Below are positions 1-47,961 of a stretch of DNA of 47,961 nt, piece by piece. The stretch's first letter is position 1; each line of letters opens with the position of its first letter. This DNA is from Acidobacteriota bacterium. Its GTDB lineage: Bacteria; Acidobacteriota; Thermoanaerobaculia; Multivoradales; J023. The stretch spans positions 1 through 47,961 of the forward strand of contig JBCBCF010000001.1 of the NCBI GenBank assembly GCA_038530905.1, written 5' to 3'. The notes below the pieces were generated by a model. It saw nothing but the letters and a program-made list of their open reading frames with translations, had not been told where the DNA came from and did no database searches. A program made the translations under genes and the position numbers.

Positions 1-1632
1 CTGCCGCAGGTCGTCAAGAGCGCCCGCGTGATGAAGAAGGCCGTCGCCTACCTGCAGCCGTTCATGGAGGCCGAGAAGGCAGCGAACGCCGAGGCCGACG
101 ACGCGCCGACTGTCCTTCTCGCAACGGTCAAAGGCGATGTCCACGACATCGGCAAGAACATCGTCGGCATCGTGCTCGGCTGCAATAGCTATCGGGTGGT
201 CGACCTCGGCGTCATGGTGCCCGCCGACGTCATCCTGGACCGCGCGATCGAAGAGAAGGCAGACGTTGTCGGCCTATCCGGCCTGATCACCCCGTCGCTC
301 GACGAGATGGTGCACGTCGCCAAAGAGATGGAGCGTCGCGGGCTCGATCTGCCGCTGCTGATCGGCGGCGCGACGACCTCGAAGCAACACACGGCGCTGA
401 AGATCGCGCCGCACTACGGTCACGAAGTGGCGCATGTCCTCGACGCTTCGCTTGCGGTTGGGGTCGTATCGAACCTGGTCGACGCCAAGCGGCGCACCGT
501 CTTCGCGAACGACAACCGTCAGGAGCAGGAGCGCCTGCGGGCGACCTATGGTGCCCGGCTGCGCAAACCGACGCTGCCGCTCGAGGAGGCGCGCGCACGC
601 CGCCTCCAGCTCGACTGGACGCGCGCCGAGCCGGCGACGCCGGACTTCTTCGGTCGGCGAGTCGAAACGGTGCCGCTCCCAGACATCGTGCCCTACATCG
701 ATTGGACCTTCTTCTTCAGCGCCTGGGAGCTGAAGGGGCGCTTCCCTGCCATTCTCGACGATCCGAGACTCGGCGCGCAGGCGCGCGAGCTGCATCGCGA
801 CGCGCTGGCACTGCTCGACAAGCTCATCGCCGGTAACGAGCTCGAGGCGCGCGCCGTCTGGGGCTTCTGGCCGGCCGCTGCCGACGGCGACGATCTCGTG
901 GTCTTCGAGCCGCCGTCCGACCGAGCCGGCGGGCTCGACGAACAGATGCGCTTCCCGATGCTGCGTCAGCAGGAGCGCAAGATCGACGATTCCAAGCCGT
1001 ATCGCTCGCTCGCCGACTTCGTGGCGCCGCTGCGGCCGGGCGACGAACAGCCGCGCGACTCTCTCGGGGCGTTCGCGGTGACCGCCGGCCTCGGCCTCGA
1101 CCACATCGTCGCGCGATTCGAAGCCGAGCATGACGACTATGGGGCCATCCTCGCCAAGGCACTGGCCGATCGTCTCGCCGAGGCGCTGGCGGAGAAGACC
1201 CATCTCGAGGCGCGGCGCGCCTGGGGATTTGGCCGCGACGAGGAGCTGTCGAACGAGGATCTGATCGCCGAGCGCTACCGCGGCATCCGTCCGGCGTTTG
1301 GCTATCCGGCCTGCCCGGACCACACGGCCAAAGGAGATCTGTGGCGACTCCTGGGCGCCGAGACGGCGATCGGAGTTCACCTCACCGAGCACTACGCCAT
1401 GTGGCCAACCGCTTCGGTCTCGGGCCTCTACTTCTCGCACCCCGAGGCGCGATACTTCGGCGTCGGCCGGATCGGTCGCGATCAGTTGATCGACTACGCG
1501 CAGCGCACCGACCGACCCGTTGCCGAGGCGGCACGCTGGCTGTCGTCGAATCTGTCCGAAGACGCCGCCTCATGGAGCGAGGCGGCGGTGGGAGCGGTTC
1601 AGGAGCGGAAGCTGGCGACCGCGTCGACCTGA
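1..1632 (+). CDS. metH: Cobalamin-dependent methionine synthase, C-terminal part (B12-binding and AdoMet-reactivation domains); 5' end lies outside the window
   Basis: The frame is open from nt 1 (LPQVVKSARVMKKAVAYL). DxHxxG cobalamin motif (GDVHDIGKNIV) and GLSGLITPSL are present, plus reactivation-domain motifs RPAFGYPACPDH and SVSGLYFSHP. Confidence 0.93.
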   Translation: MPQVVKSARVMKKAVAYLQPFMEAEKAANAEADDAPTVLLATVKGDVHDIGKNIVGIVLGCNSYRVVDLGVMVPADVILDRAIEEKADVVGLSGLITPSLDEMVHVAKEMERRGLDLPLLIGGATTSKQHTALKIAPHYGHEVAHVLDASLAVGVVSNLVDAKRRTVFANDNRQEQERLRATYGARLRKPTLPLEEARARRLQLDWTRAEPATPDFFGRRVETVPLPDIVPYIDWTFFFSAWELKGRFPAILDDPRLGAQARELHRDALALLDKLIAGNELEARAVWGFWPAAADGDDLVVFEPPSDRAGGLDEQMRFPMLRQQERKIDDSKPYRSLADFVAPLRPGDEQPRDSLGAFAVTAGLGLDHIVARFEAEHDDYGAILAKALADRLAEALAEKTHLEARRAWGFGRDEELSNEDLIAERYRGIRPAFGYPACPDHTAKGDLWRLLGAETAIGVHLTEHYAMWPTASVSGLYFSHPEARYFGVGRIGRDQLIDYAQRTDRPVAEAARWLSSNLSEDAASWSEAAVGAVQERKLATAST

Positions 1633-1940
1633 TCGTTGTAGTTGTCGAAGACGCCGATCAGGCGGGTCATTTCGAGGATCTCCTCGACCTTGTCTTCGAC
1701 GTGCAGAAGCTTGATCACCGCGTCCTCCCGCTCGGCCGTGGTCTTGCAGCGAATCAACTCGCCGAGGCCGGAGGAATCGATCGTGCGCACGCCCTTCAGG
1801 TCGAGCACGAGCCTTTTTTCACCACTCTCGAGCAGCTGCACGACCTTGTCGCGCAGCTTCACGTCTCCTTCGCCGATCGTCAGCTTGCCGTCGAGCCTGA
1901 CGATCACTACCCCTTCGTCGCGTTGCACATCCAGCTTCAT
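1599..1940 (-). CDS. STAS-domain protein (anti-sigma-factor antagonist, SpoIIAA-like)
   Basis: MKLDVQRDEGVVIVRLDGKLT...LVLDLKGVRTIDSSGLGELI is a typical STAS pattern with the conserved DSSG. The ATG at 1940 is preceded by GGAGGAAGAG. The longer ORF start at 2090 adds only Arg/Gly-rich junk. Confidence 0.85.
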   Translation of the reverse strand: MKLDVQRDEGVVIVRLDGKLTIGEGDVKLRDKVVQLLESGEKRLVLDLKGVRTIDSSGLGELIRCKTTAEREDAVIKLLHVEDKVEEILEMTRLIGVFDNYNDQVDAVASFRS

Positions 1941-2014
1941 GGCTCTTCCTCCGTGTGGAGGCGCGCTGTCGCTCGTGAGCGTCGGCCCGCCATCCGTCGT
2001 TTCGATGCGTCGGC

Positions 2015-2584
2015 TCAGCCGGGTTGGTCCGCGACCACCTCGGCGGCCATCCAGAGACGGTGCAGGAGCGGCGCGAACGCCTTGCAGCAAACCGCCAAAT
2101 TGGCTGCATCCTGCGGTGTGAAGTCGGGGCCGGCGGCTGCCGCTGAAGGGCCCGTGCGGTTGACCTCGATGATCCCGAGCACTGCGCCCCCAGGACCCTG
2201 CAAAGGCGCCGCCACCATCTTCTGAATCGTTCGCGTGACGCCTTCGCCGTCGGGAATCCGCTCGAAGACGTCCTTATGCGGCTGTTCGGCGACGTCATTG
2301 AACACCTTCGGCTCGGCGGCCACGGCGACCCGACCGGCCAAGCTGTCGGGAGTCACCGGGATCACGTTGCCCGAGGCGAGCTGTGGCGGGAACACAAAGG
2401 TCAGAAGCTCATCTTCGGGGAGGTGACGCAGGATCGCGACCGATGACTTCTCGCCGGTCCGGCCGAGGGCGGCCTTAAGGAAGCGCGCCGCTTCCGCAAG
2501 CATCTGATCCTGACGCGCGGCAGGCGCCAGACCGCGGTCCGCGGCCAAGGCCTTCATCGACGCGAGGGCATCGGCCAGTTTCAT
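2015..2584 (-). CDS. GAF-domain protein
   Basis: About 190 aa single-domain protein with GAF-like features (SVAILRHLPEDELLTFVFP ... MVAAPLQGPGGAVLGIIEVNR). It is co-directional with and 75 nt upstream of the STAS gene. The start at MKLADAL (2584) is chosen over 2605. Confidence 0.7.
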   Translation of the reverse strand: MKLADALASMKALAADRGLAPAARQDQMLAEAARFLKAALGRTGEKSSVAILRHLPEDELLTFVFPPQLASGNVIPVTPDSLAGRVAVAAEPKVFNDVAEQPHKDVFERIPDGEGVTRTIQKMVAAPLQGPGGAVLGIIEVNRTGPSAAAAGPDFTPQDAANLAVCCKAFAPLLHRLWMAAEVVADQPG

Positions 2585-2769
2585 CGGTTCCCCTTGGAGG
2601 TGCACGACCCCGAGGGACGGGAAGCCAGACGTCGGCCGTCGGGGGGCGCACCTCGAACAGCCGACAGGCGGCCGGACGTGCCGGCGAGACGTCGCATTGG
2701 AAGGTCTTGGGAGATCACTTTTCAGGAATTGTAGCGCGGCCTTGCGAAATGCGGTCTGAACGGTCTGCG

Positions 2770-2778
2770 TGGTATGAT
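2770..2778 (+). promoter_or_regulatory. Possible extended -10 element (TGgTATGAT) upstream of the FHA-histidine kinase gene
   Basis: TGGTATGAT lies in an otherwise GC-rich divergent intergenic region, about 90 nt upstream of the ATG at 2869. There is no good -35. A 7-nt direct repeat CGGTCTG-N2-CGGTCTG sits just upstream (2752-2767). Confidence 0.3.
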
Positions 2779-2868
2779 GGAGCCGATCCGTCTTGGTCCG
2801 TTCGCTGCAGCTGGAGAGAGATCAGCTCTCGGATTCCATCCCGCCGTTCGTCGCCCAGCCCCCATCCG

Positions 2869-4578
2869 ATGCCCTCCAGTCTGCAGTTGATCGTCTACGA
2901 CCGGTTTCGCGAGCAAAGCCGCTACACCTGGGACGGCTCACGCCTTCTCATCGGTCGCCGGGCCGACGCCGACATCCGAGTCGACGAGCCGACCATGTCT
3001 GCGATCCATGCGGAAATCAACGGCGACGGCGACGTTCTGCGCGTGCGCGACCTCGAGTCTCTGAACGGCACTCAGCTCAACGGCGAACGCATTCAGGAGA
3101 GTCCGCTGACGCCAGGCGACGAGATTCAGATCGGTCGAGCTCGCATCGTGCTCGACCGGATCGACTCGCAGAAAGATCGACCCAGCGACGAAGGACCCCT
3201 TGCGGCGCCGCTGACGGTCGGTTCGCAGACGGTCAAGATCAAACTCGCCACGCTGCGGGGCTCGGATCTCGAGCCAGGCCGAGAAGATCCGAGGATCCTC
3301 TTGCTCGCTGACCTCTTCGAGGCCTTGCGCTCGGTCGACGACCGAAATCAGGTTCTCGAGCAAACGCGGCCCGTGCTGCAGCAGGCCTTTCCGCGCGCCC
3401 GCATCTTCGTGCTGATGGCCGACGCCGAACAGGGCTGGCACGATCCGCAGATCGTCGACCTCAGCCGCCCGCCCAGCTTGACCTTTGTCCAAGAGGCAGC
3501 GCACAGCGACAGTGCGATCCTCTCGACCTCCCTCCCGGAGGATCAGCGCTTCTCGACCTCGGAGAGCGCGCGCATTTCCGGGATCGAAACGGCAATGGCG
3601 GCGCCGGCGCGGTGCGACGGGCACGCGGTGGCGGTGTTCTACGTCGATCGGCTCGGCCTGCCGGCCTTCATGCTGCCGGACCTCAACTTGCTCGCGATCG
3701 CCTCCAACCATGTCTCGGCCGTGCTCGAGAACGTCAGCCGCATCGCCGACCTGCGCCGCACCAACGCCGAGTTGGTCGAGGCACGCGAGACTCTGGCGAT
3801 GCTCAATCGCAATCTCGAGGCGGTGGTCGAGGAACGCACGGCCGAGATCCGCCGCCAGGCCGACGAGATCGCTGAGCTGGCCGAAGCCAAAGACGAGTTG
3901 TTGGGCATCGCGGCGCACGACATCCGCGGCCCGTTGACGGTCATTCAGGGCACCAGCGAGCTGCTGCGGCTGCGCGCCGGCAAGGTGGCGCCCGAGACGC
4001 TCGAGCGGAGCCTCGATCTGATGCACGGCGCCGCGCGCGGCCTGTCCCAGCTGCTTGGCGAGCTGCTGGACGCGAAAGCGATCGAGAACGGCAAGCTCCG
4101 CCTACAGCGGCTCGCGACACCGCTGGAGCATCTCTTCGCCGAAGTGTTGCCGGTGCCGAAGCTGGCGGCCGACGACAAAAAGATCGAGGTCGTCACGCGC
4201 ACCGAGCCCGACCTCCGGGCCGACGTCGACCCACAGAGGCTCGGCCAGGCGTTGACCAATCTCCTGCTCAACGCGGTGAAATTCTCTGAGCCGGGATCGC
4301 GCATCGTGCTCCATGGCCGCGGCGCCGCCGACCGGCTGGAGATCGAGGTCGAGGATCGCGGCGTCGGCATTCCCGAGGACGAGCTCGACCAGATCTTCGG
4401 CACGTTCGAGCAGGGACTCGCCGGCCGTCAGTTCGGCGGCAGCGGCCTCGGTCTAATGATCGCCCGCCGGCTCGTGGAGCTCCACGACGGCGAGCTGCGG
4501 GTCGAAAGCGAGGTCGGCGTCGGCAGCCGCTTCATTATGTCGCTTCCGCGGGCTGGTGGCATCGACCAGAACGACTGA
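2869..4578 (+). CDS. FHA domain - GAF-like domain - histidine kinase (HisKA + HATPase_c) fusion protein
   Basis: N-terminal FHA pattern (LLIGRRADADIRVDEPTMSAIHAEI...VRDLESLNGTQLNGERI). H-box LLGIAAHDIRGPLTVIQG. N/G boxes LLLNAVKFSE, DRGVGIP, GGSGLGLMIA. The start at 2869 (MPSSLQLIVYD) is uncertain; the ORF opens at 2707. Confidence 0.88.
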   Translation: MPSSLQLIVYDRFREQSRYTWDGSRLLIGRRADADIRVDEPTMSAIHAEINGDGDVLRVRDLESLNGTQLNGERIQESPLTPGDEIQIGRARIVLDRIDSQKDRPSDEGPLAAPLTVGSQTVKIKLATLRGSDLEPGREDPRILLLADLFEALRSVDDRNQVLEQTRPVLQQAFPRARIFVLMADAEQGWHDPQIVDLSRPPSLTFVQEAAHSDSAILSTSLPEDQRFSTSESARISGIETAMAAPARCDGHAVAVFYVDRLGLPAFMLPDLNLLAIASNHVSAVLENVSRIADLRRTNAELVEARETLAMLNRNLEAVVEERTAEIRRQADEIAELAEAKDELLGIAAHDIRGPLTVIQGTSELLRLRAGKVAPETLERSLDLMHGAARGLSQLLGELLDAKAIENGKLRLQRLATPLEHLFAEVLPVPKLAADDKKIEVVTRTEPDLRADVDPQRLGQALTNLLLNAVKFSEPGSRIVLHGRGAADRLEIEVEDRGVGIPEDELDQIFGTFEQGLAGRQFGGSGLGLMIARRLVELHDGELRVESEVGVGSRFIMSLPRAGGIDQND

Positions 4579-4606
4579 GTTGCTCGGGCTCTGCTAGCCT
4601 CGAATC

Positions 4607-5467
4607 ATGCGCGACCTGGACCAGGACCATCTCGTTCGAGAACTTGACGTTGCGGTTGACGCCTGGCGCCGCCGCGGCTGGCCGGAGCCAGACGTTCTGC
4701 TGGTCTCGGGCTCCGGGCTGTCGATCGACCTCGGGCAGCCGCTCGCCGAGCCGGTGCCCTGGGCCGACCTCCTGCCCTTCGAGGTGGTCGGCATCGAGGG
4801 CCATCCGCTGACGGCGGAACTTCTCGAGCCCGTGCCGGGACGGGTCGTGCTGTCGTCACGGGGCCGGCTGCACGCCTATCAGGGCTATTCGCGCGCTCAG
4901 GTCGTGTTCACCATCCGCTTGGCGGCTCAGCTCGGCGCTCGGCTGCTGCTGATGACCAACTCGAGCGGTGGCCTGCGCCCGGAGCTCGGTGCCGGCAGTC
5001 TCGTGGCCATCGCGGATCACCTCAATTTGACCGGCGACAATCCGCTCTGGGGACGCTTCCCGGCCTCCTGGGGACCGCAGTTCCCGGACATGTCGCAAGC
5101 CTACGACCCCGATCTCCGCCGTCTGCTGCTCGACATCGCGCGCGCCGAAGGGATCGCAGTCGAGGAAGGGATCTACGCGGGTGTTCCAGGGCCGAGCTAC
5201 GAAACGCCGGCGGAAGTGCGGATGCTGCATCGGCTCGGCGCCGACGTCGTCGGCATGTCGACGGTTCTCGAGGTGATCGCCGCCCACCACCTGGGCATGC
5301 GCTGCGGATGCCTGTCGGTCGTCGCCAACCCCGGCGCCGGCGTCACCGACGAGCGTCTGGACCACGCCGACGTGCTGACGCAGGGTGCCGAGGCCGGGCG
5401 CCGCGTGGCTCACCTCTTCGAGCGGCTCCTCGCCCACCCCGATCTGCTCGCGCCTGCGGGCGTCTAG
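4607..5467 (+). CDS. punA: Purine nucleoside phosphorylase (trimeric PNP/PunA type)
   Basis: Motifs VSGSGLS, LHAYQGY, MTNSSGGL, GPSYETPAEVRML, GADVVGMSTVLEV and VVANPGAG. Confidence 0.88.
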   Translation: MRDLDQDHLVRELDVAVDAWRRRGWPEPDVLLVSGSGLSIDLGQPLAEPVPWADLLPFEVVGIEGHPLTAELLEPVPGRVVLSSRGRLHAYQGYSRAQVVFTIRLAAQLGARLLLMTNSSGGLRPELGAGSLVAIADHLNLTGDNPLWGRFPASWGPQFPDMSQAYDPDLRRLLLDIARAEGIAVEEGIYAGVPGPSYETPAEVRMLHRLGADVVGMSTVLEVIAAHHLGMRCGCLSVVANPGAGVTDERLDHADVLTQGAEAGRRVAHLFERLLAHPDLLAPAGV

Positions 5468-5510
5468 GCAGCGCCCGGCCGGTGCGCGGCGAGTCGTCGG
5501 CAGGGCTCGC

Positions 5511-7034
5511 TCAGCGGTGGATCATCAGCCAGAGCCCAGAATACGCACGCATCATCCGCATGCGCAGACGTTGCACGGCGGCCGCCTCGACGCTGTCGCC
5601 CTCGAGCACACATTGCTCGAGCCGGTGACTGTATTCACGCAGCACGCGATCGGCGCGTCGGCAGGTCGCCCGAGCTGTCTGAAAGACCGCTGAGTTGCGA
5701 TCGTGCTTGCTCTCATCGAGCAGTCCTTTGATCTCGGCGACGTCCTGTTCGACGCGGACGCGAAGCGCCGCGCCATCGAGGAGGAAGCTCTCGAAGACGC
5801 GGTCGCAGGGCAGATCGCCGTAGAGCCGCCGATAGGCCGTGACTTCGCGCGGCCCGATGCCGAGACTGAAGATCTCGGGCAGCAGAGCGATCTTGGCCGC
5901 GTCGATTGTCGCGTTGGTGTCGTCGAGGGCCGCCACGATCGCTTGACGCTGCTCGGCGACGCCAGCGCCAGAGCGCTCTTCGACCGCTGCCGGCGCGATC
6001 GCGTCGGACCGCCCACGATGGTCGAGCTGGTCGCCGGCATGCGCCGCGCTGCCGGGCCGAAGCTTCGGCACCAGGTCACGGACCTGACGCCTGAGCTCGA
6101 CCACCTGGTCAAGTTTGAGGTCGTCGCCAGCGAGCTGCTGCTCAAAGCGCTCCACTGTCTGCCGGAAGTCGGACAGCTCCTCGCCGAGCTGGACGCCGAT
6201 CGGAACGTCGCGCTCGAGCTCGAAGACCTGCTGGTATTCGGCAACGATGCGCTGCTCCTCGCGCTGATAGAGCCGATGCACGTGATTCTTTAGAGCGAGA
6301 TTGGCCGCCAGAATGTCGGGCAACAGGCGCGGATGAAAGTACTGGTCACCGAGCGAGTGCTTGAGGTCGCGATAGCGGGGCACCAGACGCGCCTCATGCA
6401 GGCCATCCATCGACTCGACGAGCTCGATTTCTCCGCGCAGGGCGGCGATCTCGGAGCGGCGCTCCTCGAGCGCCGTCTCGCTCGGTTCGGCCCGCGCCAA
6501 CGCCGCCCACAAGCCCTGCGCCACTTCGCGGACGTGGGTGCGGTCGCGCAACATGAACGACTCGTGCGGATCGCTGAACGTCTCGCACAGCTTGGTGACG
6601 AGGTAGTCGGCCTTGTCGAGCTGCTGATGCGCCCACGGCTCGTCTTGCCGACTGTAGAGGTAGAACTTGACCAGCTGCGAGAGGATCTTGTCGTCGTGGC
6701 TCTTGACCCGCTGGAAGAACTGACGCACCGTGCCGGGCGAGACCTCGCCATCGAGCGCGATCAAGAACTGCACGAGCTGCCCGAGGCGCCGAGCGATCTC
6801 GTCGAGCTGCTGGTCGGCGTCGCGCACCGTCGTCTCGGCGAGGTTCTGCGACACCCTCTTGAGGTCGGCGTAGACCTCCTGAAACTCGTCCGGGCGCGGC
6901 TCAGGCGAGTCGAACGACAGCCCGAACGTCTTGCGCAACCCGTGCGCGAACTGCTGGAATGTCCAGGCGGATTTGAAGTGGTTGGACGCTCGGATATAGC
7001 GCCGGTGGACCTGATTGAGCATCTGAACCGACAT
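5511..7034 (-). CDS. Hypothetical protein, ~507 aa, predicted all-helical, no signal peptide
   Basis: Long ORF with normal amino-acid composition (rich in charged residues, Leu and Gln rather than Arg/Pro/Gly). The ATG at 7034 is preceded by GGGGAG. I recognise no family motif. Confidence 0.6.
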   Translation of the reverse strand: MSVQMLNQVHRRYIRASNHFKSAWTFQQFAHGLRKTFGLSFDSPEPRPDEFQEVYADLKRVSQNLAETTVRDADQQLDEIARRLGQLVQFLIALDGEVSPGTVRQFFQRVKSHDDKILSQLVKFYLYSRQDEPWAHQQLDKADYLVTKLCETFSDPHESFMLRDRTHVREVAQGLWAALARAEPSETALEERRSEIAALRGEIELVESMDGLHEARLVPRYRDLKHSLGDQYFHPRLLPDILAANLALKNHVHRLYQREEQRIVAEYQQVFELERDVPIGVQLGEELSDFRQTVERFEQQLAGDDLKLDQVVELRRQVRDLVPKLRPGSAAHAGDQLDHRGRSDAIAPAAVEERSGAGVAEQRQAIVAALDDTNATIDAAKIALLPEIFSLGIGPREVTAYRRLYGDLPCDRVFESFLLDGAALRVRVEQDVAEIKGLLDESKHDRNSAVFQTARATCRRADRVLREYSHRLEQCVLEGDSVEAAAVQRLRMRMMRAYSGLWLMIHR

Positions 7035-7318
7035 CGGGTCTCCCCTCGAGGCTGTGGGCGCGAGCGTCCTGTTCCGGAATCGCCGGTCGAGGTCCGATCG
7101 CCGTCCGGCGATGCGTCGCGACGTCGCGGCACCACCCGGCGACTCCTCCATCGGAGGGCGCGTGGGCGCGGCGAGACACGCGGTCGCAGAGTGTCACGTG
7201 ATCGGCCGATGATCAGGGCCAGCGTGCCGCGATCTCGATCGGACACCTCTGCGTTTCGAGCGCAGAGGAACGCGCAAAGATCATCCGCTCATCGCCATTG
7301 ATCTCTGGAGTGTATGAG

Positions 7319-7861
7319 ATGTCGGCTTTCTCCCCTTCCCGCCCGCGGGTTTTGATCTCGACCGACGCGCTGCGCCAGCGGGTCGCTGAACTGGCCGCGG
7401 AGATTCAGCACGACTATCGAGACCGTGAACGGATCATCGCGGTCGGCGTGCTGAAGGGCTCGGTCTTCTTCCTTTCGGACCTCCTCCAGCAGATCGATCT
7501 GCCGATTTCCGTCGACTTCTTCCAGACCTCGAGCTACGGTGATCAGACCGAATCCGACGACGTGCGAATCATCAAAGATCTCGACGGCTCGGTGAGCGGA
7601 GCACACGTGCTGCTGATCGAAGACATCGTCGACACCGGCAAAACGCTGCGTACTGTCCTCGATCTGCTGAAGTTCCGCCGCGCCGCGAGCGTCAAACTGT
7701 GCACGCTGCTCGACAAGCAGGCGCGCCGGCAGGTCGACGTGCCGATCCACTACTGCGGCTTCGAGATCGACGACCACTTCGTCGTCGGATACGGTCTCGA
7801 TCACGCGGGCCTCTATCGCAACCTGCCGTACATCGGCGTCTACGAGGGCGGCGGCGCTTAG
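7319..7861 (+). CDS. hpt: Hypoxanthine-guanine phosphoribosyltransferase
   Basis: PRPP-binding motif VLLIEDIVDTGKTL and C-terminal VVGYGLDHAGLYRNLPYIGV. The ATG at 7319 has GGAG 11 nt upstream. An alternative TTG start lies at 7298. Confidence 0.9.
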   Translation: MSAFSPSRPRVLISTDALRQRVAELAAEIQHDYRDRERIIAVGVLKGSVFFLSDLLQQIDLPISVDFFQTSSYGDQTESDDVRIIKDLDGSVSGAHVLLIEDIVDTGKTLRTVLDLLKFRRAASVKLCTLLDKQARRQVDVPIHYCGFEIDDHFVVGYGLDHAGLYRNLPYIGVYEGGGA

Positions 7862-7932
7862 GCGCCTCGGCGGTCGTGGAGTCGGCCGCCGATCCGCTCG
7901 ATCCGCCGACCCGCCCCATTTCAGGAGATCCC

Positions 7933-8343
7933 ATGTCGATGTCGACTGCGTCCGACCGCCTGTCCCTCGAAGCCATCGCGACCGAAGAGGCACCGGCCGC
8001 CCTCGGCCCGTATGCTCAGGCCGTGCGCGTAGGCGATTTCGTTTACACCAGCGGCCAGGTCGGAATCGATCCGGGCAGCGGGCAACTCGTCGAGGGGTTC
8101 GAGGCGCAGGCGCGTCAGGTGATGCGCAACCTCGCGCACGTGCTCGAAGCCGCCGATGCCAGCTTCGCCGACGTTGTCAAGGCGACCATCTACGTCGTCG
8201 ACCTCGGCAGATTCGCTCTCCTCAACCAGATCTATGCCGAGGCGCTGGGCGGCCATCGCCCGGCGCGCTCGACCGTCGAGGTGGCGGCGCTGCCGGCCGG
8301 CGCCGAGGTCGAAATCGACCTCGTGGTCCATCGACCGCGCTGA
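7933..8343 (+). CDS. ridA: RidA/YjgF/TdcF family reactive-intermediate deaminase
   Basis: APAALGPYAQAVRVGDFVYTSGQVGIDP...ARSTVEVAALPAGAEVEIDLV. AGGAG lies upstream of the ATG at 7933. The longer track ORF (7699) is an Arg-rich extension. Confidence 0.88.
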   Translation: MSMSTASDRLSLEAIATEEAPAALGPYAQAVRVGDFVYTSGQVGIDPGSGQLVEGFEAQARQVMRNLAHVLEAADASFADVVKATIYVVDLGRFALLNQIYAEALGGHRPARSTVEVAALPAGAEVEIDLVVHRPR

Positions 8344-8385
8344 GCGACCGGTTGCGCATCGGCGCTCCCGCGCCGCTCCTCCTCC

Positions 8386-9744
8386 ATGATCCAACGCACG
8401 TTCTGCCTGCTCGCGACCCTCGCCGTCTGCGCGTGGCTGGTGTGGACCCGCCTGATCTGGCAGCCGATCGACGGCGTGCCGGTCATCGTGGTCGACATCG
8501 ACACGTTGCGCGCCGATCGGCTCGGGGCGTACGGCTACGAACGCGAGACGAGCCCCCATCTGGATGCCTTCGCGCGCGACGCGGCGTTCTTTCGCTGGAC
8601 CTTTTCGCAGGCGCCCAACACGCCGCCGTCGCAGTCGTCGATTCTCACCTCCCTCTATCCGACGACGCATGGCAAGTTCCGCAACCAGGCGGTCCTTCCT
8701 GCCGCGGCGACGACACTGGCCGAAGCGCTGAGCGCCGCCGGCTACCGCACGGCCGCGTTCGCCGACGGTGGACTGATGGCGGGCGGCTTCGGGTTCGAGC
8801 AGGGATTCGACACCTATGATGATGAAGGCGGCCGGCTGCGCGTGATCGGCCCGAAGGTCGTCGACTGGATCGACTCCACGCTGCGATCGGGCGATCGACG
8901 ACCGTTCTTCCTCTTCATCCACACGTACGACGTCCATACTCCGTACGAGGTCTCTCCTGCGCGCTTCCGCGATCGATTCCTCGAGAGCCTCGAGCGGCCG
9001 GACCGCGAGTTCCTAGCCGGGGTCTCGGCGGCAATGTCCGAGGCCGAGCGTCGCAACAAGGCCGGTCAACCATCGCCGCTCGACGCTCTGCAGCTCCAGT
9101 GGATCGAGGCGCTCTACGACGGCGGCATCCGCCACGTCGATTGGTGGTTCGGCAAGTTCATCGGCGTGCTCCGCCAGCGCCAGCTGCTCGAGCAGGCGAT
9201 CGTGGTGGTGATCTCGGACCACGGCGACGCCTTCCAAGAGCACGGCCGGCTGTTGCACGCGGTGACCTACTCTCCTGTGACCCGCATCCCGTTCATGCTG
9301 CGCGCTCCGGGTGGACGAGGCGCCGGCGTCTACGACGAAGTCGTCCAGTCGATCGACCTGATGCCGACCGTTCTCGATCTCCTCGACCTCGAGATTCCTC
9401 ACCAAGCGCAAGGGCAAAGCCTCCGCCCGCTGCTCGAGGGCGGTGCTCTGCCGCAGCAGCTGGCGTTCACCTCCGACCCGCACGCCACGCGCTTCACCGT
9501 GACGACGACGCGCCATCGCCTGCACTGGCGCCCCGAGGGTGGTTCGACGGAGCTCTACGCCTATCGCGACGACCCGCTGGAGCAGGTGCCACTCGACGAT
9601 CCGGAGACGGAGGAGCGGCTGCTCGCGCAGGTCGGCCAGTGGCTCGAGACCACTCAATCGACCCAGCTGCAAGAGTCCGCCGAAGTCGAAACCATCGATG
9701 ACGAGCTGACCCGCCAGCTGCGCGCCTTGGGCTACCTGGACTGA
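8386..9744 (+). CDS. Sulfatase-like hydrolase/transferase (alkaline-phosphatase superfamily), paralog 1, N-terminal signal anchor
   Basis: VVDIDTLRADRLGAYGYERETSPHLDAFA metal-binding N-terminus. The nucleophile segment reads NTPPSQSSILTSLYP (Thr where sulfatases have Cys/Ser). ISDHGDAF is present. The C-terminus ends LRALGYLD. Confidence 0.82.
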   Translation: MIQRTFCLLATLAVCAWLVWTRLIWQPIDGVPVIVVDIDTLRADRLGAYGYERETSPHLDAFARDAAFFRWTFSQAPNTPPSQSSILTSLYPTTHGKFRNQAVLPAAATTLAEALSAAGYRTAAFADGGLMAGGFGFEQGFDTYDDEGGRLRVIGPKVVDWIDSTLRSGDRRPFFLFIHTYDVHTPYEVSPARFRDRFLESLERPDREFLAGVSAAMSEAERRNKAGQPSPLDALQLQWIEALYDGGIRHVDWWFGKFIGVLRQRQLLEQAIVVVISDHGDAFQEHGRLLHAVTYSPVTRIPFMLRAPGGRGAGVYDEVVQSIDLMPTVLDLLDLEIPHQAQGQSLRPLLEGGALPQQLAFTSDPHATRFTVTTTRHRLHWRPEGGSTELYAYRDDPLEQVPLDDPETEERLLAQVGQWLETTQSTQLQESAEVETIDDELTRQLRALGYLD

Positions 9745-11501
9745 TGGTTCTGCGCCGACTGACGGCCGTTTGCATCCTCTGCGTTTTCGCCCTCGGCTGC
9801 GCGAATCGGCGGCCTGACGCGACGATCGAGGTGGCCTCACACCGCGTCGATCTGCTGCGCGTGCCGGCGTCGACCACACCCGGGCCGAAGACTCAGCCGC
9901 TGCGCCGCGCGCGCCTGACGGTCGAGGCGGGCGACGTGCTGCGAGCCGACGCTCGCCTGTCGCGCCGCGGGGCCAGCGGCGACGGCCGGGCGACGTTCGT
10001 GCTCGCGGTCGACGGCGAGGAGGTCGCGCGACTGCCGCTCGAGGTGACGAAGGCGCACGACGCCGACGTCGCGACCCTCGACCTCGAGCCTTGGCTCGGG
10101 CGCGACGTCGAGATCGAAGCCCGCATCGAGGGCGCCGGCGACGGCTGGCACGCCTACTGGCAGTCGCTGGCGGCCGAGCGCGTCCAAACCGTCGAGAGAC
10201 GCACGTCGGAGGCGGGCCGCAACGTCCTGTTGGTCATGGTCGACACCCTGCGCGCCGATCATCTGGGACTCTATGGCGCCACCCGCGACACGAGCCCTCG
10301 TCTCGACGCGTTCGCGAGCCGGGCACGGGTCTTCGACCATGCGCTGGCGCCGTCGAGCTGGACGTTGCCGTCGGTCGCCGCATTGTTCACCGGCCTCTAC
10401 CCGCGCGACCGAGGCTGGGCGGACGGTCAGGCGCTCGAGCTGCATCATCTGCTGCTGCCGCAACGCCTGCAGCGCGCCGGCCTCTCCACCTTCGCCTCGA
10501 GTGCCAACCCGCTGATCGCCCCGTCGCACGGATTCGATCGCGGCTTCGAGGTCTTCCAGCATCGGCCGTGGGAGCTTGCTCCGCGCCTTCACGACGACTT
10601 TTTCGCCTGGCTCGATCGCCATCGCGAGACGCAGTGGTTCGCTTACCTCCACGCGATCGATCCCCATGATCCCTACACCGATTCACCGGAGCCCTTCGCG
10701 TCCCGCTTCGTGCGCGACCCCGACTACGACGGAGTCTTTGCCGATCCCGGCGCGCTCAATCGGATCCACCTCGAGTCCGCGTGGGGCGACCGGGACGCCG
10801 TCGACGTCGAGGCCGCCGACCTCGACTGGCTGATCGACAAATACGATGGCGAGATCGCGTTTTGGGATCACCACTTCGGGCGTCTGATCGACGGTCTCGA
10901 AGCACGTGGCCTGCTCGAACGGACGATCGTCATCGTCATGTCCGATCACGGGGAAGAGTTTCTCGAGCACGGCTTCCTAAAGCACGGCCGCTCGCTGTAT
11001 CGGCCGGCGCTGCACGTGCCGCTGCTCATCTTCGCGCCGGGCCTCGTCGAGCCCGGGCGCGTCGACGCAGTGGCCGAGACGATCCGACTCGATCGCGCGA
11101 TTCTGCAGCTCCTGCGACTCGACGAAGGACCGTCCCGCCCGAACGATCTCCTCCGCCTCGAGGATGGGGATCGATTCCCGGCCTTTGCCACCACGCGCGT
11201 TCCGCACGGTCCGGGAATCAGCCGCCGCTACAGCCTCGACGCGGTGCGCGAGGACGCGCTCAAGCTCGTGCATCGGCCGGACGACGACGGCCTGGAGGCG
11301 TGGACCGAGCTCTACGACCTGAACGTCGATCCTGGCGAACAGACGTCGCTTGCCGAGGCCCGTCCCGAGCAAGCCGAGGCTCTGCAGCAACTCCTCGACA
11401 CATGGGCTCGCTCGAGCGGCCCGCGCTCGAGCGATGCCGAGCGCGGCGAGCTCCAGCCCGAGGAGCTCGAGGCGCTCCGCGCCCTCGGCTACGTGCAGTA
11501 G
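9744..11501 (+). CDS. Sulfatase-like hydrolase/transferase lipoprotein, paralog 2, with a ~150-aa N-terminal extra domain
   Basis: Lipobox (FALGC). LVMVDTLRADHLGLYGATRDTSPRLDAF. Nucleophile segment WTLPSVAALFTGLYP. MSDHGEEF. Ends LRALGYVQ. The start overlaps the paralog 1 stop (TGATG). Confidence 0.82.
   Translation: MVLRRLTAVCILCVFALGCANRRPDATIEVASHRVDLLRVPASTTPGPKTQPLRRARLTVEAGDVLRADARLSRRGASGDGRATFVLAVDGEEVARLPLEVTKAHDADVATLDLEPWLGRDVEIEARIEGAGDGWHAYWQSLAAERVQTVERRTSEAGRNVLLVMVDTLRADHLGLYGATRDTSPRLDAFASRARVFDHALAPSSWTLPSVAALFTGLYPRDRGWADGQALELHHLLLPQRLQRAGLSTFASSANPLIAPSHGFDRGFEVFQHRPWELAPRLHDDFFAWLDRHRETQWFAYLHAIDPHDPYTDSPEPFASRFVRDPDYDGVFADPGALNRIHLESAWGDRDAVDVEAADLDWLIDKYDGEIAFWDHHFGRLIDGLEARGLLERTIVIVMSDHGEEFLEHGFLKHGRSLYRPALHVPLLIFAPGLVEPGRVDAVAETIRLDRAILQLLRLDEGPSRPNDLLRLEDGDRFPAFATTRVPHGPGISRRYSLDAVREDALKLVHRPDDDGLEAWTELYDLNVDPGEQTSLAEARPEQAEALQQLLDTWARSSGPRSSDAERGELQPEELEALRALGYVQ
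11232..11501. repeat. Left (intact, coding) copy of a ~250-bp dispersed direct repeat; the partner lies at about 15821-16078
   Basis: A run of identical or near-identical nucleotides begins at ACGCGCTCAAGCTCGTGCATCGGCC (11254 versus 15834) and continues to the stop codon. Confidence 0.85.
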
Positions 11502-11555
11502 ATCGCGGGCGGCGGTCCAGCGAGCAGCACGCGGAGTGACCAGAGGGCCGACCTG

Positions 11556-12635
11556 TCAATGCTCCAGCCCATCGGCGCCGGCCGACGGCCGCGAGAAGCC
11601 GGTGCTGAACCGCTCCCGGTAGGCCCCCGGCAAGACGCCGAGAACGCGCAGGAAGCACCGGCGCATGGAATCCGCGCTGCCGAAGCCACAGTCGGTCGCC
11701 ACCTCGTCCAGCGAGCGTGAGGTGACCTCCAGCCGACGCTTGGCAGCCTCGACGCGGACCTGCTCGACATAGCGGGCAGGAGTCATCCCGACCTCCTCAG
11801 GAAATCGGCGGACGAAATTCCGCAGACTCATGTGCGCGCGCGCCGCCAGGCTCTCGACGCGCAAATCGTCACTCAGGTGATCCGGAATCCAGGCCAGCAG
11901 GTCTCGAAGCGGGCTGGAATCGGCAGCCTGGCCTCCTAGAGTGGTGCTGAACTGAGCCTGGCCTCCTTGCCGCTTGAGGAAAACGACCATGTCCTTCGCG
12001 ACGTGCATGGAGACTGCGGGGCCCAGGTCGGCCTCGACCAGGTGCAGACTGAGGTCGATGCCGGCGGTGCTGCCGGCAGAGGTGTAGAACGGTCCGTCCT
12101 GAACGAAGATCGAGTCCAACTCGACGCGAGTCTCTGGAAAACGCTCGGCGAGCAGGCGGCAGCCGCGCCAGTGCGTCGTTGCTCGTCGGCCATTCAAGAG
12201 ACCCGTCGCGGCCAGGATGAAGGCTCCGGAACACACCGATGCGACGCGTCGTGCGCGGATCGCCAGGCGCTTGACCACGGCGATGGTGTCCTCGTCAGCG
12301 ATGACCGACGAGATGGCGCCCCCGGGGATCAGCAGGGTGTCGATCTCGCCGTCATGCTCTTCGGCGACGCCATGGGCGACCAGCTCGATCCCGGCGGTCG
12401 TCGGGATCCGCAGGGTCTCGCCGAGCGACAGGCATCGGAGTTGGTATTGATAGCCAGCGCCCGGCGTGCGCTGGTTGGCCGCTAGGTTGGCCAGGTGAAA
12501 CACCTCCGAAGGACCGGCAAAGTCCAGCAGTTCAATCCCTGGGAACAGCAGAGCGACGATCGGTCGCCCGCGGTGTTCAGGGCCTGGCACCTGTCCGTAG
12601 GAAGTTTCGAAGGCACGAATCGCGTCTTGAGCCAT
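11556..12635 (-). CDS. GlxA-family transcriptional regulator (DJ-1/PfpI domain + AraC-type HTH)
   Basis: N-terminal DJ-1/PfpI pattern (VALLFPGIELLDFAGPSEVF, SVCSGAFILAATGLL). C-terminal AraC HTH (SLAARAHMSLRNFVRRF...ATDCGFGSADSMRRCF). Confidence 0.88.
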   Translation of the reverse strand: MAQDAIRAFETSYGQVPGPEHRGRPIVALLFPGIELLDFAGPSEVFHLANLAANQRTPGAGYQYQLRCLSLGETLRIPTTAGIELVAHGVAEEHDGEIDTLLIPGGAISSVIADEDTIAVVKRLAIRARRVASVCSGAFILAATGLLNGRRATTHWRGCRLLAERFPETRVELDSIFVQDGPFYTSAGSTAGIDLSLHLVEADLGPAVSMHVAKDMVVFLKRQGGQAQFSTTLGGQAADSSPLRDLLAWIPDHLSDDLRVESLAARAHMSLRNFVRRFPEEVGMTPARYVEQVRVEAAKRRLEVTSRSLDEVATDCGFGSADSMRRCFLRVLGVLPGAYRERFSTGFSRPSAGADGLEH

Positions 12636-12777
12636 GGCTGAAGCCTAAAGAAGCCGCGCCGCGATGGCTAGAAACGTCGGCCTTTTGGCGTTTACGCCAG
12701 ATGCTCCAACGGGAAAACTCTCGAGACCGGCCCGCGGGACGATCGCGAGGTCTGGCTCGAACTTCCCGGGAGCCCAC

Positions 12778-13848
12778 ATGCATCGATTGGGACTGTTGGC
12801 GTTTCTCATCCTCACCGGCGCACTCATCGCCCTGTTCCTGCCGCTGCCGAAGGACGCCGGTCCCGCGATCGAGGCAGAACCGCTGGCGGAGGCACCACCT
12901 CTTGTTCATGCGCTCGGACGCCTGGAGCCCACGGGCACGATCCTGAAGGTCGGCGTCCCGGCAGGCAACGAAGCGAGCTGCGTCGCGGAACTGGCCGTGG
13001 AGGAAGGTCAACGCGTGAACGCTGGGCAGGTCTTGGCGGTCATGGACTCCTTCGCCACCAAGGCGGCAAGGATGCAGGAGGCGAACGCGCAGGTCGAGGC
13101 GGCGCGAGCCAGACTGCGACAAAGCGCAGCCAGCGCCAAGGAAGCCGAGCTCGACGCGGCGCGGGCGGAGGTTCAACGCCTGGTCCATCGCATCCGATCG
13201 ACTCGGCGGACCCAAGAGCGCATGGCTGCCCTCCTGGCGGACGGCGTGGTCGCGGCCGAAACGGTCGACGCGACGCGATCCGCCGTGGCGGAGGCCCGGC
13301 AGGAGCATCGACGGGCACTCGCCCGCCTCTCCGGTCTGGAGCAGGTCCGGAGCGTCGATCTCGACCTGCGTCGGGCGGAGATCTCGGTCGCTCGGGCGAC
13401 GGCCGCCATCGCTGCGGCCGACCTGGACACCGCGCGCGTCCTGGCGCCCCGCGCCGGGACGGTGCTGAAGATCCACGCGCGGCCCGGGGAGCTGCCGGGG
13501 GTCGACGGCCTGCTGGAGTTGGGCGACGTCAGCCGGCTTCAGGCCGTCGCTGAGGTCTTCGAAGGGGACATCCAACGCGTTCAGATCGGCCGCGCGGCCA
13601 CGGTCGAGCTGTTCTCCACTGGCGACACCTTCCGCGGCCGGGTGGCCGCCATCGGCTCGATCGTCGGCCGGATGGCGGTGCTGACCAATGATCCGGTGAG
13701 CGATACCGACGCGCGGGTTGTCGAAGTGAGGATCGATCTCGAGGAGGAGGCGATCGAAACGCTGCGCGGGCTGAGCAACGCCCGCGTGCTGGTTCACATC
13801 GAGGCAACTGGACCGTCTTCTCCTGCCGCCGCCGGTGATGCGCGATGA
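12778..13848 (+). CDS. devB: DevB-family membrane fusion protein (HlyD-like) of an ABC exporter
   Basis: N-terminal TM segment, then VHALGRLEPTGTILKVGVP...VEEGQRVNAGQVLAVMD, a coiled-coil region, and LAPRAGTVLKIHARPGE. The ATG at 12778 is chosen; the ORF opens at 12664. Confidence 0.82.
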   Translation: MHRLGLLAFLILTGALIALFLPLPKDAGPAIEAEPLAEAPPLVHALGRLEPTGTILKVGVPAGNEASCVAELAVEEGQRVNAGQVLAVMDSFATKAARMQEANAQVEAARARLRQSAASAKEAELDAARAEVQRLVHRIRSTRRTQERMAALLADGVVAAETVDATRSAVAEARQEHRRALARLSGLEQVRSVDLDLRRAEISVARATAAIAAADLDTARVLAPRAGTVLKIHARPGELPGVDGLLELGDVSRLQAVAEVFEGDIQRVQIGRAATVELFSTGDTFRGRVAAIGSIVGRMAVLTNDPVSDTDARVVEVRIDLEEEAIETLRGLSNARVLVHIEATGPSSPAAAGDAR

Positions 13849-14996
13849 CTTCGTCGCTCGGGGTCGCATGGCGTCAGCTCAGTCATCAGCCGGCGAAGCT
13901 TCTCGCTGCCTCGGCGGGCGTCGTGGTCGCCGTCATGCTGATGCTGGTGCAGCTCGGCATCCGGGAAGGGGCGATCAGCAGCGGCGTCGCGTTCTCCCAC
14001 CGCCTCGATGCCGACCTCGTCGTCGTCAGCCTGGCGACCGAGACCATCTTCCGCTCGGGGCAATTTCCCCGGCGCCTGCTCTATCGACTGCCTTCGGATC
14101 CGGCGGTGGCGGCGATCTCGGAGGTCTATATGGGCCAAGCCCAATGGAGGAATCCGTGGACCGGCATCCAGCATCCCATCAGCGTCTACGGTCTGTCGCC
14201 ACGCAGAACCATGGTGGACCTCCCTGGGTTCGCCGACGTGCTCGAACTGGAGCTCGCCGATCAGTTCGTCTTTGACGCGCTCAGCCGCACCAGCTACGGC
14301 CCTGTTGTGACATCTGTCGCATCGGACGGTCCGCTCTTCGCCGAAGTGAACGGGCGCCGCATTCGAGTGATCGACACGGTCGCCGTCGGCGTGTCGTTCT
14401 CCGTCGACGGAAACCTCTACGGCACCCCTGCCAACTTCTTGCGCCTCCTTCCGTCGAGAGACGCTGGCGCGATCGACCTCGGGCTGGTTCGACTCGTCCC
14501 CGGCTCCAACGTCGAGGCCGCACGCGAGCGGCTTCAGGAGCTGCTGGGCAGGGAAGCTCGAATCTTGAGTCGAAACCAGCTCATCGAGGAAGAAATCGCG
14601 TTTCTCCGCAGCAACGCTCCGATCGATTTCATCTTCGGCATGGGCACGGTGGTCGGCTTCTTCATCGGCTTCGTGGTGGTCTACCAAATCCTCTACACCG
14701 AGGTCACGCATCACCTTCCTCAGCTGGCGACGCTCAAGGCCACCGGCTTCACCGACGGATATCTGTTGAAGCTTGTCCTTTGGCAGGCCTTGAGCCTGTC
14801 CTGTTTCGGATACCTTCCCGGCTTTGCTCTGGCCGTGGGCGTTTATCAACTCGCCGAGTCACAGATTCAGATGCCAATGTCGATGACACCCGCACGCGCC
14901 CTCGGCGTTTGGGGCGCGACGGTGATCATGTGCGGTTTCTCCGCCATGGTGGCCGTCCGTCGGGCCTGGCAGGCCGACCCGGCCGAGGTCTTCTGA
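13845..14996 (+). CDS. devC: DevC-family ABC exporter permease (FtsX-like)
   Basis: LGVAWRQLSHQPAKLLAASAGVVVAVMLMLVQLGI start and a C-terminal FtsX-type 4-TM region. It has an ATGA overlap with devB. Confidence 0.82.
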   Translation: MTSSLGVAWRQLSHQPAKLLAASAGVVVAVMLMLVQLGIREGAISSGVAFSHRLDADLVVVSLATETIFRSGQFPRRLLYRLPSDPAVAAISEVYMGQAQWRNPWTGIQHPISVYGLSPRRTMVDLPGFADVLELELADQFVFDALSRTSYGPVVTSVASDGPLFAEVNGRRIRVIDTVAVGVSFSVDGNLYGTPANFLRLLPSRDAGAIDLGLVRLVPGSNVEAARERLQELLGREARILSRNQLIEEEIAFLRSNAPIDFIFGMGTVVGFFIGFVVVYQILYTEVTHHLPQLATLKATGFTDGYLLKLVLWQALSLSCFGYLPGFALAVGVYQLAESQIQMPMSMTPARALGVWGATVIMCGFSAMVAVRRAWQADPAEVF

Positions 14997-15787
14997 TGGC
15001 GGCCCCGCCTCGAGGCGACCTCGGGTCCAGAAAACCTGTCGGTCCGACCGTGATCGCGCGTGGCGTCAATCACACCTTCGGCAGCGGCGGCCTCGAGAAG
15101 CAGGTCCTCTTCGAAGTCGACCTGCAGCTGGACGCCGGGGAGGTGGTGATGCTCTCCGGGCCGAGCGGCAGTGGCAAGACCACGCTCCTCACCTTGATTG
15201 GCGCCCTGCGCACGCTGCAGGATGGAGAGATGACAGTGCTCGGCTGCGATCTGCGGCGCGCTTCCGAGAAGGATCGCAACCGGCTGCGGCGCGGCATCGG
15301 ATTCGTCTTCCAGCAGCACAACCTTCTCGGTTTTCTGACCGCACGGCAGAATGTCGAGCTGATGTTTCAGCTCCATCCGAAGGTTTCGCGGCACGAAGCG
15401 CGCCGCCGGACGGAGGACATGCTCGCCAAGGTCGGCCTCGAAGATCACCTCAACGAGCATTCGTCCCATCTCTCAGGCGGTCAACAGCAGCGCGTCTCCA
15501 TCGCACGAGCGCTGGTCGGCAATCCTCGGCTGATTCTGGCGGACGAGCCGACCGCCGCTCTGGACAGCCAGACTGGACGCCGAGTGGTGGACCTGCTTTC
15601 GGAGCTCGCGGTCGACAACGGCTGTTCGGTCCTGATCGTGACGCACGATGCCAGAGTGCTCGACGCCGCTCACCGCATCGTGACCATCGAAGACGGCGCC
15701 GTGCAGGTTCGCCCCGGCAGCCAAGGCACAGGCCAGAGCGAACCTCGAAACACCGGCAAGGCCGGCCCTGGCGCCGTCCTCGCGTGA
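14996..15787 (+). CDS. devA: DevA-family ABC transporter ATP-binding protein
   Basis: Walker A GPSGSGKTT, signature LSGGQQQRVSIARAL, Walker B LILADEPTAALD. It has a TGATG overlap with devC. The track ORF start at 14780 is an out-of-context extension. Confidence 0.9.
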   Translation: MAAPPRGDLGSRKPVGPTVIARGVNHTFGSGGLEKQVLFEVDLQLDAGEVVMLSGPSGSGKTTLLTLIGALRTLQDGEMTVLGCDLRRASEKDRNRLRRGIGFVFQQHNLLGFLTARQNVELMFQLHPKVSRHEARRRTEDMLAKVGLEDHLNEHSSHLSGGQQQRVSIARALVGNPRLILADEPTAALDSQTGRRVVDLLSELAVDNGCSVLIVTHDARVLDAAHRIVTIEDGAVQVRPGSQGTGQSEPRNTGKAGPGAVLA

Positions 15788-15820
15788 CGCTCCGGACGTC
15801 TCGTCCTCGCAGCAGAGTTG

Positions 15821-16078
15821 CCTCGAGACGCGAACGCGCTCAAGCTCGTGCATCGGCCTGCCGACGACGGCGCGGAGGCGTCGACCGAGCACTCTGACCT
15901 GGATGTCGATCCTGGCGAGCAGACGGTTCTTTCGAACACCCGCCCCGAGCAAGCCGAGACTCAGCAGGGACTCCTCGACGCACGGACTCGCTCGAGCAGC
16001 CCAAGCTCAGGCGATGCCGAACGCGGCGAGCTTCAGTCCAGCCCGAGGAGCTCCGTGCTCTCGGCTACCCGCAGTCAG
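15821..16078 (+). pseudogene. 5'-truncated, frameshifted remnant of a sulfatase-like gene 3' end (closest to paralog 2)
   Basis: It translates as ALKLVHRPADDG..DLDVDPGEQT..RPEQAE..SGDAERGELQ. Paralog 2 reads ALKLVHRPDDDG..DLNVDPGEQT..RPEQAE..SSDAERGELQ. A 5-nt insertion shifts the frame so that PEELRALGYPQ continues in another frame. There is a 9-nt deletion and the stop codon is lost. Confidence 0.85.
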
Positions 16079-16093
16079 GAGGCGAGACCTCCC

Positions 16094-16131
16094 ATCGGCA
16101 TTCTGTTGGGAGATCGGCATTCTGCTGGGAG
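16094..16131. repeat. Tandem direct repeat, 2 x 19 bp (ATCGGCATTCTGTTGGGAG / ATCGGCATTCTGCTGGGAG)
   Basis: Read directly from the sequence, with one mismatch. It lies between the sulfatase remnant and the stop codon (16140) of the low-GC cassette. Confidence 0.9.
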
Positions 16132-16139
16132 GAAGCGTC

Positions 16140-16442
16140 TCAGGCGACGCTCGCTGCTTGCAGCACTGACTCACCACTGCGGTAGCGCAAATCCCTCAGA
16201 TACAAACGGTCCAGATCTTCGCATTCGTAGCGAACTTCAAACCGCCCACAATAAAGACACGTCACACCGTTGCCGGCGGAAGAGAGCGTCGGAAGAACCT
16301 CTTCATCATGTGAACATTCATTGACAAAGATCCGGTGAAGGAGGTCGCGGAGTTCCTTTCGCTGCCAGTTCTTCAGCTCTCTTCTCCAGCTCGAGTGAAC
16401 ATCTCCGACAAAGACTGTATCTGAACGATGTCTTCGATTCAT
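16140..16442 (-). CDS. Hypothetical 100-aa Cys/His-containing protein (downstream gene of the low-GC cassette)
   Basis: ATG start with a 4-nt ATGA overlap onto the stop of the upstream ORF. It has a basic N-terminus and the residues C43-x-H45, C62-x2-C65 and C74. Its GC content is far below the flanks. No family recognised. Confidence 0.5.
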   Translation of the reverse strand: MNRRHRSDTVFVGDVHSSWRRELKNWQRKELRDLLHRIFVNECSHDEEVLPTLSSAGNGVTCLYCGRFEVRYECEDLDRLYLRDLRYRSGESVLQAASVA

Positions 16443-17113
16443 TGTCGCTCCTCAATCTTGAGACTAAATTGATCGATCAGGCTTTGGGCTAGACTTGTGG
16501 ACGACTGCTCGACTTCTTCCGACCAGCGCTCAACCGAGGCGAGAGCCTGCGGAATGGTGTCGTGAGGCGGCTTTCGAATGCTTGCCAGAACTGCTTGGCG
16601 GCTGTCTTCCGAGGAAGATCTGGACAGCAATTCGCTGAGTTGTTCGACCGCCCGATTGTAGCTCAGGATATCGCCCCTGAGATCTTCCATGAGAAAAATG
16701 GCCTGCTGCAGTAGGCCAATTCGTGCGTGCCACGGCTCGGTCAGCATGGCCGGCAGCTCAACCACTTCCCAATCATCCGGTGGTCGATCGAAACGATTTT
16801 CATTCAATCGAACAAGAAACTCTCCAGCTAATTCTCGAGAGGTAGAGACCTGTTCTTCGAGGACCTTCAACTGGACGACGAAGACTGCTGCCGCAGTCTC
16901 TTCCCGTTGCTTTCTCCACCGCTTCTCTCGACGCTCCGAACTCAAGGCAGAGAGATACGCCAAGACACCGGCCACAAGAGCCAAGACTCCCGCGATCAGG
17001 GTCTGGTGGAGATAAACGAAGGAATCCGTGGCGCCCGTCGCCTGGACTCCGGACGAAGCGATGAGACTCGCGAAACAAGAAATGGTTGACGGCACCAGAT
17101 CGATCCTCGGCAA
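16439..17113 (-). CDS. Hypothetical 224-aa membrane protein with a helical or coiled-coil cytoplasmic domain (upstream gene of the low-GC cassette)
   Basis: Strong TM helix TLIAGVLALVAGVLAYLSAL, preceded by a weaker hydrophobic segment. This is followed by RREKRWRKQRE and about 150 aa of helical sequence. It has a TTG start at 17113 and no internal ATG for about 130 codons, so the start is uncertain. No family recognised. Confidence 0.5.
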   Translation of the reverse strand: MPRIDLVPSTISCFASLIASSGVQATGATDSFVYLHQTLIAGVLALVAGVLAYLSALSSERREKRWRKQREETAAAVFVVQLKVLEEQVSTSRELAGEFLVRLNENRFDRPPDDWEVVELPAMLTEPWHARIGLLQQAIFLMEDLRGDILSYNRAVEQLSELLSRSSSEDSRQAVLASIRKPPHDTIPQALASVERWSEEVEQSSTSLAQSLIDQFSLKIEERQ

Positions 17114-17387
17114 GACCTATCGGCGATGAAGCGTTGACCTGGCGACGATGGCGATCGCAGCAGCACCTTCGGAAAGAGTCTACAGCAGGCCTCTGGGCGG
17201 GTCCATTCGCGCTCCGAACGGATGGACCTCTGCCTCCCCAGGTGGCGCCCGACGATCCGTGTCACCTTCGCAAGCAGACGCCCGACAGCCGCGAGCGACT
17301 GCGGCCCGCAGCGCTAGCCGACCGCTCGTTCCCGCCGGAATCCGTGGGGTCCCCTCCACCGACCAGGACCTCTGGCGCAGCTTGCGT

Positions 17388-19856
17388 TCAATCCCAGGCC
17401 GACGTGTTGCCGCTCTCGAACCCGTTCTCGAAAATCAACCCTTCGACGAAGCTGCCGTCGAAGGCGATCGTCCGCTGGACCGCGCCCTGCTCGGTGAGGA
17501 GGAACAGCCGGTAGGCGGTCGACAGGCTGGGCGGGTTGACTGTCGTTTGGCCGGTGGCGCTCTGCGGCGGATTCGAGGCATCGCGATCGATCGAGACGCC
17601 GAGAAAGCTTCCGGCCGTGAGGCTCCAGGAGAGCGTCGTCGCCTGCCCCGGCGACGGATCCGTCGGATCAGCGTCGAAGCTCCCCTCCGGATCGGGAGCG
17701 GCACTCACCGTGTCCTGGACCTGCTGGCTGTCGACCTCGAGCGTGTGCGGACCCACGCCGACCTCTTCGACACCAAAGTTGCCGGTCACCGAACCGTCGT
17801 CGAACGTCGCCTGCGCGGCGCCGGTCCAGGCAAAGCCGATCGGCGTGTCGGAGTCGACCGCGTCGCCCACCGCGCCGTCGGCCAGGACCCGCGGCGGAGC
17901 GGCGAGGATGTCGGCGAGGGTCGGCGCCGAGCCGAGAAGGGCGTTGCCGGACCCTTTGTCCGAGTTGGCAGCCCCGGATCGCACCACGACCAGCCCGTTC
18001 AGGCCGGCCGGCGTCTGAAGACTGCCGTCGATCTCGTTGAAGAAGACGTTGTCGTCCGCGCGACCGGTGAAGAAGTCGTTGTTCTGGAAGACCATCGAGT
18101 TGATCGGTCCGTTCTGATAATCACGCTCGAAAATCTCGACCTTGTTGTGCTCGGAGAACGTCGAGTTCGTGATCATGCCGCTGGTCTCCAGGCCAAAGCC
18201 GAGATCCTGGTTGGCGAAGATCACCGCTCCGTTGTTGCCGGTGATCAACTCGTTCTCGTAAAAGCGGCTGTTCGACACGTTGACCTCCGAGCCCGAGATC
18301 AACATCACGCCACCTCGGCTCTGCGCGCGATTGGCGGCGAAGACCGAGCCGACGATGTCGGCCGTCGAATCGAGGAGGAAGCGCATCGCACCGCCGTTGG
18401 CGACATCGAATCGCGCCTCGTTGCCGATGAACAACGAGTCCCTCAGGTTGAGGTCGACATGGACCATCTCCATGGCCCCGCCGGAGCCGTTGACGTCCCC
18501 CACCTCCTGTTCGACGTCGCACTCGGCGAAGAGAGTGCTGAAGACATCGATCGGCACTCGATTCTCCGCCGAGGTTCCGATGGGCGGAACGCCGTTGCGC
18601 CCGAACGTGCGATTGCCGTCACCTTCGGCGAAGAGACAGCCTCCCTGGCGCGCTGAGAATCCAATGTCGCGCCCGCGCAGCGACGAATCCTCGATTCTCA
18701 GGGAAGACGACGGGCGGTTGATGCCGACGTCGTCGTCGCCTGGCGTATTGGAGTCGTTCGAGTTCGAGAAGATCCCGCCGCCGAGACCACCACGACCTCC
18801 GGCGTCCACCTCTACCGCGTTGCCCTCGAACTCCGAGTCGTAGATCTCCAGCTGCGAGCGGTACTGACTGACCGCACCGCCGTTGGTCGCCTCGTTATCG
18901 AAGAAGCGGGAACCATAAATCTCGATCTTGGCCTGGTTCTCGCTGTGGATCCCACCTCCGACCGCCGGAAAATCACACGTCACGCCGCTGGCCGAGCGCG
19001 CGACATTGCCGATGAAGGTCGAGTTGGCGACGCGCCCGGTGCTGCGCGGCACGTCGGTCGGCGTCTGCCAGGGCGAGAGCAGAAAGATCCCACCGCCGAC
19101 GCAGCCCGAGGAGTTCGACACGAAGCGGCTCTCGGACACATCGAGCGTCGCGTTGGTCGCGTGGATGGCACCCCCGGCGGCCGACGTGCGATGGCCGCTG
19201 ACGGCCGTCGTGTTGCGATCGAAGGTCGTGCGATGAACGAAGGCCGACGCGTCGCCGACGCGCAGGCCGCCGCCCTCGTTCTGCGAGCTATTGCCCTCGA
19301 AGAGACTGTCGAAAAGGTGAACGATCGAACCGTTGAAGGCGAAGAGGCCGCCGCCGCCGGTACTGGAGGCACGCGTCGCGTTGTCGCGGAACTCGCAGTC
19401 GACGAAGGTCATGCGGCCGCCGGCCAGCGTCACGCCGCCACCGCGCGCGCCGGTCGTGTTGAACCCGTCGACGAAGTCGATGTTCTGGAAGACGATCGAG
19501 GCGTCGCTCGGCGTGCCCTGATTGAGATAGACGAGCACGCGGCGCGCTCCCTCTCCGGTAAGCGTGACGGTCGAACCGTCGACCGCACGCACCGTGAAGC
19601 TCTTGGAGAAGTCGGTGATCGTGAAGCCACCGCCCGGCGACGCGTACGTTCCGCCCGCAACCTCGATCACGCCACCGTCGTCTACGAGCGAGAATGCCGT
19701 TTGCAGCGTCGCGTCGCCAGGCACTTCGACAAACTCGTCGGCGGCCGCCGGGGCTGCCAGCAGGGCGAAGCACAGAAAAGCGCGCTGCCAGGCGGCAAAC
19801 TTTGTCGGCTGACGGCCCTCCAAGGGACGCGACGCCAAGAGGCGAACATGGGCCAT
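17388..19856 (-). CDS. Secreted right-handed beta-helix repeat protein (Pmp-like GGxI/FxxN repeats), ~820 aa
   Basis: Signal peptide (AFLCFALLAAPAAADEF). There are many repeats of the type GGGLFAF..S.FEGN, GGAIHATN..S.F.SN, GGGIFLL, F.DNEATNGGAV and F.ANRA..RGGV. The ATG at 19856 has AGGAGA upstream. No beta-barrel or recognised anchor is present. The protein ends FENGFESGNTSAWD. Confidence 0.8.
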   Translation of the reverse strand: MAHVRLLASRPLEGRQPTKFAAWQRAFLCFALLAAPAAADEFVEVPGDATLQTAFSLVDDGGVIEVAGGTYASPGGGFTITDFSKSFTVRAVDGSTVTLTGEGARRVLVYLNQGTPSDASIVFQNIDFVDGFNTTGARGGGVTLAGGRMTFVDCEFRDNATRASSTGGGGLFAFNGSIVHLFDSLFEGNSSQNEGGGLRVGDASAFVHRTTFDRNTTAVSGHRTSAAGGAIHATNATLDVSESRFVSNSSGCVGGGIFLLSPWQTPTDVPRSTGRVANSTFIGNVARSASGVTCDFPAVGGGIHSENQAKIEIYGSRFFDNEATNGGAVSQYRSQLEIYDSEFEGNAVEVDAGGRGGLGGGIFSNSNDSNTPGDDDVGINRPSSSLRIEDSSLRGRDIGFSARQGGCLFAEGDGNRTFGRNGVPPIGTSAENRVPIDVFSTLFAECDVEQEVGDVNGSGGAMEMVHVDLNLRDSLFIGNEARFDVANGGAMRFLLDSTADIVGSVFAANRAQSRGGVMLISGSEVNVSNSRFYENELITGNNGAVIFANQDLGFGLETSGMITNSTFSEHNKVEIFERDYQNGPINSMVFQNNDFFTGRADDNVFFNEIDGSLQTPAGLNGLVVVRSGAANSDKGSGNALLGSAPTLADILAAPPRVLADGAVGDAVDSDTPIGFAWTGAAQATFDDGSVTGNFGVEEVGVGPHTLEVDSQQVQDTVSAAPDPEGSFDADPTDPSPGQATTLSWSLTAGSFLGVSIDRDASNPPQSATGQTTVNPPSLSTAYRLFLLTEQGAVQRTIAFDGSFVEGLIFENGFESGNTSAWD

Positions 19857-20020
19857 GAGGTCAGATCTCCTATGGTTCAGCGAGGCAACGCTCGCGAATC
19901 GTCCGGGGCTCATTCCTGATGCAGCGAGCGTTCCACTTTCGACGACGGCGCGTAGCCGTCGGCGGTTCACGACCGATTGAGCGGATCGCCTGACCGACGA
20001 TCGATCTCAACGAAGACATC

Positions 20021-21478
20021 TTAGAAATAGCCGAGTGCCTCCAGTCGGCGACGGGTTTCCGGCGCCAGCGGGCGACCTCCGGAGGCCTCGGTCCTCACCT
20101 CGAGAGCGCGCTCCGCCGCCTGGATCCGCAGCCGCTCCAGGCGGCCGAGGAGATGCGCCGTCAGCTCGGGACGCTGGCGCGCAACATCGAGCCGTTCGTC
20201 TGGATCAGTCCGGAGGTCGAAGAGGCGCGATCGACCGCTCTCGGGCACATGCACGAGCTTGTAGCGCGGCGTGCGCAACGAATACAGCCGACGTGCATAT
20301 TGCGAGAAGACGGCGCGCGAGCGCGGCAGCTCGGCGGCAGCCAAAAGGTCGCGGCCCTCCGGCTCGATCGCCGGCTCGACCCGCGCCGCGGCGTACAGGG
20401 TCGCCGTGAGATCGACGGTCGACACCGGTGCTTCTTCCACCTTCCCCGCCTCGACGCCCGGCCCGACCACGATCAGCGGCACGTGGAGCAGCTCGTCGAA
20501 GAGGGTGGCGGGATGCAGCACGCCGCGATGGTCACCCAGCTCTTCGCCGTGATCCGACGTCACGATGATCAGGGTTCGATGCAGAAAGCCCCGGCGCTCG
20601 AGATGTCCGAACAGGCGCTCGAGCGTCTCGTCGGCATGACGAATGCCGGCGTCGTAGAGCCGGCCGAGCCGATCCGCGATCGGGCCGTCCGGCTCGACCC
20701 GCGTCCATGTCAAGCGCTGCAGGGAGCGGGTGGTGCCGAGATGCGCCGAGCCGAGGGCGCCGAAAGCACGGCGCCACCGGCGCGGCGCCTCGTAGGGCGA
20801 GTGGATGTCGTAGGTGTGAAGAAAGACGAAGAGCGGACGACCGTGCCCCCGCTGGCGCTCGAGCTCGGCGAGTAGGCGCTGGCCTGCCCGCTGCAGGCTC
20901 AGGCTCTCGTGCCAGACGTCGAAGCCGCGATCGAAGCCGAAATCGCGCGACAGGAAGCCGCCGCCTGAAAAGCCGAGCGTGGCGTACCCGGCATCACGCA
21001 AGGCGGCGGGCACGATCGGGAGCTCCGGAGGTAGGCGATCGTCACGCCGGTCGCGCGGCCGCGGTCCGCGCTTCGCGCCATCGGCATACGGCATCGAAAC
21101 GCCGTGGGTCTCCTGATAGAGCCCGGTCCACAGGGTGGCGTGCGACGGCGGTGTGCCGTGCGTGTTGACGAAGGCGCGGGAGTAGCGCGTGCCCTGCCGC
21201 GCCAGCGCATCGAGAAACGGTGAAGTGTCGCGCGTGTGTCCGTAGCTGCCCAGGCGATCGGCGCGCAGCGCGTCGAGAGAGACGATGAGGACATTCGGCG
21301 GGGCGTCCGCCCGGCGAGCGCCGAGAGGCTCCGCGCCGGCGGGGCTGGGCCGCTCGGCGGAACCACAGGCGGTCAGGCTCAGCGTCAAATAGAGAGCCAG
21401 GCTGAGGATCGAGACCCAGCGCCCGACCACCGCCACCGCCGCCGACCGCGCGGCGAGCCGCGTCGCACCAGCGATCAT
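20021..21478 (-). CDS. Sulfatase-like hydrolase/transferase lipoprotein, paralog 3
   Basis: Lipobox (SLTAC). [29 protein letters not shown]. Nucleophile segment [26 protein letters not shown]. Ends LEALGYF. Confidence 0.82.
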
Positions 21479-22560
21479 GCGGCGAGGGAGCGCATCGCCG
21501 CGAGCGCGCGATCGATGTCCTGCGCGCCGATGTCGCGATGGGTCACGAAGCGCAGGGCGTCGGCGGCGGTCGGAATCGCCAGGACGCCACGATCGGCCAG
21601 CGCCGTGACCACCCGATGCGCCTCTCCAGGTCCGTCGGCAGCCCCCGTCTCGCCGAAGAACGTCGCTTCGACCCGGCAGAGAACGATATTGGTCTCGACG
21701 GCGGTGGGATCGACGGCCAGACCGACAATCTCGGCCAGACCTTCAGCAAGCCGGCGGGCGTGACGATGATCGGCGCGCAGGCGCTCGGCGCCCTCCTCGA
21801 GCGCGACCAGCGCCGCCGCCGCCAGAACGCCGACCTGGCGCATGCCGCCCCCGAACATCTTGCGCAGGCGCCAGGCCTCGGTCATGGCGTCGCGTGAGCC
21901 CGCGAGCACCGAGCCAACCGGCGCACCTAGCCCTTTCGACAAGCAAACGCTGACCGTCGCGAAGCCCCGCGTGAGCTCCGCCGGTTCGACGCCGAGAGCC
22001 ACCGCGGCGTTCCACAGCCGCGCGCCGTCGAGATGCGCGGTCAGACCGCGCTCCGCGACCACGGCGAGGAGCGCGTCGAGTCGTTCGCGATCGTAGACCC
22101 GGCCGCCCGCCATATTGAAGGTGTTCTCGACCACCAGCACGCGCGCCGGCGCACGATACGGCGCCGGCGCAGGCAGCCGACGGCGCAAGAGCTCGGCGTC
22201 GAGCAGGCCGCCGGGCGCCGCAACCGTCCGCGCCTGCAGGCCGGAAAGAGCCGCCATGGCGCCCATCTCGTAGAGCACCACGTGGCTGTCGTCAGCGCAC
22301 CAGACCTCGCTCCCCGGCTCCGCGGCGAGATGCAGAGCGATTTGGTTGCCCATCGTTCCCGAAGGCACGAAGAGAGCAGCCTCCGTCCCGAGCTGCTCGG
22401 CAACCACGTCCTGCAGCCGACGGACCGTCGGATCTTCGCCAAAGACGTCGTCACCGACCTCGGCCTCGGCCATCGCTCGCCGCATGCGTGCATCCGGCCG
22501 CGTGACGGTGTCGGAGCGCAGGTCGACGGGCCGAGCATCGGCCGCCGCATCGGAAAGCAT
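21475..22560 (-). CDS. ltaE: Low-specificity L-threonine aldolase (PLP-dependent)
   Basis: [34 protein letters not shown] and [19 protein letters not shown] (PLP lysine). The ATG at 22560 is used; the upstream extension to 22797 is Arg/Ala/Pro-rich. It has an ATGA overlap with the sulfatase-like paralog 3 start. Confidence 0.88.
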
Positions 22561-22562
22561 CG

Positions 22563-23561
22563 TCAGGAGGCCGGATCGAGCCGCAGCCACTCGTTGCGCA
22601 GCTCTTCGACACGCTGCGAGCGACCTTCGTCGAGCAGCTCGCGGACGATCTCGAGGCTCTCCGAGTCCAGCCAGCTCATCAGGTGGAGATTCTTCTCGCG
22701 GTGGAGCGCCCGCAGATCGCGCGACGAGCTTTCGACGCCCCGCGCCGCCCGCAGGAGACCTTGACCCTGGAGAGTCGAGCGGCCGCAGCGCAGCCAAAGC
22801 TCACCCGCGAGGGCCAAGGCCGCCGCCAGATCGCGCTGCGTCTGCCGACGCTCCGTGGCGCCGATGGCCGGCCGAGGCGGCAGCGGCTCAAGGCCGTGTT
22901 CATGAGCAGCGATGGCGAATTGGCGCTCCGACGGCGGCGTGCCGTGAAAGAGCGCGTCGAAGACATCCTCGCCACGACCTTCCGCGAGCTGGCGTCGCTC
23001 GCTGGAGTCCAGATTCGGGACAACGCAGTGCACCTGGTCGACACCGACCGCGCGCAGCATCTCGAAGGCTTCGTCGCGCAGGCCGGGATGATCGCTCAGT
23101 CCGGGAATCAGCGGCCACAGCGCGATGGCACCCGCCGGCGTCTCGGCAACGCGCTCGGACTCGCCGTCGAGCAGCACGCCGAGCAGGTCGCAGACGACGA
23201 CGGTGGCGCCTTCAGGCGGTGCCTCTCCGGGCCGCACCTGCACGAGGACCGGCGTGCCCGCGGCACTCAGCTCGGCGACCGCGGCATCGCGCGCCGCACG
23301 CAGATCCTCGCGGACGGGCGGCAGGTAAAGCAGATCGTCGAGTGCTGCCGGCTCGATGACGACCGGCGGCTCGGCAGCGACCCGGCGCGATCGGCTGAGG
23401 CGTCCCCGCCCCAGATCGACATAGGAGGCGTCGTGGTACCGCCAGGACCGAGGTACGTGCGCGATCCACAGGCGCGACGGCTCCGGGAGCTGCGGCACAA
23501 CCCGGGTTACCAGGACGCCGTCGCGCGACGCGGCGGTGGTCGACTCGCTCATCGCGAGCAC
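22563..23561 (-). CDS. Hypothetical protein, 332 aa (possibly a degenerate SplB/COG1533-like fold lacking the CxxxCxxC cluster motif)
   Basis: ORF with ordinary composition, packed between ribE and ltaE. The segment [32 protein letters not shown] resembles the PxIPGLND segment of COG1533 radical-SAM-type proteins. No Cys triad is present. The family call is tentative. Confidence 0.55.
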
Positions 23562-23583
23562 CGAACGTCTCGTGCGCCTGCCG

Positions 23584-24204
23584 TCATGCGAGGCGTCCGG
23601 CGGCGTCGAGGGCTCGGCGCACGTATTTCGCCAGGATGTCGGCCTCGAAATGAACCCGCGATCCGACCTCGAGGCGATCGAGGGTGGTCACCTCGAGCGT
23701 GTGTGGGATCAGCGCCGTCCAGAAGCGGTCGTCGGCTAGTCGAGAGACCGTCAAGCTGACGCCGTCGAGCGTCACAGAGCCTTTCTCGACCACATAGGGC
23801 GCCCAGTCGGGCGGCAGCTCGAACGCGATCTCCCGATGCGTTCCCAGGTCCTCGCGCTCGACGACTGCCAGCACGCCGTCGACATGTCCCTGCACCCAAT
23901 GGCCGCCGAGCGCGTCGCCGCTGCGCAGGGCCGGTTCGAGATTGACTTCATCGCCTGCGCGACGATGTCCCAACTCGGTGCGCGCCAGCGTCTCCGGCGA
24001 CAGCTCGACGACGGACGCGCCGGACGTCGCCTCGATCAGCGTCAGGCAGACGCCGTCGACCGCCAGGCTCGAGCCAACCTCGAGGCGATCAGAGAGATCG
24101 GCACCATGCGCGAGGCGCAGACGGCGAGCGCCCGAGCCTTCCGCCCCGGCCGGTTGAGGGTCGGCGGTCAGCCGACCACGCTGGTGGACAAGTCCCGTAA
24201 ACAT
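23584..24204 (-). CDS. ribE: Riboflavin synthase (alpha chain)
   Basis: MFTGLV start and duplicated lumazine-binding repeats (SLAVDGVCLT / SVTLDGVSLT). The ATG at 24204 is used; the track ORF extends artificially to 24375. Confidence 0.9.
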   Translation of the reverse strand: MFTGLVHQRGRLTADPQPAGAEGSGARRLRLAHGADLSDRLEVGSSLAVDGVCLTLIEATSGASVVELSPETLARTELGHRRAGDEVNLEPALRSGDALGGHWVQGHVDGVLAVVEREDLGTHREIAFELPPDWAPYVVEKGSVTLDGVSLTVSRLADDRFWTALIPHTLEVTTLDRLEVGSRVHFEADILAKYVRRALDAAGRLA

Positions 24205-25286
24205 GACGATTCGAAAGCGGAGAGGATGAGGTCGGGGCCGCGACGGCGGGTTTCGAGCGAGGTCAGACGAGGCGCCGCGGCGAGTGGTTCGAAGCCGCGC
24301 CCGGCGAGCGGGCCGAGCGCCTGGCTGCCGCCGATCAGCACCGGAGCGCAGCACACCTCGACGCGATCGTAGCAACCAGACTCGACGAAAGCCGCCAGAA
24401 TGCTACCGCCGCCCTCGACCAGCAGGCTGCGAAGACCCCGTCGCCCGAGGTCGCTCAGGATCCTCGGCGGGTCGACGGTCGGCAGAATGACGACTTCGGC
24501 GCCGGCAGACTCGAGTGCTCGACGGCGCCCAGCATCGGCCGCTTGGGCAGCATACACCAGCACCGGTCCGTCGACTTGAAACAGTCGCGCCTCCGGCTGG
24601 AGGCGCAGGCGACGGTCCATCACCACCCGCACGATCGGGCCGTCGGCCTTCCCCAGCCGGCGATCGAGCCGCGGATCATCGGCGAGCGCCGTGCCGCTGC
24701 CGACCAAGATCGCGTCGTGCAGCTCGCGCAGCTCGAGCGCCCAGCGCCGGCCGGCCGGACTCGAGATCCACTGGGAATCGCCGGCGGCAGTGGCGATCTT
24801 GCCGTCGAGGCTGGTCGCCCACTTGAGCGTCACCCCCGGCCGACGTCGAACGACGGAGGTCAAGAACTTCCAGTTCAGCCGCACCGCCTCCTCGACTCTC
24901 AGCCCCTCGATCACCTCGACACCCGCCGCTCGGAGGCGCGAGAAGCCGCCGCCAGCAACGCGCGGATCGGGGTCGCGGTGGCAGGCGACAACCCGCGCGA
25001 TGCCGGCTTCGATCGTCGCCAGGGAGCAAGGTGGCGTGCGACCGTGGTGGTCGCACGGCTCGAGCGTCACATAGAGCGTGGCGCCGCGCGTGCGCTCGCC
25101 GGCGTCGCGGAACGCCTCGATCTCGGCGTGCGGACCGCCAACGCGCCGATGCCAGCCCTCGCCGACTACCTCACCGTCTCGCACGATGACCGCTCCGACC
25201 ATCGGGTTGGGCGACGTGCGAAAGCGCCCGCGCGCCGCCAGCTGAAGAGCGCGGCGCAGGTGCGCGAGATCGACGGCATCGCTCAA
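24168..25286 (-). CDS. ribD: Bifunctional riboflavin biosynthesis protein RibD (pyrimidine deaminase / uracil reductase)
   Basis: NPMVGAVIV, HAEIEAF and TLEPCDHHGRTPPC (deaminase zinc motif). The C-terminal reductase domain carries KWATSLDGKIA. Confidence 0.92.
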   Translation of the reverse strand: MSDAVDLAHLRRALQLAARGRFRTSPNPMVGAVIVRDGEVVGEGWHRRVGGPHAEIEAFRDAGERTRGATLYVTLEPCDHHGRTPPCSLATIEAGIARVVACHRDPDPRVAGGGFSRLRAAGVEVIEGLRVEEAVRLNWKFLTSVVRRRPGVTLKWATSLDGKIATAAGDSQWISSPAGRRWALELRELHDAILVGSGTALADDPRLDRRLGKADGPIVRVVMDRRLRLQPEARLFQVDGPVLVYAAQAADAGRRRALESAGAEVVILPTVDPPRILSDLGRRGLRSLLVEGGGSILAAFVESGCYDRVEVCCAPVLIGGSQALGPLAGRGFEPLAAAPRLTSLETRRRGPDLILSAFESSCLRDLSTSVVG

Positions 25287-25332
25287 TCGCTCGCGCCCGC
25301 AGGACGCGACGCCGAAGCGGGACGTCGCACGG

Positions 25333-26367
25333 TCACTGGAAGAGCGCCGACGCGAACTCGCGCGGCCGGAACTCGATCAAGTCATCGGGCTGCTCGCCGA
25401 CGCCGAGGAAGAGGATCGGCAGCCGCAGCTCGCTCGCCACCGCCACCGCCATGCCGCCTTTCGCCGTGCCGTCGAGCTTGGACAGCAACACGCCGTCGAC
25501 CTCGGCGACCTTCTTGAACTCGCGCGCCTGCTGCACCGCGTTGCTGCCGGTGGTGGCGTCGAGCACGAGCAGCGTGAAGATCGGCCAACCCTCCGCCTCG
25601 CGCTCGATGACGCGGCGGATCTTGTGCAGCTCCTTCATCAGGTGCTCTTTGTTGTGCAGGCGACCGGCGGTGTCGACGATCACCTGATCGGCCTTGCGCG
25701 CGCGCCCGGCCTGCAGCGCGTCGTAGACGACGGCGGCCGGGTCGCCGCCTGGATTCTGGCGGACGACGTCGACGTCGAGGCGCTCACCCCAAAGCGCGAG
25801 CTGATCGATGGCGGCGGCGCGGAAGGTATCGGCAGCCGCGAGCAGCACCTTCTCTCCCCGCTCCTGATGCCAGCGCGCCAGCTTGGCGATCGAGGTCGTC
25901 TTGCCCACGCCGTTGACGCCGACGACCAGCGTCACGACCGGCACGTCGAGGCCGCCGCCGAGGCTCGGGCGCGGCGCGTCGAGGAGCTTGATCGCCACCT
26001 CGTCGGCAAGGATCTGACGCAGGCGGAAGAGATCCCGCGTCTCGCCCGGCTTGATCTCCGCCTTCACCTTCTCGACCAGCTCGAGGGAGGTCTCGACCCC
26101 GAGATCGCTCGAGATCAGGCTCTCTTCGAGATACTCGAGCGTCTCGTCGTCGAGGACGGCGCGGCCCGAGACCGCCGCATCCATGCGCTCGATCATCTCG
26201 GTGTGGGTCATCAAGAGCCCACGCTTGAGCTTCTTCCAGAAGCCTTTCTTCTCCTGCTCGAAAGGGAACTCGGTCTCGGGCGCCAGATCGAAGTCGTCGA
26301 CGCCTGCCGAATGGGCCGCGTCGCCGTCCGCCCGAGGCGCATCGGTCGGTCGCTTGGAATCGGTCAT
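25333..26367 (-). CDS. ftsY: Signal recognition particle receptor FtsY
   Basis: Acidic N-terminal region, then NG domain motifs VVGVNGVGKTTSIAKLA, DTAGRLHNK and LSKLDGTAKGG. The start is either 26367 (MTDSK) or 26397. Confidence 0.92.
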   Translation of the reverse strand: MTDSKRPTDAPRADGDAAHSAGVDDFDLAPETEFPFEQEKKGFWKKLKRGLLMTHTEMIERMDAAVSGRAVLDDETLEYLEESLISSDLGVETSLELVEKVKAEIKPGETRDLFRLRQILADEVAIKLLDAPRPSLGGGLDVPVVTLVVGVNGVGKTTSIAKLARWHQERGEKVLLAAADTFRAAAIDQLALWGERLDVDVVRQNPGGDPAAVVYDALQAGRARKADQVIVDTAGRLHNKEHLMKELHKIRRVIEREAEGWPIFTLLVLDATTGSNAVQQAREFKKVAEVDGVLLSKLDGTAKGGMAVAVASELRLPILFLGVGEQPDDLIEFRPREFASALFQ

Positions 26368-26435
26368 GGACGAAAGGCTCCGAAGGGCGTTGGGCACCCG
26401 GTCGATCCCCGCGAGCGGGCGGATCGACCGCCGAG

Positions 26436-26801
26436 TCAGCTGAAGATTTCGCGGGTGATTTCGTCGCGTGCGTCCAGCAGCGTGGCGCGCGAGCGGGCCA
26501 CGAGCGCCGGGCGCTCCTGCACGAGCAGCAGATAGTAGCCATCGGGAAGAGGCGTGGCAAACAGATGGATCCGCTGCTTCTCGATATGCAGAACCTCGGT
26601 CTTGCCGAGGCTGTTGGCCGCCAGCATGCCCTCGACCTGGCGGAGATAGATGCCGACGTAGGCGCCGACGATCTTCATCTCGTACGGCGTGAAATCGGCC
26701 ACCGCGAGGTCGACGGTCTCGCCGGTCTCGTCGAGAAAGATGACGGCGAGCGCGCCGTCGTTGTTGGCGAGGAGATTGGCCAGGGTGTATTGAAACGGCA
26801 T
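26436..26801 (-). CDS. Roadblock/LC7 (MglB-like) domain protein, 121 aa
   Basis: Size and pattern fit (GALAVIFLDETGETV ... VLHIEKQRIHLFATPLPDGYYLLLV). The ATG at 26801 is used; the track ORF extension to 27152 overlaps the HD-GYP gene. Confidence 0.7.
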   Translation of the reverse strand: MPFQYTLANLLANNDGALAVIFLDETGETVDLAVADFTPYEMKIVGAYVGIYLRQVEGMLAANSLGKTEVLHIEKQRIHLFATPLPDGYYLLLVQERPALVARSRATLLDARDEITREIFS

Positions 26802-26836
26802 AGGGGCTCGGAGCGGACGTTGAGAGATCGAAGCGG

Positions 26837-28603
26837 TCAGCGGACCGCGGGATTCGGACGCAACGAGGGTCTCGCGCCCTGAGCGACGGCCGGCGGCGCG
26901 ACGGCCTGCGGCCGCGAGTGAACCAGGATCTGACCTTCTTTCCAGGCCAACAAGAAAGCGTGGACGACCGTCTGATCGAATTTGCTGCCGGTCAGCTTCT
27001 GGATCGTTTCGATCGCATATTCGGGCGACGAGGCGGTTTGGTACGGCCGGTTCGTGGTGATGGCGTCGAAAGTGTCGGCGACCCCGATGATGCGCGCCAT
27101 CAGCGGGATCTGATCGCCTTGGAGCCGATCCGGATAGCCGGTGCCGTTCCACGCTTCGTGGTGCCAGCGGATGCCGGGAATCATCTCGGAGAGCGCAGCG
27201 ATCGGCTCCAGGATGTCCGCCCCGATCGATGGATGCAGCTTCATCTGCTCGAATTCTTCCGGAGTCAAGACACCTTGCTTCTGCAGCACGCGATCCTGCA
27301 CGCCGATCTTGCCCACATCGTGCAGCACCGCCGACAGCCAGACCTTCTCCTGCACGTCTTTCGCCAGGCCGAGATAGCGGGCGATCGCGCGACTGTGCGC
27401 CGCCACCCGCTCGCTGTGGCCGCGAGTGTAGGGATCTTTGGCGTCAATGGCGGCGGCGAACGCGCGAATCGACGACACGAAGAGGGCCCGATTGGCCTCG
27501 GCCGCCTGCCGAAGCTGATCGATCGAGCGCTCGACAGTGTCGCTCATGCGGTTGAAATCCCGCGCCATGTCGGTCAGCTCGGCGGTCACCAAACCGTCCA
27601 TCGATACGCGACGGTCGAAGACGCCGGCGGCGATCTCATGACTGGTCGCGGCCATGCGCTGGATCGGCCGGCTGAACCAGCGCGCGGCGATCAGCGCAAA
27701 AAAGAGCGCCAGCATAACGGCCAGCAGCGTCGAGAGGACCGTGTTGACAATCATCTCGCGAACTTCCTTGAAGGCTGAGGCCGTCGGCTTGTGGGCGACC
27801 AAGCCCCAGCCGGTCTCGCGCACCTCGACCACGCGGGCGAGGGTCGCCTCGACGTCCTCGCCCAGCCGCAGGTCGTACTCGCGGGTATAGCTGAACGGAA
27901 TCTGGGCGAAGTCGGCGACCAGCTCGGATTCGAGCAGCGCGCTCTCGATCAGTGGATTGCTACCCGACGACCACAGCAGCCTGCCGTCGCTGTCAACCAA
28001 GAAGAAGTCGTCGAGGCCGAAGTCTTCGCCACCGCTCGAGCGCGCCGCGAAGTCGAACGGCACCAGCGCCTGCAGCACCAGCGTCTCATCGCCACCCGGT
28101 TCTTCGATCGGCACCGTAATCGCGACCGCCGGCTCCTGCGTCGGCGACACCGCAGCGAAGCGGTAGACAACGTTCTCGGTGCGCAGGGCACGGTCGAAGG
28201 ATTCGGAGAGCGCGCGGCGCACCTGCGGCGCCAAGTCGGTGCCGACGCTCGGGCCGCGCCGGTTCTGCGACAGCGCGCTAAAGACCAGGAAGTCCTGGCG
28301 CTCGGCGGCGAGCGCGCGAAGCTGATCGACCACCCAGTCGGAGCGCAGCCGCTCCTCGAGCGAGGCGGCACCCGGCGGCGCGACGATGCCGCGGCCGAGC
28401 GCTTCGAGCTCCGTGCGCCGCACGACGAGATCCTGGCTCAAGCTGTCGACGAAGGCCTGCGCGGAATGCGTCAGCAGCTCCGTTTCCTGAGTCTTGAGCG
28501 TCTCTCGATTGGTCTGGATCAGATGGAAGCTGGAGAACAGGACCGGCAGGACGGACGACGCCAAGAGAAGAGCGAAGAGCAGATGCCGGAGGCGAACCCG
28601 CAT
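26837..28603 (-). CDS. Membrane sensor HD-GYP phosphodiesterase (periplasmic Cache-like region, HAMP, HD-GYP)
   Basis: Two TM segments flank a ~300-aa extracytoplasmic region. A HAMP-like linker follows. Motifs HSERVA, LHDVGKIGV and HHEAWNGTGYPDRL are present. The start at 28603 (MRVRLRHLLF) is chosen over the low-complexity extension to 28777. Confidence 0.85.
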   Translation of the reverse strand: MRVRLRHLLFALLLASSVLPVLFSSFHLIQTNRETLKTQETELLTHSAQAFVDSLSQDLVVRRTELEALGRGIVAPPGAASLEERLRSDWVVDQLRALAAERQDFLVFSALSQNRRGPSVGTDLAPQVRRALSESFDRALRTENVVYRFAAVSPTQEPAVAITVPIEEPGGDETLVLQALVPFDFAARSSGGEDFGLDDFFLVDSDGRLLWSSGSNPLIESALLESELVADFAQIPFSYTREYDLRLGEDVEATLARVVEVRETGWGLVAHKPTASAFKEVREMIVNTVLSTLLAVMLALFFALIAARWFSRPIQRMAATSHEIAAGVFDRRVSMDGLVTAELTDMARDFNRMSDTVERSIDQLRQAAEANRALFVSSIRAFAAAIDAKDPYTRGHSERVAAHSRAIARYLGLAKDVQEKVWLSAVLHDVGKIGVQDRVLQKQGVLTPEEFEQMKLHPSIGADILEPIAALSEMIPGIRWHHEAWNGTGYPDRLQGDQIPLMARIIGVADTFDAITTNRPYQTASSPEYAIETIQKLTGSKFDQTVVHAFLLAWKEGQILVHSRPQAVAPPAVAQGARPSLRPNPAVR

Positions 28604-28864
28604 CTTGCCGTCGCCGTCAGATCGTGGACGGCGGCGAGGGCGCCGGAGACTCCCGGCACCGCGCGGGCGGCTGGGCGCCGAGGGCTCGGCCGGCGCCGAG
28701 GATTCCGCTGGCGGTCCGCTCAACGCGCGCATCTCCTCGCGGCGTGCGCCAGGCCGCCGATCACCGGCCGCAGGCACCGCCGTCGGGGAGTCAGGGCGGA
28801 GAGCCGAGCGACGGACGACATCGGCGGGCAGTATAGCCGAGCACCGAAGCCGCTCAGCGCCACG

Positions 28865-29992
28865 TCAGGGCCGCCCGGACGGGTCCTCGAGAAAGCGTCG
28901 AAGCTCGTCCAGGACCACCTCGTCCCCGAGATCCGACACGAACGGCGAGTCGCCCGGGGCGCTCGGCAGAATCCACACCAGGCCTCGCTCCGTCGCCTTC
29001 TTGTCACCGCGCGCCAGGTCGACGAGCGCCTCGGCGTCCTCGATGCTGACCGGCAGCGTCGGCAGGTCGAAGCGGCCGAGAAGGTCCCGCAGCCGCCCGG
29101 CAATTCCGGCATCGACGCTGCCCCGCCGCTCAGCCAGGCGCAACGCGAAGAGCATCCCGTACGCGACTGCCTCGCCATGGCGCAGGCCGGAGTAGCCGAG
29201 GCGCGCCTCGATCGCGTGCCCGAGCGTATGGCCGAAGTTGAGGATCCGACGCCGGCCGCCCTCCGTTGCGTCCTCCTCGACCACCGCCGTCTTGGCAGCC
29301 ACCGCGGCCGCCACGACCGGCACGAGCACCGCCGGCTCGGCGGCCAAGATCGCCTCGAGGTCGCGCTCGACCCGGGCGAGCAGGTCGAGGTCGAGGAACG
29401 CCGCCATCTTCACCACCTCGACAAGACCCGAGCGCAGCTCCTCCCTCGGCAGCGTCCCGAGCACCGAGGTGTCAGCGAGCACCCATGGCGGATGATGGAA
29501 GAGGCCAACGGTATTCTTGCCGCGCGGCAAATCGAGGCCGGTCTTGCCACCAACCGAGGCGTCGACCTGCGCGAGCAGCGTCGTCGGCACCTGCGCGAAG
29601 GCGATGCCGCGCAGGAACGCACCGGCGACAAAGCCCGCCAGGTCACCGACGCTGCCGCCGCCGAAGGCGAGCATGCGGCTATCGCGCTTCCCTCCTCGGC
29701 TGAGCATGGTTGCCCACAGGCTGCCGGCAACATCGAGCGACTTCGCCGCCTCGCCGTCCGGCACCTCCAGCTCGACCGCGCGGGCGCCAGCGGCGAGCAG
29801 GGGCGCCAGGCGCCGGCCGTGCAGCCCGAGGATGCGCCCACTCGACATGAAGAACAGCGTTCGCTCGGCGAGCCAGGGCGCGACGCGCTCGACGACCTCG
29901 GAGTCGCCCAGCAGATCGTCGCCGACCAGGATCCGGGTCGTCGGCTCGGCGCCCGGCCCGTCGAGCCGCAGAGCAATCTCTCGCCGCGTCAC
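28865..29992 (-). CDS. aroB: 3-dehydroquinate synthase
   Basis: GGGSVGDLAGFVAGAFLRGIAFAQVPTTLLAQVDASVGGKTG and FGHTLGHAIE. The GTG start overlaps the aspS stop (GTGA). Confidence 0.9.
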   Translation of the reverse strand: MTRREIALRLDGPGAEPTTRILVGDDLLGDSEVVERVAPWLAERTLFFMSSGRILGLHGRRLAPLLAAGARAVELEVPDGEAAKSLDVAGSLWATMLSRGGKRDSRMLAFGGGSVGDLAGFVAGAFLRGIAFAQVPTTLLAQVDASVGGKTGLDLPRGKNTVGLFHHPPWVLADTSVLGTLPREELRSGLVEVVKMAAFLDLDLLARVERDLEAILAAEPAVLVPVVAAAVAAKTAVVEEDATEGGRRRILNFGHTLGHAIEARLGYSGLRHGEAVAYGMLFALRLAERRGSVDAGIAGRLRDLLGRFDLPTLPVSIEDAEALVDLARGDKKATERGLVWILPSAPGDSPFVSDLGDEVVLDELRRFLEDPSGRP

Positions 29993-31860
29993 CGACCGGT
30001 GCCGTCGTCGCGCGAACCGGCGTCGTCGGGCGAGCTGGCGTCGTCGGGCGAGCTGGCGTCTGCGTCCGCGGCGTCAGACTCGACCGTCGCGGCGATCTCG
30101 ATGCCCAGCTCCTCGAGCTGTGCAGGATCGACCCGCGAAGGCGCCCGCGTCATCAACGACGTCGCCGAGGTCGTCTTCGGGAAGAGGATCACCTCGCGCA
30201 GCGAGGAGGCCCCGGCCATCAGCATCACCGTCCGATCGACGCCGAGGGCGATGCCGCCGTGCGGTGGCGCCCCGAAGCGCAGCGCGTCCAGCAAGAAACC
30301 GAAGCGCGCCTTCGCCTCCTCGGCGTCGATGCCCAGGAGCCCGAAGACCTTCTGCTGCACGTCCGAGCGATGGATTCGGATCGACCCGCCGCCCAGCTCG
30401 AAGCCATCCATCACGAGGTCGTAGGCTCGGGAGCGAATGGAGCCGATCGTCGGATCGGTCGGCTCGCGGTCGAGCAGCTCGAGATCGCGCGGATCGGGCG
30501 CGGTGAACGGATGATGCAGCGAGGTCCAGCGCGCGGCCTCCTCGTCCCACTCGACCAGCGGGAACTCGGTGACCCAAAGGAAGGCATGCCGACCCGTCGG
30601 GATCAGATCGCGCTCTCGCGCCAGATGCTGGCGCAGCGCCCCGAGCGACCGAGCGGTCGTCTTCGGATCACCGGCGACGATTAACGCCAGATCGCCCTCG
30701 CCGAGCTCGAGGCGCTCGGCGGCAGCCTGCTTCTCGCCTTCTTCCAGGGCGGTCTTGACGGTGAATTGAAGCTCGCCGCCGCGTCGGCGCAGAGTCAGCG
30801 CGCCGGCCGCACCGTAGCGCCGCGCGACCTCGGCCCAGCCGTCGACCTGCTTGCGGCTGGCGTCGGCAGCCCCCGGAACCACGAAGCCGCGGATCGTCCC
30901 GCCGCTCTCGGCAGCGGCCCGGAAGCCGCGGAAGCCAGTGTCGCCCAAGACGTCCGTCAGCTCGTGAATCTCGAGGTCGTAGCGCAGATCCGGACGGTCA
31001 CTGCCGTAGCGAGCCATCGCCTCGGCGTAGGTCAAGCGCCGCAGCGGCGTTTCGACCTCGATGCCGGCGAGCGGCAGGATCTCGCCGATCATGCCCTCGA
31101 CCAGCGTCAGCACGTCCTCTTCGTCGACGAACGACATCTCGAGATCGATCTGGGTGAACTCGGGCTGCCGATCGGCGCGCAAATCCTCGTCTCGGAAGCA
31201 GCGAGCGATCTGGTAATAGCGCTCGAAGCCAGCAACCATGAGGAGCTGCTTGAAGATCTGCGGCGACTGCGGCAGGGCGTAGAAGCGGCCCGGATGCACG
31301 CGGCTCGGCACCAGGTAGTCGCGCGCGCCTTCGGGCGTCGAGCGCGTCAGCATCGGCGTTTCGAGGTCGACGAAGCCGTGGCGATGGAGATAGTTGCGGA
31401 CACCGAGCACGACGCGATCACGGAGGAGGAAGTTGCCCTGAAGCTCCGGCCGGCGCAGCTCGAGGTAGCGATACTCGAGCCGCAGCTCCTCGGAGGCGTC
31501 GATCTTTCCCTCGACCTCGATCGGCGGCACGTCCGACGGCGACAGGATCTCGGCGCGGTCAACGACCACCTCGACCTCGCCGGTCGGCAGGTCTGGATTC
31601 GGGCTCTCGCGGCGGACCAACTCGCCCTCAAGCTCGACGACCCACTCGGCGCGCACCGGTCCGAGGAGTCGATGCGGCTCCGGATGGTCATCGGGGTACA
31701 CCACCGCCTGCGCCAAACCGCTGCGATCTCGCAGATCGAGGAAGAGCAGGCCGCCGAGATCGCGGCGGCGATGCACCCAGCCCTGCAACCGCACGCGCTG
31801 GCCGATGTCGGCGGCGCGCAGCTCGCCCGCCGGCCGTCGTTCGAGAGAGGTTTCGGTCAT
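29989..31860 (-). CDS. aspS: Aspartate--tRNA ligase with an acidic repeat-containing C-terminal tail
   Basis: OB-fold N-terminus (VRLQGWVHRRRDLGGLLFLDLRDRSG). Class II motifs FRDEDLRADRQPEFTQID and GGGSIRIH...GAPPHGGIALGVDR. The ATG at 31860 is preceded by GGGAG. Confidence 0.93.
   Translation of the reverse strand: MTETSLERRPAGELRAADIGQRVRLQGWVHRRRDLGGLLFLDLRDRSGLAQAVVYPDDHPEPHRLLGPVRAEWVVELEGELVRRESPNPDLPTGEVEVVVDRAEILSPSDVPPIEVEGKIDASEELRLEYRYLELRRPELQGNFLLRDRVVLGVRNYLHRHGFVDLETPMLTRSTPEGARDYLVPSRVHPGRFYALPQSPQIFKQLLMVAGFERYYQIARCFRDEDLRADRQPEFTQIDLEMSFVDEEDVLTLVEGMIGEILPLAGIEVETPLRRLTYAEAMARYGSDRPDLRYDLEIHELTDVLGDTGFRGFRAAAESGGTIRGFVVPGAADASRKQVDGWAEVARRYGAAGALTLRRRGGELQFTVKTALEEGEKQAAAERLELGEGDLALIVAGDPKTTARSLGALRQHLARERDLIPTGRHAFLWVTEFPLVEWDEEAARWTSLHHPFTAPDPRDLELLDREPTDPTIGSIRSRAYDLVMDGFELGGGSIRIHRSDVQQKVFGLLGIDAEEAKARFGFLLDALRFGAPPHGGIALGVDRTVMLMAGASSLREVILFPKTTSATSLMTRAPSRVDPAQLEELGIEIAATVESDAADADASSPDDASSPDDAGSRDDGTGR
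30019..30060. repeat. In-frame 18-bp tandem repeat (about 2.3 copies) inside the aspS 3' end
   Basis: GGCGTCGTCGGGCGAGCT is repeated at 30019 and 30037, with a partial third copy. On the minus strand it encodes the ASSPDD ASSPDD part of the tail. Confidence 0.85.
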
Positions 31861-32034
31861 CTTGGAATCTCCCGGGCGCTCACGAATGCGCGGCGCTCGC
31901 GGTGCAAGACGCATCGAGGTGTCGAGACGAACCGTGGTTCGGAACGAAACACGGTTCGCGACAAGACACCGGTCAATGCGATTCAGTTGTCGAAAAGAAT
32001 CAAGGCGCTCGAGGAACTGAAGCTCGCTGCGGGC

Positions 32035-32586
32035 TCAAGGTCGCCGAGCGCTCACCGGCTCGATCCCGTCGCCGAGCATCCGACGGTAGTCGTCCTTAAG
32101 GCGCACGTAACGGTCTCGGATGGCCCCAATCTCTCGACGCTCGGCATCGGTCAAGGCGCGACGCACACGCGCCGGAACGCCCATCGCAAGCTGGCCGGCC
32201 GGAACCCGCGCTCCCGGCGCCACGACCGCTCCTGCAGCCACCTGCGCCCCGGCCTCGACCACCGCGCCGTCGAGCACCCGCGCGCCGATCCCGATCAGGC
32301 AGCCGTCTTCGAGCGTGCACCCGTGAACCACCGCGCCGTGGCCGATCACCACCCCGCGTCCGATCGACAGCGGAAAGCGTTCATGCGTCACGTGCAGCAC
32401 GCTGCCGTCCTGCACATTGGTGCCGTCGCCGATGCGAATCCAGTGGACGTCTCCGCGCGCGACGGTGTGGAACCAGAACGACACGTCGTCGCCGATCGTG
32501 ACCTCACCCGTCACCCAAGCGCTCGGCGCCAGGAACACTCGGTCGCCGACGAGAGGCGTCGCGTCATGATGCGGAACGATCGGCAT
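32035..32586 (-). CDS. Gamma-carbonic-anhydrase-family / hexapeptide-repeat protein (YrdA/PaaY-like)
   Basis: VFLAPSAWVTGEVTIGDDVSFWFHTVARGDVHWIRIGDGTNVQDGSVLH followed by left-handed beta-helix hexapeptide repeats. Confidence 0.85.
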   Translation of the reverse strand: MPIVPHHDATPLVGDRVFLAPSAWVTGEVTIGDDVSFWFHTVARGDVHWIRIGDGTNVQDGSVLHVTHERFPLSIGRGVVIGHGAVVHGCTLEDGCLIGIGARVLDGAVVEAGAQVAAGAVVAPGARVPAGQLAMGVPARVRRALTDAERREIGAIRDRYVRLKDDYRRMLGDGIEPVSARRP

Positions 32587-32758
32587 GGCTGGAGGCAAAC
32601 GCGGCCGCTGGAGTGGAAGACCGGAGATCCGGACGGCGCGCCACGATGCGCGCGGGATCTTAGCAGCGCCGCAGCCCTGACTGGGCGAGGCCTGAGCGAC
32701 GCCGAGCCAGCGAAGAACGGATGCAACGAGCGAACAGGACTATGAGACAGTTCGTGCG

Positions 32759-33526
32759 ATGGCGACCGAACGCTCCGGCTCCGCGGACCGCACAGATCCC
32801 TCTCCCGCCAGTCTGTCGATCGACGTCGTGCTGCCGGCGCTCGACGAAGAGCGCTCGCTGCCGCTCGTGCTCGGCGACCTTCCGCGGGATCGGATCCGCC
32901 GGATCGTCGTGGCCGACAACGGCTCGGCGGATCGCACGGCGGAGGTGGCCCGTGAGCTGGGCGCCGAGGTCGTGCCGGCCGCCCGCCGCGGCTATGGCAG
33001 CGCCTGTCTGGCCGGCCTGGGGCATCTGAGGGACACTGGGGCGCCCGACATCGTCGTATTTCTCGACGCCGACTACTCCGACCATCCGGACGAGCTGGGT
33101 CAGGTGGTCGCGCCGATCTTGAGCGGCGAAGCCGACCTGGTGATCGGCTCTCGGCTGCTGGGCCGCCGCGAGCCGGGAGCGCTTCTCCCCCAGGCGCGGG
33201 TCGGCAACGTCATCGCCTGCACTCTGATCCGCTGCCTCTACGGCCATCGATATACCGATCTCGGACCCTTTCGCGCCATCCGTTGGTCGGCGCTCGAGCG
33301 CTTGGACATGCGCGATCCCGACTTCGGCTGGACCGCCGAGATGCAGGTCAAGGCCGTGCGCCTCAGCCTGCGCGTCGTCGAGGTTCCGGTGAGCTATCGC
33401 CGACGAGTCGGGGTGTCGAAGATCACCGGCACCGTGCGTGGCTCGGTCCTCGCAGGCATCAAGATCTTGACCACGGTGGCGCGCTACGCCCGCGCGCCCA
33501 TCGGCCGACCCTCGAGGGACGGCTGA
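32759..33526 (+). CDS. Family 2 glycosyltransferase (Dpm1/polyprenol-phosphate sugar transferase-like)
   Basis: SIDVVLPALDEERSL, VVADNGSADRT, VFLDADYSD (DxD) and a C-terminal amphipathic region. Confidence 0.8.
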   Translation: MATERSGSADRTDPSPASLSIDVVLPALDEERSLPLVLGDLPRDRIRRIVVADNGSADRTAEVARELGAEVVPAARRGYGSACLAGLGHLRDTGAPDIVVFLDADYSDHPDELGQVVAPILSGEADLVIGSRLLGRREPGALLPQARVGNVIACTLIRCLYGHRYTDLGPFRAIRWSALERLDMRDPDFGWTAEMQVKAVRLSLRVVEVPVSYRRRVGVSKITGTVRGSVLAGIKILTTVARYARAPIGRPSRDG

Positions 33527-33552
33527 CCTCGAACACCGCCACGGGAGCCGCT

Positions 33553-33861
33553 ATGGACTTCGTCGAAATCGCCCGCTTCCCCTCCCGCTACGAGGCCGAG
33601 ACCGTCGGCCACGCCCTCGATGAGCACGGCATCCCGTTTCTGGTGCAGAGCGCCGACGTCGGCATCTTCGGACCGGGCATGGGTGGCTTCAGTCCTGAGG
33701 GGGCGGCGCTCAAAGTGCCGCGCGATCGCGTCGAGGAAGTGTCGCGCCTTCTCACCTGCGTCGTGCAGCCGATCGAAGCCGACGCGTTCGGCCCGGGTGA
33801 CCCGGCCGGGGACGACCCGGCAGCCGGCGACCTGCTGACCGGCGATTCAGTCGACGACTGA
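33553..33861 (+). CDS. Small DUF2007-like (putative signal-transducing) protein with an acidic/Pro tail
   Basis: MDFVEIARFPSRYEAETVGHALDEHGIPFLVQS...GAALKVPRDRVEEVSRLL matches the beta-alpha-beta pattern I associate with DUF2007. GGGAG lies upstream of the ATG at 33553. Confidence 0.6.
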   Translation: MDFVEIARFPSRYEAETVGHALDEHGIPFLVQSADVGIFGPGMGGFSPEGAALKVPRDRVEEVSRLLTCVVQPIEADAFGPGDPAGDDPAAGDLLTGDSVDD

Positions 33862-33865
33862 CGAT

Positions 33866-34378
33866 CTAAGGCGGCGGAAAGATCGGCGGCAGGATCGGGC
33901 CGTCCGGCTCGTCCTCCTCATCGTCCTCGCCATCCTCGTCCGGGTCCCGCGAGCCCGGCCCCCACGAGACGACCTCGGGGAATGACGCCGCGTCCTCGCG
34001 AAAAATCTCGGCCACCGCGACCCGACGGGCGCCTCCCCAGGTAGCTTCGACCCGAACATCGCGGTGCCGGTCTTTGGTCGACAGGGCGATCGTCACCTCC
34101 GCGCTGCCGCCGTTCAGCTCGAAGGTTTCGCTGCCGACGTGGAAGAAGTTGCCGCGCAGCCGCTGCAGGGCGACGGAGATCCCTGAATCGACCAGCACCT
34201 GCAGCCGCAGATCGCGATCCGCGCTGCGCACCTCGAACATCCTCTCGTGCAGTGCCGCCGCCACCAAACCGAGGGCGCCGAGCAGGAGGGCCGCAACCAC
34301 AAGGACCGCGACGAGAGCCCAGCCCGCATCGCGTCGAGCAGGCGTCGAACCGGCAGAGCGCAGGCCGCTTCTCACCAA
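33866..34378 (-). CDS. Short GspK-like minor pseudopilin-type protein with an acidic/Pro-rich C-terminus
   Basis: The N-terminus RRDAGWALVAVLVVAALLLGALGLV resembles GspK-type N-termini, which lack the conserved Glu. It has a 7-nt overlap with the upstream pseudopilin gene. The tail reads DEDGEDDEEDEPDGPILPPIFPPP. Confidence 0.55.
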   Translation of the reverse strand: MVRSGLRSAGSTPARRDAGWALVAVLVVAALLLGALGLVAAALHERMFEVRSADRDLRLQVLVDSGISVALQRLRGNFFHVGSETFELNGGSAEVTIALSTKDRHRDVRVEATWGGARRVAVAEIFREDAASFPEVVSWGPGSRDPDEDGEDDEEDEPDGPILPPIFPPP

Positions 34379-34968
34379 TCTTCTCCACCGTCGCCGCGCA
34401 AGAACGCCACAGCCGTCGAGGTGCGCTGGATCTTCTCGAGCCGCTCGCGCTGACCGGCTGCGGTCGAACCACCGAGCGGCGGCGTTTCGTCCCAGGTCAG
34501 CTCGACCTCGATCATCCGCCCGCCGCTCCCCGCCAGGGTTCGCCAGCGAAACCCGCGAATGCCGCGCATCGCCGGGGAGAAGCTCGAGGGCGCGAACTCG
34601 CCGGGTGCGTACGTGCCTCGCTGCAGCACATCACCGTCGCGCACCCACAGCACCGAGCCGCCGGCCGCCACGCCATCGATCTGCAGCGGCCCGCTCTGCC
34701 AGAGCTCGGCGGTGAACGGCGGCAGAGCCACCTCGCTCCCCCCGCGCAGGTCCACGCGCAAACGCGCCAGCGTCGCCTCGGCCTGCGGATCGGTCAGCCG
34801 TCGACCCGAGCGAGACACCTCCGCCAGGCCGGCGAGCAGGAGCTGGTACACGAGGGTCATGAGCACGGTCAGGAGCACCAGCGCCACGAGGATCTCGAGC
34901 AGGCTGATGCCGCGGCGGGCGGACCGCGGGCGGCACCGGCGGACTGCGCTCGACTTCAGCGACGCCAA
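34372..34968 (-). CDS. Prepilin-type N-terminal cleavage/methylation domain protein (GspJ-like minor pseudopilin)
   Basis: RRGISLLEILVALVLLTVLMTLV contains the G/xSLLE prepilin peptidase motif followed by a hydrophobic helix. Confidence 0.7.
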   Translation of the reverse strand: MASLKSSAVRRCRPRSARRGISLLEILVALVLLTVLMTLVYQLLLAGLAEVSRSGRRLTDPQAEATLARLRVDLRGGSEVALPPFTAELWQSGPLQIDGVAAGGSVLWVRDGDVLQRGTYAPGEFAPSSFSPAMRGIRGFRWRTLAGSGGRMIEVELTWDETPPLGGSTAAGQRERLEKIQRTSTAVAFLRGDGGEDW

Positions 34969-35393
34969 AACAAGATCTCCAGTCGGCGGCTCGACGGGTG
35001 GCCAGCGATTTCATAGCGCGCGATGAGCGTGCCGGCATAGAGCCCCTGGCCGCGCCCTTCCACCTCGAGCGTCAGGCTGAAGTTCTCGACCGGTGGCCCG
35101 GGCTCGAGCACCGGGGCGAGAGCGTGCTCACCGTTGGCAAGCGGCACGGCGAGACCGCCGCGGATGGCCTCGTGCTGCGCTTCGAGCGAGCGAACCGCCT
35201 CGCGCTGCCCTCGGGCGCGCCGATCGAGGATCGTCTGCGTCGACAGCATGCCGCTCGTCGCAACCAAGATCGTCAGCAAGATGACCGACGCAATCAACAC
35301 CTCCAAGAGGCTGTAGCCATCCCGGCGGCTCGATCGGTTGGTGCATCGTCGCCAGGAGCTCGACTCCGCTCCGATCTGCCGATGCACATTCAT
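34956..35393 (-). CDS. Prepilin-type N-terminal cleavage/methylation domain protein (GspI/H-like minor pseudopilin)
   Basis: RRDGYSLLEVLIASVILLTILVA prepilin motif. It is the first gene of a three-gene overlapping array. Confidence 0.7.
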   Translation of the reverse strand: MNVHRQIGAESSSWRRCTNRSSRRDGYSLLEVLIASVILLTILVATSGMLSTQTILDRRARGQREAVRSLEAQHEAIRGGLAVPLANGEHALAPVLEPGPPVENFSLTLEVEGRGQGLYAGTLIARYEIAGHPSSRRLEILFWRR

Positions 35394-35467
35394 CTCTTGA
35401 TTCTACGCGTCCCGGGAGCGAGGCGCCGGGTGCCGAGCGTCGGATCTCTGTCCCGGGCCGTCGGGGC

Positions 35468-35496
35468 TTGACGTCGGCAGCCTCACTGAATATCAT
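35468..35496 (+). promoter_or_regulatory. Sigma70-like promoter candidate TTGACG-N17-TATCAT upstream of the SahR-like gene
   Basis: -35 TTGACG (35468-35473), an exact 17-nt spacer, and -10 TATCAT (35491-35496). It sits in an AT-richer patch of the divergent intergenic region, about 130 nt upstream of the GTG at 35627. Confidence 0.5.
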
Positions 35497-35510
35497 TCCA
35501 TCCGGATGGA
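35497..35510. promoter_or_regulatory. Perfect 14-bp palindrome TCCATCCGGATGGA abutting the -10 (candidate operator)
   Basis: Self-complementarity was verified by hand. Its position overlaps the predicted transcription start, which is the classic location for an ArsR-family autoregulatory operator. Confidence 0.45.
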
Positions 35511-35626
35511 CGGATCATCCAGCTCGCGATGCGCAACGAACATAGCAGTCAACACAGCCGAGCACTCAGCGCGACCGACCGAACACCTTCCGATCCGACC
35601 TTCACCAAGCGAAAAAGCCTCGACCC

Positions 35627-36574
35627 GTGACTGCCCGCCCGCCGATTCTCGACTACGCCGCTCAGCTTGCGGAGCCAACCCGCTGCCGCCTGCTGCGGCT
35701 GCTCGACGCCCACGAGCTGTCGGTGTCCGAGCTCTGCCGCGTGCTGCAGATGCCGCAAAGCACGGTCAGTCGGCATCTTAAGGTGCTCGTCGAGGGCGGC
35801 TGGATCGACGTGCGGCGCGAAGGGACGCGCCACGTCTACCGCCCGGCCGTCGATCTTGACGACGGGGCGCAGCGCCTGTGGCGTCTCGTCCGTGAAGAGA
35901 TCGGGCACGGCGACACGGCGCTGCAGGATCGCCGACGACTCGAGGCGGTGCTGGCGGAGCGGCGCGCACGCAGCCGCGAGTTCTTCTCCTCGAGCGCCGT
36001 CGAATGGGATCGAATGCGCGACGAGCTCTTCGGCAGTCGATTCGATCTCGAGGCTCTTCTCGGTCTGCTCGACCCGACGTGGACGGTCGGTGACCTCGGT
36101 TGCGGCACCGGTCGTGTTGCTGCCGCCCTGGCGCCTCATGTCGGCGGCGTCGTCGCCGTCGACGAGTCGCCCGAAATGTTGACGGCTGCCGCCGCGCGGC
36201 TCGCAGCGCGGGACGATGTCGACCTCCGCCGCGGCGAGCTGGAGGCGCTGCCGATCGACGACGCGAGTCTCGACGCCGCGACGCTCATTCTGACGCTCCA
36301 TCACGCGGCGGATCCGACCGCCGTGCTGGCCGAGGCACGCCGGACGCTGCGCCCCGCCGGGCGCCTGCTTGTCGTCGACATGCAGCCCCACGATCGCGAG
36401 GACTATCGCCGCACCATGGGTCACGTCTGGCTTGGGTTCTCCGCCGACGACCTGCGAGCACACGCCGCCGCCGCTGGTCTTGTCGGCCTGCGGGTGCGGC
36501 CGCTCGCCGCCGACGCGGACGCTCAGGGACCGGCGCTCTTTGTCGCCACAGCCGGAGCGCCGCCACCCTCTTGA
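35627..36574 (+). CDS. sahR: ArsR-family HTH fused to a SAM-dependent-methyltransferase-like domain (SahR-like regulator)
   Basis: ArsR wHTH ([47 protein letters not shown]) followed by the methyltransferase motif [16 protein letters not shown]. It lies directly upstream of ahcY. The symbol is tentative. Confidence 0.75.
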
Positions 36575-36654
36575 CCTGAGGACCCCTTCGATCCTTGCGC
36601 CTGCGACCGGATCGACTCTGATCGGGGGCTCGACCCCCAACCCTTCGTTGCCTG

Positions 36655-36678
36655 TCACGTTTCGATCGATTTCACGTT
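36655..36678. promoter_or_regulatory. TCACGTT-N10-TCACGTT direct repeat enclosing the palindrome TCGATCGA, 36-59 nt upstream of ahcY
   Basis: Read directly: TCACGTT (36655-36661), TCGATCGA (36662-36669), TCACGTT (36672-36678). It is an AT-richer patch and a candidate promoter or operator. Function unknown. Confidence 0.3.
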
Positions 36679-36713
36679 CCGACCGACCGCACCGACTCTC
36701 CAAGGAGATTCCG

Positions 36714-38219
36714 ATGGCTACCACCGCCACGTTGACCGACGCTCATCCCTTCATCGCCTCCCGCGAGGCGGATCGCGTGCCCTTCAAGGTCGCCGATCTG
36801 TCGCTCGCTGACTTCGGCCGGAAAGAGATCCGCCTCGCCGAGCACGAGATGCCTGGCCTGATGGCCTGCCGCGAGAAGTACGGCGCCGACAAGCCGCTCG
36901 CCGGCAAGAAAGTCATGGGCAGCCTGCACATGACCGTCCAGACCGCCGTGCTGATCGAGACCCTCGCCGACCTCGGCGCCGACGTGCGCTGGGTGTCCTG
37001 CAACATCTTCTCGACCCAGGATCACTCCGCCGCGGCGGTCGTCGTCGGCCGCCCGGAGACCGGCGGCACGGTCGACGATCCGAAAGGCATCCCGGTCTTC
37101 GCCTGGAAGGGTGAGACCCTGGAGGAGTATTGGTGGTGCACGAACGAGGCGCTTCTGTGGCCGGACGGCAGCGGCCCGGACCTGCTGGTCGACGACGGCG
37201 GTGACGCAACGCTCCTGCTCCACAAGGGCGTCGAGTTCGAGAAGACCGGCGTCGTGCCGGCGTTCGACGCCGACAACGAGCCCGAGGAGTGGGGCGTCAT
37301 CCTCGATCTGCTGCGTCGCGAGCTGGCGAACGATCCGAAGCGCTGGCATCGCGCCACCGAGACCACACAGGGTGTCTCGGAAGAGACCACGACCGGCGTT
37401 CACCGCCTCTACCAGATGCAGGAAGAGGGCACGCTCCTCTTCCCGGCGATCAACGTCAACGACTCGGTCACCAAGTCGAAGTTCGACAACGTTTACGGCT
37501 GCCGCCATTCGCTGATCGACGGCCTGAACCGCGCCAGCGACGTGATGCTTTCGGGCAAGGTCGCGGTGGTCTGCGGCTACGGTGACGTCGGCAAGGGCTG
37601 CGCGCAAGCTCTCAAAGGCCAGGGCTGCCGCGTGGTGATTACCGAGATCGATCCGATCTGCGCGCTGCAGGCGGCGATGGAGGGCTACCAGGTCGCGACG
37701 CTCGAGGACATGGTCGAGACCGCGGATCTCTTCATCACGACCACCGGCAACTACGACATCGTCACCGCCGACCACATGGCGCGGATGAAGAACAAGGCCA
37801 TCATCGGCAATATCGGCCATTTCGACAACGAGATCGACATGGCCGGCCTGAAGAAGGTCGACGGCATCGAGCACATCAACATCAAGCCGCAGTACGACGA
37901 GTGGGTGTTCCCGAACGGCAAGAGCATCTTGATCCTCGCCGAGGGTCGCCTGCTCAACCTCGGTTGCGCCACCGGCCATCCGAGCTTCGTGATGTCGGCT
38001 TCGTTCACCAATCAGGTGATCGCCCAGATCGAGCTGGCGAAGAACGCTGAGAAGTACGAGAACCGCGTCTACATGCTGCCGAAGCGACTCGACGAGGAAG
38101 TTGCTCGACTCCATCTCGATCACCTCGGCGCCAAGCTGACCCAGCTCTCCGAAGAGCAGGCGAAGTACATCGGCGTGCCGGTCGACGGGCCCTATAAGCC
38201 CGAGCACTATCGCTACTGA
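36714..38219 (+). CDS. ahcY: Adenosylhomocysteinase (S-adenosyl-L-homocysteine hydrolase)
   Basis: [27 protein letters not shown], the NAD motif [41 protein letters not shown] and the C-terminal [14 protein letters not shown] lies upstream of the ATG at 36714. Confidence 0.95.
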
Positions 38220-38258
38220 TCCACGATCGCCTGGATCACTCTCGGTCGTGACCGAACG

Positions 38259-38294
38259 AAACGGCGGGTCCTCCGGGGCCCGCCGTTCTTCGTT
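38259..38294 (+). terminator. Intrinsic terminator candidate downstream of ahcY
   Basis: The GC-rich hairpin AACGGCGGGTCC-loop-GGGCCCGCCGTT (10-12 bp stem) is followed by TCTTCGTT. It starts about 40 nt after the stop codon. Confidence 0.6.
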
Positions 38295-38525
38295 GAGGCC
38301 GACTGTACGGTCCCCGCGGCGCTCACCGCAGTCGCCGACGGAGCGGCACAAGACGAATCACGCCTCGCTTCCGATCGATGGCGAACTCAAGCGACCGCCG
38401 GATCGTCCCGCCGGGTCGTCCCTGCCTGCGGATCGCCCGACCCACGCTGCATCTCGCGTGAGAGCCTCTGAAGTATCCTGAACGACAACAGTGGCCATCC
38501 CGGTCGCTGTCGTTGTCTCGAGTCG

Positions 38526-39233
38526 ATGCCTGAAGACGCTCAGCCCCCTCATGCCGAGGATCCTCTTGCGACGACCGAAGGGGTCGTCTCGAACGAGGAG
38601 ATCGCTCGGATCCTGACGCAGACGGGAGTCGACGCGCCGGTCGACGCGAAGACCGTGACGCAATGGCTGAACGCCTGGAGCGACGGTGCTCCCCAGGCCA
38701 TCGATCGCCTGATTCCGCTCGTCTATCGCGAGCTGCGCATGATCGCCGGCCGAATGATGGCCAGCGAGTCGAGCGTCTCGCTGCAACCGACGTCGCTGGT
38801 TCACGAGGCGTACTTGCGCCTTCTGAACCAAGATCAGGTCAGCTGGGGCGACCGCAGTCATTTCTTCGCGATTGCCGTGCGCATCATGCGCCGCGTGATC
38901 GTCGATCGTGCCCGCGCACGCCGAAGCTGGAAGCGGGGCGGGCGGGAGCAGAAGGTGCCGATCGACGAGGCGTTCGACGCTGCCGAGCATCGGAGCCGCG
39001 AGCTCCTGGCGCTCGATGACGCGCTGGAGGACCTGGAGCGCTCCGATCCACGCCGAGCCGCGATTCTGGAGCTGCGTGTGTTCGGTGGGCTGACGCAGGA
39101 AGAGACCGCCGACATGATGGGGCTCTCCCGACCGACGGTCATCCGCCAATACAAGCTGGCGAAGGCGTGGCTCCACCGGTATCTCCGCTCGGCCGGCGGC
39201 TCCGCGGCACCACCAGCCGAAGACGACCCCTGA
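38526..39233 (+). CDS. ECF-type sigma factor of the TIGR02999 / ECF43-like (Ser/Thr-kinase-associated) type
   Basis: VTQWLNAWSDGAPQAIDRLIPLVYRELRMIAGRMM...SLQPTSLVHEAYLRL...W.DRSHFFAIAVRIMRRVIVDRARARRSWKRGG... plus a sigma4 HTH (LTQEETADMMGLSRPTVIRQYKLAKAWL). Confidence 0.85.
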   Translation: MPEDAQPPHAEDPLATTEGVVSNEEIARILTQTGVDAPVDAKTVTQWLNAWSDGAPQAIDRLIPLVYRELRMIAGRMMASESSVSLQPTSLVHEAYLRLLNQDQVSWGDRSHFFAIAVRIMRRVIVDRARARRSWKRGGREQKVPIDEAFDAAEHRSRELLALDDALEDLERSDPRRAAILELRVFGGLTQEETADMMGLSRPTVIRQYKLAKAWLHRYLRSAGGSAAPPAEDDP

Positions 39234-39294
39234 GCGCGATCAGCGGGCGCCCCGAAGCGCCGCGATGAGTGCGGGCCCCGAGATGTCCGACCGC

Positions 39295-39322
39295 ATCGAC
39301 GCCCGCCCGTGCGGGCGTCGAT
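39295..39322. terminator. Perfect 12-bp-stem hairpin between convergent genes (possible bidirectional terminator)
   Basis: ATCGACGCCCGC-ccgt-GCGGGCGTCGAT was verified by hand. There is no clear U-tract on either side. Confidence 0.45.
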
Positions 39323-39349
39323 CGCCTTCAGCGAAGCGCCGAGCGGGTG

Positions 39350-41050
39350 TCAGCGCGTGATGCTGAGATCGTCGAAGAAGAGGGCGCCTTGCACCGCCTC
39401 CGGCAGGTAGTGCTTGGGGCCGAGATGCACGGTGCGGAGCGCTTTGCCATGGTTCGGCAGGTTAAAAAGTTCCTGCACGACGTTGCCGCCGACCCAAAGA
39501 CGCATCCATCCGTTGTTCATCCCGGGGCCGTCGGAGCGCCCGATCTGGAGCCGCACGACGTGTTCTCCCTCGAGCGGGGTCCACATCAAGCCTCTGACCG
39601 CTCCTTGCCCGTCGTGAAAGCGGAGGCTGCCGCTGACGACTCCATCCACTTCCGCCACGCGGAGCTCGTGATCCATCGAGCCAAAGTAGAGATGCTCGTC
39701 GGACTGCACCGTCAGAATGGTGACCTTGCGCCCCGGCTCGATCCCTAGCAGCGACGTGTCGATCCTCGCCTCGACCGAGAGTTCGCGGACGACGCCGAGC
39801 GGCGGATGGATCTGGTACGACACGAAGGACGGACCGTCGGCGAAGCCGTGCATCGCCAGACTTCGGTGACCGGCGACCGGCGCGGCGGCTTCCACCCCCA
39901 GGCCGTCTCCCCACAGGCCGTCCCAAGCCAAGCCCTGCTGTTCGAAGCCGGTGGCCCGCTGCAGCGGATCGAAGAGCGCCGCGGGATCGAGGCCAGCCAC
40001 AGCAAGATTTCCAACCTCGAGATTGTCGACCACGACTGCCGGTGGCTCGCCACCGGACTCCGGCGGATAGGTCCCGACATGAAGATGTGTCGGCCGTGCA
40101 GCCACCTCCGAGTAGATCGCGACGGGCGTTCGGACGGCGGAGCCTTCCGACCGAAGGAGAGCAGCGAACTGAGCGCCTCGGATCTCCCACGCGAGCCGCA
40201 CTCGAGCCGTCGCTCCTCGCCGGGGCATCGTCGCCGAGCGATACCAACTATCGTCATCGCCACGGACTTCGACAAAAAGCTGCTGGAGGTTCGCCGTGAT
40301 GCCGACGCGAACCTGCGCGAGATCGGCCTCGGCTTCGGCGGGTCCCCACAACATCAGGTAGCCCGCCACGTCGCTCACGGTTCCAGCTGCGAAGATCTGG
40401 GCCGGCGCGATCGCCTCGTCGGGCCTGCCTGGATCGGGTAGGCCCCCGAGGCAGAAGTCGGAATCCCCGTTGTCGACCCCGATGGGCTCGACATGAGGAC
40501 CTGTCAGCGGACCCTGCGTGTCGAGCTCGTCGAGCTCGATGGTCACTCCGGATCCACCTCCCTCGAACGTTGGACCGGCACGGAGGCTGCGTTCGCCCTC
40601 GAGCGCTTGAATGGTCTCCAGCGCGGCTCCAGGCGCCAATGGAACGAGAGGACCGTCCTGACCCTCGAAGTCCAGGTCGATCTCTGGCGCAGCGTCCCGG
40701 CGATTCGCCACTAGGTGGACGGTCGCGAAACTGTCGCCGTCTTGCGATGACAGTCGATAGACGAAGGAATCACTGCCAACGGCCCAGAACTCGTCTCGTG
40801 GGCTGTAGACGAACCGGTCGCCGATCGTTCCGAGGTCGCCATAGACCGGCTCGCTCTCGACGGAGAACAGCGTGTCTGCGTCGACCCCTCGATCGTTGGC
40901 GAGCAGGTCCGAAACCCAGAACTCGCCGGTCGAGGCGGTGAGAACGAGTTGTTTCAGGTCGTCCTGCGCCCTCGGCTGCCTCGAGTCGCTGGCGAAGGCC
41001 GCAGAGGCGAGCATCGACGACAGGACGGTCGACGCGACGAGCGTTCTCAT
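39350..41050 (-). CDS. Secreted protein with a cadherin/VCBS-like Ig domain and a C-terminal LamG/ConA-like domain
   Basis: Signal peptide (MRTLVASTVLSSMLASAAFASD). LLANDRGVDADTLFSVESEPVYGDLG..FVYSPRDEFWAVGSDSFVYRL matches the LLaND...YtP..f.G.DsF.Y pattern. The C-terminal beta-rich region ends FFDDLSI. The ATG at 41050 is chosen over the extension to 41272. Confidence 0.7.
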   Translation of the reverse strand: MRTLVASTVLSSMLASAAFASDSRQPRAQDDLKQLVLTASTGEFWVSDLLANDRGVDADTLFSVESEPVYGDLGTIGDRFVYSPRDEFWAVGSDSFVYRLSSQDGDSFATVHLVANRRDAAPEIDLDFEGQDGPLVPLAPGAALETIQALEGERSLRAGPTFEGGGSGVTIELDELDTQGPLTGPHVEPIGVDNGDSDFCLGGLPDPGRPDEAIAPAQIFAAGTVSDVAGYLMLWGPAEAEADLAQVRVGITANLQQLFVEVRGDDDSWYRSATMPRRGATARVRLAWEIRGAQFAALLRSEGSAVRTPVAIYSEVAARPTHLHVGTYPPESGGEPPAVVVDNLEVGNLAVAGLDPAALFDPLQRATGFEQQGLAWDGLWGDGLGVEAAAPVAGHRSLAMHGFADGPSFVSYQIHPPLGVVRELSVEARIDTSLLGIEPGRKVTILTVQSDEHLYFGSMDHELRVAEVDGVVSGSLRFHDGQGAVRGLMWTPLEGEHVVRLQIGRSDGPGMNNGWMRLWVGGNVVQELFNLPNHGKALRTVHLGPKHYLPEAVQGALFFDDLSITR

Positions 41051-41403
41051 GAAACGAACGCTCGGTGGCCTGGAACGCAGGCGTCGAGATGGAAGGGAAC
41101 GATCTTGCAGGCGAAGCGTTGGGAGACGTAGGCACGGATGAAAGGTCATGATTCTGGATCTCCGGAAGTCGGCGGGTTGTTCCACCGGCGTGCCGAAAGG
41201 CACTCTCAGCGCGGCCCAGCGCCCACCCATGAGGTCGTCGCGGCCGGCGGGAATCTCCCTAGTCTCGCGCAAAACGTCAGGAGATTCGGATCATGAGATC
41301 CTTAGAAAGCATGACGAATCTCTCTGCATCCCCTGACGCTCGAGCCGAGTCCAGAACCATTCTCCATCACTCGACAGAAACGTCCTGACAAATCATCGCC
41401 TTG

Positions 41404-44400
41404 ATGTCACACTCGACGAGATGGTCCAGCCTGGAAGCTCACCTCGAGCGATTGCTCGAGCTGGATCCCGATGCGCGCGAAGAGTTCTTGGCCGGGCTGA
41501 CGCTCGACGATGAGATTCGCCGTGAGCTCCAGGACCTGTTGCGCGCCGCCGAGGACGAGCCGTCGCTCCTGCGCCGGCCGGCCGACGCCGTTCTCGAGTC
41601 GCTGACCGAAGAGCAGAACACGCCGCGAGAGATCGGGCCCTATCGACTGCTCGACTCGTTGGGCACCGGCGGCATGGGGGCGGTCTTTCTCGCCGAACGG
41701 ACCGACGGCGTCTATTCGGCCCGCGTGGCGATCAAGCTGCTCCGCGGTCATTCTTGGAATCCTGAGGCCAAACGACGGTTTCATGCCGAACGCGAAATCC
41801 TGGCCTCGCTCCGACACCCGTCGATCGCGCGTCTGCTCGATGGCGGCACGACCGACGACGGCCAGCCGTTCCTGGTCATGGAGTGGGTAGACGGCCTGCC
41901 GATCGACCGTTGGTGCCGGACGACCGAGGCATCGCTCGAGGAGCGACTCCGACTGGTCATTCAAGTCTGCCGTGCGGTGCAGAGCGCCCATCAGAACCTG
42001 GTCGTGCATCGCGATCTCAAGCCCGCCAATATCCTGGTCGACACCGACGGACGCGCCAGGCTCCTCGACTTCGGCATCGCCAAGCTTCTGGACGCGGAGG
42101 CACTGCCGCATCTGCAGGCGACGCAGACCGGCCTGGCGCCGCTGACGCCTGCCTATGCCAGTCCTGAGCAGGTGCAGGGCGGACCGATCTCGACCGCCAC
42201 CGACGTCTATGCGCTCGGCGTCGTGCTCTACGAGCTGCTGACCGGCCGCAGACCCCACGAGCAGGATCCCGAGCGGCAGGCGGTCGATCTTCTGGTCGCC
42301 ATCCGCGACCTCGACCCACCGCGGCCGTCGACTCGGATCGGACGCCTGCGCGCGTCGAACGATCAGGCAAAAAGTCTAGCGCTGCCGCCCGAGCGCCTGC
42401 AGCGACGCCTGCGAGGCGACCTCGACCACATCGTGATGCAGACGCTCGCCAAGGAGCCGACGCGTCGGTATCCGACGGCCGACCAGCTCGCTCGCGACCT
42501 TGAGCGCTTCCTGGACGGCCGGCCGGTGGAGGCTCGCAAGGCGGGAGCGTGGTACTGGCTCGGCAAGTTCATCGCGCGCCATCGACTCGCCGTGGGAGCC
42601 GCGACCATCGCGGCGTTCCTCGTGCTCGGCAGCCTCGCGGCTCTTCTGCTGCAGCGACAGGAAACGCTCGCGCAGCAGGCCCGGGCGGAGCTGACGACGA
42701 CGTTCTTGGTCGATCAACTTCACGACGCGAGCCCCCTCGCCGACCGCGCACCGCGCACCGTTCGCGAGCTGCTTGACCGCAGCGTCGACCGGCTGAGCGC
42801 GATCGACGCCCCGGCTGTGGTGCGCGCCGACCTCGAGACCGCGATGGGCCGCGCCTACCTCGGCGTCGGCGAGGCAAAACAGGCACACGACCTGCTGATT
42901 GCCTCGCTCGCCGCCCGCCGCCAGCTCGGTGTGCGCGCCGACGTCTTGGAGACCTTGCTGCTGCTCGCTGAGGTCGAGCTGGACCGGGGGGCAGTGGCCT
43001 CCGGGGCGCGGCGGGCGCAGGAGGCTCTCGCGCTCGCCACGCTCAGCGAGCGCCCAAAGGCGCTCGTCACCGCCGGCTATGCCGAATTGCTGCGCGGCCG
43101 ACTGGGCCCCTCCGAAGAGCTGCTCCGAACCGCGGTCGCCAGCCCGACACTGCCGCCCGCCGAGCGCGCCCAGGCGCTTTGGATCCTGGGCATGACCCAA
43201 TCGTCGGCCGGCCGCTACGACGCCGCGGAACACAGCCTGAACGAGGCATTCGAGCGGGCGCAACGAGCGGTCGGGCCGGACCACCCGAGCGTGGCGCGCA
43301 TCTTGACCAGCCTCGGCGTCCTCGAGCGCCTGCGTCTGAAGCCCGACGCCGCCCGCAAGCGCATCGCCGAGGCGGACGCGGTCTACGGTCGCTCGCTGGA
43401 GCGAGATCACCCGGATCGACTCGCCCTCGACATTCACCGCGCCGAGATCGCCTTGCTCGAGAAGGACCACGAGGTTGCCGAGTCCCTGCTGCGCGCCGCC
43501 GCCGCCGCCTTCCGGCGCCAGCCGACGGACGCCCCGCATCCGCGGCTCGCCGAGGCGCTCGACGAGCTCGGCTCTCTGCTCAGTCGCACCGGGCGGCTCC
43601 AAGAATCGCGCGAGCATCTCGAGGAAGCGCTGGCGTTGCGTGAGTCGCTCTATGGCGGAGATCACGCGTCGATCGCCGAGTCTCTCGAGCACCTGGCTCT
43701 GCTCGACGTGCGCGAGGGGCGATCAGCGTCGGCGATCGATCTCTTGGAGCGGGCCGGCGAGATCGTCGCCCGGACTCTCGGCCCCGACCACGTGCGGCGA
43801 GGGGTCTACGCCCGGCATCGCGGGAACGTTCTCTATCGGATGAAGAGGACCGAAGAAGCGCTCGACCAGCTCCTCGAGGCGCGCGACCTCCTGGCTGCGC
43901 ACGACGACCAAGGGGTCGAGGTCGCGCGTCTATCCAACAGCCTCGGCGTCGTGCAGCGCCGACTTGGCCGGCATGCGCAGAGCCGACGCGATCACGAGCG
44001 GGCGATCGCTCTGATCGTCGAGGAGCTCGGCGGAGAGCATGAGCGGATCGGCCTTTACACCATGAATCTCGCGCGCCTCGAGGTCGACGCCGGCCAGCCC
44101 GATCGGGCCTGCACCCTCGCCGACGAAGCGCTCGCGATCTACGACCTCCACGCGCTGGGTCCCGATCACGCCTATCGCGCGCGCCTCGACACCATCCGCG
44201 CGCGATGTCTTGCCGCGCTCGATCGAGTCGATGAGGCGCAGACGCTGCTCGAGGCCCGGCTCGCCCGCCTTGACTCTGGCGCGGCGGGCGATGTCGATCC
44301 GACGATCGAGGCGCTGGCCGCGCTCGTCGACATCATTCGCCAACGTGGACTCGACCCTGGACCCGAAGAGCAGCGCCTCGAACGCCTGCGAGCGGATCGC

Positions 44401-44418
44401 ACCGGACCAGCGTCGTGA
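41404..44418 (+). CDS. Ser/Thr protein kinase with a TM segment and a long C-terminal TPR-repeat region
   Basis: Hanks kinase motifs GTGGMGAVFLA, VAIKLL, HRDLKPANILV, DFGIAK and YASPEQ. TM segment AVGAATIAAFLVLGSLAALLL. It is followed by about 550 aa of TPR-like repeats (..A..L..LG.L....GR..E....). Confidence 0.9.
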   Translation: MSHSTRWSSLEAHLERLLELDPDAREEFLAGLTLDDEIRRELQDLLRAAEDEPSLLRRPADAVLESLTEEQNTPREIGPYRLLDSLGTGGMGAVFLAERTDGVYSARVAIKLLRGHSWNPEAKRRFHAEREILASLRHPSIARLLDGGTTDDGQPFLVMEWVDGLPIDRWCRTTEASLEERLRLVIQVCRAVQSAHQNLVVHRDLKPANILVDTDGRARLLDFGIAKLLDAEALPHLQATQTGLAPLTPAYASPEQVQGGPISTATDVYALGVVLYELLTGRRPHEQDPERQAVDLLVAIRDLDPPRPSTRIGRLRASNDQAKSLALPPERLQRRLRGDLDHIVMQTLAKEPTRRYPTADQLARDLERFLDGRPVEARKAGAWYWLGKFIARHRLAVGAATIAAFLVLGSLAALLLQRQETLAQQARAELTTTFLVDQLHDASPLADRAPRTVRELLDRSVDRLSAIDAPAVVRADLETAMGRAYLGVGEAKQAHDLLIASLAARRQLGVRADVLETLLLLAEVELDRGAVASGARRAQEALALATLSERPKALVTAGYAELLRGRLGPSEELLRTAVASPTLPPAERAQALWILGMTQSSAGRYDAAEHSLNEAFERAQRAVGPDHPSVARILTSLGVLERLRLKPDAARKRIAEADAVYGRSLERDHPDRLALDIHRAEIALLEKDHEVAESLLRAAAAAFRRQPTDAPHPRLAEALDELGSLLSRTGRLQESREHLEEALALRESLYGGDHASIAESLEHLALLDVREGRSASAIDLLERAGEIVARTLGPDHVRRGVYARHRGNVLYRMKRTEEALDQLLEARDLLAAHDDQGVEVARLSNSLGVVQRRLGRHAQSRRDHERAIALIVEELGGEHERIGLYTMNLARLEVDAGQPDRACTLADEALAIYDLHALGPDHAYRARLDTIRARCLAALDRVDEAQTLLEARLARLDSGAAGDVDPTIEALAALVDIIRQRGLDPGPEEQRLERLRADRTGPAS

Positions 44419-44525
44419 GCATTCGGCAGGGAATCCGCGCCAGGCTGTCAAAATCGCGCGCCCTCGTTCGACACCAGGATGACGACGCCGTCCCGGCGAC
44501 GCTCAAGTCCACGAAAGGATCAACG

Positions 44526-44876
44526 ATGGCTCAATTTCTTCTTCTTCTGCCGCATGAACCGACCCGCTACCGCGACGTTCCGCATGACGAGATGATGGCG
44601 ATCATCCAGGACTATGTCGCCTGGGTCGAAGACCAGACCGAGCGCGGTGCCTACGTCGACGGCCATAAACTGGTCGACAGCGCCGGCAAGCTTCTGGTCG
44701 CCGGCGACGACGGCGCGGAGGTCCACGATGGTCCGTTCGCCGAGCTGGCCGAAGTGCTCGGCGGCATGATGGTGATCGAGGCCAAGAGCCTCGACGCGGC
44801 GGTCGACATCGCTCGCGATCACCCGCATCTGCGCCACAACCGTCGCATCGAGATCCGCCAGATCGACGCGATGTGA
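44526..44876 (+). CDS. YCII-related (DGPF) domain protein
   Basis: MAQFLLLLPHEP...DYVAWVEDQTERGAYVDGHKL...VHDGPFAELAEVLGGMMVIEAKSLDAAVDIARDHP contains the characteristic DGPF motif. Confidence 0.85.
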   Translation: MAQFLLLLPHEPTRYRDVPHDEMMAIIQDYVAWVEDQTERGAYVDGHKLVDSAGKLLVAGDDGAEVHDGPFAELAEVLGGMMVIEAKSLDAAVDIARDHPHLRHNRRIEIRQIDAM

Positions 44877-46303
44877 TGACGACGGACGCTTCCGACGTCC
44901 GGCGCGTGCTGGAACGGATCGTGCGGCGCGAGCGAGGTCGGCTGGTTGCCGGCCTCGCCGCGCGGCTCGGGCCGGCCGGCTTCGCTCTCGCCGAGGACGT
45001 GGCACAGGACGCCCTGGTCGAGGCGATGGCCGCTTGGCCGTATCAAGGCCTGCCGGACGAGCCGGCTGCGTGGCTGCAGCGCGTGGCCCGCAACAAAGCG
45101 ATCGACCGGCTTCGGCGCGACGGACGCCTCACGGCCGAGGAAGACCTCGCGCCCGTCCCGATCGCCGCTCGCCGGCCGCTGGAGCGGGGCGAGCTGTCAG
45201 ACCCCGAGCTGCGCCTCGCCGATCTCTGCTGTCATCCGACGCTCAGTCGGCTCGAGCAGCTGACGCTGACGCTCAAGATGGTCGGCGGCTTCACGGCACG
45301 GGAGGTGGCGACGGTTTTCTTGGCCGATCCCGCGGCGATCGGTCAAAGAGTCGCCCGCGCGCAGCGCAAGCTGCGAGCCGCGGTCGACGCCGAAGGAGAC
45401 CTCGGCGGCAGCGCGACGGTCTTCGAGTTGCGACGCAGGCTACCGGCGATCCGCCGGACGATCTACTTGCTGTTCAGCCTCGGCTACGCACCGCGCGATG
45501 GAGACCGGCTCGTTCGCGACGACGTCTGCCGCGAAGCCTGCCGACTCGCCGAGCTGCTCTGCGAGCACCCGGCGTCTCGAGACGCCGACAGTCACGCCCT
45601 CGCTGCCCTCCTCGCACTCCAATCGGCGCGACGTGCAGCGCGCACAGACGCCGAAGGGAAGCCGGTGCTGCTGCGGGACCAAGATCGTTCCCTGTGGGAT
45701 CGGGAAGCGATCGCACGCGGTGTCGAGCACCTCTCGCGGGCGCGCGACGCGGTGCGCCCAAGTGCCTGGCACCTCGAAGCAGCCATCGCCGCCGCGCACG
45801 CCGGCGCACCGACCTGGGAGGCGACGCCGTGGAGCGAGATCGATCGCTTGTATCGGCTGCTCGAACGCTTCTCACCCTCGCCCGTTGCCGCAGTCAACGG
45901 CTGCGTGGCGCGCATCATGGTCGGTCGGCCGCAAGAAGCCCTCGACCGCCTCGATACGCTGAGCGCCGAGGGCCGCCTGCGTCGCTTCTCCCTCCTGCAC
46001 CTCGCGCGGGCCGAAGCCCTCGACCAACTCGGGCGGAAGGAACACGCGGCGCAGGCTCTCCGGGAGGCGCAGCGAGGCGACCTCTCGGGAGCGGTGCGAC
46101 GATTTCTCGACGAGCAGCTGCAGGCGCGTCAGAGCGGAGAGAGCGCTCGCGTCACCCCACCGGAGAGTCGCCTGCCAGACAGCGAAGACCTCCGGGAAGA
46201 GCCTCAGCCGCCGAAGAGATCCGCGAGAGCCGCATCGAGCGACGGGAAGTCGAAGGCAAACCCCTCCTCCGCCAGCCGCCGCGACACGCAATACCGTCCG
46301 TAG
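44876..46303 (+). CDS. ECF sigma factor with a long C-terminal TPR-like extension (ECF42-type)
   Basis: Sigma2 ([43 protein letters not shown]), sigma4 ([19 protein letters not shown]) and a ~250-aa helical extension. The start overlaps the stop of the YCII gene (GTG 44873 or ATG 44876). The last ~100 nt overlap the convergent gene. Confidence 0.82.
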
Positions 46304-47118
46304 AGCGCAAGGTCGGGGTCGGTGCGCAGAACCAGCGGCGCTGCGATCTTGACCATCCAAGCGGCCGCCGGCAGGCCGATCGGGCGGCGGAGGGCTCGGC
46401 GCAGCCCGCGCATCAGCTCGGCATTCGAGACCGGATGCGGCGCCGTCGCCAGGTACGCGCCTGTCATCGAGCGGTCGTCGAGAGCACGCTCCAGCAGGCG
46501 GTTCATGTCGCGCTCGTGAATCCAGCTCACGCCTTGGCGGCCGCTACCGACCCGGCCTCCGAGGCCCCACCTAGCGAGCGACGCCAAGCGTTGGAGCGCG
46601 CCACCCGCGCGGCCGAGAACGAAGCTGGTGCGCAAGATGACCGTGCGCATGTCGTCGGGCGCAGACTCGGCCAACGCCCCTTCCCAGGCCCGCCCGACGA
46701 AGGGTGCCAGCCCTTCGCCGAACGCGGCGTCCTCATCGCACAGCACGTGCTCCGAATCGCCGTAGAGATGCGCCGTGGACATCTGGACCCAGACCCCCGG
46801 GCGCCGCTCGATGCGAGCCAGCGCTGCCCCGAGCACCCGCGTCGACTCCACGCGGGACCGAAGGATCTCGTCTCGATGTGCCGGCGTCTTCACGCAGTCC
46901 ACCGAGCGGCCGGCGAGATTGACCAGGCCCGCGGCTCCGTCGAGCGCCTCGATCCAATCTCCCAGCGATCGGCCGTCCCAGGCGACATGTGTCCATGCGC
47001 CCGCAGGCGGCGGGCTCCGCGAGAGCACCACCACCGGGCGGCAGCATGCGGTGAGATGGCGGGCGAGACTGAGGCCGAGAAAGCCGCTGCCGCCGGCGAT
47101 GACGATCGTTCCAGTCAT
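46204..47118 (-). CDS. TIGR01777/YfcH-like NAD-dependent epimerase family protein (SDR with C-terminal DUF1731)
   Basis: Rossmann motif [18 protein letters not shown], of typical length (~300 aa), with the C-terminus ...[21 protein letters not shown]. Confidence 0.8.
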
Positions 47119-47166
47119 CGATCAACTGAGGTCTGTTCCGAGGAGGGCCTCATGAGGCTCAGGAGA

Positions 47167-47224
47167 CGACCGACCGAGAGCTCGACCGACCGAGAGCTCG
47201 ACCGACCGAGAGCTCGACCGACCG
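47167..47224. repeat. Tandem repeat, 16-bp unit CGACCGACCGAGAGCT x about 3.6
   Basis: Units at 47167, 47183 and 47199 plus a partial copy at 47215-47224, all perfect. Unit length is not a multiple of 3. It is intergenic, 49-106 nt upstream of the YfcH-like start. Confidence 0.9.
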
Positions 47225-47250
47225 GCCTCTCCCGCGAGCTCCTGGAGCTG

Positions 47251-47421
47251 CTACATGCCGCGAACGACCGTCGCCATGGCCAGGAGCACGAACGCGATCA
47301 TGACCAGCCAGAAGGAGTAGCCCGCGACCGGCGCGACGACTCCGAAGAATCCCAGGATTCCAAGAACTCCAAGAATGACAGCAAGAATCCAGACGGCTTG
47401 AGTGGGCGCGTTCAGTTTCAC
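47251..47421 (-). CDS. Small (56 aa) two-TM membrane protein, not in the supplied ORF track
   Basis: Hand translation gives MKLNAPTQAVWILAVILGVLGILGFFGVVAPVAGYSFWLVMIAFVLLAMATVVRGM*. The GTG start has GGAGG 8 nt upstream. It is below the track's length cutoff. Confidence 0.5.
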   Translation of the reverse strand: MKLNAPTQAVWILAVILGVLGILGFFGVVAPVAGYSFWLVMIAFVLLAMATVVRGM

Positions 47422-47520
47422 AGCAGGGCCTCCAGAAAGTTTATGGGACCATGCAACTGTATCGCAGGCCTAGGCCCTCAACCGCTGAATTCCGCGCTCC
47501 CGCGTCCCTCGGAGGCTCTC

Positions 47521-47892
47521 ATGTTGGCGTTCCTCTTCCGAGCCATTTTCATCGCTCTCTTCGCCGGCCTTGGATGGTTCCTGCATCAGCGGCGAATGGA
47601 GACCGAACACTTTCAGTCGATCCGCGGCGTGGTGCGGGAGGTGACGACCCGAGGCCATCGCTACGTGGCAATGGTCGACACCGACGGCGCGCACGGCGGC
47701 TCGTTCGAATTCGAGTTCGTCGAGCTCGGGGACCATCGCGAGGGCGAAACGATCGATGCCATGTGGGACGGACGCGATCCGTCGACCCTGCGGAGAGACC
47801 TTCGCGAATACTTCAAGCTCGGGGAGATCGCCTGCTTCGCGTTGGCAGGCATCCAGGTCCTGCTCTGGATCGTCGCTGCCCTCGCCGCCTGA
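47521..47892 (+). CDS. Small membrane protein (TM - soluble beta-rich segment - TM; DUF3592-like architecture)
   Basis: The ATG at 47521 has GGAGG 8 nt upstream. N-terminal TM LAFLFRAIFIALFAGLGWFL and C-terminal TM IACFALAGIQVLLWIVAALA. It lies in the last part of a spurious 952-aa track ORF. Confidence 0.6.
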   Translation: MLAFLFRAIFIALFAGLGWFLHQRRMETEHFQSIRGVVREVTTRGHRYVAMVDTDGAHGGSFEFEFVELGDHREGETIDAMWDGRDPSTLRRDLREYFKLGEIACFALAGIQVLLWIVAALAA

Positions 47893-47961
47893 TCTGGTTC
47901 GCCAATCCGAGCCGGATCACAAACGCGGGCGGCCCGATCTGGTGCTGGCCTGAAGTGGTGA

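Follow-up and report, generated by a model that had tools for sequence, protein, structure and literature searches.

A coupled gene pair in a low-GC islet of an Acidobacteriota contig: a possible toxin-antitoxin module with a membrane-tethered partner

In the type II toxin-antitoxin (TA) modules RelBE, YefM-YoeB, ParDE and DinJ-YafQ, the gene of the partner comes first and that of the toxin second. The mRNA interferases of this group use defined catalytic sets, namely K52, K54, R61, R81 and Y87 in RelE, and E46, R65, H83 and Y84 in YoeB. Membrane proteins are found in other classes. In the type V pair GhoS-GhoT, GhoT is a 57-aa lytic peptide and GhoS, an antitoxin RNase with a Cas2-like fold, is encoded first; SpoIISA has three transmembrane (TM) helices. 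The SpoIISA-SpoIISB(-SpoIISC) system of Bacillus consists of a larger membrane protein and a small cytosolic binder encoded by adjacent genes (PMC4526809, PMC4926146). PanAT and RosmerTA, from the NetFlax analysis, are hyper-combinatorial two-gene modules with one membrane-embedded partner and defence-island contexts (PMC10440598). In the NetFlax pairs the TM protein is a depolarising toxin, and the antitoxin is of the Panacea, Xre or zinc-peptidase type (PMC10440598). The membrane-embedded partner of characterised TA systems is normally the toxin (PMC10440598; for SpoIISA, PMC4526809). Wording such as "membrane-anchored antitoxin" or "transmembrane antitoxin" was absent from approximately 8 million full texts, and broader queries on membrane-bound antitoxins returned SpoIIS, NetFlax and unrelated papers only.

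The locus considered here lies in a window of 47,961 bp, by which the whole stretch of DNA analysed is meant. Positions 16140-17113 have a GC content of 0.543 vs. a contig-window mean of 0.675 (z = -4.4 in 974-bp windows). This is the GC minimum of the entire window, the next lowest non-overlapping window having 0.609. The sharp drop described in the initial annotation of this DNA is therefore real, and the three hand counts given with it (27/60, 26/60, and 43/60) were all exact on recount. The GC content of third codon positions is 0.60 in the upstream gene of the cassette (gene A) and 0.525 in the downstream gene (gene B), compared with 0.78-0.83 in the flanking genes. The islet extends from about 16080 to 17180, which is essentially the cassette and some 90 nt of leader. 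Two signs of a horizontally acquired islet, atypical composition and a patchy cross-phylum distribution, are present. On the other hand, no mobility signatures were found at its borders in the window: terminal repeats, whether direct or convincingly inverted, are missing, as are a tRNA, an integrase and an Rfam family. The earlier proposal of horizontal acquisition is thus supported by composition and distribution but not by mobile-element ends. In the closest genome compared, the Acidobacteriota relative L001 (75% DevC identity), the cassette is absent and unrelated genes follow right after devA; as synteny breaks at this very point, an empty insertion site is not reconstructable.

Both ORFs of the cassette are real genes. 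They lie on the minus strand at 16439-17113 and 16140-16442, as first annotated, and share an ATGA stop/start overlap (16439-16442, minus strand) that can be read directly from the sequence. Gene A appears in the deposited record (P0001) as "hypothetical protein AAGN46_00075" with a GTG start at 17095, which gives 218 aa (16439-17095, minus strand), while a TTG at 17113 would give the 224 aa of the initial annotation. The depositor's call, together with a Shine-Dalgarno-like GAGGA (17104-17108, minus strand, read from the sequence) 8 nt upstream of the GTG, makes GTG 17095 the likely start; the longer frame exists, but the protein probably has 218 residues. Gene B (16140-16442, minus strand), a putative toxin gene of 100 aa, is preceded by a Shine-Dalgarno-like GAGGAG (16448-16453, minus strand) located 5 nt upstream of its ATG, inside the 3' end of gene A. 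It is unannotated in this record and in the other NCBI record with deposited annotation; homologs were found by gene calling on other assemblies, and the exact window B sequence is absent from a collection of 15 billion proteins.

Homologs exist for both proteins. A search of 1.84 billion representative proteins yielded five distant homologs of A (E 4e-13 to 6e-4). The A-B module is very rare, with seven loci (genomes or metagenome contigs) among approximately 15 billion proteins; L084 and L085 have the same sequence and were counted once. The loci are spread over at least two phyla; among them are Acidobacteriota and an isolate of the Bacteroidota, Reichenbachiella sp. MSK19-1. No further members of the family were detected in IMG/VR, JGI metagenome contigs, plasmids or phages. 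A protein of L084 with a TM segment and a helical part (3386-3988) was considered as a paralog of A and rejected. Each of the seven independent loci has a B homolog directly after A on the same strand, with overlaps of 4, 4, 19, 25, 25, and 50 nt or a gap of 14 nt. A and B are strictly paired and coupled, and the tight coupling noted in the initial annotation is kept throughout the family. Neither protein matches a housekeeping family, and neither is recognised by any Pfam, NCBIfam, PADLOC or PHROGs model; the initial annotation had likewise assigned neither to a family. With PADLOC-DB v2, the window proteins and 10 family members gave 0 matches at E <= 10.

An AF2 model of B, which is a prediction built on a 5-sequence family alignment and not a solved structure, has a pLDDT of 79, a pTM of 0.66 and the topology beta-alpha-alpha-beta4 (E10-12, H16-22, H25-40, E52-56, E59-64, E68-75, E79-87). 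The model has the elements by which the RelE/ParE fold is recognised: an N-terminal strand, two helices, and a 3-4-stranded antiparallel sheet within 85-100 aa. When compared with the PDB by Foldseek, its best match was 3bpq_D (prob 1.00, TM 0.59/0.66, rmsd 2.9), and the top matches were almost only RelE, YafQ, YoeB, HP0892/HP0894, HigB, BrnT, and ParE. Approximately 25 of the top 33 PDB matches were to toxins of the RelE superfamily; the probabilities reached 1.00 and the TM values lay at 0.5-0.68 over 80-90 aligned columns, with modest E-values of 0.016-0.5. From this model, B is predicted to have a RelE/ParE-superfamily toxin fold. Judged by alignments that are in register but not significant, its invariant tyrosine (Y87) stands at the end of the last strand, as do Y87 of RelE and Y84 of YoeB; R86 is present in 3/7 sequences.

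According to Kyte-Doolittle analysis, A has a single TM helix (16943-16999, minus strand; residues L33-L51 of the 218-aa form). The helix follows the conserved motif F/Y-x-Y-x-[YH]-Q-x-L-[IV]-x-G-x-x-A-L-x-x-G, and after it comes the basic stretch SSERREKRWRKQREE. One TM segment per protein was scored in 6/7 members of the A family; in P0005 the segment falls below the cut-off, and the conserved TM motif is still carried. Of the strong and the weak TM helix initially assigned to A, only the strong one scores. The weak one was rejected, as it would lie in an N-terminal extension that is absent from all homologs and does not score as TM. Across the family there are no Lys or Arg residues on the N side of the TM helix and 3-7 on the C side, which argues for an N-out/C-in topology; this topology would put the acidic domain of A on the cytoplasmic side, and so in the compartment of B. 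From its sequence, A is predicted to be a single-pass TM anchor joined to an acidic helical cytoplasmic domain of approximately 150 aa. A single-sequence AF2 model is all-helical at a confidence too low for structure searches (pLDDT 49), and a profile search of A against PDB sequences returned designed coiled coils only. None of the seven members showed a DNA-binding domain, A matched no known antitoxin, and the Pfam SpoIIS family matched neither A nor B. Two other assignments were set aside: SLATT (SLATT_fungal, E = 0.14) is below the cut-off, occurs in the window copy only (0/6 other members) and concerns a protein with a single TM helix, and hints of holin and Trp_oprn_chp, likewise sub-threshold, fall within the TM part of the window A and recur in no other member.

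The cassette shares its layout with the type II RelE/ParE modules (RelBE, YefM-YoeB, DinJ-YafQ, ParDE), in which the partner comes first, a toxin-fold gene of about 90-100 aa second, and the frames overlap. As in these modules, the upstream protein is acidic (pI 4.7-5.9 in the A family) and the downstream protein basic (pI 8.9-9.8 in most B family members), the classic TA asymmetry, and the predicted fold of B superposes on RelE, YoeB, and YafQ with TM 0.5-0.68. The window B is atypical, with a pI of 6.9 and without the family's C-terminal tail Y-C-x-K-A-R-R, so that this copy may be attenuated. B is better conserved than A in 14/15 locus pairs. A thus has some features of an antitoxin, being less conserved, acidic, coupled, and placed upstream of a toxin-fold gene. 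A mirror-tree comparison of A with B gave a signal owed to one close pair, without which r = 0.29 and p = 0.19. In contrast to the type II modules, B has no detectable similarity to the curated RelE, ParE, YoeB, and HigB models, and its conserved residues include one histidine and three or four cysteines. Similarly, A differs from type II antitoxins (RelB, ParD, YefM/Phd, HigA) in its size (200-220 aa, about twice the usual) and in starting with a conserved TM helix in place of an RHH, HTH, Phd/YefM or AbrB domain. The toxin-like fold of B, together with a membrane-anchored acidic A in the antitoxin position, suggests that the pair is probably an undescribed TA variant. Our main reading, to which we give a probability of roughly one half, is that the islet is a horizontally acquired, self-contained, non-canonical type II-like TA module with a membrane-tethered partner. 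The initial annotation had proposed an acquired TA, abortive-infection or defence module; composition, pairing, the predicted fold of B and contexts elsewhere support this, whereas mobile ends and a PADLOC match were not found. Of the contrary findings that the initial annotation had named, those open to sequence analysis (a uniform composition, missing homologs, homologs that never occur together, a housekeeping family) did not turn up. The toxicity of B, the polarity of the pair, the target of the toxin, and any role in defence are what we infer.

In such a module, B, a protein of some 95 aa, would most likely poison translation by ribosome-dependent mRNA cleavage, like RelE, YoeB, and YafQ; action as a ParE-like gyrase poison is less likely. 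As A is encoded upstream of B and translationally coupled to it, A would be made first and at least stoichiometrically. It would be inserted in the inner membrane through its one N-terminal helix, N-out/C-in, and its acidic helical domain of about 150 aa could then bind and neutralise B in the cytoplasm, thereby sequestering it at the membrane. The anchor of A would stand in for the DNA-binding domain of canonical antitoxins, which suggests control by the stability or conformation of A at the membrane, and not by operator binding. Candidate triggers are turnover of A by a membrane protease such as FtsH, and envelope stress or phage proteins that disturb an oligomer of the TM helix. A fully specified form, in which an oligomerising single-pass antitoxin keeps a translational toxin of RelE fold inactive at the inner membrane and lets it go once phage membrane proteins, envelope stress or FtsH-dependent turnover, for example, disturb the membrane or the TM oligomer, is tentative and, taken as a whole, rather doubtful. 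The conserved Cys/His cluster of B could serve as an added redox or metal switch.

Several points weigh against the main reading: B lacks sequence-level similarity to known toxins, its fold is assigned from few sequences and with modest E-values, and the neighbours in the window are not defence genes. The distribution of conservation within A also speaks against A as antitoxin, since conservation peaks in the TM helix and not in a toxin-binding region. The majority fraction is 0.62 in the TM region vs. 0.37-0.46 elsewhere in the shared part, and the invariant residues are Q31, L33, G36, A39, L40, and G43. An invariant glutamine and small residues such as G36, A39, and G43 are typical of helix-helix packing, and this would suit a reversed polarity in which A is a membrane toxin whose TM oligomer depolarises or permeabilises the membrane, and B is a RelE-fold neutraliser or regulator. 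By analogy, B could bind the cytoplasmic domain of A, as SpoIISB does, or cleave the message of A, as GhoS does with ghoT. The membrane component is the toxin in known pairs (PanT, RmrT, and toxFtsL, PMC10440598; also SpoIISA). The holin and SLATT hints on the window A, weak and non-significant as they are, point the same way. So does the apparent absence from B of the catalytic arginine equivalent: in non-significant, in-register alignments, the beta3 arginine (R61 of RelE, R65 of YoeB) corresponds to Glu/Gln in the B family, by which an RNase activity of B is only putative. Against this, the holin and SLATT hints occur in no other family member, and a single TM helix with a large acidic soluble domain is unlike the small lytic membrane toxins. 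B is the basic and more conserved protein and A the acidic and faster-evolving one, the opposite of what reversed roles would lead one to expect. To our knowledge, there is no case of a RelE/ParE-fold protein acting as an antitoxin.

The described membrane pairs can be set beside the cassette in the same light. SpoIIS resembles it in that a larger membrane protein, part of which is a cytoplasmic domain, is bound by a small cytosolic protein from an adjacent gene. Unlike here, the membrane protein of SpoIIS is the toxin and the small protein an antitoxin without a RelE fold, and the charge and conservation asymmetries of A and B point the other way. PanAT and RosmerTA are likewise two-gene modules with one membrane partner and defence contexts; here, however, it is the soluble partner that has the predicted toxin fold, and no PADLOC or Pfam model matches either protein. 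GhoS-GhoT, in which a membrane protein likewise has a partner of RNase-type fold, is a conceptual analogy only; A has 200 aa and a large acidic soluble domain. Taken together, reversed polarity is unlikely, although it is the alternative that survives best.

The neighbourhoods of the cassette elsewhere bear on another possibility, that of a dedicated anti-phage abortive-infection system in which A would sense infection at the membrane (phage membrane proteins, injection or holin) and release or activate B. Two loci have the longest informative contexts. In one of them, L086 (Reichenbachiella sp. MSK19-1, 10001-10950), AbiLi (PADLOC 1e-77) and an integrase fragment as well as a ParE toxin pair lie <=6 kb from the cassette; in the other, L081, an NTase-HEPN protein adjoins it. 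In L081, an independent GC-rich genome, the cassette again forms a low-GC islet (0.49 vs. 0.635), and in Reichenbachiella it lies in a lower-GC stretch with an integrase fragment. A compact islet, the patchy cross-phylum distribution, and a conserved TM helix with no obvious enzymatic role would also agree with such a system. The expected proximity to defence genes thus holds in L086 and L081, but PADLOC recognises neither A nor B. Moreover, the context is long enough to judge at just these two loci, and clustering with defence genes is common to TA genes anyway. In the window the cassette is flanked by genes other than defence genes, namely those of an ABC exporter and an 860-aa protein and a fragment of a sulfatase gene, and no relatives were found on phages, plasmids or IMG/VR contigs. 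The extracytoplasmic part of A is only 5-25 residues, which leaves little for sensing outside the cell. Compared with a TA module in general, a dedicated anti-phage role is quite improbable.

Slightly less probable still is that the pair is no toxin system at all. It could be a rare accessory membrane-associated pair, for instance a membrane scaffold with a small Cys/His protein bound to it that has a redox role or binds metal, in which case the likeness of B to RelE would be convergence or model error. The initial annotation had described a possible zinc knuckle in B (C43xH45...C62xxC65...C74). C43 (7/7), H45 (6/7), C62 (6/7), and C74 (7/7) are indeed conserved, and 5/7 sequences, the window copy not among them, have a further cysteine after Y87. 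Such a set is unusual for RelE/ParE proteins, and metal binding by these residues is possible. C65 is found in the window copy only, and by their positions in the secondary structure of the model the Cys/His residues map onto a RelE-like alpha/beta fold; a zinc knuckle or ribbon was therefore rejected as the fold of B. Sequence comparisons are also in keeping with a non-toxin pair. No Pfam or NCBIfam model matched any of the 5-7 B members at E <= 10, and hhalign gave probabilities of 2.6% with E. coli RelE, 0.1% with YoeB, and 0.1% with the bona fide ParE toxin of L086. The B profile found no toxin among PDB sequences, and sequence-level proof that B is a RelE, YoeB or ParE failed (BLASTP of the W...WQ helix of P0008 to helix 1 of YoeB, E = 0.087). 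Combined with the modest Foldseek E-values, these results would leave room for convergence. However, the structural matches of B are dominated by one superfamily, and gene order, coupling, size, charge asymmetry, and neighbourhoods all suit a TA module. Finally, both frames could be open by chance alone, in non-coding or decaying DNA of higher AT content. This is hardly credible, despite the missing annotation of B and a codon usage atypical for the host, and is already refuted by the conservation of motifs, lengths, order, and overlaps in both proteins across seven loci of different phyla, beside which stand the confident AF2 model of B and the Shine-Dalgarno motifs before both starts.

A and B define two protein families outside Pfam, NCBIfam, PADLOC, and PHROGs. 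If the main reading is true, a membrane-anchored protein without a DNA-binding domain would be a new partner class for RelE/ParE toxins. The seven members would then form a test set for toxin control by membrane sequestration as opposed to operator binding and Lon/Clp turnover, and for membrane status as the trigger of a translational toxin. Should release from the membrane also hold, it would be a new regulatory logic for TA and abortive-infection systems, with a direct link from the state of the envelope to the arrest of translation. As the family is so rare and the evidence wholly computational, the module is a well-defined lead and not a discovery. That B was missed in both annotated NCBI records indicates that small, atypically composed toxin genes can escape routine annotation.

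The DNA on both sides of the cassette has features of its own. Upstream of gene A, a non-coding leader of 292 nt separates it from the 860-aa gene (17096-17387, minus strand), and in the GC profile the low GC is limited to its proximal 90 nt or so. Counted from ORF A as first annotated, the gap to the 860-aa ORF is 274 nt; it had been described as non-coding, and no convincing ORF was found inside. Searches of the leader gave no sigma-70 promoter match, no RNA structure (RNA fold z = +1.5), no Rfam match, and no operator-like palindrome. Downstream of gene B, the gene-rearrangement scar reported earlier is a 3' pseudogene fragment of a sulfatase (15829-16078, plus strand; blastn, tblastx, and alignment). 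It is a direct copy, at 81% identity, of 11247-11502, the last 83 or so codons of the sulfatase gene at 9744-11501 (Pfam Sulfatase); it has a 4-nt deletion, and its end coincides with the position of the stop codon of its parent. Between this fragment and the cassette lies the 19-bp tandem duplication ATCGGCATTCTGYTGGGAG, also reported earlier, in two copies (16094-16131, plus strand) that differ at one base. The repeat is unique in the window, where 0.02 matches are expected by chance, and a third copy is present neither elsewhere in the window nor at the other edge of the islet. It lies 8 nt past the stop codon of gene B and marks the left edge of the islet.

The segment at 16140-17113, where the initial annotation had noted a sharp fall in GC content, has a G+C content of 54.3% against a mean of 67.5% for the 47,961-bp window, which is one complete contig of an NCBI MAG labelled 'Acidobacteriota bacterium'. 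It is the lowest of all 974-bp windows (z = -4.4; the runner-up among non-overlapping windows is 60.9%), and the three earlier hand counts were exact. At 80-bp resolution, the dip runs from ~16080 to 17180 and takes in both genes plus a leader of ~90 nt. GC3 is 0.60 in ORF A and 0.525 in ORF B, vs. 0.78-0.83 in the flanking devC, devA, and 860-aa genes. Also present are the two ORFs, their ATGA stop/start overlap (16439-16442), a 19-bp tandem repeat (16094-16131), and a 274-nt gap. No tRNA, Rfam family, terminal repeats, or further copy of the 19-bp repeat was found at the islet borders, and plasmid, phage, IMG/VR, and JGI metagenome collections yielded no relatives.

ORF A (16439-17095, minus strand) is the depositor's hypothetical protein AAGN46_00075, starting from a GTG at 17095 (218 aa) with GAGGA 8 nt upstream. 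ORF B (16140-16442) has GAGGAG 5 nt ahead of its ATG, and its exact sequence has no entry among ~15 billion proteins. Word-indexed searches for A homologs returned A itself only, and an exhaustive HMMER search over 1.84 billion representatives identified five distant relatives (P0002-P0006; E-values 4e-13 to 6e-4, 24-33% identity, 197-223 aa), of which P0002 stems from a cultured Bacteroidota isolate, Reichenbachiella sp. MSK19-1. In every retrieved context (contigs L080, L081, L082, L083, and L084; L085 has the same sequence as L084 and was counted once), the A homolog is followed immediately by an ORF of 88-100 aa on the same strand. These small ORFs align with B, sharing the invariant residues C43, Y64, C74, and Y87 and the motifs W..WQR.EL, C.H, and CLY.KYEL.Y.C. 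In Reichenbachiella (contig L086), the B homolog lies at 10663-10950, overlaps A by 19 nt, and is likewise absent as an exact sequence from the 15-billion-protein collection; neither of the two NCBI records (Acidobacteriota MAG, 16140-16442; Reichenbachiella, L086 10663-10950) includes B in its deposited annotation. When 5.8 billion proteins were searched with a profile built from the B alignment, only those A-partner ORFs matched. Homologs exist for both ORFs, and they co-occur as neighbors in all seven independent loci, where the two frames overlap by 4-50 nt or are separated by 14 nt. Protein-level homology, together with pairing and coupling kept in seven loci, excludes chance ORFs; the A/B family is genuine and very rare.

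As the initial annotation had recognized neither protein, so no member of the A or B family has a significant match in Pfam, NCBIfam, PADLOC, or PHROGs. A contains a single hydrophobic segment, with a conserved motif, Y-x-[YH]-Q-x-L-[IV]-x-G-x-x-A-L-x-x-G, on its N-terminal side and a basic stretch on its C-terminal side; the second, weak TM helix formerly ascribed to A is a 25-residue N-terminal extension of the window copy that is absent from all homologs. Counts of Lys plus Arg are 0 N-terminal to the segment and 3-7 C-terminal to it, which predicts an N-out/C-in topology and places the other ~150 residues in the cytoplasm. This domain is acidic (pI 4.7-5.9) and predicted to be all-helical. 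Conservation within A is highest in the TM segment, whose invariant Gln and small-residue pattern are suggestive of helix-helix association.

According to AlphaFold2, run with a five-sequence alignment, B adopts a beta-alpha-alpha-beta-beta-beta-beta topology (pLDDT 79, pTM 0.66; all five models 76-79). When this model was compared with the PDB using Foldseek, the top ranks were almost exclusively RelE/ParE-superfamily toxins: RelE of M. jannaschii (probability 1.00, TM 0.59/0.66, rmsd 2.9 over 83 columns) and T. thermophilus, YafQ of E. coli and V. cholerae, HP0892 and HP0894, HigB, BrnT, YoeB of S. aureus and E. coli (TM up to 0.61/0.68), and ParE. The E-values are modest (0.016-0.5) and the list of matches is consistent; a viral structure library gave nothing informative. 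The model, predicted from a shallow alignment, fits a RelE/ParE fold. Sequence comparison gave no significant link: hhalign, with RelE and YoeB sequences checked against the PDB, gave 2.6% probability to E. coli RelE, with helices and strands in register, and 0.1% each to YoeB and to the bona fide ParE encoded on L086. Where RelE and YoeB have their beta3 arginine, B has Glu or Gln in these weak, non-significant alignments, so B could act as an RNase, poison gyrase as ParE does, or do something else.

Homologs of B are basic (pI 8.9-9.8) vs. a pI of 6.9 for the window copy, which lacks the C-terminal tail Y-C-x-K-A-R-R of the family. It departs from the family after the invariant Y87, reading YRSGESVLQAASVA in place of that tail (16140-16184). 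An alternate frame 16 nt downstream encodes CCKQRAS (16165-16145), similar to the tail seen in the family, and this copy may have undergone indels or partial decay. Because of its divergent C-terminus and neutral pI, the window B may be attenuated.

Taken together, an islet of atypical composition, strict pairing and coupling, a partner-first, toxin-fold-second order, an acidic upstream and a basic downstream protein, the greater conservation of B than A, and the predicted fold of B are consistent with a type II-like toxin-antitoxin module in which B is the putative toxin and A its putative neutralizing partner. A would sequester B at the membrane, and control could then be exerted through the stability or state of A there. 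The main rival reverses the polarity, with A a membrane toxin and B its neutralizer, as in characterized pairs with a membrane component, where that component is the toxin: NetFlax-type pairs (PMC10440598) and SpoIIS (PMC4526809). Both the charge asymmetry and the conservation asymmetry (B exceeds A in 14 of 15 pairs) speak against this reversal. We also know of no RelE-fold antitoxin, which argues against B as the neutralizer.

With B as toxin, the module most resembles RelBE, YefM-YoeB, and ParDE in function. B is not recognized by RelE/ParE sequence models, and A, membrane-anchored and double the size of a usual antitoxin, lacks the DNA-binding domain that defines canonical antitoxins. The module is absent from PADLOC, and none of six wordings for a membrane-bound antitoxin was found in ~8 million full texts. 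If true, pairing a RelE-fold toxin with a partner tethered to the membrane would represent a new control logic. Support is computational throughout, with the fold derived from few sequences and the family seldom encountered; it nonetheless offers a small, clean test set for experiments, cultured host included.

An abortive-infection role is a plausible extension of the toxin-antitoxin reading, with two neighborhoods as its basis. The L081 cassette, from an independent genome of ~64% GC, likewise forms an islet of low GC (0.49) and is convergent with a gene for an NTase-HEPN fusion protein. The Reichenbachiella cassette lies inside a ~9-kb stretch of lower GC, which it shares with AbiLi (PADLOC E = 1e-77) and its small partner, a ParE toxin preceded by a 77-aa gene, DUF7683, and an integrase fragment. 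In the window, the neighbors are a devBCA-type ABC exporter, a sulfatase fragment, and an 860-aa protein. In L086, the AbiLi homolog and the ParE_toxin gene lie with their partner genes at 4768-6415 and 7094-7605; a 146-aa gene downstream of AbiLi weakly matches NsnC, and the 77-aa partner upstream of the canonical ParE_toxin gene has no family match. Upstream of the L081 cassette, ~1 kb without called genes (5019-6001) also has lowered GC (0.565-0.575), and what was acquired in L081 may extend beyond the two genes. Downstream of the L084 cassette are three uncharacterized genes (1547-3988), one (148 aa) with a weak DUF8426 match and another (387 aa) with a GIY-YIG-like stretch, YIGLTSRNWQTRYREH, seen by eye only. 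The remaining one encodes a 184-200-aa TM plus helical protein that hhalign rejected as an A paralog.

The gene-rearrangement scar reported beside the cassette is real: 15829-16078 is a direct copy, 81% identical to 11247-11502, of the final ~83 codons in the sulfatase gene at 9744-11501. The copy lies 4.3 kb downstream of its parent, contains a 4-nt deletion, and stops exactly where the stop codon falls in the parent. Between the two 3' ends lie an AraC/DJ-1 regulator gene and the devBCA-type exporter operon, so recombination between sulfatase paralogs may have inserted or duplicated this block. Three intact sulfatase-family genes and the fragment occur within 13 kb (8386-11501 and 20021-21478), and the region looks like a sulfated-glycan utilization neighborhood. 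In L001, the closest available relative (75% DevC identity), an aldehyde dehydrogenase gene directly follows devA; synteny breaks exactly after devA, and L001 gives no reconstructable empty site. Its devA orthologue ends right after a conserved IEDGA[IV]Q motif, where homology of the two genomes stops, vs. a ~26-aa C-terminal extension (…VRPGSQGTGQSEPRNTGKAGPGAVLA) in the window devA-like ATPase (15705-15787). The 860-aa ORF (17388-19970, minus strand), which shares the strand of the cassette and directly precedes it, has no Pfam match at E ≤ 0.001; its G/N/S/T-rich repeats are suggestive of a beta-helix surface protein, and its 3' end contains a terminator-like hairpin (17464-17440).
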